Source: Raillietiella orientalis
Lineage: Eukaryota
DNA: 64,000 nucleotides
Direction: 5' to 3'
Assembly: GCA_036172245.1 (NCBI GenBank)
Contig: JAYWIR010000011.1
Span: 3,038,001-3,102,000, forward strand
The notes under the pieces were generated by a model. That model ran no database searches. It worked only from the letters and a program-made list of their open reading frames with translations, and was not told where the DNA came from. Below, one piece after another: positions 1-64,000 of the stretch. The stretch's first letter is position 1. Each line of letters begins with the position of its first letter. The position numbers and the translations under genes were made by a program.

Positions 1-2469
1 CCGTGACGAAGCCGTCCAGGAAGGCGTTCCTCTCAGTGCCTTCGTTGAGGAGCAGCATCAGCAGTTGCTCTACGCTCACGCTCTCTAGGGACGTCCGGAA
101 GCAGCCGAACTTCCCTCCGGCCCAGGAGTTCGACGTCCAGTAGTTACATCCTGTCGTCGAGCGGACGGAGGGGATGAACTCGAAGGCGCGGACCCACTCG
201 CAGAGGTGCATCAGGATGAGGACACCTGGAAGGAGGCGCGCCGTGAGGATCCCCCGGGGGAATCGCTGTGGCGGGCAGCGGCGCAGGCACGACTTCTCGA
301 GGCCTCCCCTCCTCCCCTTCTGGAAACCCAATGTCCAGGAGCGGATGATCCCACCCGTTCCTTCAGAGACGCCTCTGGAATCTCAGGGAAAGGGGAAGGA
401 GAGAGAACAGGCGAACGAAGAAGCAGGTCTCCTCGCTTCCTCTGGGAAGAAGCACTTTGACCTTCCATCGAAGCTAAGGAAGACACCGCCGGACGAGGGA
501 CCGAACGGAGTCCAGGAGCTGCGGCAGAAACGAGCGGAACTCTCCCTTCCCACTCCTGCATCCCTCCTCCTGCTCGTCCCTCTCTGTAGAAGAAGGGCCG
601 GAGGCTCGCGCGCGGGCGGGAGGGGGAGAAGCGCTCTTGAAATACGAAGAGGGCGTGGTGAGTGCGGAGAGTCGCACGCGGCCGTGTCCGCCTTGGAGGT
701 CGAGAATGCACGGCGTCAGCAGCAGGGGGGAGGGTGGGGACTTCAGCTAGCCTCCGGCAGCACTCGACCACCTCTTTTCTCCTTCCTCTTTCCTTTCCTC
801 CCTCTTCTCGATCCGACTTTCGGGAGCTCGAGGGTCCTTCGTTTCCAGTTGCGGGGAGAACAGAAGGCCCGTGAGCCTCCAGGAAGGCGCGCGCGCTCCT
901 GACGGACGGGAGGTGCACCACCTCGCTGCCAGCGCCGCCTCCGCCGCACGCAGCGAAGTACCGTAAAACTCGATGGAGGGGAGGCGCAGCCCTGGTGCTA
1001 TCTTCCCGAGCTCCTCCTCCTCACCCAAAAGACTCCCGACCTTCCATGCGAAGAAAGGGTCCAGGAAGTGCAGTGCCGCGTCGGGGAACTCGCGCTCGAG
1101 AGTCCGATAGGCCTCCAGGCATCTGCGCAGAGACCGGCTGTCCTAGAAGAGCATCTGGGGGAACAAACTTTCCAGTGGGCATTCCCCCACCCACATCTGG
1201 ACCTCATCTGCAGAAAAGGGGCAGCAGGTTGGCGCGCTCTCACGGTCTCTTTCCGAGCTGGGAGTGCGGCGACACTGCGTGACCTCTTTTTCCCCTTTCT
1301 CCTCTTCTCCCATTTCGAACTACCAGGAGACCAACATCAGCAGGATTGTCATCTTCCCCTCTCCATGTCTTCCTTCTTCTTCGAAGGCGATCTGGAGCCG
1401 GATCTCACGGAGAGAAGAGAGGGGAACAAGGTGTGGAACCGGGGAACTGCGAGGAGAAGGCGCGAGCCATGAGCAGCGAGAGGGTGGCTTCTTGGAACTC
1501 GCAAGATGGTTGGACGGACACCCAGGGGCCTACTGCATCCCGCTCACCCCTCTCCGGAAAAGACAAAGGCAGAGTGGAGAGGCAAAGGATGGACTGAGAC
1601 TCGTTGACCTTGGTCAGAGTGGGGAGAAGAGGGTGGACGCTGACTGGGTCTCCTGTACTCCCGTCAGAGTGGGAGGAGAGCAGGAAGAGGCTCGCGATCC
1701 ACTCGCCTTTCAGGCAAGAGGATCACCTTCGGAGTCCGGAGGCGGGGAGCCAGTTCGTACCTGGCTCAGGTCACTTTGGTCTGTCGGGAGGGCGAACACC
1801 AGCAGCGAAGCGTTCCCATAGACGGCTCTGTCCCGCGACCACATCCTCCGGAAGCCAGGAAGCAGAGCGTTCATCAACCTGAACGTCGTTTTGCTTCCCA
1901 CGTCGCGCTCGTGGTTGGCCACTGGGTGGTCGCCGAAACGGAGGACCACGTCATGGGAGTCTGGAAGCGGTTCCCACTGCGTGTGTTTGCGAGCCTCCCC
2001 TTGCCTCCCTCTCCCGCTGGTGCGGGCTGGAAGAGAGGAGACTCAACGCACCTATGAAGGCGCCGTTGAGGGCGCCTCGCATGGCGGATGAGCCCGTCAC
2101 CACGGCGCAGCTGTTAAAAGGCTTGAGACCCAGGGGAGCTCCTTGGGAGAGCCAGGTGCCTCCCGCTGCCTCCGAGCGCTTCCGCCCAGCCTCGTGGGCA
2201 CTCAGTACGACGCTCTTGAGGGCGCAGACGATCTGCTCCCGGACCGCTGAATTGGGATGAGAGTCACCGAGCAGCCTCCGGTGGAACTCTAGCAGTAGCG
2301 ACTCCATCAGCGTGGATCCCTTGACTCTTTCAGGAGCTCCCCAAAGATCCCTGTACTCCAGGCCGGTCCACTGGACCACGAAGAGGAACAGTGCGGCCAC
2401 AAGCACCAGGGAGAGGAAGCAGCGTTTCTTGGAGATCCTCAGGCACGAGTTGAACGCTGCTCTCCCCAT
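1..2469 (-). CDS. GT29 sialyltransferase, ST6Gal-like; exons 2469-2052, 1960-1761, 1142-962, 225-<1 (3' end outside window)
   Basis: GT-AG splicing joins four exons in frame without stops. Type II TM segment (FLSLVLVAALFLFVV), sialylmotif L (SCAVVTGSSAMRGALNGAFIDSHDVVLRFGDHPVANHERDVGSKTTFRLMN), motif S (LPSIEFYGVLILMHLCEWVRAFEFIPS), motif III-like CNYW and C-terminal LNEGT..FLDG, colinear with ST6Gal1 as recalled. Confidence 0.88.
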
Positions 2470-3751
2470 CCTACAGCACCTCCTGACCGGTATGAGATGC
2501 CAACGACGACTGGAAGGATGAGGCAGGGTAGGGAAAAAACGATCTCCCTTTCGGTGCGAAAAGAGCAACGGGAGATCACCTGGAGGGACGAGAAGGCGTT
2601 CTGACGATGCCCGGGAGACAATGTCGTGGAAAGGAGGGCAGGGACGAGGAGGAGAAGACAGGGAGGAAGAAATGGAAGCCCACGGAGGAGGGGAGCGAGG
2701 TGCCTCGTTGGCGTTTGAAACGGGAGATCCCCTACCTACCTGGTCCGCGTTGCTTGGGCTGCCTACCGCGAATGGACGTCGCACTGCTTGCGCCTCGGAA
2801 GTCTGGCACCGCATCCGCTGCCGAAGCGGATGGGCATCGTCTTGGAAGAGTGCGGCTTCCACCCGCACCGAGCGATGATCTCAGCAGCGGCAGAGGCGGT
2901 GCATCGCGTGACAGCCTCCTCCCGCTTCTCTCCCTCCGTTCCTTCCCCTCCAGGGGAGAGGGGGGGGGGGAGAGAAGGTGAAGCCGTGGCGGCAGTGCGG
3001 GCCTGCGGGTTTCCCGGGGAGGCTCCGCACGCGACACACGTCCCCTCCGCCGAGCGTTCGCGCTCCGGGTGGTCGGCGCTGCTCTGCGACCCAGGGAGCC
3101 TGCCACTCTCCGTCCGCCGGCGCCAAGCTGGAGGGAGCAGGCCGGAGCCCACCCAGCGCCACGCGGCGTCCCTGTAGAAGGGAAGAAGGATGAGGATGCA
3201 GGGAGATGCTGAGGGCTGGGGACGCCCGCCGGCGGCGTCCCGGGATCTCCGGCATCTGTGCAGACGCGCGCAGCCAGAGCGGCAACTCCGCATGCGCGAG
3301 ACACGACACAGCGGCCTCCTCTTCCACGACTTGGCGCTCGCATCCTCCGCCTTCCCGGTGGCTTCCCGCATCTCCACGGTTCCCTTCTGAGGCACGGGGT
3401 CGGACGGGACCGAAACGTCCACACAGAGCGACTTGCGGCTCCTCCAGCGTCCGAGCGGCAGGTCTCGCGCGGGTCAGAAGGGACCATCGGAACGAAGCTC
3501 TTTCCTTCCCTCCTTCCTCTTCCTCCTCTTACTTTTCTTCTTTGACTTGTTCTGCCACATGCCGGAACGTCGATTGTCTGCTTCCTTTTCAAGGATCCCT
3601 GAGTAATCCGCGTGAAGGCTGGTCACTCAGGGAACAAATGCGATGGCGCCTCCAGTCCGATGGCGGCGCGTCCCAGGCCTCGCGAGAATACAGCTGCTGG
3701 ATCTCGGATCCTCGGTTTTCCCTTGATCCAGACTCCACCTTCCCAGCGTTT

Positions 3752-4380
3752 CATACCCACATGCGCCGGAACATTTATTTATGCCAGAAAATACATAAAT
3801 AGACATGCAGTACCCTTATACTAGCGGGATATAAAGTCAGCAATAGCGTTTGGGGAAGTCTATGGGGGCGGGTAAAGGGGGGAAGGGAATGGGTGGGAAA
3901 GTGGTAGGGAAATGGGAATGGGATGAGGTGTAGGGTGGGGTATGACTGCGCCTTTGGTTCCAGAGCCTGACAATCGGCAGGTGTATTGCCGCTCCTCGCC
4001 ATCCAGATGTGTTCGTCTGCCCGCCGTGCGCAGCAGTCCTTTGCGTACTTCCTGGAGGAGGTTTCGACCTTTCGCTTCTGGTCGTCCTTCGAGCGCCGGG
4101 GTATCGCCATGGCGCGTGGAGGTGGCACGCAGACAGAGCCGCAGCAGCCTTCGGGAGACCGTCGTTGTGGAGAAACCTCTGAATGGATCTTCGAGGAGAA
4201 GGTGGGAAGGATTGACCCCTTTGCGTGCCACTTTTACCCATCCTTCTTGCAGGACGCGGCGCCTGACGAACGACTCCCGGAGTTGCGTCCGTCGCGGTCG
4301 CTGCGCATGGAGAGTGCATCTTCCAGGAAGCAAGAGAATTTCTTTCGGATGAGTGAAGCTGCTCCGTAGGGGGTGGAAGA
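3752..4380 (-). mobile_element. L1/Tx1-like LINE 3' fragment (diverged)
   Basis: Ends AATAAATGTTCCGGCGCATGTGGG like the other family copies; pyrimidine-rich 3' UTR; decayed C-terminal ORF2 similarity; 5' limit approximate. Confidence 0.5.
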
Positions 4381-4384
4381 GCGC

Positions 4385-4948
4385 TGTGCGTCGTGGGATG
4401 TGTGGATGCGCGAACGGGGGAGATCGGAGACGCCGCTGCAAACGCGACCTTCGGCGACCTTTCGTGGGGAGAGGTGGGACGCAACGTGCGCAGACCGACG
4501 ACCATCCTCGGAGCCGCGCAGTTCTCACCCCCCCCCCGCCCCTGCTTTCTGCTTGCTCCTTCCCTCAGCGCGTGAAGAAACGGGCAGCGGACCTCCCGAG
4601 GAACGCCCTGCGGGGCAACTTCACCATACGCTTGCTGCGGTTCGCAACAGATGGTCATTCCCGTGCGGATGGAACTTGCCTACACCCTTGGAAGGATGTA
4701 GAGGACTCTGGACAACAGTCAGTGGTCCCTTCCCGGACTCCTCGAAATTCTTGTATTTATTCATCTTTCGTTTGCTTTCTTCTTATTTTTCCCCCTCTCC
4801 TCCGTTGCCAACGAAAACCTCGCCGGTCTGTGTACCGATATCTTGTCAAGTTCCGGGTCCACTTAGCCGTGGTAGGATCCCACTCCTGCCCCTGCATTCC
4901 TGTACTCTTGTTACTTCGGGATAAGTGCCCTGGTTTTGCCGGATGAAA
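4385..4948 (+). mobile_element. L1/Tx1-like LINE 3' fragment (copy A)
   Basis: NFTIRLLRFAT resembles HFAIRFMRTAT of other copies; T-rich tract, GCCGGTCTGTGTACCG hairpin, GTGGTAGGA/TCCTGCC hairpin, terminal GCCCTGG..CCGGATGAAA. Confidence 0.7.
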
Positions 4949-5339
4949 ACGACCGCATTATCCCGACCCCCCGCGCGTATTCGTTGCGCTCGGCGAGAGC
5001 CTCCGTGCGACAACCCTGTAAACTCCGAGGAGAAGCCACGACGTTGCGAGGTCGCTGCAAGGTGCGAGCGGGAGCCCGCAACGGCAGGGGAGCCATCCAC
5101 CTCGCCAATCGACTCCTCAAGATGGCGTCGGGAATGGTCCCTCAAACCAGGTCTGCCATATTGGAGGAACTCGCTGGCATACCGAGAGGACCCAGCGTCA
5201 CAGATTGCCCCCCTGGTCCCCGCTGAGGACCTATTAGGCATTCCCCAAGGATTGCTCGACACCCTGGCGATTCTTGCATGCTTACTTTCCGTACTCAAAC
5301 GCCCCGGAGACACCTGGCATCTAGCGACTTGAGCTGCGT

Positions 5340-6050
5340 GTGATTTTCGACACGCGGCTCATGTGCGAGATTCACATCCGTAAGGAAGCAGCCAAATAAC
5401 AACACCTTTCCGGAGTCTTGTCAGCAGGGGTCGCGTTGGGCATTCTCCTCCCCTGGGTTGCGTCCCACATCTTTTTCAAGGCGCAGCACGGTGTGTCCGG
5501 TCCGGTATTCGACCGCAGCTCCTGACTGCGATCTCCCTCCAAACTCTGAGTCCTCTCGGGATGTCCATGTCTTTCCTAGATTTTCTCACCTTTGACCGTC
5601 TCATCAAGGCATTCGTGGTGAAGAAGGAGCGGGCGTGGCAGTCCTTACCATGGGGAGGGGAGAGAGGTTGCATCGAAGAACGCTGTCGTTCCCTTTAAGC
5701 AGCCCCTCCAAGATTTCCATCCTTGTGCTGCTGCCCTGCAGGTGCGTCACCTTCTTCAGCGCTGCCCAGTCTTACCGCAGCAGGGGGGCAGGCGAGCACA
5801 CGAGGCTGGGTTTCCCTTAGGCACCCGTGCAGATGCTGCCCAATCTTTTCCTACCAGTTCCTTCTCTCATACGACACCCATCTCGCGGCCGGCACGTAAT
5901 TCAGGACGATGGACATCCTTTTGGGGTTCTTTTCTGTCTTCGCTGCTATTCCTTTCAGCTTTTTTTTTGGTTCGCTGAGTACCTCAAGAACCGTCACGCG
6001 CCTGGCGACCCATGCAGCTCTTTGATTCTGTTCCATGCTACATTCGAGGA
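5340..6050 (-). mobile_element. Decayed CR1/L2-like LINE ORF2 fragment
   Basis: IAAKTEKNPKR (E..IA...K.NPK-type linker) and KSRKDMDIPRGLR (KSPGPD..PR.L-type); similar to 22330-22760. Confidence 0.45.
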
Positions 6051-6060
6051 TGCATATAAT

Positions 6061-6752
6061 TCTTCAAGATAGGAGATACCCGGGTGGGGACCTCCCTATG
6101 AATCCAGGAAGGGCTCGGAGTCCATTCCTCTCATTCCTGGGAAGGATCCCGCAAGGGAATCTCCACCCTGGTTGCCTCCGAAGGGAACCCCGAAGGGGTC
6201 TGATCCATGTTTTCTTCTCTGAACGGAACCCGGAAAGGATCCCCTATCAGAAATTTCTTCTCCGGAGGGACTCCCCCCGGGAAGGGAACCTCTCCTGTTT
6301 ACTCCTTCGAAGAGAACCCCGAAGGAACGCTTCCCGATTTCTCTCTGAAGGGCGGCTCCCCGAAGGGAGCAGAGCGTTTCCCTGCACTCTCTGGAGAGGT
6401 GATGGCGACATATCTACTCCATCAGAACGACGCGGAGGGGTCCCCCACGCTAAGGGGTCCGCTCTCCTTTGCACAACCTGAGGGAAACTGTTGAGTTGAA
6501 CTCTTGCTCCTTTAGTCCTAAAAGGACCCGGAGGTCGACTTCCCAATCCCGGCCACTCATCGGGAGCATCCGGTTTTAACCCCTTCCGGCGCCCCACCCG
6601 AATAAATGAAGGCCAACCAGCATCATCTCGCGGGAGGAACTCGAACCCACGACGCACCCTTATCTCTCGGCACAGATTCTTTGCGAGTATTTGAACCCGC
6701 GACGCCTAATGCTACGCGCGGAGACCGTAACCACATGGTCTCCGACGCGGGC
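6061..6752 (-). mobile_element. tRNA-derived SINE with two B-box-like motifs, copy 1
   Basis: GGTTCAAATAC and GGTTCGAGTTCC motifs; shared body and tandem GAACCC(C)GAAGG subrepeats with 19006-19652 and 32690-33270. Confidence 0.7.
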
Positions 6753-6885
6753 AGGTCAACTACTAGTTCGGAAGTGGAGGAGAGGCTTCGTCTACAAAGT
6801 GGACAGACAGCTCTCCTCCCGAGGATGTGCGGAAGGTGGATCTCACTTTGCATTTGCCTTTCAGTCCTCGGGTAATGGGGAGTAG

Positions 6886-7034
6886 TGGGTCAATCCTGGA
6901 GGTGCTGCAATACCGAGTCAACCCGCAACAGGAGAAGAGCAGGCTCCAAGCATCCCGTCCACTTCCCCAAAAGTAGTTTAATATACTGGCCATCAGATAG
7001 TTGGCGTATCAGATATTAAGCTAATAAGAATAGA
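6886..7034 (-). ncRNA. U2: U2 snRNA, 5'-truncated (starts at about nt 39); pseudogene or element-disrupted copy
   Basis: TCTATTCTTATTAGCTTAATATCTGATACG...AGTATATTAAA...GGTATTGCAGCACCTCCAGG matches U2 stems IIa to IV; first 38 nt (branch-pairing GTAGTA) absent. Confidence 0.92.
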
Positions 7035-7600
7035 TTTATTTCTTTAAAGAGGAACTTATAAAAATAACAGGGATGGCTCTTCGCCATCTTCCAGTCTTCT
7101 TTTCCATCTCAAGCCTTACGATTGCTGCTGCTTTATAGTTGTGTCGTAGCCATTCACCTGCTGCTGCAGCCTTCTCCTTCCACCACATTCTTGCACCTTG
7201 TAGTCCAGCCGTTGACCCAATCGATGTGTCTCGGCATGACGTTACCAGTCCAGCATCAAGTCCTCGATCCGCACTCGGGATTGCTACGTGGTAAAGCACG
7301 AGAAGTTCGTCCCGGTGGCAGGCCACTGCTCCATACCCCTTCTCCAGCCGCCTGCAGGTCTGCGTTCCGGATCCCGGAACGGCTGGTAGATGCGGCGAGG
7401 ACACCGTGGTTCCTGTCTTTCGAGGGTGGGGAGAGGGGAGAACGAGTTCCCGGAGATCCTTTTTCGTCATTTTGGACTTCGCTCGTACGCTTCGATTTTT
7501 TTTTTCCGCAGTTCGCCGTACCCCATGAGCAAATCGTCCAATGATTTTTTCCGCAGTATCAGAAGAGTCACGTCTTGTGCCAGGGGTCGCCGCTGGCAGT
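7035..7600 (-). mobile_element. Retroelement 3' tail joined to the U2 target site (Keno- or Utopia-like; clade unresolved)
   Basis: Ends ...AAAGAAATAAA directly before U2 nt 39; upstream coding similarity weak; 5' limit approximate. Confidence 0.5.
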
Positions 7601-7954
7601 GAACTGTTCTCATTCCCTCACGGTCGATCTGATCTCCGGCACAGCCATCTCCTCGTCTCCCGTGCAATGAAAAGGAATCAAAGAATCACCGGGATCGGTT
7701 CTTCGTTTCGGATTTTCCAGCCACGAAGCGCCACTGGCGGTCCTCGCTGGTGCCCGTTTCCTCTTCCATGTGGGGTCAGCATCTGCCCTCTGCCCCGGTC
7801 TGTTAATCAGGGCCGACCATCTGTCTCGAGGGGGGGCTTTGTGAACCGCAAACGAACACCCGTTCCGGCTCTCGGCGAGCTGCAGGGACTGTCGCGTGTC
7901 CGTGACTTGCACGGAGCGACCCGGCGACCCCGTACCGAACCCACTTCTCCAGTA

Positions 7955-8891
7955 GTCTCGGGAGTTTTTTTCGGGGTGTCACCAGGAAGAAGTAAAGTGC
8001 TCTTGCCAAGGCGTCCTCGACCTAAACGAAAGGGCACCACACTTTAGTAGGAAGTACAAAATGGGGTGTTCCAATCCACAACGTGCATCCTTCCCTCCTT
8101 GTCTCCGTCTGCTGAGGACATTGCCTACTGAGTATCCGTCTCGACCTCAACCCCAACGCGAGGTGCGCCTGCCACCTGCTCATCCTCCGCCTGAGGAGCC
8201 GAAGTGGACGTTCAAAGCATTCGCCACAGATTTGTCCCTCGGAAAGATGCCGGAGGAACGGATCTTCCATTCGGGAAGTAGCGTCCCGATGGAAAGATGT
8301 TGCTGGAAACGAGCCTTCCCTTCCGCGTGCACAATGATGGCCACATAAACAAGACAGGCAGCAGGCAGCTTGCTGATGTTAATCAGAGACACCTACGAAC
8401 TTCTCCCTTTCCACTTCACTCCACGATGCGAGGTGCGGAGGATGTCCACTTCCTCCTCGACTTCACTCTTCTCCTTCACACAGGGGCAGCAGCATCTCGA
8501 GTAGCAGACGCATGACAGGAACGGCTCGAACTACATCTCTTCACGAGTGCATCGGTTTCTAACGCAGCACAATGGACGAACCCCGGTTGACAACGGACGC
8601 TCGAGGGTGCTTCGCCTTTCCGAACAGACTTCCAGGACTCTGCTCCAGTGCTTCCTTGGTTCTCTGCTCCCTTTCCTCATCCCTCCTCACACAGGGTCTT
8701 GGAGAATGATGATGCGCAGTAGGCATTGTTGTCAGCAGACGGGAACAGGGAGGGAAGTGTGCGCGTTATAGATTGGACCATCCCATTTTGTACGTCCCAG
8801 CGAAGCATAGTGCCCTTTCGTTTAGGTTGAGGCGCTTAGCAAGAGCGCTTTACCCTCCCCCTGGTGACACCCCGAAAAAAACTCCCGAGAC
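7955..8891. repeat. Inverted repeat pair, about 185 bp arms (7955-8137 and 8711-8891)
   Basis: GTCTCGGGAGTTTTTTTCGGGGTGTCACCAGG...ACCTAAACGAAA...GTACAAAATGGG...CCGTCTGCTGA...TGCCTACTG present on both strands. Confidence 0.85.
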
Positions 8892-8919
8892 CATCCTTCT
8901 TCCAGGATGGAACATCTGC

Positions 8920-9659
8920 CTGCAGTAGCAGTCGTGGAACGATCTCGTGGCCTCAACCGCACCGAGGCGCAGCTCGCACCGAGGCAGAGCCACGAAGGCC
9001 GGCTCGCGCACGCGGCGAGCAGGTGAGACGACCTCAGCCGGAGCTGAGTCGACTCCGTGGACCCAGATGCGTGGTGGTTGACCCAGCACGGGGATCGGAG
9101 TGGTCTGCATCGCATGAGGTCGATTCATCATGATGTATCAGTCCTTCGTGGAGATTTGAGGAAATCTCCGTGATCTCCGCACCTTCGCTCGCCCAGGGCC
9201 ATCTGAAGCGTGAAGGTAGGAAGGAAGGAGGAACGGAGTCAGCTTCCGGCACCGCCTCTCAGATGCTCTGCTCTTCTCTTCCAATCTCCCTCGGTTGCGG
9301 AGAGCATCGGAATTTCCGCCCGCCCCTCGCTGCTGCGCGCGCGCAGTCGGTCGGTCGGCGACGCTGCTGTCGTCTCGCTCTGTGCCCAAGCCGCTCCTCT
9401 TCATCGCACGGATGGCTCGCGGTCTCACGCGTGTCTCAACAAGCAGGCGTTCCGGTCCTCGTGCGACGCAGACCGCTCCGGCCCCCGTGCCACGTCAACC
9501 ACCACACAGCTGGGTCCACGACGTTGGCACAGCCCCAGTTGAGGTCGTCTCACCTGCTCGCCGCGTCCTCGAGCGGGTCTTCGTGGCTCCGCCGCGGGAC
9601 GAGCTGCGCCTCGGTGCAGCGGTTGAGGCCACGAGGTCGTTCCACGACTGCTACTGCAG
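8920..9659. repeat. Inverted repeat pair, about 200 bp arms (8920-9119 and 9456-9659)
   Basis: CTGCAGTAGCAGTCGTGGAACGA.CTCGTGGCCTCAACCGC...GGCGAGCAGGTGAGACGACCTCA present on both strands. Confidence 0.88.
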
Positions 9660-11697
9660 CCGAGTGGGCGGACGCGACCCGTTCTGCCCTGCAGCCCGGA
9701 GAATGGAGGCACTCCCGGGACGCCCTCTTTCTCTTCCCCACTTCACTACCGCCACTCTCCTCCCTGCAAGGAGGAAAGAGAGGATATGGACAGGCCCTGC
9801 ACTTCTTTGGGGACCTCGCCTTCTCGGCTCTAGGGAGGACTATCATCCTGGTATACCGGGGCATTTACTACGTAAAGTAATGAAAATACATTTTTGCAGT
9901 AGAACCGTTGGTTCTACCACGCGCAGTGTATCTGCCGAAGAGCGGTGCACAGACCGGCGAGGTTCGCCTCGGCAGCGTGGGGGAAGGGAAAACAAAAATA
10001 CCAAAAAAATAAACAAACAAAACTGGGAAGGGTGAATTTTACATGGGGAGGGGGCCACAGTACGCTGCTAGGCGTCCTCTGCATCCTGCACAAGATGCTG
10101 ACAAGTTCCGTCTGTATAGAGCTCAGATGGGGTCATCTCGAGGAGGTCCTCAGGAAGATTCGCGTCCAGTGTATGGCGTTTCTACCATTCTGGTCTCTCC
10201 TTGAGTTCCAGGCTGCCACGATTTTGCGGATGCAGCAGAAGGACGAGACTGGCGGCAGTGCGGCACGCCTAAAGAGGCGCTTCCAAATGTCCCTGGTGCC
10301 GTCAGACGGGATTCCTAGGATCGTAGCGAGGAGATCCCAAAGGAGTCGGAGGGAAGCACAGTCCAAAAGCAGGTGCGGAAGGGTGTCTCCTTCCCGAACC
10401 TGTCGCAGTCTGAGCATCCGCGCCCCCCCGTCTCCAGTGATGAAGGCATGCTTTGCATATGATTCCCCCATGCAATACCAGCAACGCCGACTCCTGTCAC
10501 TCGATGGGGAGGGTTGCACTGTTCCAGCACTCTGGAGGCCACTTCACCTCCTCCAGAGGGATACAAGCAGTTTTTCTCAGTGTGCAAGTCCGTGGGGTGG
10601 CACACTCGGGGTCGCAGCGTCCGTTACTTTCCGAGTTGTCCACTCCCCAAGAAGTTTCGTCTTTGCTGCTATGCTGCAAATAACTTTCCGCCTTACCGGG
10701 ATTACACTGTCCCTTGCATTCCTTAGGGAGAGCAGCACTGAAGTCGGATGGATGAGGCTCATCGCATCTTTTGCGGGTTGGGGATTATCTCCTCCAACGA
10801 CTTGCGAGTGTTGACGCCCCGCTGTAGGCAGGCGTACCCCGCCTCGCTCGCGCCGTGGATCTTTCCTCAGGCGAAGACTGACTCCTGAAGCCAAGCAGTG
10901 CAGTTCGCGCGGGGGGGTGGGGCAGGAGATCCAGGTGTTCTCCTCCACCAGGGCAACCATCTAGCGGAGTTGGTATCCGCAACGCTTCAGCAATCTCTCA
11001 TGAGCGACAAGGAGAAATGTGAGTCCCTCGCAGCCGGTTGCGTTCTTCTCGAGGAGCCGTGCTGGTGTGCACCAGGGCGTTGTCCATAGTCTCGCCACGA
11101 GGACGAGTCTTCTAACTTGCCGTTCTGGATCGCCATCTCAACCTTTTGGAGACGGTCGGACCAGGCTTCTGCTGGGCAGAAGTCCCCCAACGGAACGCCA
11201 AAGTACTTGAAGTACCTGCCCGTGGGGATCTTCAAGCAAATCCAGTTCGGCCGCCTGGAGCACGCCGCACCGACAGGCACTACGGACGACTTCGTCCTGT
11301 CTACCTCAAGTCCGGTCCCGCGACCGAGCAACTCGAAGAAGCGCTCGAGTGCAGACGCAAGAGTGGACATGGGGAGCAGCTGCAGAAGATGGTCTTCATA
11401 GGCCGACACGGCTGGTGTGCCGGGACACGAGCTTGGCAGGGTTGGCAAAGTCTCCCTGTATGCTCTTAGCACCAACTCAAAATAGACGCTAAAGGGCAGG
11501 GGGCTTATGCTATCACCCTGCCTTACGCCGAACTGAACGTGTATGGAGTACCTGTTCACCGCCCCCTGCCTGCGAATAGGCAATCCATACACGTGCCGGC
11601 TGATAAAACAGATGCTAATAAGCGCTAAGTGCCAGAAGGAGCTCAGATTGGCCAGGAAGACGGCCAGGAATCCCATGCCTCAGTCGAAAGCTTTGCT

Positions 11698-11877
11698 TTT
11701 TTCTGTTTTTGTTTATTCCCCCTTCCCCCTGCTGCCGTGATGGACCGTACCGGTCTGCGAACCGGTGACCCGGCAGGCTCTGTGTTTCTTCGCGCGTGGC
11801 TGGAGCACCGGTCCAGCCACAGCACGTCTTTGTAGAAGTTTGTATTAATAAACGCCCCGGCGAAATCCGGGTGAAAA
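11698..11877 (+). mobile_element. 3'-UTR-only LINE copy C with 14 bp TSD
   Basis: TCGAAAGCTTTGCT at 11684-11697 and 11878-11891; inserted antisense into the KAFD codons of copy B. Confidence 0.9.
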
Positions 11878-13309
11878 TCGAAAGCTTTGCTCAAATAGAC
11901 CGCAACCGCAAGGGCCCAGGAGCGTCTGATCCTTGGTGACCTTCCCCTTCCTGGTCAGAGGAGAATCCAGGACTCTCATGATCCCTTGGCACAACTCGCT
12001 GTTGCAAATGCCACCATGTGCTCGCGAGGAGCAGGTTCGCCTCCATGACTCTTCCGCCGTACGTCTGCTCCGGACCGATCACGGATCCGGCCACCTGTCC
12101 CAGCCGCTCCACCCACAGTTTGGTAGGCATCTTGGCGTCCACGTTCACCACAGTGATCGGTCACCAGTTGCCAACGTTGCGCAAGTCTCCTGTTTTGGGT
12201 AGGAGACGTACTCTTGCTGACCAGAACGAGACGGGTACCTCGCCCCGTTCACGGATCAGAGTGCATAGCCGATGCATCAAGGGAGCAAGCTCTGCCGCGA
12301 AGACTTGGTAGAACTCCGCAGGCAGGCCGTCTTCTCCTGGTACCTTCCGCCTCTTGAGCTTTCCGAGAGGAGCAGTGAAGGGCTCTTCGAGGCTTCTTCG
12401 TTCCTCCTCCCCTAACAGTGACGCGCCCTCTGGCAGCAAACGCTGCGCAGAGTCGCACTCTGGAAGTACCCTTGCGTACAGAAAGGATGAAACTGCGCTT
12501 CTTCCTCTTCTTGCTGGTGAGGACCGCTGGGGATGTTTCTTGGCACTCCCGCAGGCACCGGATCGAGGAGTCACTCCGCCTGACGCTTTTAGAGCGGCAG
12601 GTGGAAGCAGGAGGAAGGGGTACCCTCCCCTCTGAGAAGACTCCATGGGGAGAGGGTTCCTACGATGCCAACCTGCCGCGGACTGTCTGGAGGAGCGTGC
12701 GCAGGGAGACTGTTCAGCTCTCTGGACGCCGGAAACGAAAGTTTCCTTGCCGATGCCTTGCGGAGCAGAGCAGCTCTCCGCTCCTTCCTCAGCGGAGAAG
12801 GGCTCCGCCCCTTCCTTCGTATTGGATGGTTCTCAAAATCCCGGCGAGTGAAGAGCGAGTTCCGACTTCCCCCTACCTCCCAAGATGGAGACGCTTTCCA
12901 GGACGGATTGAGAGAGCCCTGGAGGCATTTCCCGGTACGAAAGGCAGGGTTCCCGGCTCCGTGCCTGTCCCGGGGAAGGCTGCTGGAAGGACATCATGAT
13001 CCTCTGTTCCCGAGGGGAAAACGAGGAGTCCCTTCCGCCTGCCAGCCCTCGCTATGGGAGGAGGATCCTCTCTCCCCTGGCCTTCTTCACGAGGTGCCTT
13101 CCCGGTCGCTGGACGAGGAGAACCTCGCGGTCCGAATGGTTCTGCCTCAAGGTCGTATCCCCCATGCCCCTCCTCGTTCCTCCACGGATTTCCTGAACAG
13201 GAGAATGGTCTCAGGGGGAGCATTTTTCTGCTCCCAGAAGGAGGCCGGCTTGCGACACAGCGCGCGACGAGCTGGAGGAAGCCATGACAACGCCGAGGTC
13301 CAGAGACGA

Positions 13310-14594
13310 TTGAAACCCGGTTGCGCCGGGACGTTTATTCTTACGAACAAACCTCTATAAACTGTGACTGGACCAGTAGTCCAGCCACACCCTAGATACT
13401 GTCAGCCTGCCGGGCCCCCGGTGCGCAGACCGGTGCGGTCGACCTCGGAAGCAGAGGGGAGGGGGCACGAAACAAAAAGAAAACAAAAAATAAACAAAAA
13501 CTGGGGAGGGAACGGGAAGGGCTCATTGTCTGCTGGGAGGGTCCGTCATCCTCTGGAGGATGCCGGCAAGCTGTTGCTGGATGGTGGATGTCAGATGGGG
13601 CCATCGCGTCGCCATCCTCAGGAAGCGGGCGGCGTACACGGTGGCATCCCTGTCTCTGGATCCTCCCGTCGCTTTGCTCCATGCCGCGACGATCCCGCGT
13701 AGGCAGCACAGGGCTGCAAGCGAGGACGCTGGCGGCAGAGCGTCGCCGACGAATAGGGGTCGCAAAGCGTCTCTGGGGTTGCCTCCGGGGATTCCCAGGG
13801 CCGCAGCAAAGCGTTCCCACAGGGGCTGGAGGGCAACACAATCCACTAACAGATGGGGAGGTATTCCCTCTCCCCACACCTGACACAATTGGGGTTGACA
13901 CTTCCCCGCGTCACTGCCGACTGTTGCCACTTCATGAGGAGGGTGCGAGTGTCCATAAGCACCAAGGGCCACTTGAGATGTTCCTCCGGAACTTCCAGTA
14001 GCTCACCCCAGCGCTAGAGTCCATGTGGGGTGATACTCGGGGTCGCAGCGTTCGTGAGCTGGCCCGTTCTCCATTCCCCGATCCTTCGCTCCGTACCGGA
14101 GCTCTTAATGGTAACCTCCCATTCTGCCGCGATTCGCTTCCCAGATGCTCCCGGAGGGTAGGCAGTACCGCAGCAAGGGAGGTTCTTCCTGCCCACGCTC
14201 TTCTTCGAGGATCTTCGACAATTTCTCGGAGCGTGCGGTGGGCGTGCGGCCCGAACAGAGATGTGCGTGTTGCGGGCTTTGCTCCTGAGTCATCGCCCAC
14301 GTGCGAACGGTTTCCTGCAGCCAGGTAGTACCGTTCGCGGGGCACACGAAGATCAATCCCGTGTTGTTCTTCATGAGTTTGGCTGCCCTTCGAAGCTGTA
14401 GTCCGCAGTGGCAGATGGGGCTTCGGAGTGCAAGGTAGGACGAAAGTTCCGCGGTTGCCGGTGGCCTGCTCGACGAAGAGACGTGTAGAGCCTCACCAGG
14501 AGATGCAACAGTTCTTCGCCATAAAGATAATCACCCAGAACTGGAGCTGAAGCTCCAGCTGCTCCAGCGTTAGGAGACCAAGACCGCCGTCCCG
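13310..14594 (-). mobile_element. 5'-truncated L1/Tx1-like LINE copy D with 20 bp TSD
   Basis: ACGCCGAGGTCCAGAGACGA at 13290-13309 and 14595-14614; RDGGLGL start, PHLLVDC..LW, family 3' UTR. Confidence 0.9.
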
Positions 14595-16208
14595 ACGCCG
14601 AGGTCCAGAGACGACGACGGAGGGACATCGTCCCTCCGTCCGACCGTCAGAGTCCCCGCAAGAGAGACGGGAGGGGCAGAAGCACGAGAGAGAGATGTGG
14701 AGGTTCACCCTCGGTCCGAGAGTGCCCTCTCTTCGAGTCCGCTGGCTCCTCTCCCTGTGTCAGAAGCATCTTCGCCGGAGGCTCACGGATGACGATCCCG
14801 TGGCGCTGCGTTTCCTCTGTTGAGGACAGTCGGGAAATGAGAACCGGGGAGGGGACGTCTGAAAGGAGTCCCGAACACCCCTCCCCTCCTCTCTCTTCTT
14901 TTTCCTCCGCCTTTGTCCCTCTGTTCCCCCACCACCACCACCGACTCGCATGGGCAGCCCGCGGTCTCGGCCGCAGTACAGGAAGAAGGCGAGCACCCAC
15001 CGTGCCACCTTCCGGGCCTCCTTGCGAACTCTCTCCTCTTTCCGGAAGAAGAAAAAGGGGGAGGATATGAGGTCTGCGTTCCAGTTGGGAACGAGAAAAC
15101 CTCGCTAGCAAGACGGACAAGCCATGCGGATCACCTGAAGGGGCGGGAGAGTACGCCTTCAACCGGCGCGCGCACTGTCCCTTCTCCTTCACCACCCCGA
15201 GACGGCCTGCTTTGTAGCCGCTTTTCTCGACCGCACAGGCGCCCCCTGGAAGCGGAGTGCCTGGGGGTGGGTGGAGATCCGCTCCGACCCCCGCCCCGGT
15301 GGAAGATAACGGAGGTCAGTGGTCAGCGATCTTCCCGAGGCCGGGCGCTTCGCGCGCGCCTTCCGCTTGTCCCTCGGAACCCCAGCCAGACGTCCCAAGA
15401 TGGGTAGGAGCGCGGCAATGCCGTGGTAAGGAAGGCGGGAGGGAAGAGGCGCGCTCTCAGCCTTCGGTGACGTCACGAGTCCCAGCAGCTCCAATCCCCG
15501 GAAGAAAGGGGCTCGGCCCGACTCGGCCCTAGCAGAAGGGCTTCTCCCCCTCTCCTCCTTTCAGTCTCAGAAAGAGCCCTCTCCTCTCTGTTTCCTCCTC
15601 CGGGTCCCCTCCCCTACGTCCAAGCGGAAGCAGGTCGCAAGGGGGCGACAATGCCGCTGCCGCAGACGCGAAACGAGGAGAAGCGGGAGACCCGGAACTA
15701 CCAGGAAGCAACGGAGGCGGCGGGTCCGACGACGGCCAGATCCTCTGGGACGCACGCACGTGGGGACCCTGCAGACCATGAGGCTTTTCTCATGTGAGAC
15801 TGCATGGACTGTTCCTCTTTATTTTATTTTATTTTTTTGGAGTCGGGAGTGGCCCGCCGGCGATGCCACTCCTCACGTTCCAGAGACAGAGGAGGTCCCC
15901 TTGCCTCGCAACAGGGTCTGCTGCTGCGTGGGATTCCCGCCCTGCTTCTGGTTCTCATTAGTTCGAAGGCACAAAACGTGCGGGGGCTCGCACCGCTGTC
16001 CTCCTCCCCCCCTTTCGGAGGCTCCGAGTCTACTTGGCTACCTTGAGCCATCTGAGACGCTAAACGTTGGGCAACGTGGGCGCGCCATCGGTGCAGCGAG
16101 CGCCGACGGCTGGCACCTTTTCGGGACCGAACGCGCTTCTCCGTAGGAAGGTGCGCGTGCTGCAAGAGGAGGCTGCATGGCCGATCGGGCGCGGGCGCGC
16201 TGCAGCCA

Positions 16209-17080
16209 CGCCCAGTGAAGCCGGGGCGTTTATTTGATGCAAAAGTAAACACTTGCAAAGATTGTCGTTGGAACTGGTGGCCCAACCACGCCCATTCCAG
16301 CGAAAGTCTGAAGGGTTACCGGTTCGCAGACCGGTGAGGTCCACCGCGGTAGCAGAGGGGAGAGGCCAACAAAAAAAAAAGGAAATAAAAATAAATAAAT
16401 AAATAAACTTTGGGGTGTGTGGAATGGTTTTATGGTCAGCTGGGGACGGTTCTCCGCATCCATTAGAGGATGCCTGCAAGCTCTTGCTGGATATTGCTGT
16501 CCAGGTGGGGCCATTTCGTTGCCGTTCTCATGAAGCGGATGGCGAAGTGGATATGGAACTCCTGTCGCTCGGTTCTCCTCTTGCGGTGCTCCAGGCAGCG
16601 ATGACGATCCCGTGTAGGCAGCAGGAGGCTACCAGCCAGACTTCCGACCGAAGTGCGTCGTGTAGGAGGAGGGGAGGTCGTAAGGCGTTCCTGGAGTTGC
16701 TGCCGGGGGTTCCTGGTGTCGCGGCAAAGCATTTCCAGAGGGGTTGGAGGACAACACAAGCCACAAGCAGGTGCGGTAGGGATTCCCTCTTCCCGTAGTC
16801 AGCTACGGGAAGAGGGAATCCCGTTGGGGACCGCACACCTTCAGGTCCAGTCATCCAGTCATGACTGCGGACATTGCACGGGAAGTCCCAGTACAGCAAT
16901 TGCGACGCCGAGTTCTGCCACTTCAGGGGAAGCGTGGAGCTGTCCACAAACAATGGAGGAATTTCTGAGTTTTTAGGAAAATCCATCCAGCGACGAATCT
17001 CTTTGGGGAGAGTAACGGGGATACGTGGGTCAGCCAGTGGACTCTTCTCTTGGGCTCTTGGCGAGGCGAACCGCGTCAAG
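16209..17080 (-). mobile_element. 5'-truncated L1/Tx1-like LINE copy E
   Basis: ESLPHLLVACVVLQPLW; nearly identical to copy F over about 500 bp; family 3' UTR ending AATAAACGCCCCGG. Confidence 0.85.
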
Positions 17081-17430
17081 AGCGCAGCTCAGTTTCGCCG
17101 GAGAGGAGAGGACGAGGAAGCATACGCTCCTTGAAATCGGCTCGGGTGGATTCCGGTTCGGTGGGGGGGAGGGAGGAGGGCACCAGCACGGAAAATGATT
17201 TACTCTCGACTGGAACAGCACGACTCGGTGCCGCAGAGTTCGGAAAACATCCGTGAGCTCAAGAAGCAATGCTCATAAGCACAGCGGGAGCGAACACGAA
17301 AGAGCGCAGGTTAAGTGAAAGCACAGTTGGTCCCCCAGAGACGGTAATAACTGATGTGGAAATAACCGACGTGATTTTATTTTAAATACGACTTTTTATT
17401 TTCAGTTTTCACAAAAGGAAGCGCCACCTC

Positions 17431-17450
17431 ATTAAGCTGATAAGAATCGA
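17431..17450 (-). ncRNA. 20 nt U2 snRNA target-site remnant
   Basis: TCGATTCTTATCAGCTTAAT versus U2 TCTGTTCTTATCAGCTTAAT, immediately after AATAAA as at 7034. Confidence 0.7.
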
Positions 17451-18325
17451 TTTATTTGAAAAGTAGGAAAGGGGGGGCAGAGGTGCGCAAGGAAAAATGC
17501 AGGGGAGGGCTCTTCGTCCTCCTCAACTCCCTCTCTCTTTACCTCATGTTGGCGGCCGCCAAATCCAAAGATGCGTTAGGTTCGAGGACGATCTTCCTGG
17601 TTCGCATCGGCGTTCTCTTCGTCCGTGCGCTGCCCATTGATGGCTTCCTCCTATGCGTGTCTGTATGGGGTTGGAGGCGTCCTCGGCTGGGTGTCCGAAT
17701 CGACGCCTCCAATAAACGTCGCGTCTTCGGCGAAAAGGCACACGAGTCAACCGTGGGTTGCCATGCCTTCTCCACCTACGGTCGCAGGGTGTCCAGTTCT
17801 CGCAGGACTCCAGCGTTTCCGGGATCCCACGCTCCAAGGACTCCAGCGATGACTTTCTGAGCCGCTATTTGTAAGTCCCTCCAGGAAGTTTGCCTGGCAA
17901 CACACCGACATTCGTTTTTCCCTTTCCTGGAGGTGTCAACCGCCTCTCCCCCGTTCTCGAATGGGAGTGCCGTTCGTTCTTCAGGCTCACCTCGAACCTC
18001 TTCGTCCCTTCTTCGGGATTCCACGAAGGGTCGAGCAGTTTTCCCTTCGCTGAGCGACCTGATACGGGAGCAGCAAGGAAGGTTTACGCAACTCCCCGTT
18101 ACCACGGTCCTACAAGCTGCATTGCCACTCGAGCACCGGACACGAAGAGCGCTCTCGATGTTAGGAGGACACCGTTAGAATCAACACATAGCTTTAGTGA
18201 TTGCAGTCGCTGGGCCTGCATTTCCCCTTCCGTTGCTCTGCGGAACCACTGCACGAGGCACTCGCCATCGCATGCGGCCAGGCACGGTTCCATCTCGGAG
18301 AGGCCATAACAACGACGACAGCTGG
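17451..18325 (-). mobile_element. Utopia-like (NeSL clade, restriction-like endonuclease) non-LTR retrotransposon 3' fragment
   Basis: Decayed knuckle CRRCYGLSEMEPCLAAC, ARPFV (RPD-like), LPFENG, IAGVLGAWDPGN; 3' end joined to U2 remnant. Confidence 0.8.
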
Positions 18326-19005
18326 AGGACTTTGATGAAGAAAAATAGAAAAAAAAAGAAAGGAAAGGTTAAATAAAGAAAATGGACAGCATGAATTCCA
18401 AATGAAAGAAATCGTGGTTTGTTGCAGTTGTGGTCGGATTGGAACGGAGACATGCGGTTCGTTGCCACGAAGCGGCGGCTTTCAGTGGCTCTTCAGGAAC
18501 CTGCACTTGGCAGGGAGGATTCAACCAGAGGAGAAAGGACCTTGGAGGAGAAGAGGGCGTCTTTGATGCCTTGGAGGGTTTCTCCGTTCTTTTCAGTTCC
18601 AGAAATACCTAGCAAACGCTCCCATCGGGCATCCTCAGGCACCACTACCACCACCACCCTCTGGACAGCAAGCAGATGGGAGGCTGCTGAAGTCAGGTGG
18701 TCTTCCCGATGGGCTGTCCTCACCGAGAGATTGCTTTGGCACAGCAGCCGCTTCTCTGTGTTTCCTGCGTGGCACCCAAACACGGTGCAGCCCTCCCCCC
18801 CCTTCCCCCCCAAAAAACCCTGAAAAAGCGGCGAGTCAAGGACGGCGGTCACCGACAGAGATCGGCGTCCCCCCCCCCCTCCAGTACGGAGTGGAGGAAT
18901 CGTTCCTTTTTTTGGGTTGGCTAAGAACTAAAAAAGCCGTTCGCCTAGGGGCTCACGACGAAGCTCTTTGATGCTATCCCACGTCACCAGGAGGTGCATG
19001 TTGAC

Positions 19006-19652
19006 TCTTCAAGTTAGAAGGCACCCCAGGAGGGAACCATCCTATGGATCCAGGAAGGCCTCGGAGGAAGGAGTCCATTCCTCTTACTCTTAGAGGGAAC
19101 CTCTTCCTTGCTCCCTATGGAGAAATCTTCCGATTCGTGGGGTCCGCTCCTCGTTTCTTCTCCGGAGGGAACCCGCAAAGGAACCGCTCCTTGTTTCCTC
19201 GTCCTCTGAAGAGAACCCTGAAGGGATGCTTCCCAGTTTCTCTGAAGGGCCGTCCGTCCACCCCCCTCTAAGGGAGCAACCCGCTTCTTGACACTCTGGA
19301 GAGGTACCAGTGCACCAGCTCCATGGTACGAGATCGAGGGTTCCCCCTCCCTCCAAGAAGGGGAGACTACCCATTTCCACCACCGGATGGGAAACACCAA
19401 AAGAATGGGGCTCTTGGTTCCTGGAAGAACCACGGAGAGTCAACTTCCAATCCCGACCGGTCATGGGGCATCCAGGGGTTTCCGGCTTCCTTCAGCGCAC
19501 CCGAAGCCAACCAGCGCCATCTTGCAGGAGGATTCGAACCCCACGACGCACCCCTATTTCTCGGCGTCTATCCTTACCCGGGCGGGATCGAACCCGCAAC
19601 GTTTGGTGTCGCGCGCGCGGGAGACCGAGGTAACGCGTCAGTCAACGCAGGC
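19006..19652 (-). mobile_element. tRNA-derived SINE with two B-boxes, copy 2
   Basis: GGTTCGATCCC (19594-19584) and GGTTCGAATCC (19540-19530); shared body and tandem subrepeats. Confidence 0.78.
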
Positions 19653-20884
19653 AAAGAAAGGAGGGATCGTTTCTCGTGGGCATAGACAGCGAGGTTTTCC
19701 CTAACCTGCGTTCCTTCGGCAATAGCAAAGCCATCCGTGAGGGTTGCGGGTCGCCTAGAGGGGGGGAGGGGAGCGGAATGAACGGGAGCCGTGCGGGGTG
19801 AAAGTTGTCTCCCGGAGCGGCTTCCTCCTGGAAGCACGGAGGGAAGACCGAAGCAAGGATGAGCGGCGCGCCCGGCTCCCGCACGTAGAAGCCGGAAAGT
19901 CTTCGAGCCGGGGAAAAACGCGGACGGGCTCACGCCGGACTGGCGGGCACGAAGAGCCCGTGCGCACTCACGAGGAGACGGCGGATCTCGCTGTTTCCAT
20001 GGCACGAATTCTCCGCTTTTCAGGTTTCACAATCAATCGGCAGCTCAGGATGAAAAGGTCCGGACTTGCATCACACAGCTGGCCGCTTTCCGAGTCCCGG
20101 AGGAGCAAAACGGACCATTTCGTTCGTCAGGAAAAAAAATGAAAAATTGCTCGGCCAGCAGCAGCAGCAGCAGCAGATTCAAGGAGGAGCAGCTTTGACC
20201 GGGAAATTCAATGAGGAATCTTGGGCGAGTTTGATCTCCCAGAATAGGAACAGCAGCATCTCTAGGGGCGGGTGCCCGTCGCGGGACGACCTGGAAGCGG
20301 CTCAGGTCCCGGAGAGGGCGGCTTCTTCGCCGAGTTCCCAGAAGGAAGCACGGATGCTTCACCTTTTCGAGTTTACGGCTCGTCGGGAACCGATGCGGTG
20401 ATCAGGAGCCGAGGATGTGCCAGGAGCGAGTGGTGGATGGTCGCTCAGCATCACGAGGGGCCAAAAATCGCAAGATTAAACCGAACTAGCTGCAGGAAGA
20501 ATCGCACGCGGCAATGGCGCCGAGAACTCGGCAGCAGCCGAAGCGGAAAAACCGGGGACAAAGCTAAGGGGGGGGGGAAGAGGGAGCATAGAAGACGCTG
20601 TCGTCGGTGATTTTGACTTATCCTGAAAGATCTCAGGAATCAGAGGTTCAGTGGAAAGGAGTCCCCCGAGGGAACACGGGAGTGTGGCAATATGGAATGC
20701 CACCGGTCCCATAGATGAGGGGGGACTCGCTGAAGAGAGAAACGTCTGCCGGTTCCTTTCGCCTCAAGGGATGGAGCTTCAACCACCTTGAAGCGGACAT
20801 GGTGGAGAAGACCGAGGGGGGCGCGGCACTAGCAAGGCACTCAGATGGGCAGCTTTTACGCCGCCTTGGCCGACTCGTGTTGAG

Positions 20885-21724
20885 TTGTCAGCCGGGTGCA
20901 CCGGAGCGTTTGTTTATAAATAAAATAAACATCTACAATATCTGTAGTTGAAACGGCGGTCAAACCACGTGTTTCTTAGATCTAACCTGCCGCGTTACCG
21001 GTTCGCACAGCGGTGAGGTCCGCCACGGCAGTAGAGGGAAAGGAGCAAGCAAAAAAAATAAAAATAAACAATTTTAAGGATAGGAGAGAGGGGTGCAGGA
21101 AGGGGTCATTGTCGCTCGGTCCTCCTGGGAATGTTCCTCTGCATCCTTTGGAAGATGCCTGCAGGCTCTTGCTGGATATTGCTGTTGAAGTGGCGCCATC
21201 TCGTTGCCGTTCTCATGAAGCGGATGGCGAAGTGGATATGGAACCCCTGTCGCTCGGTTCTCCTCTTGCGTTGCTCCAGGCAGCGATGACGATCCCGTGT
21301 AGGCAGCAGGAGGCTACCAGCCAGACTTCCGGCCGAAGTGCGTCGCGTAGGAGGAGGGGAGGTCGTAAGGCGTTCCTGGAGTTGCTGCCGGGGGTTGCTG
21401 GTGTCGCGGCAAAGCATTTCCAGAGGGGTTGGAGGACAACACAAGCCACAAGCAGGTGCGGTGGGGATTCCCTCTTCCCGTAGTCAGCTACGGGAAGAGG
21501 GAATCCCGTTGGGGACCGCACACCTTCAGGTCCAGTCATCCAGTCATGACTGCGGACATTGCACGGGAGGTCCCAGTGCAACAGCATCAACGCCGACTCC
21601 TGCCATTTCAGTGGGAGGGTGCGTCTGTCCAAGAGCACTGCAGGTCCTCCTCCGGAATACCCAGTAACTCTCCCCAGAGCAAAAGTCCTCGAAGTGGGGC
21701 ACTCGGAGCTGAGGCGTGCGGTCA
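20885..21724 (-). mobile_element. 5'-truncated L1/Tx1-like LINE copy F with 13 bp TSD
   Basis: GACTCGTGTTGAG at 20872-20884 and 21725-21737; PHLLVACVVLQPLW; family 3' UTR. Confidence 0.88.
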
Positions 21725-22329
21725 GACTCGTGTTGAGGGACAGCAGTGGGGCGGCAGCGCTCGCGTGCTGGACCGAGTTTCCTCGGTCGTACCGGAGCTC
21801 AACCAGAAGTTCCGAAGACGGGAAAAGGGCCCTGCCAGCACCGGTGCCGACCTGGCTTCCAGAGAATTCGATGATGGCGGCGATTTCAGAAGTTTCAAAG
21901 CGGCATCGAGGCCACAAAGGCTCCCTGAAGAACCGCGAGCCCGGAAGGCTGGTAGCGGATTGCACGACGTGTGATGGAAACCATCCCGGTCGCGTTTCGC
22001 TAGGCGTTCGTGGGGCAATACGACGGGGCGGCTGGGCAGTTGCAACCGTTCGAGCGGCTCGCCTCGTTCCGCTCAAGATGGCTGGCTACTCTCTCGGAAC
22101 ACATGGTCCCTGCCATGCTTCTGCCCCTTGGATGCCGCAGGAGACACTCTGTTCCGCTCGTCAGTGCCAGAGAACGACCGTGCCCGCAAAGTTCCAGAAA
22201 CGGGTCCAAAAAACCAGGAACCTTCCTGCGAAGTCGGATGCTCGGGCATCTGCAGACTTCGCGAAAGAGCAATGCCGTGCGAATTCTCTCCATCCGACAT
22301 GGAGTGCCAGCTGCTTTTGAGGAGCGCTT

Positions 22330-22760
22330 CTCTAGCCTCTAGGAGCGAAGTGGCAGCGGCGCACGAAGGAGATGGTGCAAGTGAAGGCCAACCGGATACT
22401 CCCTGTCCGGCTGTTTCGTACAGTGCAAGAGTTTGTAACTTCGGGAGAGAGCAATTGGGCGTAAGATCTTTCGGCCGTAGAGAAATCTTCGCAGCCAGTC
22501 CAGAGCTGAGCTAAGGTGCACCACGGCGGGGAAAGCTGCGTGGTCTCGTCACGTGACATCCGGAGAAGTACTAGAAGTGAAGCCATCACAAGTCATCGAC
22601 CCGAAGGGGCGATGGAAATCCTTTTGGGCTCTCCCATCCGCGCTGCTTTCCTTCCAGGTTCTGCTTTTTCGGCTTTCCTTCTAGTTCGCTTCGCTAAGCA
22701 CTGGAGAACAGTTCACCCCTTGGAGGCATTTGAGTGGCTCCATGATACCGCCACATAGGG
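22330..22760 (-). mobile_element. Decayed CR1/L2-like LINE fragment
   Basis: CGATGGAAATCCTTTTGGG block shared with 5907-5925; similar downstream sequence. Confidence 0.4.
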
Positions 22761-22799
22761 GCTGGCAAGCTCATTATCACGCCACCGGAAGTTGCGTGT

Positions 22800-22899
22800 A
22801 ACGCAGTCGGGGGGAAAACCCCGAAAGGGCTTCCCTAATAATCCAGGAAGACTCCAAGGACGGAGTCCGTTCCTCTCTACTCTTGGGAGGGAGCTCCGA
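22800..22899 (-). mobile_element. SINE 3' fragment (copy 4), split by LINE copy G and resuming near 24231-24320
   Basis: AATCCAGGAAG...GGAGTCCGTTCCTCTC matches the other SINE tails. Confidence 0.6.
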
Positions 22900-24230
22900 T
22901 TTCCATCCCCACACGCCAGGGAGTTTCTTAAAATTCAAAATGAACTCCTATATTGTGGTAGGACACGAGGTCCTTCCACACTCCGTTTGTCCACGGACCT
23001 GACGAGTCGCCAGTACACAGAGTGGCGGGGGTCACCTCGACAGCGGGGGGGATGGGAGAAAACAAAAGGAAAAAGAAATAAAAATAATTGGAAGGGTTGG
23101 GAAGGGACCATTGTTCGCTGGAGGGAGTCCTCTGCATCCTTTCCAGGATGCCAGCTAGGTTCGTCCGAATAGGTCCCAGGTGGTCCATCTGGTCGCCATT
23201 CGCAAAAACCGAACAGCGAACTGGACGGTGTCCCGCCCGTTTCTTCCTCCTTTGGCTTCGCACCCGGTCGCCACAATCCCACGGATGCAGCAAATCGCTT
23301 CTGGGGTTACGATTGGCTTTAGGGCATCCTGCACAAAGAAGAACCGTAAAACATCCTTGAGGATGCCAACTGGGATCCGGAGGGTCGTTCCCAAATGTTC
23401 CCATAGGGGCCGGAAGGCAACACGGTCCACAAGCAGGTGCGGAGGAGACTCCCGTTCCCCGCAGCTGCGACAGTCCGGATTCGCACTCCCCAGCGTCCAG
23501 TGGTGTTGGCGTGCGTTGCAGGGAAGACCCCAGTGCAACAGCAGAAATGCCGGCTCCTGACACTTCAGTGGGAGGACGCTGCTGTTCTTGAGCACTGAAG
23601 GCTACTCCGGGTCTTCTCTAAGAATACCGAGCAGCTCGCCCCAAAACTGTAGTCCTCTTGGAAGGGTACTCGGGGTCGCAGTATCCGCCAGCTGCCCATG
23701 GTCCATCCACTCCTCAGCTTTCGCCTGCCTACGATCTCGCAGGAGACTTCCTACCTCGGTCTTTGGCTGTTACTAGGTGCCTCCTCCGGATGGGCACTCA
23801 TGCAGCGAGGTGGGTCCGCTCCGCCCACGCGCTCATGTTGGAACTCTCCAGGGTCTTTCGCAGAGAGCAGTGGGTGTGGATCCCGAGTCTCAGGCGGTTC
23901 CATGACCCCCAGCTGGACTCGTTCATCTTCGCCAACGTGGAAACGGTTTTTCCTCCAGCCAGGCTCCAGAGTTTGAGGGCAGCAGCCATCCAGCCGTTCT
24001 CCTTCTCCATGTTGGCCATGCGTCCGAGGAAGAGACTGCATCTTCTCACCTTCCGGTCGGGGCACGAAACGTAGGAGACAGTCCTTCCTTGCGGCATACA
24101 CGATGGCTTGCGAGGAGGAGCGCTGGAACGCACCAGGTGGCTCTACGATGCTTCTATGTGACGGCCATCGTTCATCATCGTAGCTGAACCTCCATCCGTT
24201 CCAGCGCCAGGAGACCGAGACCGCCGTCCC
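22900..24230 (-). mobile_element. 5'-truncated L1/Tx1-like LINE copy G
   Basis: CRSCGERESPPHLLVD, RDGGLGL at 5' end, family 3' UTR; imperfect TSD GGGAGGGA at 22885 and 24231. Confidence 0.85.
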
Positions 24231-24329
24231 GGGAGGGATTCCTCCTCCAGAAGGAACCCGCGTCGCCGCCGAAGGGCTCCCACAAAGAATGCTCACTGCC
24301 CGTCAGAAAGACCTTCTCTAAAGAAGGTG

Positions 24330-26100
24330 GTCAATGCATCCCAGGATGCTCTGGGGCGTGCGTCGGCTCAGTGGAACGGGGATTTTTCGAAGGCGGGAAC
24401 GCCGATCCTACCTCGGAGGAATGTCAAGGGGGAAAAGAGATCGGTCCCAGATTGTTTCTCGCTCACCCACTTTGATCTGAGGTCACGGAATGTGACTCAT
24501 TTGCGATTATTCTGCTTCCCAGTGATGCTGGGCTGCCCCCTCAACTTAGAAGGTCATCCTCTTCCCCGTTCCTGCGAGGACGAAGATCGCACGGTTCCTC
24601 TCGAAAAAGACCCAAGTTGGAGTGTCTCTTTTCAGATCGGGGATCACGAAGAGGAGGAGAGTGGTGCGAGGATGCAATCTAACAATCCTGTGTGATGGTT
24701 CCAGCCGCGTGATGTCGTGGCGCCGCATTGGTCGTCGTCTCGGCATCTTTTCGGACAGGAGGATCTGAGCTTCGAAGAGAGCCATGCACGGAGGGCACAA
24801 ATCCGCTTATCCCAGAGCCCGTTGAGCTTCCCGAGAGCTGGCGCTGAAGTGCAAGAGGCAGATGCCACAACCATCTCCCCGTAAGGCAGCGTGGTTTGTC
24901 CGATTAGCCATGCCGCACCTTCCTCACGGGAAAGCGGTGGCAGTGGAGTACCGGCAAGGCAGGAAGGAGATGATCTGTAAAATCGCAGGCTCCAGGAAGC
25001 TCCTTGGTAGCTGGTCGGCGACGCTGAGATCCCAAGTGCCAGTCATAGAGGGTCGACCACCCTGGGCAGATATTTAAATCCCGCCGGAAGACCCCGAGAT
25101 CCCTGCAGCTTTCGCAAACAACAGCTTCTCCCGACGTGGTGCAGCAGCACTCGCTGGTGAACGGCAGAGCTCGACGATGCTGCCGTTGCCACCGTGGTCT
25201 CCCTGGGCAACGCTCGCTTGTGCACGCCCTTGGTTAAAGGAGCTGAGGCTTTCTCAAAGCGTGGCTCAGTGGCACTGGGGAAGGGGGGGGTGCGTGGTTG
25301 CCACGGGAAATGCAAGCGGATGCGCCAGGAACGCCTTTGCCTCCTTCCATGGTGCTGTGTCGTTCAGTAGCGCTTCTCAGTGCGATCGCCTTCTTTAAGG
25401 GAGCCCTTCCCGTGAATGCGATTAAATCGCTGCTTGGTTCCCATCCCCACCCCCGCCGTACCAGCTGTCCCTGTAGGAGCATCTCGCAATGGCACTACCG
25501 TTCCAGACGGGTAATCCCTCAGGCGCGAGCACCGCAGTGCCACTTTCGAGCCGGACTCTCTGCTGCACCTGCTGGCGTGTCCGCTTGCATTGGCTGCGGA
25601 AGAGTCCTCCCAACCCAACACTGGGATGGCATCGGCGTGTCTCTTCCCATGCGAAAGAAAGTAAAAGAAAAATGGCCCGAAAGTGAGCGAGGCAGGGCTG
25701 GATGCGGCTTCCGAGTCGCATCCAGCCCTGAGAGCAGCCTCAGAGACCTCAGAGACTGCGGGGAGGCGGGGGATGTAAGGAGCAGGTTGGAGACGGTTCA
25801 GGATCGCTTCCGGAAGAAAAAGCGGAAATGGAATGCTTTTTGGCGAGCGCGCTGTTGCAGAGGGTTATGGACCGAAATCTCTCCCTCCTTCTGTCGGACT
25901 TTCGATTTCGCGGAACCTCGAACGCCTTCCGCGGAAGATTTTCGTTGATTCGGAGGCGGGACGGAGGGAGAGGAACATCCCGCCGTTGTTCTACACGCAG
26001 CAACAGCAGCATGTGCGATGCCCCCACTCCGTGCGGCGGACGCAGCTTCCGTGTTGCACCGGGTGACTCACTCGCCTTCGCTTTGATCTCAGGCAAAAGG
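24330..26100 (-). mobile_element. Heavily decayed Ty3/gypsy-like pol fragment
   Basis: PPPSPVPLSHALR, SSAVHQ and GFKYLP(Q)G-like remnants in RT order; weak, boundaries approximate. Confidence 0.35.
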
Positions 26101-29100
26101 ACGAGGAGCGACGGACGAGGAGAAGCAGCTGCCGGCGGGTGGAACGGGAAGACAGTCGTTGCGAGCCCTCCGCGAAGAGGATCCATTGCACCACCACCGG
26201 GGAGCAACGCACCAGATCCGCGACGCCAAAACAAGGGGGAGGGGAGTGGCCACTCCTCCTCGCTCTCCCTCCTACTCCCCTCCTTGCGAGGGAGCCAAGA
26301 GACGGGCGGGCAGTTATTGCACAGGAGCCTTTCAGGCTTCCGATTATCTTATCTTCACATAAAGGAGGAGGCGGAGGACCGGAGATCACACCCAGCTTCA
26401 GCCTTGTCTCGGCGACGCGGCACGCAAAGCGGAACCGGCAGAATGGGCGCGATCCTTTCTTGCGGGGCGGCTCTCTGAATGGAGGAGGGAGGGGGGGGGG
26501 GACTGTCTCGCTGCTGCCGGGGCGCGCGCACGGAGAGGAGAGAGGCGGCGTCGCGGTACTCGGACTCGCGGATCACCCCGCTGCGTTCCTCAACCTTGAC
26601 AGGGCGGGCGCAGCAGCTCTTTTCACGCCTGTTTTCGCGGCTCTCCGGCCGACCGGGTTCGGCAATGACCTTGGGAGGGACGCGGGGCCGCGCGCGCGAA
26701 CCGGTTTCCAGTCAGCCGGCGATCGCAGCAGCAGTAACAGCAGCCGTGCCCTGCCCTGCCCTGCCCTGAGCACCGCGCCAGATCCTCTCGAAAGGCAGTC
26801 GAAGAGCACGCGCGGGTGGAATCCCTGTGGAGGCACGGGAACGCGCCGTCCTTTTCGGGAGTGTTGGAGCGAGCGACGCCTCGGGAAGAGGAGGAGGGGG
26901 AGGGACACCCGCGCACGCATGCGCTCACGCACAACGACAAAAAAAAAAAAAGAAGGAAAACCCTCTCCTCTTGTTCCCCCCCTCCCTGCCGCGTCGGAAG
27001 AGGAGGCGTTCGAGATGGAGCCGAGGCAAGCAGCCTGAGCGCGCGCGTGCTCTTCGCCAGCATCTCACCTCTCCAGGCAGAGCCTCCGTCGCGGAAGAGG
27101 GAAATGCGCTGGTGACGCGCCGCCACCACCCGAAGCAGCAGAGAGCCGACAGGTAGCCATGCACTTTGTCACTTTGATTTTCGCGCCGTGCCCTTCTTTG
27201 TCTTCTCCCCTCTCCCCCCCTTCTCCCTCCCTCTCTCTCTCTCTTTTTTTTTTTAAAAAAAAAAAAATCCCCGAGAGCACCACCAGCATGTTAATGGGAT
27301 GCGTTTCCAATGGTTAGGTCTCCACGGATGACGCGCATGTCAGTTCATGGAAAGTGTCGCTGTTTGCTGGAAGAACGCCGTCAGCAGGAGCGTTGCGGGA
27401 TGGCTCGCACCCAGGTTGGTTGCATGACTGTTACGTGGGGACTGGAGGGTGAGGGGGGTCCTCGCCGCTTCCTGAGCGCGGCTCCCGGTCGCTGACTCGA
27501 CGTTCTCCTTGCTTTGGTCATCGGAGTGAAGGAGGAGGAGGGAACGGCTGGGTCCTTCTCGCGCGCGCATGGGGGGGAGCCCGGCACGATCGGAAACGCG
27601 CGCGCATTCACCCTTCGTTCCTCTTGTTCCCTCCGTCTGCAATACCGCAGAAGCGGGATCTCTTATGCCTGTTAGTGTCCAGGGGCTCCCCCAAAACGTT
27701 CGGGGGAGGGGGTGGGGGAGAGGAGAAACGAAGAAGCGAGACGGGAAGTTTCTCAGGTCCCCGTCGCTTTACCTCGGAGGACGGACGACGCCTTGCACAG
27801 CAAAGGTCTTGCGGGGTAGGGAAGGTATCCCTTTCGTTCTCAGGGTACTACGGCCTCGTTTCGTTGGGTGGGGATTTCCGGTTTTCCCTCCGGAAACGGG
27901 TCAACCGAAGGCCATCCCAGCGTGTGCTCGCGACCCCTCTGACACGACGGACGCCGAGAGGAAAAGATGAAGTAGCCTATCCTCCGTCTCTAAGTCGAGT
28001 CATCGAATGTAAATCACCGATTTTCTATTTTTATTTTTTACGTTACGATCCAAAGCCGTCCTCACCAAAATGCCTGGCAACCCTGACGTCCAATCACCAC
28101 CAACCGAAAACGCGTCCTCTCGCTCTGTACAGCGGCGCAGCGATGCTTGCGCTAATCAGCAGAAGATATCCCTTTCTCCACCCCCTTGCGTATGTGGTGA
28201 GCGCGAGGGCGCGTTCGCTCCATCCTCGAACTCCCCTCCACCGAGAGAAGCAGAAAAATCCAAGCGGGGGAGGAGGAAAAGCCGCCGCCATCTTCCGCGG
28301 CTTCCCATTTGGGATTTCAATCGAGACACGGGATTCGTCGGCAATGCCGACCACCGACCGACTCGCGCGTAGCTCTCTCCCTCTCTCGCGCGCTCTTGTG
28401 GTTCACTCGAAACCTGGAATGCGCTGACTTGCAGCCGAAGGGACGGGAGGCGCGCGCCGCCCGATAGAATGGTCCGTTGCGAGGGTCCGCAACGGATGCG
28501 GCGCCCCGAACCTGGCGCCCCGGGAAGAGAACAATGCAGCATCCTCCGAAACCGCCGCGCCTCTTTTGTTCTCTTCGCGGCCGACGGATCCACCGCGGTC
28601 GTGAGAAAGCGCGCGCGAACCCCTCGAGACGAGGACGAGGACGAGGAGGGGACAAAGAAGGCAAGGAAGAGGGACGTCCAAGTCGGCGCGCCGCGTGGTG
28701 AAGTGCGCCGAGACGCAGCTGCGCCCCACCGCGTTTCCGGATCGCTGGCCGTGTTGACGGCAGCTCTCCAGCCGAGGTACGCGCTAACCTTCAATGCGTT
28801 GCGTGAAACCACTGCTGCGGCTTCCTCTGGAAACGATGTACTCGGCTGATAGCACGCAAGCCTTCCAGGCAGAGAGAATAGCGACAGGTTCTTATCGAGA
28901 AGGTTTTTTTTTTTTGTGTGTGTGTGTTATCAATGGCTGGCGTGGTGGTAGGGTCAGTGCACAAATATGTTTGCGTCCCCTGATAAGCCAGCAGACTCCG
29001 CGACAGGAAACGTTTCAGAAGTGTTGAAGAGAGGGAGGGAGACGTGAGCAAACCTCAGACTCTCTTGTTTGTCCTGCCTGCAACGCAAGGCCGTGTTTCG

Positions 29101-32100
29101 AAGGACAGAGGGTCCCCTGTCTACCACCGCACCTTTATCCTTTTGCTGCATCCAGAAGGGAAAACAGCTTAGCTTTCAAGTGGAACTTCTGCGAACGCCC
29201 AGAAGAATGTCAGGTATCGACAAGTTGGATGTGCTGGAATTCGGCAAGAGGAACGGATGTCGAAACGAGGAACTGCTGTGAAGGACGCTATGAGGAAAGA
29301 AAAGAAAAATGGAACCAAAAAGGAAGCCTCGCATTAAAGTTCGTTTTGCAATTATGTAATCTTCCAAAAGAGCATCACTTGATTGCGCACAAATTCAATT
29401 CAGTCGGAAGGAAAAACGAGCGCATCTAAAACCACTGCAACGGGATGAAATGCGTGCCAACGGGCAAAGAGTCCTCAAGTTTCCATCAGGTGTAGGAGCT
29501 CAGTTGCCAGTTTCACACACCTCAGCAGATAGTCTGCGGCATTGAAGATTTGCACAGCAGTGTGTACCTTTTTTTTTTTTTTCAATGAAGTAAATGAAGG
29601 GTTATTAGGACAGGCATGGAGAATTTCGTTATTAGAACACGTCATTAGAACATCCATCATCCTGGGAAAATTCTTTCTTCTTGGATTTATCCTTTTGATT
29701 AGGTCCTACGAAGTTTCACAAGACAACTGCAATCGTCAAGTTTGCAATTTTCGAACTTCTGGTGTCAGCCTGATTCCTGATGTTGCAGCAGTACATAACG
29801 ATGCATGAAACTCTTAAACATGAATAGCAAACCTGCGGGCACGCATGTATGGGAGAGGGGGATTCTAATCCCGAACGGCGAGCAAGCTTTTTTGGGGAAA
29901 GAAATTGATGGAAATTTAAATGTTTCCGTTCTTGCCCTGCGCCTCCTGAGATGTAAATAACTCCGGTAGAAGCATCCAGCCCTTTTGCTGAGGAGAAAAC
30001 CTTCAGTCACATTTCATCTGCATCTGCTGTTGTTGAGGGATCTGTTTCCTCCCGACTGCTAGATGTGAACCCTCGTTTAGCGCTCTGCCATAAGAGACAT
30101 CAGAAGAGCTCCCAATTTTCCTCTATGACGCTTCCTCTGTGCGCGCGCATCCTCTCGGTCACCACGAGTTCACGATGACTTCCTTGGCCAGGCTGTTGTC
30201 TGGGCCGATAAACCCCTGCCTGTAACTGAGGGAAATCCCCTCTAGCAGCGGGGGATTCCGATGACCCATGGCGGCAACAGTCTTCCAACTGCTGTTGTTG
30301 CACCAGGCTCTCTGGACGTAGTCATCTGTCCAGCAGTGGATAACAGTGGACCTTGTAACACTTATTCGGCCTCAGCTGCGTTAAATAGAATAACATCTTG
30401 CCATTGCTGAAACACTAATGTTTGTTGTGCAAAGGCTGCAGGAAAAGATTCAGACCATAACCAACTCCCATCGCCCGCGTAACCGCGAAATCGGATACAA
30501 TTTTGCCCTGAGAAAATAGCCAAATGAGACAGCGCGTTCTGCTTCCCATGTAATTTCTTTTCGGCTGGTTAGGAAACCGGGTTCGGCTGGAAATCTCCGA
30601 CCCGGAACGATCAAAATACATGCATTTATTATACATATATTTATAATCTTTATAGTATAGATTAATCTATATATCAATCTATAGATAAATATTCCTGTTA
30701 ATATACAGAATAAACCTACGTTCGGGATTTTGATTGGCAGCGAAGAAGCCGTGCTTCCTGCTTGTTTTCGGAAACCTCGAAGCTGTTGACCAGGGCGGGT
30801 CGCTGTTTCGAAGGAGCACCGAAACCTCAGGATGCGGTTCCAAGGGGAATCCCAGCTGGTGCCAGCAGTGGGCTTCAGACGCAGTGAGGAGTGCGATCCA
30901 AGACCAGATATACCCCGTGAAGGGATGGACGTCAGCCTCTTCACATGAATCCCTGAAGAGATCGGAACTGAAGGTGCTGAAAGGAACGGGTCTCCATGGA
31001 CTCAACTGGATGACCTCATCTTGGAATGATTTATCGTTCACTCGTCGATGGTGGAATGTCGCTGACTAGTAGTGAAGTCGTTGACTGGTGAACGTAGGCA
31101 CGTGGATGGACCGCTGACATGAAAGCGAAATTCCACGCCTCGGATGCGGATGGCGATCGATCAGATGCGGAGCTTGAGGTCGTTGAACAGGCAGAACTTC
31201 GGCAACATTGAATGACAGAAACATTGATCGCACCAAACTGATAAATTGGGAAACTGGATTTTCTGAGGGTGGCTGACTCTTGAAAGAAGACTCGAAACGG
31301 GGCAACGCATCATGAGCAAAGGGCAGAGTGGAGTGGCGCTGCCCGATGGACGCCTCGAACAAGGCTCAACAGTGGCCGGTTTAAGAAGAAGAACAAGAAA
31401 CCTATCGAATCTCCGGAAGACAAGGTTGGTTGGATTTCGGATTCGCCAGGAGTTATGCGTGTAAACCCGATGGGCAGTGGTTTGGAGACCCAGGGTATCA
31501 CAGGCATGCTAAATCCCGGAGCTTTGGCAACCCGGCTGTTGCCAAAGCCAGATCCACTTCCCAAGCTCGCGACCAGAACCACGAATGGATGGAGAGACGA
31601 GACGAAAGAAACGCTGCGCAAAGCGCGCGCTTTTGTGGCCGTCGCTACGAGCTTGCTCGCGAGCAATGCCGTTACTGGTCGCATGGAATCGATCCTTGGC
31701 AACCGAGACTGGATGGCTGAAGACCGCAGAGAAATTATCCTTCTGTTCGAGTGATATGCAGCAGTTTCGGCTTGGCGTTCGCTCGCTACAATCCGGCTTT
31801 TCTGGTCATCGCCACTGTCCAACACGTTAGGCGTTCTTGTCTTGAGAAAAAAGCTGAACGGAGGCTCCGGGATGCCTCTCTGCCAGAGGTGATGAAGCGA
31901 GAAGACCCGCCGAAGAATATCTTCGGCAGCAACCCATACCGCCAAAGTTTGTGGAAGTGCAGCAAGAAACGAAACGCATGGTGAGTGACGATGAGAGCTC
32001 AGAATGCATTCAGGTATTCACGTGATGGTGCGGTGAAGACGTGTAAGGGCGCTTCTCGCCTGGTTCCCTTGGATCAGGAGCACCTTGGAACGGAGAACTG

Positions 32101-32689
32101 TGCCTTGAGCTGCGTTCTGGTTTCCCTTTCTCTTTCACGCCATCATCTTCTTCCGGTCTTCCAACGGAGGCGGAAAAGAGCTCACACGAGCGAAATGGAA
32201 ACCTTGGTCAGAACTATTGAATCACAAGAGAGAATTTTTCAACGAACCGGATGCTGCATCCGGCGACGAGCCACGTCACAGGGGAGGAAGCAGCTCCAGC
32301 GAGCCTCTGAGACAAATGATACCAGATGAGACGCGCGTGTACAAGAGTTGCCAGAGTCTACCAACACCAAGCAATCATCCGCGAAGAAATCAGATCGCCT
32401 ATCCACTGGGAAAGGGGAGCGGTGCCCGCCGAGACTTCCTTGATTGCACCAACGACCTTGTTGGGAATCCGAAAGGCTGCAGCAGCAGCGATCTCTCGCT
32501 GAAGTAGCTCTCCGAACCGGTGACTGCATCACATCCCGCGCTTGATTTGACTAGTTACGTTCAGATGGTGCTGCTGAGATGCGCGACGTGCGAGCTGACC
32601 GCCCTTGATGCTTGCCTCGGGGAAGCTTTTCACTTTCCGTTTTCCCTGTTCCGTGACACAGAAAGCTCGAATGTCATCTCGGGGTCAAC

Positions 32690-33270
32690 TCTTCGGTTTA
32701 GAGGGCTACCCCGGAGGGAACTTCCCACGAATCCAGGAAGGCGACGTAGGAAGGACCTTGTTCCTCTTACGCTTGGGAGGAAACCCGAAGGGAATCTTTC
32801 CCTTTTTCCCTCCGGAGGGACCCCCAGAGGAGGACCACTCCTTCTCCGGAGGGCACCTGCAAGGGAACCACTCTTGGTTTCCCCCTCCTCTGAAGAGAAC
32901 CCCGAAGGAAGCAGCACGTTTGTTGACGCTCTGGAGAAGTATCAATCCTCCAGCTCCATTGTACGCGATGGAAGATCCCCTTCGAGGAAGGGACAGCTCC
33001 ATTTTCGCAACCGTAGGGGACTGCTGAATAAAACCGGTTCTCCATGATTCCTGGAAGAACCCCTCGAGGGTGTCGACTTCCAATCCCGGTCAGTCAACGA
33101 GGCATCCGGATCCCGGCTGCTTCCACCAGTGCCGCATCCGAGGCTCGTGGGCCAACCAGCGTCATCCTGCAGGAGGGGGAGGGTACTCGAAACCCACGAC
33201 GCGCCCCCTCGTTCTCGGTGCCGATCCTTCCCCGGGCGGGATTCGAACCCGCGACGATTGGTACCACGTG
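32690..33270 (-). mobile_element. tRNA-derived SINE with two B-boxes, copy 3
   Basis: GGTTCGAATCCC and GGTTTCGAGTACC motifs, GGGATTGGAAGTCGAC core and tandem subrepeats. Confidence 0.75.
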
Positions 33271-35593
33271 CAGAGGCCATGTCGTTCATGACATCTTGGT
33301 ATTTTCCTCGCTGTCCTTTAGAAGTAACGTCGCGGGCGCCTTTGGACATGACCAGAGAGTGGCCTTCCTGGAGGAAGGAATTGGAGGGCATGTAGTGGTG
33401 AGACTGGGCAGCCGAGCACGACACGGGCGTGCCAATCGACCGGCAAGACCCGGTCTGGCCAACTAGCACAGCCCTCGGTGGGCCACGCCGAGAGAAGGGG
33501 CTGAGCGTAACGAGAAACCACACTTGCAGCCTGCTCTCGGCCCGCGGACCCGCAGATAGTTTCCCGGGGGACATCCCTCCCTCCCTCCTCCTCTCGCAGC
33601 ATTTCGTCAGGATCATCACCCGCATGAGTTGACTCCACTTTCACGAGTTCCGATTTGGTGGATCCGGCGAAGGAGGAGCTCCCTGCCGAACTTGGGATTC
33701 CTTTGGCTTGCGTCATTGCCACCACACCACACCACTCGGCTGACCTTCAGCTCGCACCTGCTTGAGCTCGAGTGGTGGCGCAAGGTATCTTGGTGGAAAA
33801 TCTCACTGGTGAGCTCTGCGCAGCTCCACGCGGGATCGGTGGATTTCCCTCGTCCTCTTTCCCAGGCGGGCGATTACAAACAGACCGAATGCCCGGAGGC
33901 ATCCGTATAACAGAATCAAGATGGCGATGCCGGCGTTTCGTGCTTCGAGCACGTCTCCGCTATCCTCTCCCGCTTTGCTCGGGGCCCCGTGGCCAGTTCG
34001 CGAACGAGATCCAGTGCGAACAACCCGAGGCGAGTCACCTTCTGCCTCTAGGTAAACAGATCCGCGCGGAGTGCCACGGATACACTGGAGCCTTCGCCAA
34101 CAGGAAACACGTCCCCAGAACACAGCTGCAGTGCACGCGAGGGCACGACGACCTTCCTGCCACGGTCCGAAGACTTTCTGAATGAGCTGACGAGAAGCCA
34201 GCTGAGGTTCCAAACTCTTCGAAGGGGAGCAGGGTCGGAAGGAAGTGAAAGCGCCTGAAGACTCGCAAGGAACACTTCAGACAATTGGATCCTGCAGTGC
34301 GCTTTTTTGCATCGAATGCCTCATGCTGAGAGGAACCATGTGAAATCTGGACTTGGTCTCTTGGACGACTAATTGGTGTTTCTCTCCCGCCGATGATGGA
34401 AAGATCATTTCGAGTCATCTCATCCGGCATCTGGCACTTTTTCTTCTTAGCCTTCTTTGTTAACCGGCCCTCAGCAGCGGGTCGGTTGACAAAGATGTTC
34501 CTTTGGTTGTAGACTCTTGCTCCGTTGGAATTCCCTGACCCTCTAACCAGCACCACCACCAAAGCGATTGTCCTGCGAAACCAACTCTTTTCTCATTGAG
34601 GAGCCTCCAGCAAGGTGCAGGCAACTCGATCTCACCTCGTTCCTCCGAGCCAGGAGATACCGACGGGAACACCTGGTGGCAACGTGAAGAGCGGTCGAGT
34701 GCCGGAGACGGAACAGATCCTGCATCACCTCGCGTGGAAGAGGAAGGTGGCTATCGAAAGAGACATTTCCGCCTGAAGCACCCTCCAGGAAATCACGGCA
34801 AGACCCGAGCAACCATTCTCTGAGCCCTGAAACCTGGACGGGAGCCTGGAGATGCCGTAGCGCGCGCCGTAGGGCATCCGAATGAATGCGCCAACCTTCG
34901 GGAAATCCGCGCACTCTGGAAAAGCGAAAGAAAACCGAAGCCGCCGCCAAGCTCGGAAGATGAAAACTTGCTCGCGGATAAACCCCTGTCGTCTCGCAAA
35001 GCACAACTTTGCGTAATGCGCAAGGTACACTGTGAAGGGGGACTCCAGCGTTTCCTGTGAAAAAAAGGCTTAGCAACCGTGGCGCGGAACTCGTACCAAG
35101 GTCTGAACTTCCCCAAGAGCAACCGTAGTGTTTTCCTGTCGAATCGTGTGCGGAAGGAAAGAGGTTTAGGGTGTAAGTGTGCTCCGATCCGATAGAAACG
35201 CTTTTGCACTGACTCTATACAAAAAGGAATTTCATACACTAACTCAAATTGTATACAAAAGGTGAATTACAACAAGCGTGAGATGGAGGGAGGGGGAGGG
35301 ATGCGATTTCCCAGATGCGCAAAAACGTGCTCCAGTTTTGATCCATCATCCGTCTCCCGAAATCTGTTTCTGAAGCAGGAACGGACTTTTTCTCAGTGTA
35401 CAAGTATGAGGATGTATATTCTTCCAAACACCACTCGATTGCCACGTTTTGGCTCGAAAGCTCTCGTAATCCGAGTATGTTCCATTCATTCTCTTCAACA
35501 GATTCTTTTTTGGCTGCCGGTAGCAATGAAGCTGCTCCCAAGAGCTGTGACGAAAAGCACGGAATAATGTTCACACATTCCGATCAGTAGGTA

Positions 35594-36522
35594 CAGGTAG
35601 TCCTCGACCTACGACGGGCCCCAACGTCTCCGCCGTAAGTCGGTTCTGACACGTCAAGTCGGGGACTTTCTCTTCCCATCCTGATTCCTATTTTGACATT
35701 TTCATGACGGGTTTTCAAATCAAATTAAAATGGCTGAAAAATGCATAGACATTTATGAATTATTTATTGGTGTGTATGTAAATACACAAATGTATAAAAT
35801 TAAGAGAGAAAAATTTAAAGGAAAAACACATACGCATATAGGAACGGAAAACTTATTAGCGGCGTTTAATTAAACGATTTTTCAATAGGAACGATACGAT
35901 TATTTTTCGCAAGCGGGGAGTAGTAGTTTTTTTGAATCAAAAGATTAGTCGGTGTTCTCTGTTAGTGTTTTTTTCTTTCTCCCCTCCCACCTCTCTCCCT
36001 CTATATATTTCGCGACGGCATCTGATTGCTTCCCGAATTTGTCTTTTCGACTTTGGGGAAGAGAAGAAAATGTCCTGATCCGTATTTTCGAGTAGCTGAA
36101 GTCCTTGATTTCGTTTAGGAAATGCTTCAGCTCATGCTTTTGCAGCAAATTTTTTTAAGGATTTCTCCTTTTCTTCTTTTTCGTCACCTCTTTCTTCTTC
36201 TTCAAGTGGTCAGAAACCAGTCTGGAAATCTATCAATTCTTGATCGGCAAGTTCACACCTCTACCAATTCCATGTCGGGCATCTCGAGTCCTAGATCCAG
36301 CTTTCTTGCAATTTTCGTGATCTCTTCACCGATCTGTTCTAACGTGCTATTGTACTCTTTGAGTGTCTGCTGTGGCAGCAGCTCTTCCCAAGTTCCTCTC
36401 GGCATGTGCGGCTCCGATAGGTCCTTCCATGGAGTTCCAATGTTCGTGGATACTTTGGTCAAGTTAGAGAACTGACCCTCGTCTAAGTGCGGATCGTCGT
36501 AAGTCGAGGACTGTTTTTCCTG
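35594..36522 (-). mobile_element. Internally deleted pogo/Tigger-like DNA transposon with TIRs
   Basis: TA+CAGGTAGTCCTCGACCTACGAC on left; GTCGTAAGTCGAGGACT...CCTG at 36496-36522; EEITKIARKLDL resembles Tigger C-terminus. Confidence 0.7.
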
Positions 36523-36529
36523 CACTTTC

Positions 36530-37070
36530 TTTTCACCTCCGTCCTTCCGAATGGATTTCTCGAAGATAGGATAGATTTCACGTCTCTTTCCGGTTGATAC
36601 TTTTGGCGGCTTTCAGGTGCTTCTGCAGAGCCATCCGATCGTTCCACCGGTGCGCCATGCTGATTGAGTTTTCAAGGCCACTATTCTGCCTATTTAAGAT
36701 GGCACCACATTCATCGGTCGCTGTGAAATCGAATAAGGGCACCAGGATCTTCAGTAGAAACATGCCTTAATCAGTTCTTAACGATGGCCGTTAACTCTGC
36801 GACCCACGGGGTCACTGATAGTCGCTGTCGACAAGATCCTGGGATAAGCGCTGCAATTTCTGATTCTGCAAGAGCATAACCTGCAACCAAAGGTCAAAAA
36901 CGAAAGGGTTTCCGACCGTTTTGCATACAGCATATACATGATGGGAAGCAGTAGCTTTCGAAAGTGTCTGGAACATTAATGACCCATTGCTAATTTCAAG
37001 TACCAACCACTGTCCAAATGCCTCTTGTAAATCTGCAAACGTCACCATGTTTGAAACCTTAATCATTTTT
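36530..37070 (-). mobile_element. pogo/CENP-B-like transposase remnant
   Basis: DLQEAFGQW...SKA resembles the CENP-B-type HTH; many stops. Confidence 0.35.
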
Positions 37071-39447
37071 TTTAAAAAAAAAAGAGGGGTTCGTAACGTT
37101 GTGAGATGGGAGAAGCATCTCTCTCACCTTACATGAAAAGAAAATCATCTAGTTATTAAAATTCGACGTTTCAAGTTCTAGTGATCTTTTTCCCTAAGAT
37201 AACACTGCTTGCATCCGTAACACGTACATTAGATGACGATATTAGAAAACAAACTCTTTGATGATTTCGCCCGCTTCGGTGGTTCATTTTAACAGGAAGT
37301 TCCTGGCCTGGTAGCTCTCTGGTTCGTACCATGCTTTGAAAAAAAGTGGAAGGAGAAAAAAAAGATTCGGAACATACCGTGGGAGGGATCCGTAGGGAGA
37401 TCAAGGGAACGAAATCAGAAATGGGATCAGGACCCATCAGCTTCGTTTGACTGACCTTTGATTCACTAATGGCCGTGGGATCGGAGTAAAACGTTTTCTT
37501 TAAGGCACATCACTGCTGGTGAGGGATATGTGGGATGTAAATTTTAGAGGTTAGGTTGAGATTTGAGTTTTTTTTTTGTTTTATTTTTAAACGAGTCAAT
37601 CAGATTTTTATGTGATGACATGGAGGTATTATCTTTAGAATTTCATGAAAAACAACTTGTAAGGAGTGGATGATGCTTTTGCAATTTTTTATGGTTTCTT
37701 TGCATTTGGCTTTACATATACTTTATTTTCAAATGAGATAATCAACATTTATTTCGCAGTATACGTATATGTACATTAACTATTATTTAATTAAATTTTC
37801 TATTTAACACCTGATATTTGGTGTAGCATTTATAATAGCAACTTGGAAGTTTAGAAAATATGCTTTGAAAAATTTAAAACCCTAAATGTTTCGATTGATA
37901 ATAAATAACTAACAATCTATAATATGGTAAGGATGTCTGTGTTTAATACAAAGGTGAAAAGCGAATACGCGTCTATTAATCAAAAGGAGATGAGTTCATT
38001 TTTTTTTTTATTCCTGAAAATGTTTCCTACTAGTTGTATGGGAACGCTTTGAAGTTCATATAAAAATCGAACTGCACAGTTCAGGAAGAACCTTTTGTTC
38101 CCAGCAGGGAGTTAATCGCTTAATTACATTCATCACTTTGCTCAGTTACCTTTATACGCCACTTAAAAGCAGGATGGTGGGAAAACGAAGATCCCAGCAG
38201 TTATCATGAAATTGGTGTGATCCAGAAATGGGGCCGGCCCTTAATTGCATGAATGTGCATCAAGCAGTCTTCGTGCGAACAATACATACCGAGGCTGATT
38301 CAGGAGTTTTAGCACAAATTAGGGTAGAAGGGGCAAACTGAACATTCGAGAAAGGTGGCTTCGTGGTAGGGGAGAAAGTTTCAAGAAAGTTGCCATGATT
38401 TGCTTTTGAAAGTACGGTGAATGCAGGGAGGGGCAGGTTATCTACATTTAAAAACCACATTGCTCCAGATAATAGCAGATGAAGAGTGAGTCGCTTGGGT
38501 TGGCACCCATGCTTGATAAGCGAGCTGCAAGTTTTTAGATCTACTATCAAGACAATCAGTACAAGACAAAACCTATAAGATTTTGAACACGCTGAAAACC
38601 GAAAATTTGTAAGAAAAAAATAAAATAAAATAAAATGTAATCCTTTGGGAAAGAAAAAAAAAGCAGCGTGAAGACGCCGCCTTTTGTGCACAGAGGTGCT
38701 CATTGGACTGCACTCCGTGTTGAGAATTTCGAACGAAGCCGGCACGCAAAAATTGGGGTTCCTTGAACTTTTCTGTTCTGTTCAGATTAACTCTGTGGTT
38801 CTCTACGCTTTGTTCTGAATTCCCAGGCACCTTCCTTCCGTCCGCCCTATCCGTAATTGAGGGCGGCCTCATTGGGCTGCATGGAAAAAAATCATTGCTT
38901 GCCCCTCACCCTTATTTAAAAACGAATGCTCGCGGCACCATCTTCATGACCAAGGCCGTGTCGCTGCACAGTATCGCGGTTCCAATGTGTCCACCATGAA
39001 CAACGAAACACTAAAAAGGAAAATATGAAATATGTTTGTAATTTATACTTGCATTTGTGTCCACGTTCTTTACAACCACAGTGGATACCGAGAACGTCGG
39101 ACTTCTTCCGACTTTGGTTAGAGTTGTGGATCCTGCGACCCTTGAAAGCAGTGAGCACCCTACCACGAATAAGTAGCAAGGGGATCATGAGTTTATCCCG
39201 TTTCGTGGCCTGGTGGGCTGGTGTTGTACGTGTCCCTTACGGAAATCCTCTGTACCTGGACGAAAAAAGTTTCCGTGACACCGTGCATCTTTTTTTCCGC
39301 AAAGGGGACTGCAACTTTGAAAGGTTGCCGAATCGCGGCGCAGTTTGCTGATTCTGACCGATACACCATCGAATAGAGCAGCAATTATTTGCTGCGACTC
39401 TGTGCTGATTGCAGTCCAGATATTAATGTGAAAACTCTTGCTTTCAG

Positions 39448-40440
39448 ATTGTTTCGGGAGCATCAAGAAATCCCAAAGAAGCAGTGCTGTGCATTTTGCT
39501 ATTCCATACTATGACCATACAGTGCGCTGATGATTCCCTCAATCTCGTTGGTTATTCAGTGAATGTCCTGAAAGAGTTTGGCATCCTAAGAAACAAAATT
39601 CGTGTGTTTCCATCAGTGATTAATGAATCGGTTGTCGATGAGTCGGAAAAAATCATCCATGTGGCTCCGGAGGTTAAAGTATTCCAAGACTCCCTGGATG
39701 GCAATTTTCATATTGATTTGTGTGATAGCACACGAGACTTGCTGGACAAATACTTTGAGCACATTAAGATGGAAGGTGTTAATCAGTCTTGGAAAGCCTT
39801 TGCCATTGACTACCAAAGCTCCAAGCTCGAACTGCAGTTTGGACTCGATAGACGATACTTCAATGCAAATTATGCTTTCATTCTGGTGCGAATGTATAAA
39901 CCGAAACGCCGTTACGAGCTGCCTGCCTTCTTACCAATGGTGAACGTATTCGATGATTATATCACCTACAGCAATAAAACTTCCGCCAAGTTGACCCTAG
40001 AAAAGTTTGGAACTCATGTTATACAGACTGCCGTAATTGGAGACATTCTATATCAATTATACGTGTACCACAGTGAGCAGTATGGGATAATCAAAGCAGC
40101 ATTCGCAGGAAATAAATATGAAAGCGCTGGTTGGCGTCAGTTCTTCACCCCGAGATATACTCTGGCTATTGGAAGGCTGCGCCTTCTGAGTAATAGTCCC
40201 CATTTTAGCAATCTGACAAAGTATTTGACTGTTCCTTTGCTCTGGTTCCAAAGCTATGAAAGCATTTTCCAACTCATGGAAAGGACTGACTTGTTGGAAA
40301 AATTCGAGAAACTTCCTGGAGAAGCTATCATTGGCCTTCACATGACTGAAATCTCACGTCTTGTACTTGATGATGATAAACGAAAGTGGTTTAGCAACAT
40401 CCTCCACAACCTCCTGCGTCTCTATGAATTCAATGCTTAG
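39448..40440 (+). CDS. tsl: Torso-like MACPF protein (main exon; start probably in an upstream exon)
   Basis: Hydrophobic leader, GYSVNVLKEFGIL...RVFP, DGNFHIDLCD...LLDKYF, WKAF, FILVR, MACPF signature FGTHVI...GDILYQ; TTTCAG acceptor at 39447. Confidence 0.8.
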   Translation: MVSGASRNPKEAVLCILLFHTMTIQCADDSLNLVGYSVNVLKEFGILRNKIRVFPSVINESVVDESEKIIHVAPEVKVFQDSLDGNFHIDLCDSTRDLLDKYFEHIKMEGVNQSWKAFAIDYQSSKLELQFGLDRRYFNANYAFILVRMYKPKRRYELPAFLPMVNVFDDYITYSNKTSAKLTLEKFGTHVIQTAVIGDILYQLYVYHSEQYGIIKAAFAGNKYESAGWRQFFTPRYTLAIGRLRLLSNSPHFSNLTKYLTVPLLWFQSYESIFQLMERTDLLEKFEKLPGEAIIGLHMTEISRLVLDDDKRKWFSNILHNLLRLYEFNA

Positions 40441-41899
40441 GGCAAGATGTGAAGTTTCGGCACTCAGAAATGAAGAGTGACTGCATCCCTGATTAACACT
40501 GACCTATGCTTGCACCGGTTGTGTCCAAATCTGGATTTCGGAGAGATCTCAGCAGAAACATGCACTGTGGTTTCCATATTCTAAAACAGATAACCCATTT
40601 CATAATCGCACAGAAATTTATCGCATACATATTGTTGATTATAATAAAAAGAAAATCTTGAGCATTTCAGGACACGAAAGCAACCTCATTATAAAGAATG
40701 CAACATAGTCGGCAAATATATAATTAGAAAATGGAATTTGACTTGTTACAAGGAGAATGCCCATTGAGAATTCTTCCAGTGTCACCTTATTTTTTTTTTG
40801 GGGGGGGGGGGGGGGGGAGTCTATTCAGATCATATTTTCATTGCAAGTTTGTGCTGTTATATGTAATATCATGTAATATCAAGAGCAAATCAACCATGGA
40901 CGATGTTTTAAAGGAAACTTTGAGCAAAGAAGGAATGCCACATGACAACGAAAATCCTAACGTGATTGTCAGTGATAGTCTACGATGAATAAATTGAGTT
41001 CATTACCATTCCTTTCCAGTTTCTTCAAGCCATTATATTCCATTACTTGAAAACTTTCAGTATGCATCCCTAAAAGATGTCTTCCCCCATTTATCAAATA
41101 GATAAAAAGTACGTTCCTATAATCCTTTCCTCTTTCCACTCGAATCGCACATCCAACGAATCAAATGTCGTTCCTTTGCACTGAGATTTTTTTCTTCCCC
41201 GTGTTAACTACCGTCTCGGGAGTTATTCCTTTGGTTTTTTTCTCAGTGTTTGAGCATTCTCCGTGTTTCACCACGGCCCCACTATGCCATTTTGTGTTCG
41301 TAACCTTTACTGTTTTTAATTCCTTGAGCTTCATGCAGCATGTTTATATAAAGTCCGAATCTGGACTTCATGGCTTTGCTACATAAGGATGCCGTTAGCA
41401 GTAGGTGTTGATAGTTAGCTGAGCAAACAAGCATTGAGGTTAAGTAATACGGCTCCTTATTTTAAATTCAGTATGAACTTGGATATTCATAATTGTTAAA
41501 ACGCAGCTCGCTTACTTAAGATTTATACTTATGTATTGTTTTGATGGAATACAACTTTTTGTTTTGGTTCGTTAAGTTTAAATATAGGTCATTTGCGTAA
41601 ACTGTACAAATTCCCATAACGACATGCACTTCAGGCACAAATTCTAATTTTGAATTGCAGTGTGCCTTTTTGCGAGGCTTCCTTTTGCTGGCCACCTTAG
41701 GATGCATAGAAGCACCTGAAATTTTTCAGATCAATAATCACATCACCAAAGTAGGCAAGCAATTAAAAATTGGTGGGAAAACGATCCCAGAGGGAAGTTC
41801 AGAGGATTCATTTTACAAAAATGTGGGAACAACCATGTGAACATGAATTGTCAACTAACACAAATGGTTGCTTAAAGTAATTTCATATATCTGCTAGGT

Positions 41900-42790
41900 G
41901 AAAATTCGTTATTACATGAATTTGATCAAACAGTACTTTTGTCATTGCAAGTAAAAATCACTGCGATTTTCAAGAAATCAGACTCTTCAGGTTGTCTTTC
42001 AGTCCGAGACGTTTTCCACGATAGTGAGGAAGCACTTTACCACAAATTGGAACTTCTGGCTTAATGATTCTGCTTCATCATCATTCCGTTGATCAAGCAA
42101 ATTTCAAAACAAAACATTCCGAAAAAAAAAAGACACTTCAAATTGTAAATTTGATTGTCATAGTATTCCGCCTCTAGAAAAAATTACACATTTACGAGTG
42201 TAATCGCTAAATACCTGCGAAAACACAAGGAACTAATCGTCCTTAAACAAAAGAAATTTGAAACAAATACAGTAAGTAATATTAAGATCATAAGTCATTT
42301 ATTTTTGGTTTGCTAATTTCCTTTCTTCCATACGGTGGTCGAAGTTTCAAGGAAATACGGCAGCAACATGCGTTGATAATAATGTATGTGATATTACTAT
42401 CGGTCAAGAACGGATGTTCTTTCTCTTGACACTACTACTTATTCTTCATGAAGATATATGTACACAGTTGTAATAATTACGAACTCTTAGCCATCATTAG
42501 CTTCGAATACATTTCTCCTGACGCTTCATTTTGATGGCACTCGTTGATTCAAAACACTACTTGTACGTGCACGGCTATGTTTTGCCAAGATAATGAAGTT
42601 CACAAGGCAAAATTTCAGAGTTGGTAAGTTGCCCATGGCTTCCAGCAATTTGGGTGCATTTTCGAAAACGTAAAAGTAATCCATTTAACCGAAGGAAAGG
42701 CTGAAATGGGAAAACTGCTGTGTGTGGAGAGAGGTTACTTGGCATTCCTACGATCTCGGAAATACCTACTGTTTCCCCACTCATTAGAAA
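41900..42790 (-). mobile_element. pogo/jerky-like transposase remnant
   Basis: FLRLNGLLLRFRK (F.ASNGWL.RFK-like) and QIYN remnants; boundaries approximate. Confidence 0.35.
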
Positions 42791-45759
42791 TCGGAGGAAT
42801 TGTCAAGATCAAACTTTCATTTTGTTTTCATGATCCGTTTTTTCCTTTTTTTTTTTTTCATTGAACCATCCACATATTAGGGTAACTAGTTAGCAGAACG
42901 TTTAACACAATGCTTATGGATACATTATAAAAAAAAAAAAAAATTTGGAAACATTGTTAACATGATAAGGGACATGCTTCGATAAATAGAACGCAATGTT
43001 AAAATTTATTTAGGAAAATAATTGATATTTGTAATTTCACGTCATAATTTAGGTGATTCTGTAAAGCCCCCCCTCCAATGAGGGAAATCTATTCGTTTGC
43101 ACGAAATACTTTCACGACGAAGTGACGATGATGACGGCGCGCTCCTCGCACTCCGCGTGTGGAAAAGGAATCTCCTCCGTTGCCATGCCTCCGCCTTCCG
43201 ATCCTTCGTTTGTTTTCGAATCTCCACTTCAACGTCCTCCCGAGCGGAAGTTCCAAACGCAGCTCCGTGTCCGGAAAAAAACCAAACTGCGTCTGCGGCG
43301 CGACCACCCCAAAGTGGGGGAAGGCGACGGCTTGCACGGCTCCCCCCCCTCCCCATTATAGGTCAAGCGGGTGAGATGAGAAGAGTTCGAGGAGTTCCTA
43401 CTCGGCATTTGTGCGTCCACGTGGTGTGCTTTCTTGGGGGTCGAAGTTGTCCCGTGCTTTCGTTGACTTTTGTTTCATCAAGCCAAACTTTGCCAACTTT
43501 GAAAGTACGGATTTAGAGGTATGCCTAACAAAACTGCGACGTTTTGGTGTGGACGTTTGGTGGTAGTGAAAACGTAACGCGCGCTCGAAGAAACAAAAAC
43601 AAAAAAAAAAAGTGTGTGTATCGTATCTGCTGTTCCCATATTCGGAGTTTGAGGTTGAGACGATTAGCACTTTTTCCCCACAATTGTTCCCATTTTTTTT
43701 TTTTTTTTTTTGTCTGGTAAGAGTAATTACGGATGTTTGCTCGTCAAGCACCTGCCTAGGAACGTATCCCATATTTGCATACCAAGTTGTACTGTACAGA
43801 AGGACATTAAGAAGTATGCACAAATATAAATGCATGTTCACTCGTGAATGAATGCTCAAAGTACGGAAACAATTGTAATTATTATTACCAGACATTCATT
43901 CTTGTCTGTTGTGGAGTCTGCTTACATGGTAGTCATTTTGTAAAAGTGTTTGTTGAGCATTGGAAATGCAGACGCAATTAGCACCAGAATGAACTCCAAT
44001 GGAGCGATGTTTAAATATCAAAAAAACTATGCTGTTTCTTCACGTCGTTGTAAATACTCCACACCATCACACGCCCATGTAGCATCCTTGTTTGCAAGTT
44101 CCATACTCCAGTGATTTTCGTTGGAAACTTGTAGCCTTAGTACCCATGATTCAATTAATCTGTTAAACGTTTCCCGGTACAAGTGGTTATTAACTCGTCG
44201 GGCTTCACTTGGCGGAAAATAATGACGAAATAGAATAATGATGGTATTGTTTGCTGCAGCCATAATTGATGCCCTTAAGGGCATGATTTTCAAAACTTAA
44301 AAGTGATCCTTGTTTTGTTCATACGTAGTGTGGTCATCATTTCACTGATTGTGAATTGGGAGCCTAGATCGTCAAAGTATGTTTGTTTTTCTATCACTGG
44401 TATGTGTACGGATTCATTATAATTTTTAGACAAAGTAAATCGTAGGCAGAAAGTGGGCCATTTTATGTTTGTTAGAAAACATTGTAAGTTTTGAATTAGA
44501 GACCTATTTTGATGTGGCTCATCACTTCTTGCACTAATTATGATTACATTGATGATAAAAATAAGTGTTCCATATCAATACATGTTTGCTATTCCTCCAA
44601 AAATGCTGAAGTTTTAAAATAGGTGAAGATAGTTTGTATGTGTGTGTTGGGAGGGGGGGGGATAGAATTATGAATCATTGTGAGGAGTTTATTTGGGTAA
44701 AGTACATAAACCATTTGATAGAAATGAAACATCGTTTAGCCATTACAGAACACTATGTGATATAGCACGATGACCATTTTTGTGTTTCATATCCTTAGTC
44801 AGTAAAGATTAAGATGTCTCTTAAGCGGAAAAGTCCAAATAAGGGTTTCCATGGGAGCATTCAAAGTTGTAACCTTTTTCCTAAAAAAAAGGAAAAATTA
44901 CAGAAAATTACTTTTGCAACATTTATTGTGAATCATAATTGTTTGTACATTCTTTAATTTAAGTATTCTGACTAAAGCATTATCTTTCCTTATTTGTGAA
45001 CTGGTCGAAATTTAGGGAAGTGATATTTTACTTTCATCTGAGATGTTGTCATTAAGTGAATATATGTTTGAATACCCGAACTTTCGATTAAATGTAATGG
45101 CTGCAAAGCATAAAAGCATGGCTCCATTTCACTGAAATTTGATTTTTATTGTGTCAATTTTTTAAGAATTTATGTCTTTTATTTTGTAATTTGTTTTGTA
45201 GTATGGGCCAAATTAAGATTTTACTTGAATGCATGAAAAATTTTCAAGAAATACTTTATCATTTTTGTCCATTTTTAGATGAGTTGAGTAATTGTTTGAG
45301 TTAGTAATTGTCAAATGTCATTTCCAGGGTAGTCAGATATCAATCAGTAACATGCCCAGGTCATCAGTTATTGAAGATTCATCTAAGGAAAAATGCACAA
45401 AACAAATTTAAAATGGATTTATCAATTATTTTTTACTTCAGAAGTGAATTGAGAAATATTGAAAAATCCTGTGCAAATTTGTTTAGACTAAGAACTTATT
45501 TAAATAATGAAGGAAGATTACTTGCAATAACAGTGTTGGTATCTGCCTGTTTGGTCAATTGCATTATTGACAGACTCAAAAGAAAGTGTATTACTTACTT
45601 AACATGTGCATGCCACAATACAAAGCAAAGAGTGAAAAAACAGAACTTGTATTGTGAATCCTAAACTGACTGGTATCTCACAAAAAGTGCTATAAAGGTA
45701 TTGAATGATGCTTAATATCATCATGAAAGACAATAATAATGTGTATTTCAGAAATCAAA

Positions 45760-46632
45760 ATGATGAAGGATGCCATAGCTATGGCTGCATTTCAGCACAA
45801 CATGGCTTTTGTGTGTAACAGGTTTTCACAGCATCCTTCTGATGAAGGAGTATCAGAGGAATGCTGGCCTGAAAATGTGGAGGAAAGGATTACCTTTGAA
45901 AGTTTAATTTGTTCAAGTCCATTGGTTGATTCAGCTGTGCACTCCCATCTTCATGGATCAGAGAATAGAGAAGTAATGCCTATAGACCTTTTGTAACTTG
46001 TGGTTTTGCAGAGGATCTGTTGTAGTGCTCAAGATGAGAATCCTAAAGAAATGAGCCCCTCTCATTCTCCACTTTCTTGCGATGTACAAGACCATGCATA
46101 TGATGACAGTAGTTTGTCTAATGTGGCTAGTAGTTCATCATCTGAGGAAAGTTGGCTGGAAGATGATGTTTATAGTCCTCTTAAAGAAAGTACTTGTAAG
46201 AACCCCATAATCCAGCACATTCTTGGTTTGTCATCATCCCCTACTGAATCATCTTTAGTGAGTATTACAAATGAACAGGAATTTCAGTTTCTTAGATTGA
46301 CTTCATCGCATCAGCAGATCCTGTGTCAAATGTGATTCCACAAGAAACGAAAATAAACGTACAAACGTCTGTAAAAACGACGCACAAAAAAGTAAGTGAT
46401 GTGAAACAGTTTATGATATTTTTTTTTGGATGTTTAGGTACATTTTGCAGAAGATCATCAGTTATGTACCGTTTATGAAATAGAAAAAAGTGATCCATCA
46501 GATGTTTGGGAATCCCTGACAAATCACCTTCGGTTCCAGTGTCGGGTTGCTAAAACTGCTAAGCTGATTGAGCCTATATTAACACATGCCCATCGTCAAA
46601 AGATTTATTCACAGCTGTATGAAAGGAAATGA
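45760..46632 (+). CDS. PPP1R15: PPP1R15 (GADD34/CReP)-like PP1 regulatory subunit; exons 45760-45972, 46012-46257, 46296-46391, 46438-46632
   Basis: Acidic Ser-rich region then KKVHF (RVxF) and WESLTNHLRFQCRV...IEPILTHAHRQKIY; phase-0 GT-AG introns; start codon uncertain. Confidence 0.75.
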
Positions 46633-46742
46633 ATGCATGAGAACATTTTGAGCTGTTTAATATGAAATAAAGATATTTTAGTCATGATGGAGTATTTTCT
46701 GAGATTCCTTAATAACTATGTTGCAGGCCTAAATTAGGATTA

Positions 46743-48475
46743 ATGCAAGACTTATATAATGAAGGTGCCCCTGTGGGGCTGTTGCAATTGAATGATTGCA
46801 AGGCTGGAATGGATGGTCTTGACAAGGAGCACATCAACAAAATCATACAAAGTGCATCCTTGGGCTCTCGATATTTCCAGCATCAAGAACTGTGTCAAAA
46901 ACGATTGAACGAGCGTATCAGTAAAATGTTAGCACATAAAGCACAACTGAAAACAAGTGATATTAAAGAAGCAACTCTTGCAGTAAGTCCAAAAACACAT
47001 GTCCCCACCTTTCTATGTGCTCTAGGTAGATCAGTTGGTAAAGAAACTTGAAAAACGACGCCAGACACACCATGTAATTGTTCATGTAGATATGGATGCA
47101 TTTTATGCAGCAGTAGAAATGCAGGACAATCCTGCACTGAGGTATAACATATATGTGGCTATTGTCATCTGATGTGGTTTGTAATTAATGTCAGAGATGT
47201 TCCTATGGCTGTTGGCAGCAAATCCATGCTCAGTACATCAAACTATGCTGCAAGAAAGTTTGGAGTACGGGCTGCCATGCCAGGTTTTATAGGTCTGCGC
47301 CTTTGCCCAAATCTAATCATTGTTCCACCCAACTTTGAAAAATACACCCGTATTAGCAGGAAGATTCGACATATTTTCCGTTTATACGATCCTAATTTTT
47401 GTCCACTATCACTGGATGAAGCCTATTTGGACATAACAGCTTACATGGACCAGCATAATATTCTACAGCCAGATGAAATAGTAACGGAGATCCGTAACAA
47501 GATTTATGAATGCACGCAATTAACTTGTAGTGCTGGTAAGTCTTTCTCGAGATGAGAACGAAATAATAATACCCTTTGTTGGTGATAGGCATTGCTTGCA
47601 ATACTCTATTGGCTAAAATCTGTTCAGATAAGAATAAGCCAAATGGGCAGTTTTGCTTGCCTGCAGACACGAAGTCCATAAGTGATTTCTTAGCTGATTT
47701 ACCAATTCGAAAAGTTCCTGGTATAGGCAAGGTGACAGAGCAGCTGTTGCAAGCACTTAATATAAGTACATGTGCTCATCTGTGGGAAAACAGATACTGG
47801 CTCTACTTGTTATTTTCAAATGGAACTTTCACTCATTTGTTAAAGATTGCAATGGGAATTGCTGGAGTTGATGTTGCTAGCTGGAACCAACAAGAAAGAA
47901 AAAGCATTGGTGTTGAACGTACATTTCATGACTGCCATCGAGCAGAACATTTGGAATCTATATGTAGAGAGTTATGTATACAACTGGCTCAGGAGATGCA
48001 AGATGATCATATCATGGGTCATGCTGTTGTAATCAAGTTGAAAACTAGTACATTTGAGATCAAAACTAAAATCCGCCATTTATCTGCACCCACAAACAGT
48101 GCTGAGCAAATTTTCAAAGGTGCATGGGAATCACTAAAACAGCAACTCCATCAAAAAAAATGGAAGCTGCAACTAAGACTTCTGGGAGTTCGAATGTGTA
48201 ACCTCACTTATGCCAAAGATGCTTCAATGGCAAATCACACAATTGCAAACATGTTTTGCATCCAACATGAACACAAAAGTTCAGACAGTAGTTCCAGCAG
48301 TGACTTCATCTGTCCTGCATGCAATCAATATAAGACGGATAGTTTACTTGAACTTAACAATCATTTAGATCTCTGCTTAAACCAATCTCTTATTCAAGAA
48401 TCACCTGCAGAAGATTTTCGCTCAGCAATTTCTAGAGCAAAACAACAAAGAACCCTAACGTATTATTTTAAATGA
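46743..48475 (+). CDS. POLK: DNA polymerase kappa; exons 46743-46982, 47026-47141, 47195-47535, 47589-48475
   Basis: N-clasp KAGMDGLDKEHINKII, HVDMDAFYAAVE, STSNYAARKFGVRAAMPG, SLDEAYLD, UBZ CPAC..NHLDLC, C-terminal PIP-like QRTLTYYF. Confidence 0.96.
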
Positions 48476-48492
48476 TAGAGAATATAACTGAT

Positions 48493-49965
48493 TCAGGTGC
48501 CAATATTGTCTATTGGTTGCAGATTTAATATTTTCAGCACTGCCTCCTTATAAGCCTGCATACTGCTTTCATCCTCTGAAAATAAACCATTAGTTACCTT
48601 CCATTATCCAAGACCACACCTTTCAAATACAAATCTTTCAAGCTCTTTGCATAAGCCTTAACAGGTTCACAATGCAGAGCTTCTTCTAACTTTTTTCCTG
48701 ATGCAAAATGAGTAGAATCACTCAGGGATATGTAGCTGCACAAAAGTTTCCTAAGACGCTCCTTGTTGGGACTTTGATCCCATACAAACTGCTCCATATC
48801 CTCGTAAGTTTTTTCTTCTTCCCATGGTTCCATTTTCTATTTTAATTGAAAACTGCGTGAACAAATTAATGGAAAAAAACAGGTGTGCACATATACATCA
48901 GACATCAACTTGGATAGATATAACAGGGCAATATCATCCCATATAATATGACACCACTTACCTGACTCTCAAAATGCAAGACAGTTAATAGATAAATAAG
49001 ATAATCGTAATTCTGCTGCCTTAGGGGGCATCGATCAGCTACCAATGTTAAAATGTCATGTTGAGCATCATAACGAGTTCCCACTAATCGTTTTATCTTA
49101 TCTAAGGCATGTTCATCTAGTTGTAACTTAGACAAAGGTAACTAATATCAGTGGAAGAGAATATGAAAGAAAGGTTACATTCTTACTCGCAAGATGACAA
49201 TTCTACTACGTGGGTCACGAATGGTAGGGGCTGAGTGGACATAACTAGAAGTAATGATTTCCAGTGGAAAAAGATCGGTAATTTTTTCATCTGTGTGTAG
49301 TGCTTCTGGCCACTTAGTACAAAACTCTAAAATTCCAGATAGCTTATCATTTTGAAAATTAACTACACCAACGTTTTAGAGCTTCACAGTGTCGTTTCAC
49401 AGCAACAGGAGTGAGATGCAAAAAGTTTGGAATCTTCATTAGTTCTGCATTAGCAAATTTCCCAGGAACTACATTTTTCTCTGGTTTGCTGATGAATCCT
49501 TGATGTAATGGAAGTGGTACAACAGATGGATGGAAAGTTCTATCTGTAGGCCACACTGACATCCAGTCTTGATTTACATGCATCTTCTTGTACCTGGGAA
49601 TTGCTTTTTAATACATGGAACACAATTACTACACACCTGGGAGGTGCACAGGGCGGAGTTCTTTTTACTCTCCTTTCCATTTTGTCAGACTTTCTTAGAA
49701 GTTGCAACACACGGAATTTAGTGGTGGTACGACCATCACCTGAAAGAAAACTTGCAACAATATCATGCTTTTATAAAGGAGGAAACCAAAATCAAAAGTA
49801 ATTATCAGTATGTTCACTTTGTTGACCCAGATATGTGGTTTCCCATACTTCATTACTTTCCCTAATACCTTCATGCTTTTCGGGAGCCGCTGCCTCGGAA
49901 ATCGTACACAAGTGTTTAATTTCTGTTCTCAATGTGCTATAATTTATTCTGAATAAGGAACACAT
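48493..49965 (-). CDS. MRPS35: Mitochondrial ribosomal protein S35 (multi-exon)
   Basis: [66 protein letters not shown]. Confidence 0.93.
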
Positions 49966-51719
49966 AGTTATCTTCAACTGCTTTTACGTATATTCGAATG
50001 GATTCTCGATAACTTCATATGCAGAGTTTTACGAAACACTAGCAGTAATCTTTTACAAATATTTTCCAAGTTTGGGTTTCCTGCGAAACTCTCCATTTGA
50101 CTTTCTTAACCTTACACATGTAGGCACATTTCTGAAAATGAACATAGTAAAACTGAAGCTTATGGAATTAATGCACAGTCATCGGCTTTTCCTTTTTGGA
50201 AAAGCAAATATTTCTCTTTAAAAAGTGAGGGCAAACTACAATGAAATCACGGTTTCCAAAAAATCAATAGCATTTCATTTGATGGGGCAACAGAAAATAG
50301 AAAACAACCATGGTGGCCTCGTTATTTTGTTCAGGGGGCACGTGCAACATGATTATATCAACAGTTGGATCAATATCGCAAGCTATAAGGAATTTTCTGT
50401 GCACTACAGCCTTTCAAGATCATCTAGGTTAGACTTCTTTTTTACTGGCTTCATGCTATTAACGACAACAACACGGACAGTAAGGACTTCGCGGGTCAGT
50501 TCTTCTCCGACACCCGAGTTTCAGACTCCACATCCGTTCGCTTACTTAAGTAAGGATACTGTCTGCATTTCATTTTCAAACCTGCTTTCCGCCCCACCGG
50601 ATCTATTAGTCTATAGATTAATAAAGCTACAAGTAAAATAGAATTTATTTGCGTAAGAACGATGAATTTCATGCTTTTAATTAAAGTCTGCTCCAGCAAA
50701 CTCCAGTTACCAGGAGGAACAGAAAATTTCCTCTCAAAGCAATTCGACAAAGTTTGATGAATGTGTCAAACAGCTAGAACAGAGATGTTGTCCAGACCGA
50801 ATGCTTACACTCTTCAGGACGAGTAGTTGGAATTTATAAATTTCATTGTGATTTTAGAAACAGTAAAAGTAAAGGTTCCAGTTTTGTTAAGAAAACGAAA
50901 AACTACGATGATACGAATGGTCTTCATTTATATTTAATTTGAGATTTTTAAATATTGATGAGGAGTCGATTTTCTTTTTTTTTTTTCTTCTTTGAAAAGT
51001 CTCCATGAATTCTATGTAACATACAATCAGTGGAACAAAGCAACAGGAACCTACTTGAGTAAGAATGTCAAAAATGAGGATTTTTTTCTTTAAGGTTTCA
51101 GTTTTGCTTTTAGTTTAAATTCTTAGATAAGAATGTTGATTCTTCAAAATCCTTTTAGATATTAGCCTGAACTCGTTAGAGATGCACTGAAGTTGATGGA
51201 AAACTTGAGGAAAAAAAAATAATACAAAATCAAATACAGCAGGAATTATTGAGTGTAAAAGTATACAAAAGTACTGAGTGTTGATCTACTTTTCTTTTAT
51301 CGTAAAATGCTGATTATCGTGAGCTGAAAATAAGGATAAATACTTAACTATACAGCACACACGAATAAATTTACAAACCTATGAATCTAATGGTATTCCG
51401 AATAGCCTGAAATGAGCAATTCATTAAGTCGCATCAAAACCATGCATCACCTATCAGCAGTGAAAGAGCTCTCGATTATCTGCTAATCAATTTTTTCGAA
51501 AAGAACCAAGACTTTCCCGGAACGAATGGAAAGACATAATAAATTTGAAATGAATTTCATCCATCTTCCTTCTTAATTAGGCAGTATTAGTGAAATATAT
51601 AAAAATGTAAGATTAACACTATTGTAAAATTACCAATTTCTAGAGAGAAAAAATGATGACTAACGCTGAAAACTTAAAACTGCTTAGAGGATCTATGGAA
51701 TGCCTAATGCAATTCGAGC

Positions 51720-52425
51720 TACCTTATGCTAATGAATTCGATTTCATAGCAGTTTCGAGATGCCATAGCTTCAACGTTGAAACGTGAAGAATCAGCAAGA
51801 ACTCAAAGATGCTTCAAACAAACCAAATGCTTTGAAACGAGAAGCGCTGGGACTATTGAAAAGCAAAATAAGGTGAGCTTACAGTACTGACCATGATACA
51901 TCAACGCATATCCCTGGGAGCCAAGGATGACGTTTGCTATTACTGATTTGTTTAATCGATATGGACAACTGAAATGAAAAAAAGTGTATCACGTACAAGC
52001 AATGATGGAATCAAGGACATGCAAAATAGTGAAGAGTTCCACATTTTTTGCAGCCAATGGAACTACCAGGACACTTCAAAATAGAGATTCCTCGAGGACT
52101 CTTACGAAGACATGCAGACGTCGCCCTGTGCAACCCCATGTCGAGGGTCATTTTCACCTTCTTCGAAGAAGCATCCTCATCAGGACAAAGCTTCAAAGGA
52201 ATGTGCAGGTTTCCCCAGGAACTAATGGACCTTCTCGAGAGAGAGAGAAAGGGAGAGAGAGACGTACGAGGCTGCTGCAGAGTACCATCTGGATCATCAG
52301 CTACGCCCTGCAAAAGATCCAAGTCGAACAAGTAACTTCGAGACTAAGGAGCCAGAGGCCAAAGTGCCATGAAGTATCCGATCCACTGATCCCCTGCCTT
52401 TGTTCTCCCTTCTGCTCCCACTCCA
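51720..52425 (+). mobile_element. Possible decayed RLE-type LINE 3' fragment
   Basis: RHADVALCN...IFTFFE resembles RPD...E; A-rich tail resumes beyond the 28S fragment to about 53000; weak. Confidence 0.3.
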
Positions 52426-52431
52426 GTTGTC

Positions 52432-52797
52432 TATATCGATTTCTCCGGGGACTTAGGATCGACTGGGGACCGTGCTCAAAGGCTGTTCTCATGGAACCCT
52501 TCTCCACATCAGACCACCAGGATCTCACTGGAGTATTTGCTACTACCACCAAGATCTGCGCCGACGGCGGCTCCAAGCGAGCTCGCGCCCAAACCCTTCT
52601 GCGCGCACCGTCGCGACTCTCCTACTCTCCGGAACCTGCCGTCCTCCGGAACGCGTCCGGAAGACAGGAACGGCTCTGTCCCGGCATTTGGCTATAGGCT
52701 CGACGCTTGAGTGCCATCTATTCTCAGGGATAGTTGCTTCGGCAGGTGAGTCGTTACACACTCCTTAGCGGATTCCGACATCCATGGCCACCGTCCT
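52432..52797 (-). rRNA. Orphan 28S rRNA fragment (about 365 bp, pseudogene)
   Basis: AGGACGGTGGCCATGGA.GTCGGAATCCGCTAAGGAGTGTGTAACGACTCACCTGCCGAA, GCAGATCTTGGTGGTAGTAGCAAATA, GTGGAGAAGGGTTCCATG are conserved LSU segments. Confidence 0.95.
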
Positions 52798-53920
52798 CCC
52801 AACGCCATCTCTCCCTCCCTTTATTCTCCCTTCTGCCCCCACTCCATAGCATACCCCAAGACAATCACTGCCTAGTGCCTAGTGGAAAAGCACACGAAGA
52901 GACAAAGACAAAAGGATTTTACCGAAGGAGCGTTCGTGTTCGACATGACTTTGCACTTGTTAGTTGTCCTGATAAAATAAATTATAAAAGAAAAATAAAT
53001 TCACCCCACTGGGATTCGAGCAGGGTAAAAACAATGGTAGGATTTATCTCAAATTTTATTAACATAATACTTTATTGTAGTGCCATGACTAACATGGAAG
53101 TGGGAATTCATAGACTTACTTAAACATGTCAAATGTGTTTATGTCCAGATTTCAATTTGCAGAATAAATGGGATGCTGCAGCTATAAATGCTGCTATAAA
53201 TACTCCTTTGACTCTTGTACATTATTAAATGCAGTATATGTGTTTGCACATGCTGGTCATATTCAAAAGAAACCTTTTTAAGTAGAAATATGTGAATTTT
53301 GGTCATCACAAATCCGAAGTGTTAATGGCAGATTACTGAATAGGCCTGATTAAGTGATCTAATTCCAAACTAAAATCGAAAACTATTTGCTTGACAGAAT
53401 TGCATGATATGAAATGCAAAGCACGAAGAAAAACATCACGAATCTTTGAAGAGATGATTTGGAGGATTGATACATTTTTAATAGCATATCAGAATGACAA
53501 ATAATTTTAAAAGAGGTTGAAATATTCACATAAGTACTCAGTCTGACTTTGAAATAGTAATACAAATTTCTCAATATCTCCATATAAAACTCCATTCATT
53601 CTTTACACTATTTTTTGAATTCTTAGAAACTTACATAATCAAAAAAAAAACAAAGGGATAACAGGATAGTACCTCGATCATAAAATCACACATGCTTCAC
53701 AGCATTAAATTCTTCTCATAAATGATGAATTACTTTAAATTAAACCCCATATCAGTATTGCATTCACTATAACACTCATTACTCTTGATGGATTAATGGA
53801 CTCAAACTCTTGATCGTGCTTTAAAAACCACATTTCTAAATAGCAAGGATTTCAGTTTCTAAATATGTGAGAAATCTATATAACTTTTCTAAATGTGTAC
53901 TCTTAAGTACACATCTAAAT

Positions 53921-54500
53921 TCAAAACCATAATGGAAGACGAGGTCTCATCTTATTTCTTGCATATGTTTTGGTAAATTGTTCTTCTACCTGTTGCTTTG
54001 CAATATCCTTTTCAGTTTCAGCCTTTGATTCAGGAAAGATATTTGGGAATTTGAACTCTACATGTTTGGGCTATGGTGCCTAAAGTATTAAACATTCATC
54101 ACTTCCTACTTACTAAGACAATATAGGCCATTTTGTAGTCATCATCTTTGACAACATACTGATCTTCACACTTGCGAAAATTTCCTAATTTAAAATTGTG
54201 AAATTTAAAATGTTGCAATGCTTAGAAATCAACCTTGAACAATACTAGTCCGAACTTCCACCACAGGCACCTTATAAATTTTTTCAAGATAATTTTTCAC
54301 ATCAGCTTTGGTCATTTCCATCGAAACAATTGCTTGAACAATGTTGCTGGGTCCAGGATACCGCGGTTTCACCAATTTCATCCAGAAATTTGGAAGAAAG
54401 ACCCGCAGTTGTGGATTCCCACGAAAGTACAAAGGATATCTTGAATGATTCCATTAAATAAAAAACATTTATAAAAAAAAACTTACGTTCTACTGGACAT
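53921..54500 (-). CDS. MRPL23: Mitochondrial ribosomal protein L23 (4 exons)
   Basis: YPLYFRGNPQLRVFLPNFWMKLV, MEMTKADVKNYLEKIYKVPV, DDDYKMAY, FKFPNIFP, ends PLWF*. Confidence 0.95.
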
Positions 54501-57500
54501 GGTAACAATTCAGATTTCAGTCTATACCTTCATTTGTACATGGAATCCGGATTCCGTGAGTGTAACATGAGTTTCTTTTTTCGAAAGAAAAAATTGGGAA
54601 GGCTATTGCACCTCAAAACAACAGTCTTACCCTGCGAACATTTTAAGCAAAACACGCAGGGTTGACATCCAAAATGAAAATTTGAGAATTCTTTCTATGC
54701 GAATCACAACTACCAAATTGAGGTGCCTACCTACAGTGCAAAGATGAAACAAATCAACGAAATACCATGTCTCGACCCATAACACCATAACTGTTGATTA
54801 TTTAATAAATGTAGTACCCATTATTTCAACTCATCGGCGCGATAATTTACCAATCGTGGGATGTAAAAGCTTTATCTCTCGTTTCCTCACGATTTAGTCT
54901 AAATATAAAATAAACGAAACTCAAATGGTAATTACTCCGAAAATTCCTTTAATTTTACTAAAAAAAAACTTCTTTCTGAAAAACTGTTCATGCCACAATC
55001 AGTTTCGATTTCAAGTGCATTGACTGTCACGTTTTCATCATTGTAATTCTTCATCCTATCATTAATAAAAACTGAAGTATGCAAATAGAAAACTTAGCCA
55101 TTCCAATGCAACCTGTGCAATGTCTTTGGAAAAATAATGATTTACTGTCCAGGTTTCGGTTATTCTTGAAGCATTTCCGAGTTTGAGGTATCATCAATTT
55201 CTCAAATTATCATTTGCGCATTATCATTACAGAAAAAAAATGAAAACAATGCAAATCAGAACAAAAATCAATGGAAATTAATGCAACCATAATAGAATAA
55301 TATATGCCATAGAATGTGCTGTTTTCTGAGATTCATAAATTAATGTATTCCCTTTAGGATGTGCAGATATAATACAAGGACAGGTACTCACTCCTTTGGA
55401 AAATCATAAATTCTTGGACTTTGAATATTAATTTATAAAGTATTACCTATTACGTATTCATAAAGTATTACGATAGCAATTATTTTCTTAGTTACGTGTA
55501 AGACACTTTTAATGCTTGAAGTTATTTTTACCACATTAATTTAAAGTTTCGATAATAAATACGCTTTTCGTGTATTTTTCATTATAATACCGACCGTTGG
55601 TATTACCTTAGACATCATTCAAAAAAATTTTCATAAAGATCAAGCAACTTTTAGGCATCCGATTTCATTTAAAAGTTTAAAGCATTATTAAGCATTTAGA
55701 TATTTATGAACATCAATTAGAAAATTAATCTAGTACTTTATTGAGAAAGCTAATAATTGATTACTAGGCAGTGCATTTATAGAAAAATGCTGATTATAAT
55801 CGATCAAAGAGCCAATGCTTAACATGGCACTATATTTAAAGAAAGAATCTCTCTATCTGTGGGAAAGATCATATCAAATTTCTAAGAGATAATATTTCAA
55901 TAATCGAAAACGCTGATTCTCCAATAACATATAATTACTAAGTCTGTTTGAAAGAATTTCTGTGAATTCAAATCATGTATTGTTTTTTTGGGTACTTAAA
56001 AGTTCCAGCTCCTACTCGTAGTATGCCTTATGCTCGTAGTTTGCACAAATGTTTCCATTAATGTTGCACGAGAAATTTGTATTTTTGATTACGTTCTGCT
56101 TGAATTCTAATGTTTCTTATGAAAAAAAAAGTCCGTTTTCTACTTTCCATTCGTTTCTAGATCCTCCATTAATCCTTTGGGTATTCGTTTTCAACTAGGT
56201 TAGCACTATTTTGACCTCTACTTGACTTCTAATTCAGAAGTTAGCCATTAAATATCAATAAACATTAGTTTCTATGCACCCAAGAACTCTTTGCTAGCTT
56301 ATATGATAAAAACTTTGGAAGAATGCCTTCATGTCTGATTAAGAAAAGTTTGAGTGTTCGATTTAGACCCATTACTATATGAATACAAATTCTGTTCTGA
56401 ATATACTTTCTGATTAAAATTATCCTGTTTTAACAATTCTACTTCAAATGCTTTCCCACATATGCTGCATTTTCTAGTAATAGTGGAGCTATCATACTGC
56501 TACTTCATTTGAGTGGCATTTGTGGGAAATTTCCATTCCGTTCTGGAGATCTTCATCACACTTTCAGTGACTCTCCTTGTAAGTCGATATTTATATACCA
56601 CTATTTTCGCCGTATACAGAATGATGATGAATTTTGTCCACGTGAAGGCAATCGTGCATTTAGTAAATACGACTTCTGCATTTACACTGATAGCAACATC
56701 CTGATTGAGGACATCATGGAGTGAGGTGCCAATCTGAACGGCACAACACTAACGGACGTCAATCAAAGCATCGTCACAACTGTACACCTTTACCGCTTGC
56801 GCTCATGCACTTTTCACGAAGCTGTTTGGGAATACTTCATCTAATTCAGCAAAAGTGCGGAAGTACCCAGGACTTCGAAAATATGATCTCTGTATATGGT
56901 GTTTGTGGAGCAAGCCAGAAGCTTGACTGCAGAACTATCAAGAAAAAAACATCGGGAGCTCCTTGACAGTTTTTTGAAGAACTGTAAAGAGTGGAACGCC
57001 AGAGAAGAGGACAACAAAAGAAATTTCTGATTAGGAGATCCATCCACAGCTTTGGGCAGAAATAAATGTTGGGAAGAGGAGCAGTCCCACTAGCAAAACT
57101 CCATCTAATAGAGGAATATTCTTGCAGCTCATATAAAACTTAACGAGCCTAAGATCCTAACAGAAACCCACAGTATGCATGGACGGAGCTTCATTATGAT
57201 TGCGAACTGTATTTCTATTACCCTGGTAGTAGTATTACTTGTAGATCAAATTTATTTTGTTAATAGCTACTCCACCACTTATCAGACTGGGAAAAATTAT
57301 AGCTACACATCGTATACACCATGTATTTATTATAGTTTGGGAGTTTGTAAATTCAAATTTATAGTATTTCTTTGTTCATTAAAATACTCCTGAATTTTGC
57401 ATAATTTAAAGGGCCTGTCAGCCCATTTTTACTTCATGTTTTGAAATAAGAGATAGAAAAGCATTTGAGAATAACTGTATTTTTTTTCCAGCATGCACTC

Positions 57501-57671
57501 AGGCAGTACTGCACTCACGTCCTTTCAAATTAGAATATGTAATAATTCTAAGCATTTCGTGGAATAAGTATTATGGAGCCGCATTCCTCTCAGTAGAGAG
57601 AATACGTGTGACCTGCACTGCAAGTCTGGTTTCACGGATCACAGGTTATACTTAAATATACGAACACGTTA

Positions 57672-59775
57672 CCAGCAGATTCCGGTTAAGGTGGTTAATT
57701 CCTTAATCGTCGCATTTTACGAATTCACACTACCCGAACATATAATTATATGTAAAATATGCAATTGGTTCCAGCTTAATCGAAACAGACAATGAAAAGT
57801 GTTCAAGATATGCTTTTCTATCTTGCTTAAAAAATTGCACAGTAAAAACATGAGGACAATCTTTTTAAAACCTAACCTTATTGTTAACGAAGTCATAAAG
57901 AAGTTATTGGGAATAAAATGGAAACAAAAAGTTCCAAGTGTTATCCAAGAAAGCAGCCTAACAGAGACAATAATATTTTCATTGATTTTCGAGATTTTGA
58001 GCAGCGTAGACTAAATTCTTGCTTTTCTTCAAATCACTAAACTTGTCTTTGTAGACGCACAATGCCTTACCGATCTTTCGGGGAATTTGCATGCTTCGGT
58101 GGAGGTGAGGATTCGCATCCGTAATTTCACCACTGCTTCACAACTTCTAAAATTTAACAGATATTTTCAGATTCCTTGAGGGTGAACTCCTGCACTTGCT
58201 CTTATCACATTTTTTGTTATTGCACTCGGCTTCTTCAAATCTTTGTTGATCCAAAAGCAAAAGATAATCATCAGTCAATTCTTCCGAATGTGAACTGAGT
58301 ACTTGAACGTCTCCGTTTTCGAAGCCATGCAATCCAATGTTTGTTATTTCTTCTTTAAGAGTTTTCTCCTTAAAATCTGCACTATCTGTACAATGGGACA
58401 AGGTGAGTTTCCATATTCCGCGCCGGTTTGCGATTATTTGTGGCTACGCTTGGCGAATGTTTTCAATTTTATCACTGGTGCAGTAATTTTTCCAGCATCC
58501 CATCGAGAAAATGGCATTATCTCCTGTAGATTCCGCAACTGCTTGCTGAAATGTCATTAATATATAGTAGACTTTAGATGTTGTGTTGCAACAAAGGTAT
58601 TGTATTTGGAGGCAAAAAGTTTTTAATTTCCAGACAATGAACGGAGTATAGTAGGATGTCTGGATGCAATATCTAAAATCAATAGTATATCGAATGCAAT
58701 ACCGTTCTCCTTGCAACATTTTCAACAGCTGGGCAAAATTGGCTGAAAAACCAATGCTTGAGCTGAATAATACTTGAGCAACCCATGATTCCTTATATGA
58801 CCTCCACATAACCTGAAGTAATCTGTGGTTACAGTCTACAATACATGAGGATTTAGGGGTCTAAAAACAAGCCGAACTCTCAATCCAAAACCTCTAGGCA
58901 TTTCCATCTAATCATATGGTTAGCAGTCCTTGGAGATTTTAAATCCTGGTTGAGTGTTTTCTTTAGTAGAAATGCAAGTTCTGGAAGGCATCCTTTTCCG
59001 TATAAACCGGTTGCATCCGTGCCAAATACTTGTTAATCGCTCCATCTACCATCCTTGATAATTCCTTTTTAAACATCAGAATATTTATATGCTACGCCCT
59101 TATCTACACTGACTCTCTCCCTTAATTTTAATGTTCTGCATTTGGACTCGATTTTCGAATCGTTCAAACCAGACAGCACTTTAAACATTGCTTCTGTTTC
59201 ATAATTTTTTTCTTTCATTCTCTTAAACAAATTTAAAGTTTTTGTCTCAATGGTTGCTTTGTTAATTAAAATAAGTTTATGATTGCAATTCTCCATCCAT
59301 ATAGTTAAAAGACGCTCAGTTTCTATAGTAGTAACACTCATTCTTTGTAGATGTTTTAATACCTCGAAACGATGATGCAACTCTAGCCTTTTCTTTCGTT
59401 TCATCTGCATACTTTAAAATATTCTTCATCGTAGATTCTGGAATTGCTACATCTCGTTCTATCTCAGTGTTGTTATAACGTCGTTCATTCCGTTGAATCG
59501 TATTAAATTTTTAACCGAATGTAATAACACATCTTTTCCTTTTTGTACTCGTATTTTTATCTGAAATAATCCACTTGTCCTTGGGCCATTTTTGAAACAA
59601 TTAAAACAAATTTAAAAAGTGCCGACTGAAGTTGAAGTGTAAAACTTAATGTGAACCTGGCAATTTTAACATTGCATACGCTAGCGCGTATTATATGAAT
59701 CTTTTCATCAAGTATAGTCTGGATTGTTAAAAAGCTGTATACTAAATCGAATTCTCACTAAACGAGACTTTCCTA
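57672..59775 (-). mobile_element. Decayed Tigger/pogo DNA transposon
   Basis: HTH-psq (KRKRCVIT...IPESTMKNILK), CENP-B-type HTH (ERLLTIWMEN...IETKTLNLF), C-terminal SHSEELTDDYLL; stops; ends approximate. Confidence 0.78.
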
Positions 59776-60981
59776 TATATTTAATTTATCCCAGGATCTT
59801 TGCTTCCAATATTTCAATAGTTTACTCTGTGACTGTCGATTATTGTAAGAAAGTCGGGTAAGAAGCAACATTCTAAACAGCCAGAACTGCATAATTTATT
59901 CATGCAAAATCTTTAAGCAAACGGTGCTTTTACTTTTTAACGTGACCTTTATCGTTTGATTACACAATTTGTAAGTACATTGATTGTACCTGTATCTTGC
60001 ATGTTTTTCAATGTGGAAAATTGTAAACTGTGAAGTTTACGTATTGGATAGCCCGAAGTACTCCATTAAAAACTTTTTTAACCTTCTTTTAGTCTCATTC
60101 TAAACATTTCCTTGTATGCTTTTTCTGCTAGAAAAATCTGGAATAATTTTCTGGATTAATTTCCTGTAGTGTTTTTGAACCACCTCCTTATCTCTGTTCT
60201 TGAAATCTAAATTGCTTTAAATTTGAATTGCTTTGAATCTATTTCATCCAAAAAGCTTCTCAGTTTATAGACATTTAGTGCATAATTGTGTCTGTGTCTT
60301 ATATACATGTGCTTACTGGGTCTAGTTTGTGTATAGTTTCAAATCACCCTAAATGATTCAATTTATGAGCAGAATTGAAATTCTCCATAATCATGATAAA
60401 CATAAAATCAGTCTTTCTAAACAAATTTCCTGCTGCAGATGAATCCCCTTATTTGACTGGAAATGTTCCCTGAGAATTAAATACAGATCCACTTAATCAA
60501 AAAGCATCTGACTTTATTTTGAAGGCATCTGATTGCAGTAGAAATATCAATAGCATGATTGTTTATGTAGCAGTTTCCACCAAAGATTGGTACGCATTTT
60601 ACCGAAAAAAGAAATCAATCATAGGAAGGAACATATACTTGTTTTGCACTTCTTAATATGTATAAATTTTAATTTTTTCTTTAAATGATTGTGCAAAAGA
60701 TCCTAATAAAATATACCACAGAACTCTCAATACAGTGCAAAGTAGACGAATACAAATATTTGATTTTTCATTAGTTTACTTTGATATCAGAAATTCTAAG
60801 AAGCACATATGTTTTAGGTTTCCAACCAATTATAGTGAGGGCAAATATGAATCTTTAGATATGGCTTAAGAATATACATCTTATCTACATGTTTAAATAA
60901 GCACCATTTTGCCATACAAACTGTATACAAGCTTATCAAGACGCCCAATTATCTTGCAACAGTTCAACTGAGTGTGTACAA

Positions 60982-63700
60982 TTAATCATCATCTTGCTCA
61001 ACACCTCTATCAACATCCTCTGCCTGAAAAAAAATGACAAATATTAACCTTGGTTTCAGCACAATGCATGCAATTTCAAAGCATTACATGAAGCAAGGTG
61101 TAATTGGTAATCTGCCAACTAGTTTTGGATACAAGCAAATACATGCTATGCATTTGGAAGCTTAATTTAGTAGCTCACACAATAGTAGCCTGCAATTAGT
61201 CAATACGAGCATGACATGGCAGCAAAATATCTTCCACACAGTCAAGAGCATTATAGCATTATTATCAATGCTGCTGTTTCTTTGGATAACTACCTGGTTC
61301 TCATGAAGTGTCTCAACAATCACCAAACCATTATCAGAAACTTCTGTTTTTGAAGTAGATGAAGGATTTTCTTGGCTTATATCCTGTGAGTTTTTCATGT
61401 CATCTGTAAGAGTTTCTACCTGCAGAGGATCTAAACTTTCTGTACTGAGAATGTCACTCAATGCATCATCTTGCTTATTTACCCCTGAATTTATATTTTG
61501 CAAACTGAAAGCATCAAGTTTGGAGGAATCAGCTTTCCCCAGATGAAGGGAGGACAAATCCTCTTGTTCAGGACACGAGTTTTCATTTTTTGATTCCTCC
61601 TCAATGAGGCTTTCATAATGTTCTTCCAATTTATCTGGCTTGACATCTAATGTTTGCACAGCATCATGCGCTTTTGCTAGATCAGAATCCTCTGCTATGG
61701 TTTCATCATCAGGAACACAGATCTCTTTGCTATTCAATGCATCAGGCATATCAACTTGCTCTCTAACATCAAGTTTATCTGAGGTACTGGTGTCTTCTGT
61801 ACTCTCACAAGCACTGTCTTCTTCTCTTGCATCAGCTGTTTCTGCATCCAGAAGCTTAATTTCCCCCACATTAAACTGCACGTCTGTTTTGCCTTCACTA
61901 TCCAAACCATCTAAAACCTCTTCTCTGCTAACAGATTCAAGAGGCTCATTTTCAATAATTTCAGGATTCTGTTTGTAGTGTGTTGTAATGTCTTCTTTTG
62001 TTTCCAAGTTCACTTCCACTTTGGCATTTTCTGTATCAGATCCAATGCTTTCTTTTTCAATGAGCAACTGATCTTCCATATGGATTTCCTCTTCAGCATT
62101 TGGTAATCCGGTATCACTCACCTCCTCCTCATCTAATGTTCTATCATGGCTGTTTTCAATCTCTGTAGCATCTGGCAAAGAAACTAATTCTTCAACATTC
62201 GACGCATTAATTTGCTCTGAGGCATTCCGTTCATCTGATTGATCACCATCAATTTCGGAAGACTCATTTGGTAAAGTAATCTTTTCTTCAGCCTCTAGAG
62301 TGCCAATCTCTTCTTTGATGCTTTCTTCAGCATTTGGTTCGTTCTCCTCCTCAAGTTGAAAAATATCTGTTCTGGGATTTGATACAGACGATTTTCCCAT
62401 TCTTCCACTGACTTCCTCATCAACCACATCTGAATCAACCTCCACCTGTGGACTGGGTATTCTTTCCTTTTCAAAAAACAACTGATCTTGAGTGCTGCCT
62501 TCAGGGGTTTCAATGATCATTTGAGGTTCATTAATCTCCTTGGAGGTATCACCAGAAGTGTTTTTATCATCCTCCATCTCCTGTTGCAAGCCTTCAGTTG
62601 AGGAGACACCTACAGTCTCTTTCCTGTCAACACTGCTAAGTTCATTTGCTGAAACATTTTCTTTTTTCAGTGATGCATCATCATCATGTACTTGTTCATG
62701 GTTCTCTTCCAAATGTATTTCAGATGAAAGTTCCGAAATTCCTAGTTTTGACTGACTTTCCTCTTGATGAGAAGGATCATCTTGATCCACATCATGAACT
62801 GACTGATTCTCAGCTCTAGAGGCAGAATCTTCACCATCACACACTAAATGTGGAGTATTTCCCTCTTCTGAATTGCTATTTTCTTCTGCATCACTATCTA
62901 AGACAACATTTTTGTCCTTTTCACTTTGTGCAGCTTCTGCAGAAATTGCATCATTTTCTAGGTGTTTGTGTTGCACTTCCTGTTTTTCTGATTCTTTATC
63001 AGAGAAATCATGATCCTGTTTTTCTGATTCTTTATTGGAGAAATCATGATCCTGTTTTTCTGATTCTTTATCGGAGAAATCATGATCTTCAGAATCTAAA
63101 GGTTGTTTCTCAGTTTCAGATGTCTTACTGACATCATCAGCATTACTAATTGCATTACTGTGTACATCATCCCCACTACAGGGTACATGTTCATTTGTGA
63201 TTTCTTTCGTTTCTTTGATTTCCTGATTATCTGATTTTTCCAAAATTAAACCATTAATTACATTTTCCTGAAATATGTTCATTAAGTATGTACTCAAACA
63301 TGATACCACACATGCTGTATTTAACATTCTTACACATTTATGCATATTTATTTAATAAATTAGTACTACCTTTACACCATTCTGAATGTCTTCTTTTAAT
63401 GATGTGCGTCTATAGTCTTGCAATTTCAGAAAGGTCTCCAATGTATCATTTTCATTGGCTAGATCAAATGCTTCAAAATCCTTAAAATACAAAGATACGA
63501 TACTGTCGCATTTAAAGATTCACATGGGATAAAGCAAAGCATTCATTTCACTGCAAGCAAATGATAGTCCAAGAGTCGGTCTAAAAACTTACACCACAAT
63601 ATAAAGATTCATTAAAAATCTGTGGGGTCATTGGGAAAGTCTCATTGTTTTTCAGGCAGTTTTCCAGCAATAGCTTTTTTTCTTCTTCTCTTCCGGGATC
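60982..63700 (-). CDS. Unknown gene with a about 2 kb acidic, low-complexity exon (about 63268-61294); 5' exons probably continue rightwards
   Basis: Long open E/D/S-rich frame with TTTCAG acceptor and CAG/GTAGTT donor; small flanking exons near 63483-63376 and 61024-60982. Confidence 0.7.
62980..63087 (-). repeat. Coding tandem repeat, 3 x 36 bp (DHDFSDKESEKQ)
   Basis: Three near-identical units. Confidence 0.92.
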
Positions 63701-64000
63701 GGTGATATCGATACACATATGTTCAATTTTCTTACTATCTAATATCATTTTAACACGTTGCTGTCTTTTTTTTACCTAAAAAGGGAAATGAAGGCATTTT
63801 CGTGGTTTGCTACGTATACTAATGGGAGGGGCAAACAATTACTGGAATAGACATATTTATACATGAAACATCGTTACTTTATGAACTTTGCCTCTATTGA
63901 TACCAAACTTCAACCACTGTACAAAGTGAGCAAATTCGGGGCACAAAACTAAAGCTTTATGATTTTCGTAAAGCATATACACAACAGGCTTTCGTAACAG

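Follow-up and report, generated by a model that had tools for sequence, protein, structure and literature searches.

A divergent ST6Gal-derived gene predicted to carry glutamate at the position of the catalytic histidine

The window, that is, the whole 64,000-nucleotide stretch of DNA analysed here, carries at its start, on the minus strand, a gene related to the ST6Gal sialyltransferases, whose four exons splice in frame into 1024 nt (341 codons plus one nucleotide) without a stop (Table 1). The ATG lies at 2469-2467 and the last base of exon 1 is the first base of codon 140. At the exon 4 side the frame is still open at the window edge, and the coding end, including the last conserved Cys, falls beyond it. 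Elsewhere in the window, POLK is spread over a few large ORFs, and a 337-aa ORF at 39427-40440 resembles arthropod Torso-like MACPF proteins. The Atlas cluster nearest to this ORF consists of MACPF proteins (score 0.97, 1008 members), with Arthropoda the commonest phylum among the 964 members with known phylum, and the next cluster is named 'torso family'.

Table 1 Features of the ST6Gal-like gene, in window positions.
Feature	Position	Strand	Basis
Exon 1: ATG, short cytoplasmic tail, TM anchor, short stem, first half of sialylmotif L (C121 onward)	2052..2469	-	Reading and splicing
Signal-anchor (TM) segment, residues 18-32	2374..2418	-	Mean Kyte-Doolittle 3.13
Intron 1, 91 nt, GT..AG, interrupts sialylmotif L	1961..2051	-	
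Exon 2: second half of sialylmotif L, RFG instead of RFN	1761..1960	-	PF00777 E 2.2e-8
Gly149 codon GGC, family Asn column (human Asn212)	1932..1934	-	Asn in 120/120 listed relatives
Intron 2, 618 nt, GT..AG, no piece matching the family profile inside	1143..1760	-	
Exon 3: variable region and start of sialylmotif S, PSIE instead of PSSG	962..1142	-	Colinear in family HMM
Ile263-Glu264 codons	969..974	-	Listed relatives: Ser 119/120, Gly 120/120
Intron 3, 736 nt, GT..AG, interrupts sialylmotif S	226..961	-	
Exon 4, open at window edge: remaining motif S, motif III, Cys-Cys loop, VS region	1..225	-	ST6Gal1 matches
Motif III position, Asn294-Tyr-Trp-Thr	134..145	-	His first in 118/120 listed relatives
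VS-motif position, predicted: Glu314 (GAG, 85-83), four residues, conserved Glu319 (70-68)	68..85	-	

The two other frames of the spliced sequence contain 15 and 8 stops, and GC content by codon position is 0.605, 0.463 and 0.789 in the spliced exons and flat in both long introns. Open frames are cheap in this GC-rich DNA (over its six frames, positions 1-28000 contain 71 runs of 139 aa or more without a stop, three of which reach at least 300 aa), and it is therefore homology and periodicity, not openness, that speak for a gene. The colinear match to the family profile described below (E 6e-49) and the codon-position GC are not chance. An earlier reading made from the sequence alone had proposed four in-frame exons with 341 codons and no stop, which splicing across the three introns bears out. 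It had also called the gene intact, and this holds for the open frame, the start codon and the splice sites within the window but is not claimable past the window edge. The predicted protein has basic residues ahead of the best 15-residue hydrophobic window in residues 1-75, the transmembrane (TM) anchor that the same reading had described as kept. Bases 1-3600 had no similarity to the remaining window, and the idea that the gene is part of a repeat was discarded.

Of the exons taken one by one, only exon 2 passed the Pfam PF00777 cut-off of 23, with 34.3 bits, in the alignment that the sequence-only reading had suggested as a check. Against solved structures, exon 2 scored 40.5 bits with ST6Gal1, 18.7 with ST3Gal1 and 14.4 with ST6GalNAc2, and had no ST8Sia match; exon 4 matched, among GT29 chains, only those of ST6Gal1 (6qvs, 4js1 and 4mps; E 2e-4 to 4e-4). 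Exon 1 alone and exon 3 alone had no meaningful match to Pfam GT29 or in the PDB. An exhaustive HMMER search of exon 4 against 1.84 billion representatives returned nine matches at E<=1e-3 and none at 1e-10, the top one with 45 bits and 36% identity. Eight were real relatives, all with the canonical W-H-P...E-K, the best being 34-38% identical to exon 4; the ninth, P0012, is a tandem-repeat protein matched by chance and was dropped. No relative with the same changes was found in this search. When exon 4 and exon 2 served as queries in word-indexed searches for longer proteins, nothing was returned, a weak result given such short queries.

A reference family was assembled with the full-length relative P0009, which retrieved 636 relatives at E<=1e-10. 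The 120 listed relatives, comprising arthropod ST6Gal and fish ST6Gal2/2b, were used to build an ST6Gal family HMM of 437 nodes. The spliced protein matched this profile colinearly in a single domain that covers nodes 160-423 of 437 and residues 74-341 (153 bits), the alignment beginning within exon 1; by piece, exon 4 reached E 4.9e-14 and exon 3 alone E 0.58. When the whole window was scanned with the family HMM in six frames (2257 pieces), only pieces of exons 1, 2 and 4 fell below E 0.01, and beyond the exon 3 piece nothing scored below E 0.9. Because the scan matched only the exons of the gene, a hidden canonical exon and a second or tandem copy were both rejected for the window. The locus is a real gene, present in single copy and split by introns, whose product is a type II (Golgi-type) membrane protein descended from the ST6Gal branch of GT29. 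The family HMM score and the preference of exon 2 for ST6Gal1 over ST3Gal1 and ST6GalNAc2 support the descent proposed earlier.

In GT29 enzymes the catalytic base is the His of motif VS (PMC10225777 and PMC8433944). In the corresponding column, 118 of the 120 listed relatives have His, one has Asn and one a gap, and the gene model has Glu314, followed five residues later by the conserved Glu319 of the motif, which is kept. The residues between the two loop cysteines number 14 in the gene model and 10 in 121 of 124 relatives, so a four-residue insertion needs placing. Phmmer and hmmsearch put the insertion directly behind the His column, pairing His with Arg310, whereas MAFFT and an alignment anchored on the cysteines pair His with Glu314. 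Of 127 relatives, 124 showed the pattern Cys-loop-Cys-5 residues-His-4 residues-Glu, and all 124 had five residues between the second Cys and His. The pattern was looked for in the last 120 residues of each relative, which accounts for one of the three misses; the other two, P0061 and P0115, are those in which the His column holds Asn or is gapped, and they lack 18 and 9 of the conserved columns defined below. The three relatives with a loop length other than 10 (11, 12 and 13 in one each) are among the closest matches of the gene model. Since the Cys+6 position is fixed and the loop length varies, we took Glu314 as the equivalent of the His, and we accept extra residues in the loop as the natural reading of the predicted protein. 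None of the four alignments (phmmer, hmmsearch, MAFFT and Cys-anchored) places a His at the base position, and the predicted 341-residue protein has no His after residue 273 and none in the VS region. Because going from CAY to GAG takes two base changes, the His to Glu replacement is not a base-call slip. The central claim of the sequence-only reading, a catalytic His replaced by Glu, was thus confirmed at the Cys+6 position, and a His in the base position, which it had named as counter-evidence if seen in a structural alignment, did not appear in the sequence alignments, which give Glu314 or Arg310 and never His. Its description of the VS alignment as gap-free agrees with the fixed Cys spacing that places Glu314 there and needs qualifying for the four-residue loop insertion, which leads the profile tools to Arg310.

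The changes extend well beyond the base. Among the 120 listed arthropod and fish ST6Gal, 59 columns have one residue in at least 95% of sequences; the gene model agrees at 31 of these and differs at 28, including four gaps. Among the listed relatives, P0061 (347 aa, one of those without the His pattern) misses most, with 18, followed by a row named partial with 9, and none of the rest misses more than six. As an active-site set we used the residues of human ST6Gal1 named in PMC5663928, a simulation study that cites crystal structures and supplied the contact list; its numbering is reproduced by the chain index plus 88. Fourteen active-site residues could be mapped and Tyr275 could not. Only Phe211 (Phe148 in the gene model) and Asn233 (Asn170) are kept, and the other 12 are replaced: Ser189 by Gly126, Ala190 by Ser127, Asn212 by Gly149, Gln235 by Leu172, Trp257 by Phe195, Pro259 by Leu197, Tyr354 (His in the family) by Asn294, Ala368 by Ser312, Tyr369 by Leu313, His370 by Glu314, Leu372 by Val316 and Lys376 by Gln320.

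Motif L keeps C121, G136, I139, D140, V145, R147, F148, P152, D159-V-G, T164, R167 and N170 but has lost its Asn (now Gly149) and Ala (now His151), each present in all 120 listed relatives; His151 sits two residues past the lost Asn. Motif S keeps P261, S262, F265, G267, C275, E282, P285, S286 and R288 and has Ile263 and Glu264 in place of its Ser and Gly. In motif III (Asn294-Tyr295-Trp296-Thr297) Tyr295 is kept, and the Asn at the first position is also found in a canonical relative, P0005. Of the five Cys columns invariant in the family, four have a direct counterpart (C82, C121, C275 and C293), and the fifth is matched by C308, four residues along and beside the loop insertion. The loss of the RFN and PSSG motifs and the retention of the structural cysteines therefore stand as previously described, and the damage to the motifs is real and far broader than had been claimed. 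The predicted protein keeps the features that define the fold, namely the TM anchor, five cysteines and the blocks of motifs L (G..ID and DVG.KTT.R..N) and S (the frame P-S..F.G...C..E..PS.R).

Conserved columns were lost more often in the active site (7/9) than elsewhere (17/46; Fisher p 0.03, with only nine active-site columns). GC-biased amino-acid drift was considered as the cause and rejected, seven of the changed invariants being toward G/A/R/P residues and six away from them, with a G/A/R/P content (0.29) within the family range (0.15-0.31). Motifs L, S and III directly bind the sialic acid moiety according to a preprint (bioRxiv 10.1101/2020.06.07.138503). Because the base has been replaced, and with it the contacts to phosphate, nucleotide and galactose, α-2,6-sialyl transfer by the predicted protein is very unlikely.

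In a tree with 40 of the 120 listed relatives, picked for named arthropods and fish, the terminal branch of the gene measures 6.34 substitutions per column, about 30 times the median of 0.19, and the best identity among these 40 relatives is 30%. The tree puts the gene among arthropods; such a long branch makes the placement untrustworthy, and we did not rely on it. With that caveat it is one of several leads to a host that is probably an arthropod, the others being the MACPF-like ORF and the few large ORFs that hold POLK; the invertebrate origin given in the sequence-only reading is backed by these leads. For POLK, which lies in this window too, the match to the human protein is strong (208.8 bits in total, 185 bits over the core domain), and this comparison, although unquantified, suggests that the acceleration is specific to the ST6Gal-like gene and not genome-wide. 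Neutral decay was simulated from five canonical members (the last 341 residues of each, 40 replicates each) with the codon usage of the window and intron base frequencies, assuming a canonical ancestor and a simple mutation model and ignoring indels and splice sites. The simulated profile score dropped from 508 to about 153 bits, the score of the gene, at about 0.3-0.4 substitutions per site, where 1/200 and 0/200 replicates were stop-free; at 0.05 substitutions per site 45/200 were. Since neutral decay leaves so few frames open and codon periodicity is strong, we infer that the frame was under selection for most of the divergence, with a short recent pseudogene phase possible. The sequence-only reading had offered a maintained pseudo-enzyme as one outcome, and for maintenance the evidence is indirect, coming from the decay simulation, the codon periodicity and the preferential loss of active-site residues with the cysteines kept.

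Our preferred reading, held tentatively and with somewhat less than even confidence, is that the gene encodes a long-maintained, non-sialylating derivative of ST6Gal, a putative pseudoenzyme that would act in the secretory pathway through its retained scaffold. In such a protein the ST6Gal scaffold (TM anchor, cysteines and motif frames) would have been kept while the catalytic His and most substrate contacts were lost, and selection would have preserved the reading frame through most of the divergence. A frame kept by selection implies a use for the protein that does not need α-2,6-sialyl transfer, and the putative role could be that of a glycan-binding protein or of a partner or regulator of another glycosylation enzyme. 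Precedent comes from pig ST3Gal1, in which mutation of His302 abolished activity and produced a specific glycan binder (PMC12274613). Several observations weigh against a maintained pseudoenzyme: the exon 4 search gave only canonical relatives, so that the state of this gene is known from a single sequence; the simulation rests on a canonical ancestor and still left 45/200 replicates open at 0.05 substitutions per site; the preferential active-site loss reached only p 0.03 over nine columns; and open frames are frequent in this GC-rich DNA.

The same observations could reflect a dead or dying gene, either an ST6Gal copy peculiar to the lineage or, in a lineage that has given up sialylation, the only orthologue, released from constraint and not yet hit by a stop, which we regard as unlikely. 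The loss of nearly half of the family-invariant positions and the branch of 6.3 against a median of 0.19 fit such a history, as do the failure of the exon 4 search among 1.84 billion representatives to find a relative with the same changes and the frequency of long chance ORFs in the region. A short pseudogene phase would not show either, 45/200 neutral replicates being open at 0.05 substitutions per site. Most of the divergence, however, can hardly have been neutral (1/200 and 0/200 replicates open at matching divergence), and the gene retains its start codon, all three GT..AG pairs, five cysteines and a strong codon periodicity. Moreover, a gene that died recently would still have required a long-lived non-sialylating protein before its death.

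An active glycosyltransferase with a re-tooled pocket is quite improbable. Glu314 would here serve as a carboxylate base, possibly together with His151, and the enzyme would use either a donor different from CMP-Neu5Ac or an acceptor different from galactose. The Glu exactly at the base position, the retention of the conserved Glu319, the His151 that replaces a family-invariant Ala of motif L, and the frame maintenance suggested by the decay simulation are compatible with such an enzyme. In FUT8, another inverting transferase, Glu is the catalytic base (PMC8433944), and for plant GT29 proteins a shift to Kdo transfer was proposed (PMC5811610). On the other side, the nucleotide and phosphate contacts are gone too (the Asn of RFN, the Ser-Gly of motif S, the His/Tyr of motif III and the Lys after the VS Glu), which speaks against any CMP-sugar being bound in the way known so far; the exon 4 search of 1.84 billion representatives found no family that has such a pocket; and PMC10225777 and PMC8433944 name His as the base throughout GT29. 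The fullest version of this idea, a natural GT29 enzyme with a new catalytic apparatus in which Glu314 would be the base, His151 would help beside the lost donor-contact Asn, and the donor or the acceptor would differ from CMP-Neu5Ac and galactose, all this in a lineage of arthropods from which a single canonical sialyltransferase is otherwise known, is a long shot. Least probable by far is an artefact, be it an incorrect gene model, a chimeric assembly or sequencing errors that mimic substitutions. In its favour, the GC content of the window shifts from about 62% (1-28 kb) to 35-40% (36-64 kb), which could mark a mis-join, and the window edge truncates the gene. Against it, all four exons align colinearly to the family profile and have canonical splice sites, no alternative exon with canonical motifs exists anywhere in the window, His to Glu and Asn to Gly each need two base changes, the key replacements span three exons, and a mis-join tens of kb away would leave the gene itself untouched.

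In a literature search of limited coverage we found no natural GT29 homologue without the catalytic His. If expressed and conserved, the pseudoenzyme that we favour would be the first GT29 pseudoenzyme and would parallel in nature what was done in the laboratory when a sialyltransferase was turned into a lectin (PMC12274613). Drosophila is described with a single sialyltransferase in PMC13010963, and invertebrates with one st6gal1/2 gene in PMC5000683; if the host is an arthropod, the gene would encode a second ST6Gal-derived protein in the group to which Drosophila, with its single enzyme, belongs. A merely decaying copy would be of little interest.

The predicted protein resembles arthropod ST6Gal (DSiaT-type) and vertebrate ST6Gal1 and ST6Gal2 (GT29, PF00777) in its type II topology and cysteines, and canonical ST6Gal in how motifs L, S, III and VS are ordered and spaced. 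It differs from canonical ST6Gal in the predicted Glu314 at the place of the catalytic His, in the replacement of the RFN Asn, the motif S Ser-Gly, the motif III His, WDP and the Q of NSQ, in the Cys-Cys loop of 14 instead of the usual 10 residues, and in an identity of at most 30% among the 40 relatives in the tree. Cosmc (C1GALT1C1) is a GT31-derived chaperone without transferase activity, and the retention of a glycosyltransferase paralogue as a non-catalytic helper in the secretory pathway would be the feature that the proposed pseudoenzyme shares with it; Cosmc belongs to another fold family and lineage, and nothing points to a chaperone role for the protein described here.

Closer in fold is the engineered pig ST3Gal1 H302A (PMC12274613), likewise a GT29 scaffold deprived of a His, in which transfer was lost and a specific lectin resulted, the same mechanism as may be proposed for the present gene. 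That protein carries one engineered change, affecting the His of motif III, belongs to another GT29 subfamily and keeps its acceptor-binding residues; since acceptor and donor contacts are themselves replaced in our gene model, binding of the ancestral glycan is not expected here. The GT29 'sialyltransferase-like' proteins of plants and algae, as described in PMC5811610 and PMC5000683, share the GT29 fold and also lie outside classical sialylation, with CMP-Kdo as their proposed donor. They are described as keeping sialylmotifs L, S, III and VS and as being without family motifs, whereas the gene described here comes from the metazoan ST6Gal branch and has lost key residues of those motifs.

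The base composition of the window shifts sharply, from a GC content of approximately 57-62% in positions 1-28000 to 32-43% beyond 36 kb, with intermediate values between 28 and 36 kb, and the CpG observed/expected ratio is 0.87 in positions 1-28000 and 0.68 in positions 36000-64000. The GC shift could correspond to a compartment boundary or to a mis-join. The U2 snRNA gene is found upstream of the ST6Gal-like gene, some 4.4 kb from its start codon, and the large-subunit rRNA fragment is located in the AT-rich half.

Features detected in the window, with strand and supporting evidence
Feature	Coordinates	Strand	Evidence or character
U2 spliceosomal snRNA gene, full-length	6880-7074	-	78 bits, spanning the whole model (positions 1-192 of 192)
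337-aa open frame	39427-40440	+	Atlas neighbours: MACPF and 'torso family' clusters
DNA polymerase kappa (POLK) gene, few large ORFs	46716-48475	+	Pfam and human POLK match
Eukaryotic large-subunit rRNA fragment, 118 bases, isolated	52707-52824	-	84 bits, model positions 1214-1332 of 3401
729-aa uninterrupted open frame	61162-63351	-	Very acidic, Ser/Glu/Asp-rich, short internal repeats

The GC-rich half contains a dispersed repeat family (13418-13875, 16315-16959 and 20994-21644) whose copies are 72-87% identical, and a second repeat pair (19004-19607 and 32688-33262) shares 65% identity. Close to the repeats, long ORFs at 10987-12832 look, by eye, like reverse-transcriptase remnants. Pfam searches returned no match for these ORFs or for the 729-aa acidic frame.

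The POLK ORFs matched the Pfam IMS family (E 7e-32) as well as IMS_C and the HHH motif, and alignment with human POLK (7nv0) scored 208.8 bits and covered both zinc-finger motifs. The gap between two of these ORFs (47148-47555 and 47570-48475) looks on inspection like a very short intron. Pfam and PDB sequence searches with the 337-aa frame gave no match; in the protein Atlas, the frame was nearest to an arthropod MACPF cluster (0.97), with a 'torso family' cluster at 0.94, and it is probably a Torso-like gene.

The two top-ranked relatives of exon 4 of the ST6Gal-like model, P0004 and P0005, were protein matches from an exhaustive HMMER search of 1.84 billion representatives, and both may belong to the lineage from which the model derives. 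Both have in common with the model a longer-than-usual loop between the two loop cysteines, with 13 residues in P0004 and 12 in P0005 against the usual 10, and P0005 also has the model's Asn at the first position of motif III. The catalytic His of sialylmotif VS, the position occupied by Glu314 in the model, is retained in both P0004 and P0005.
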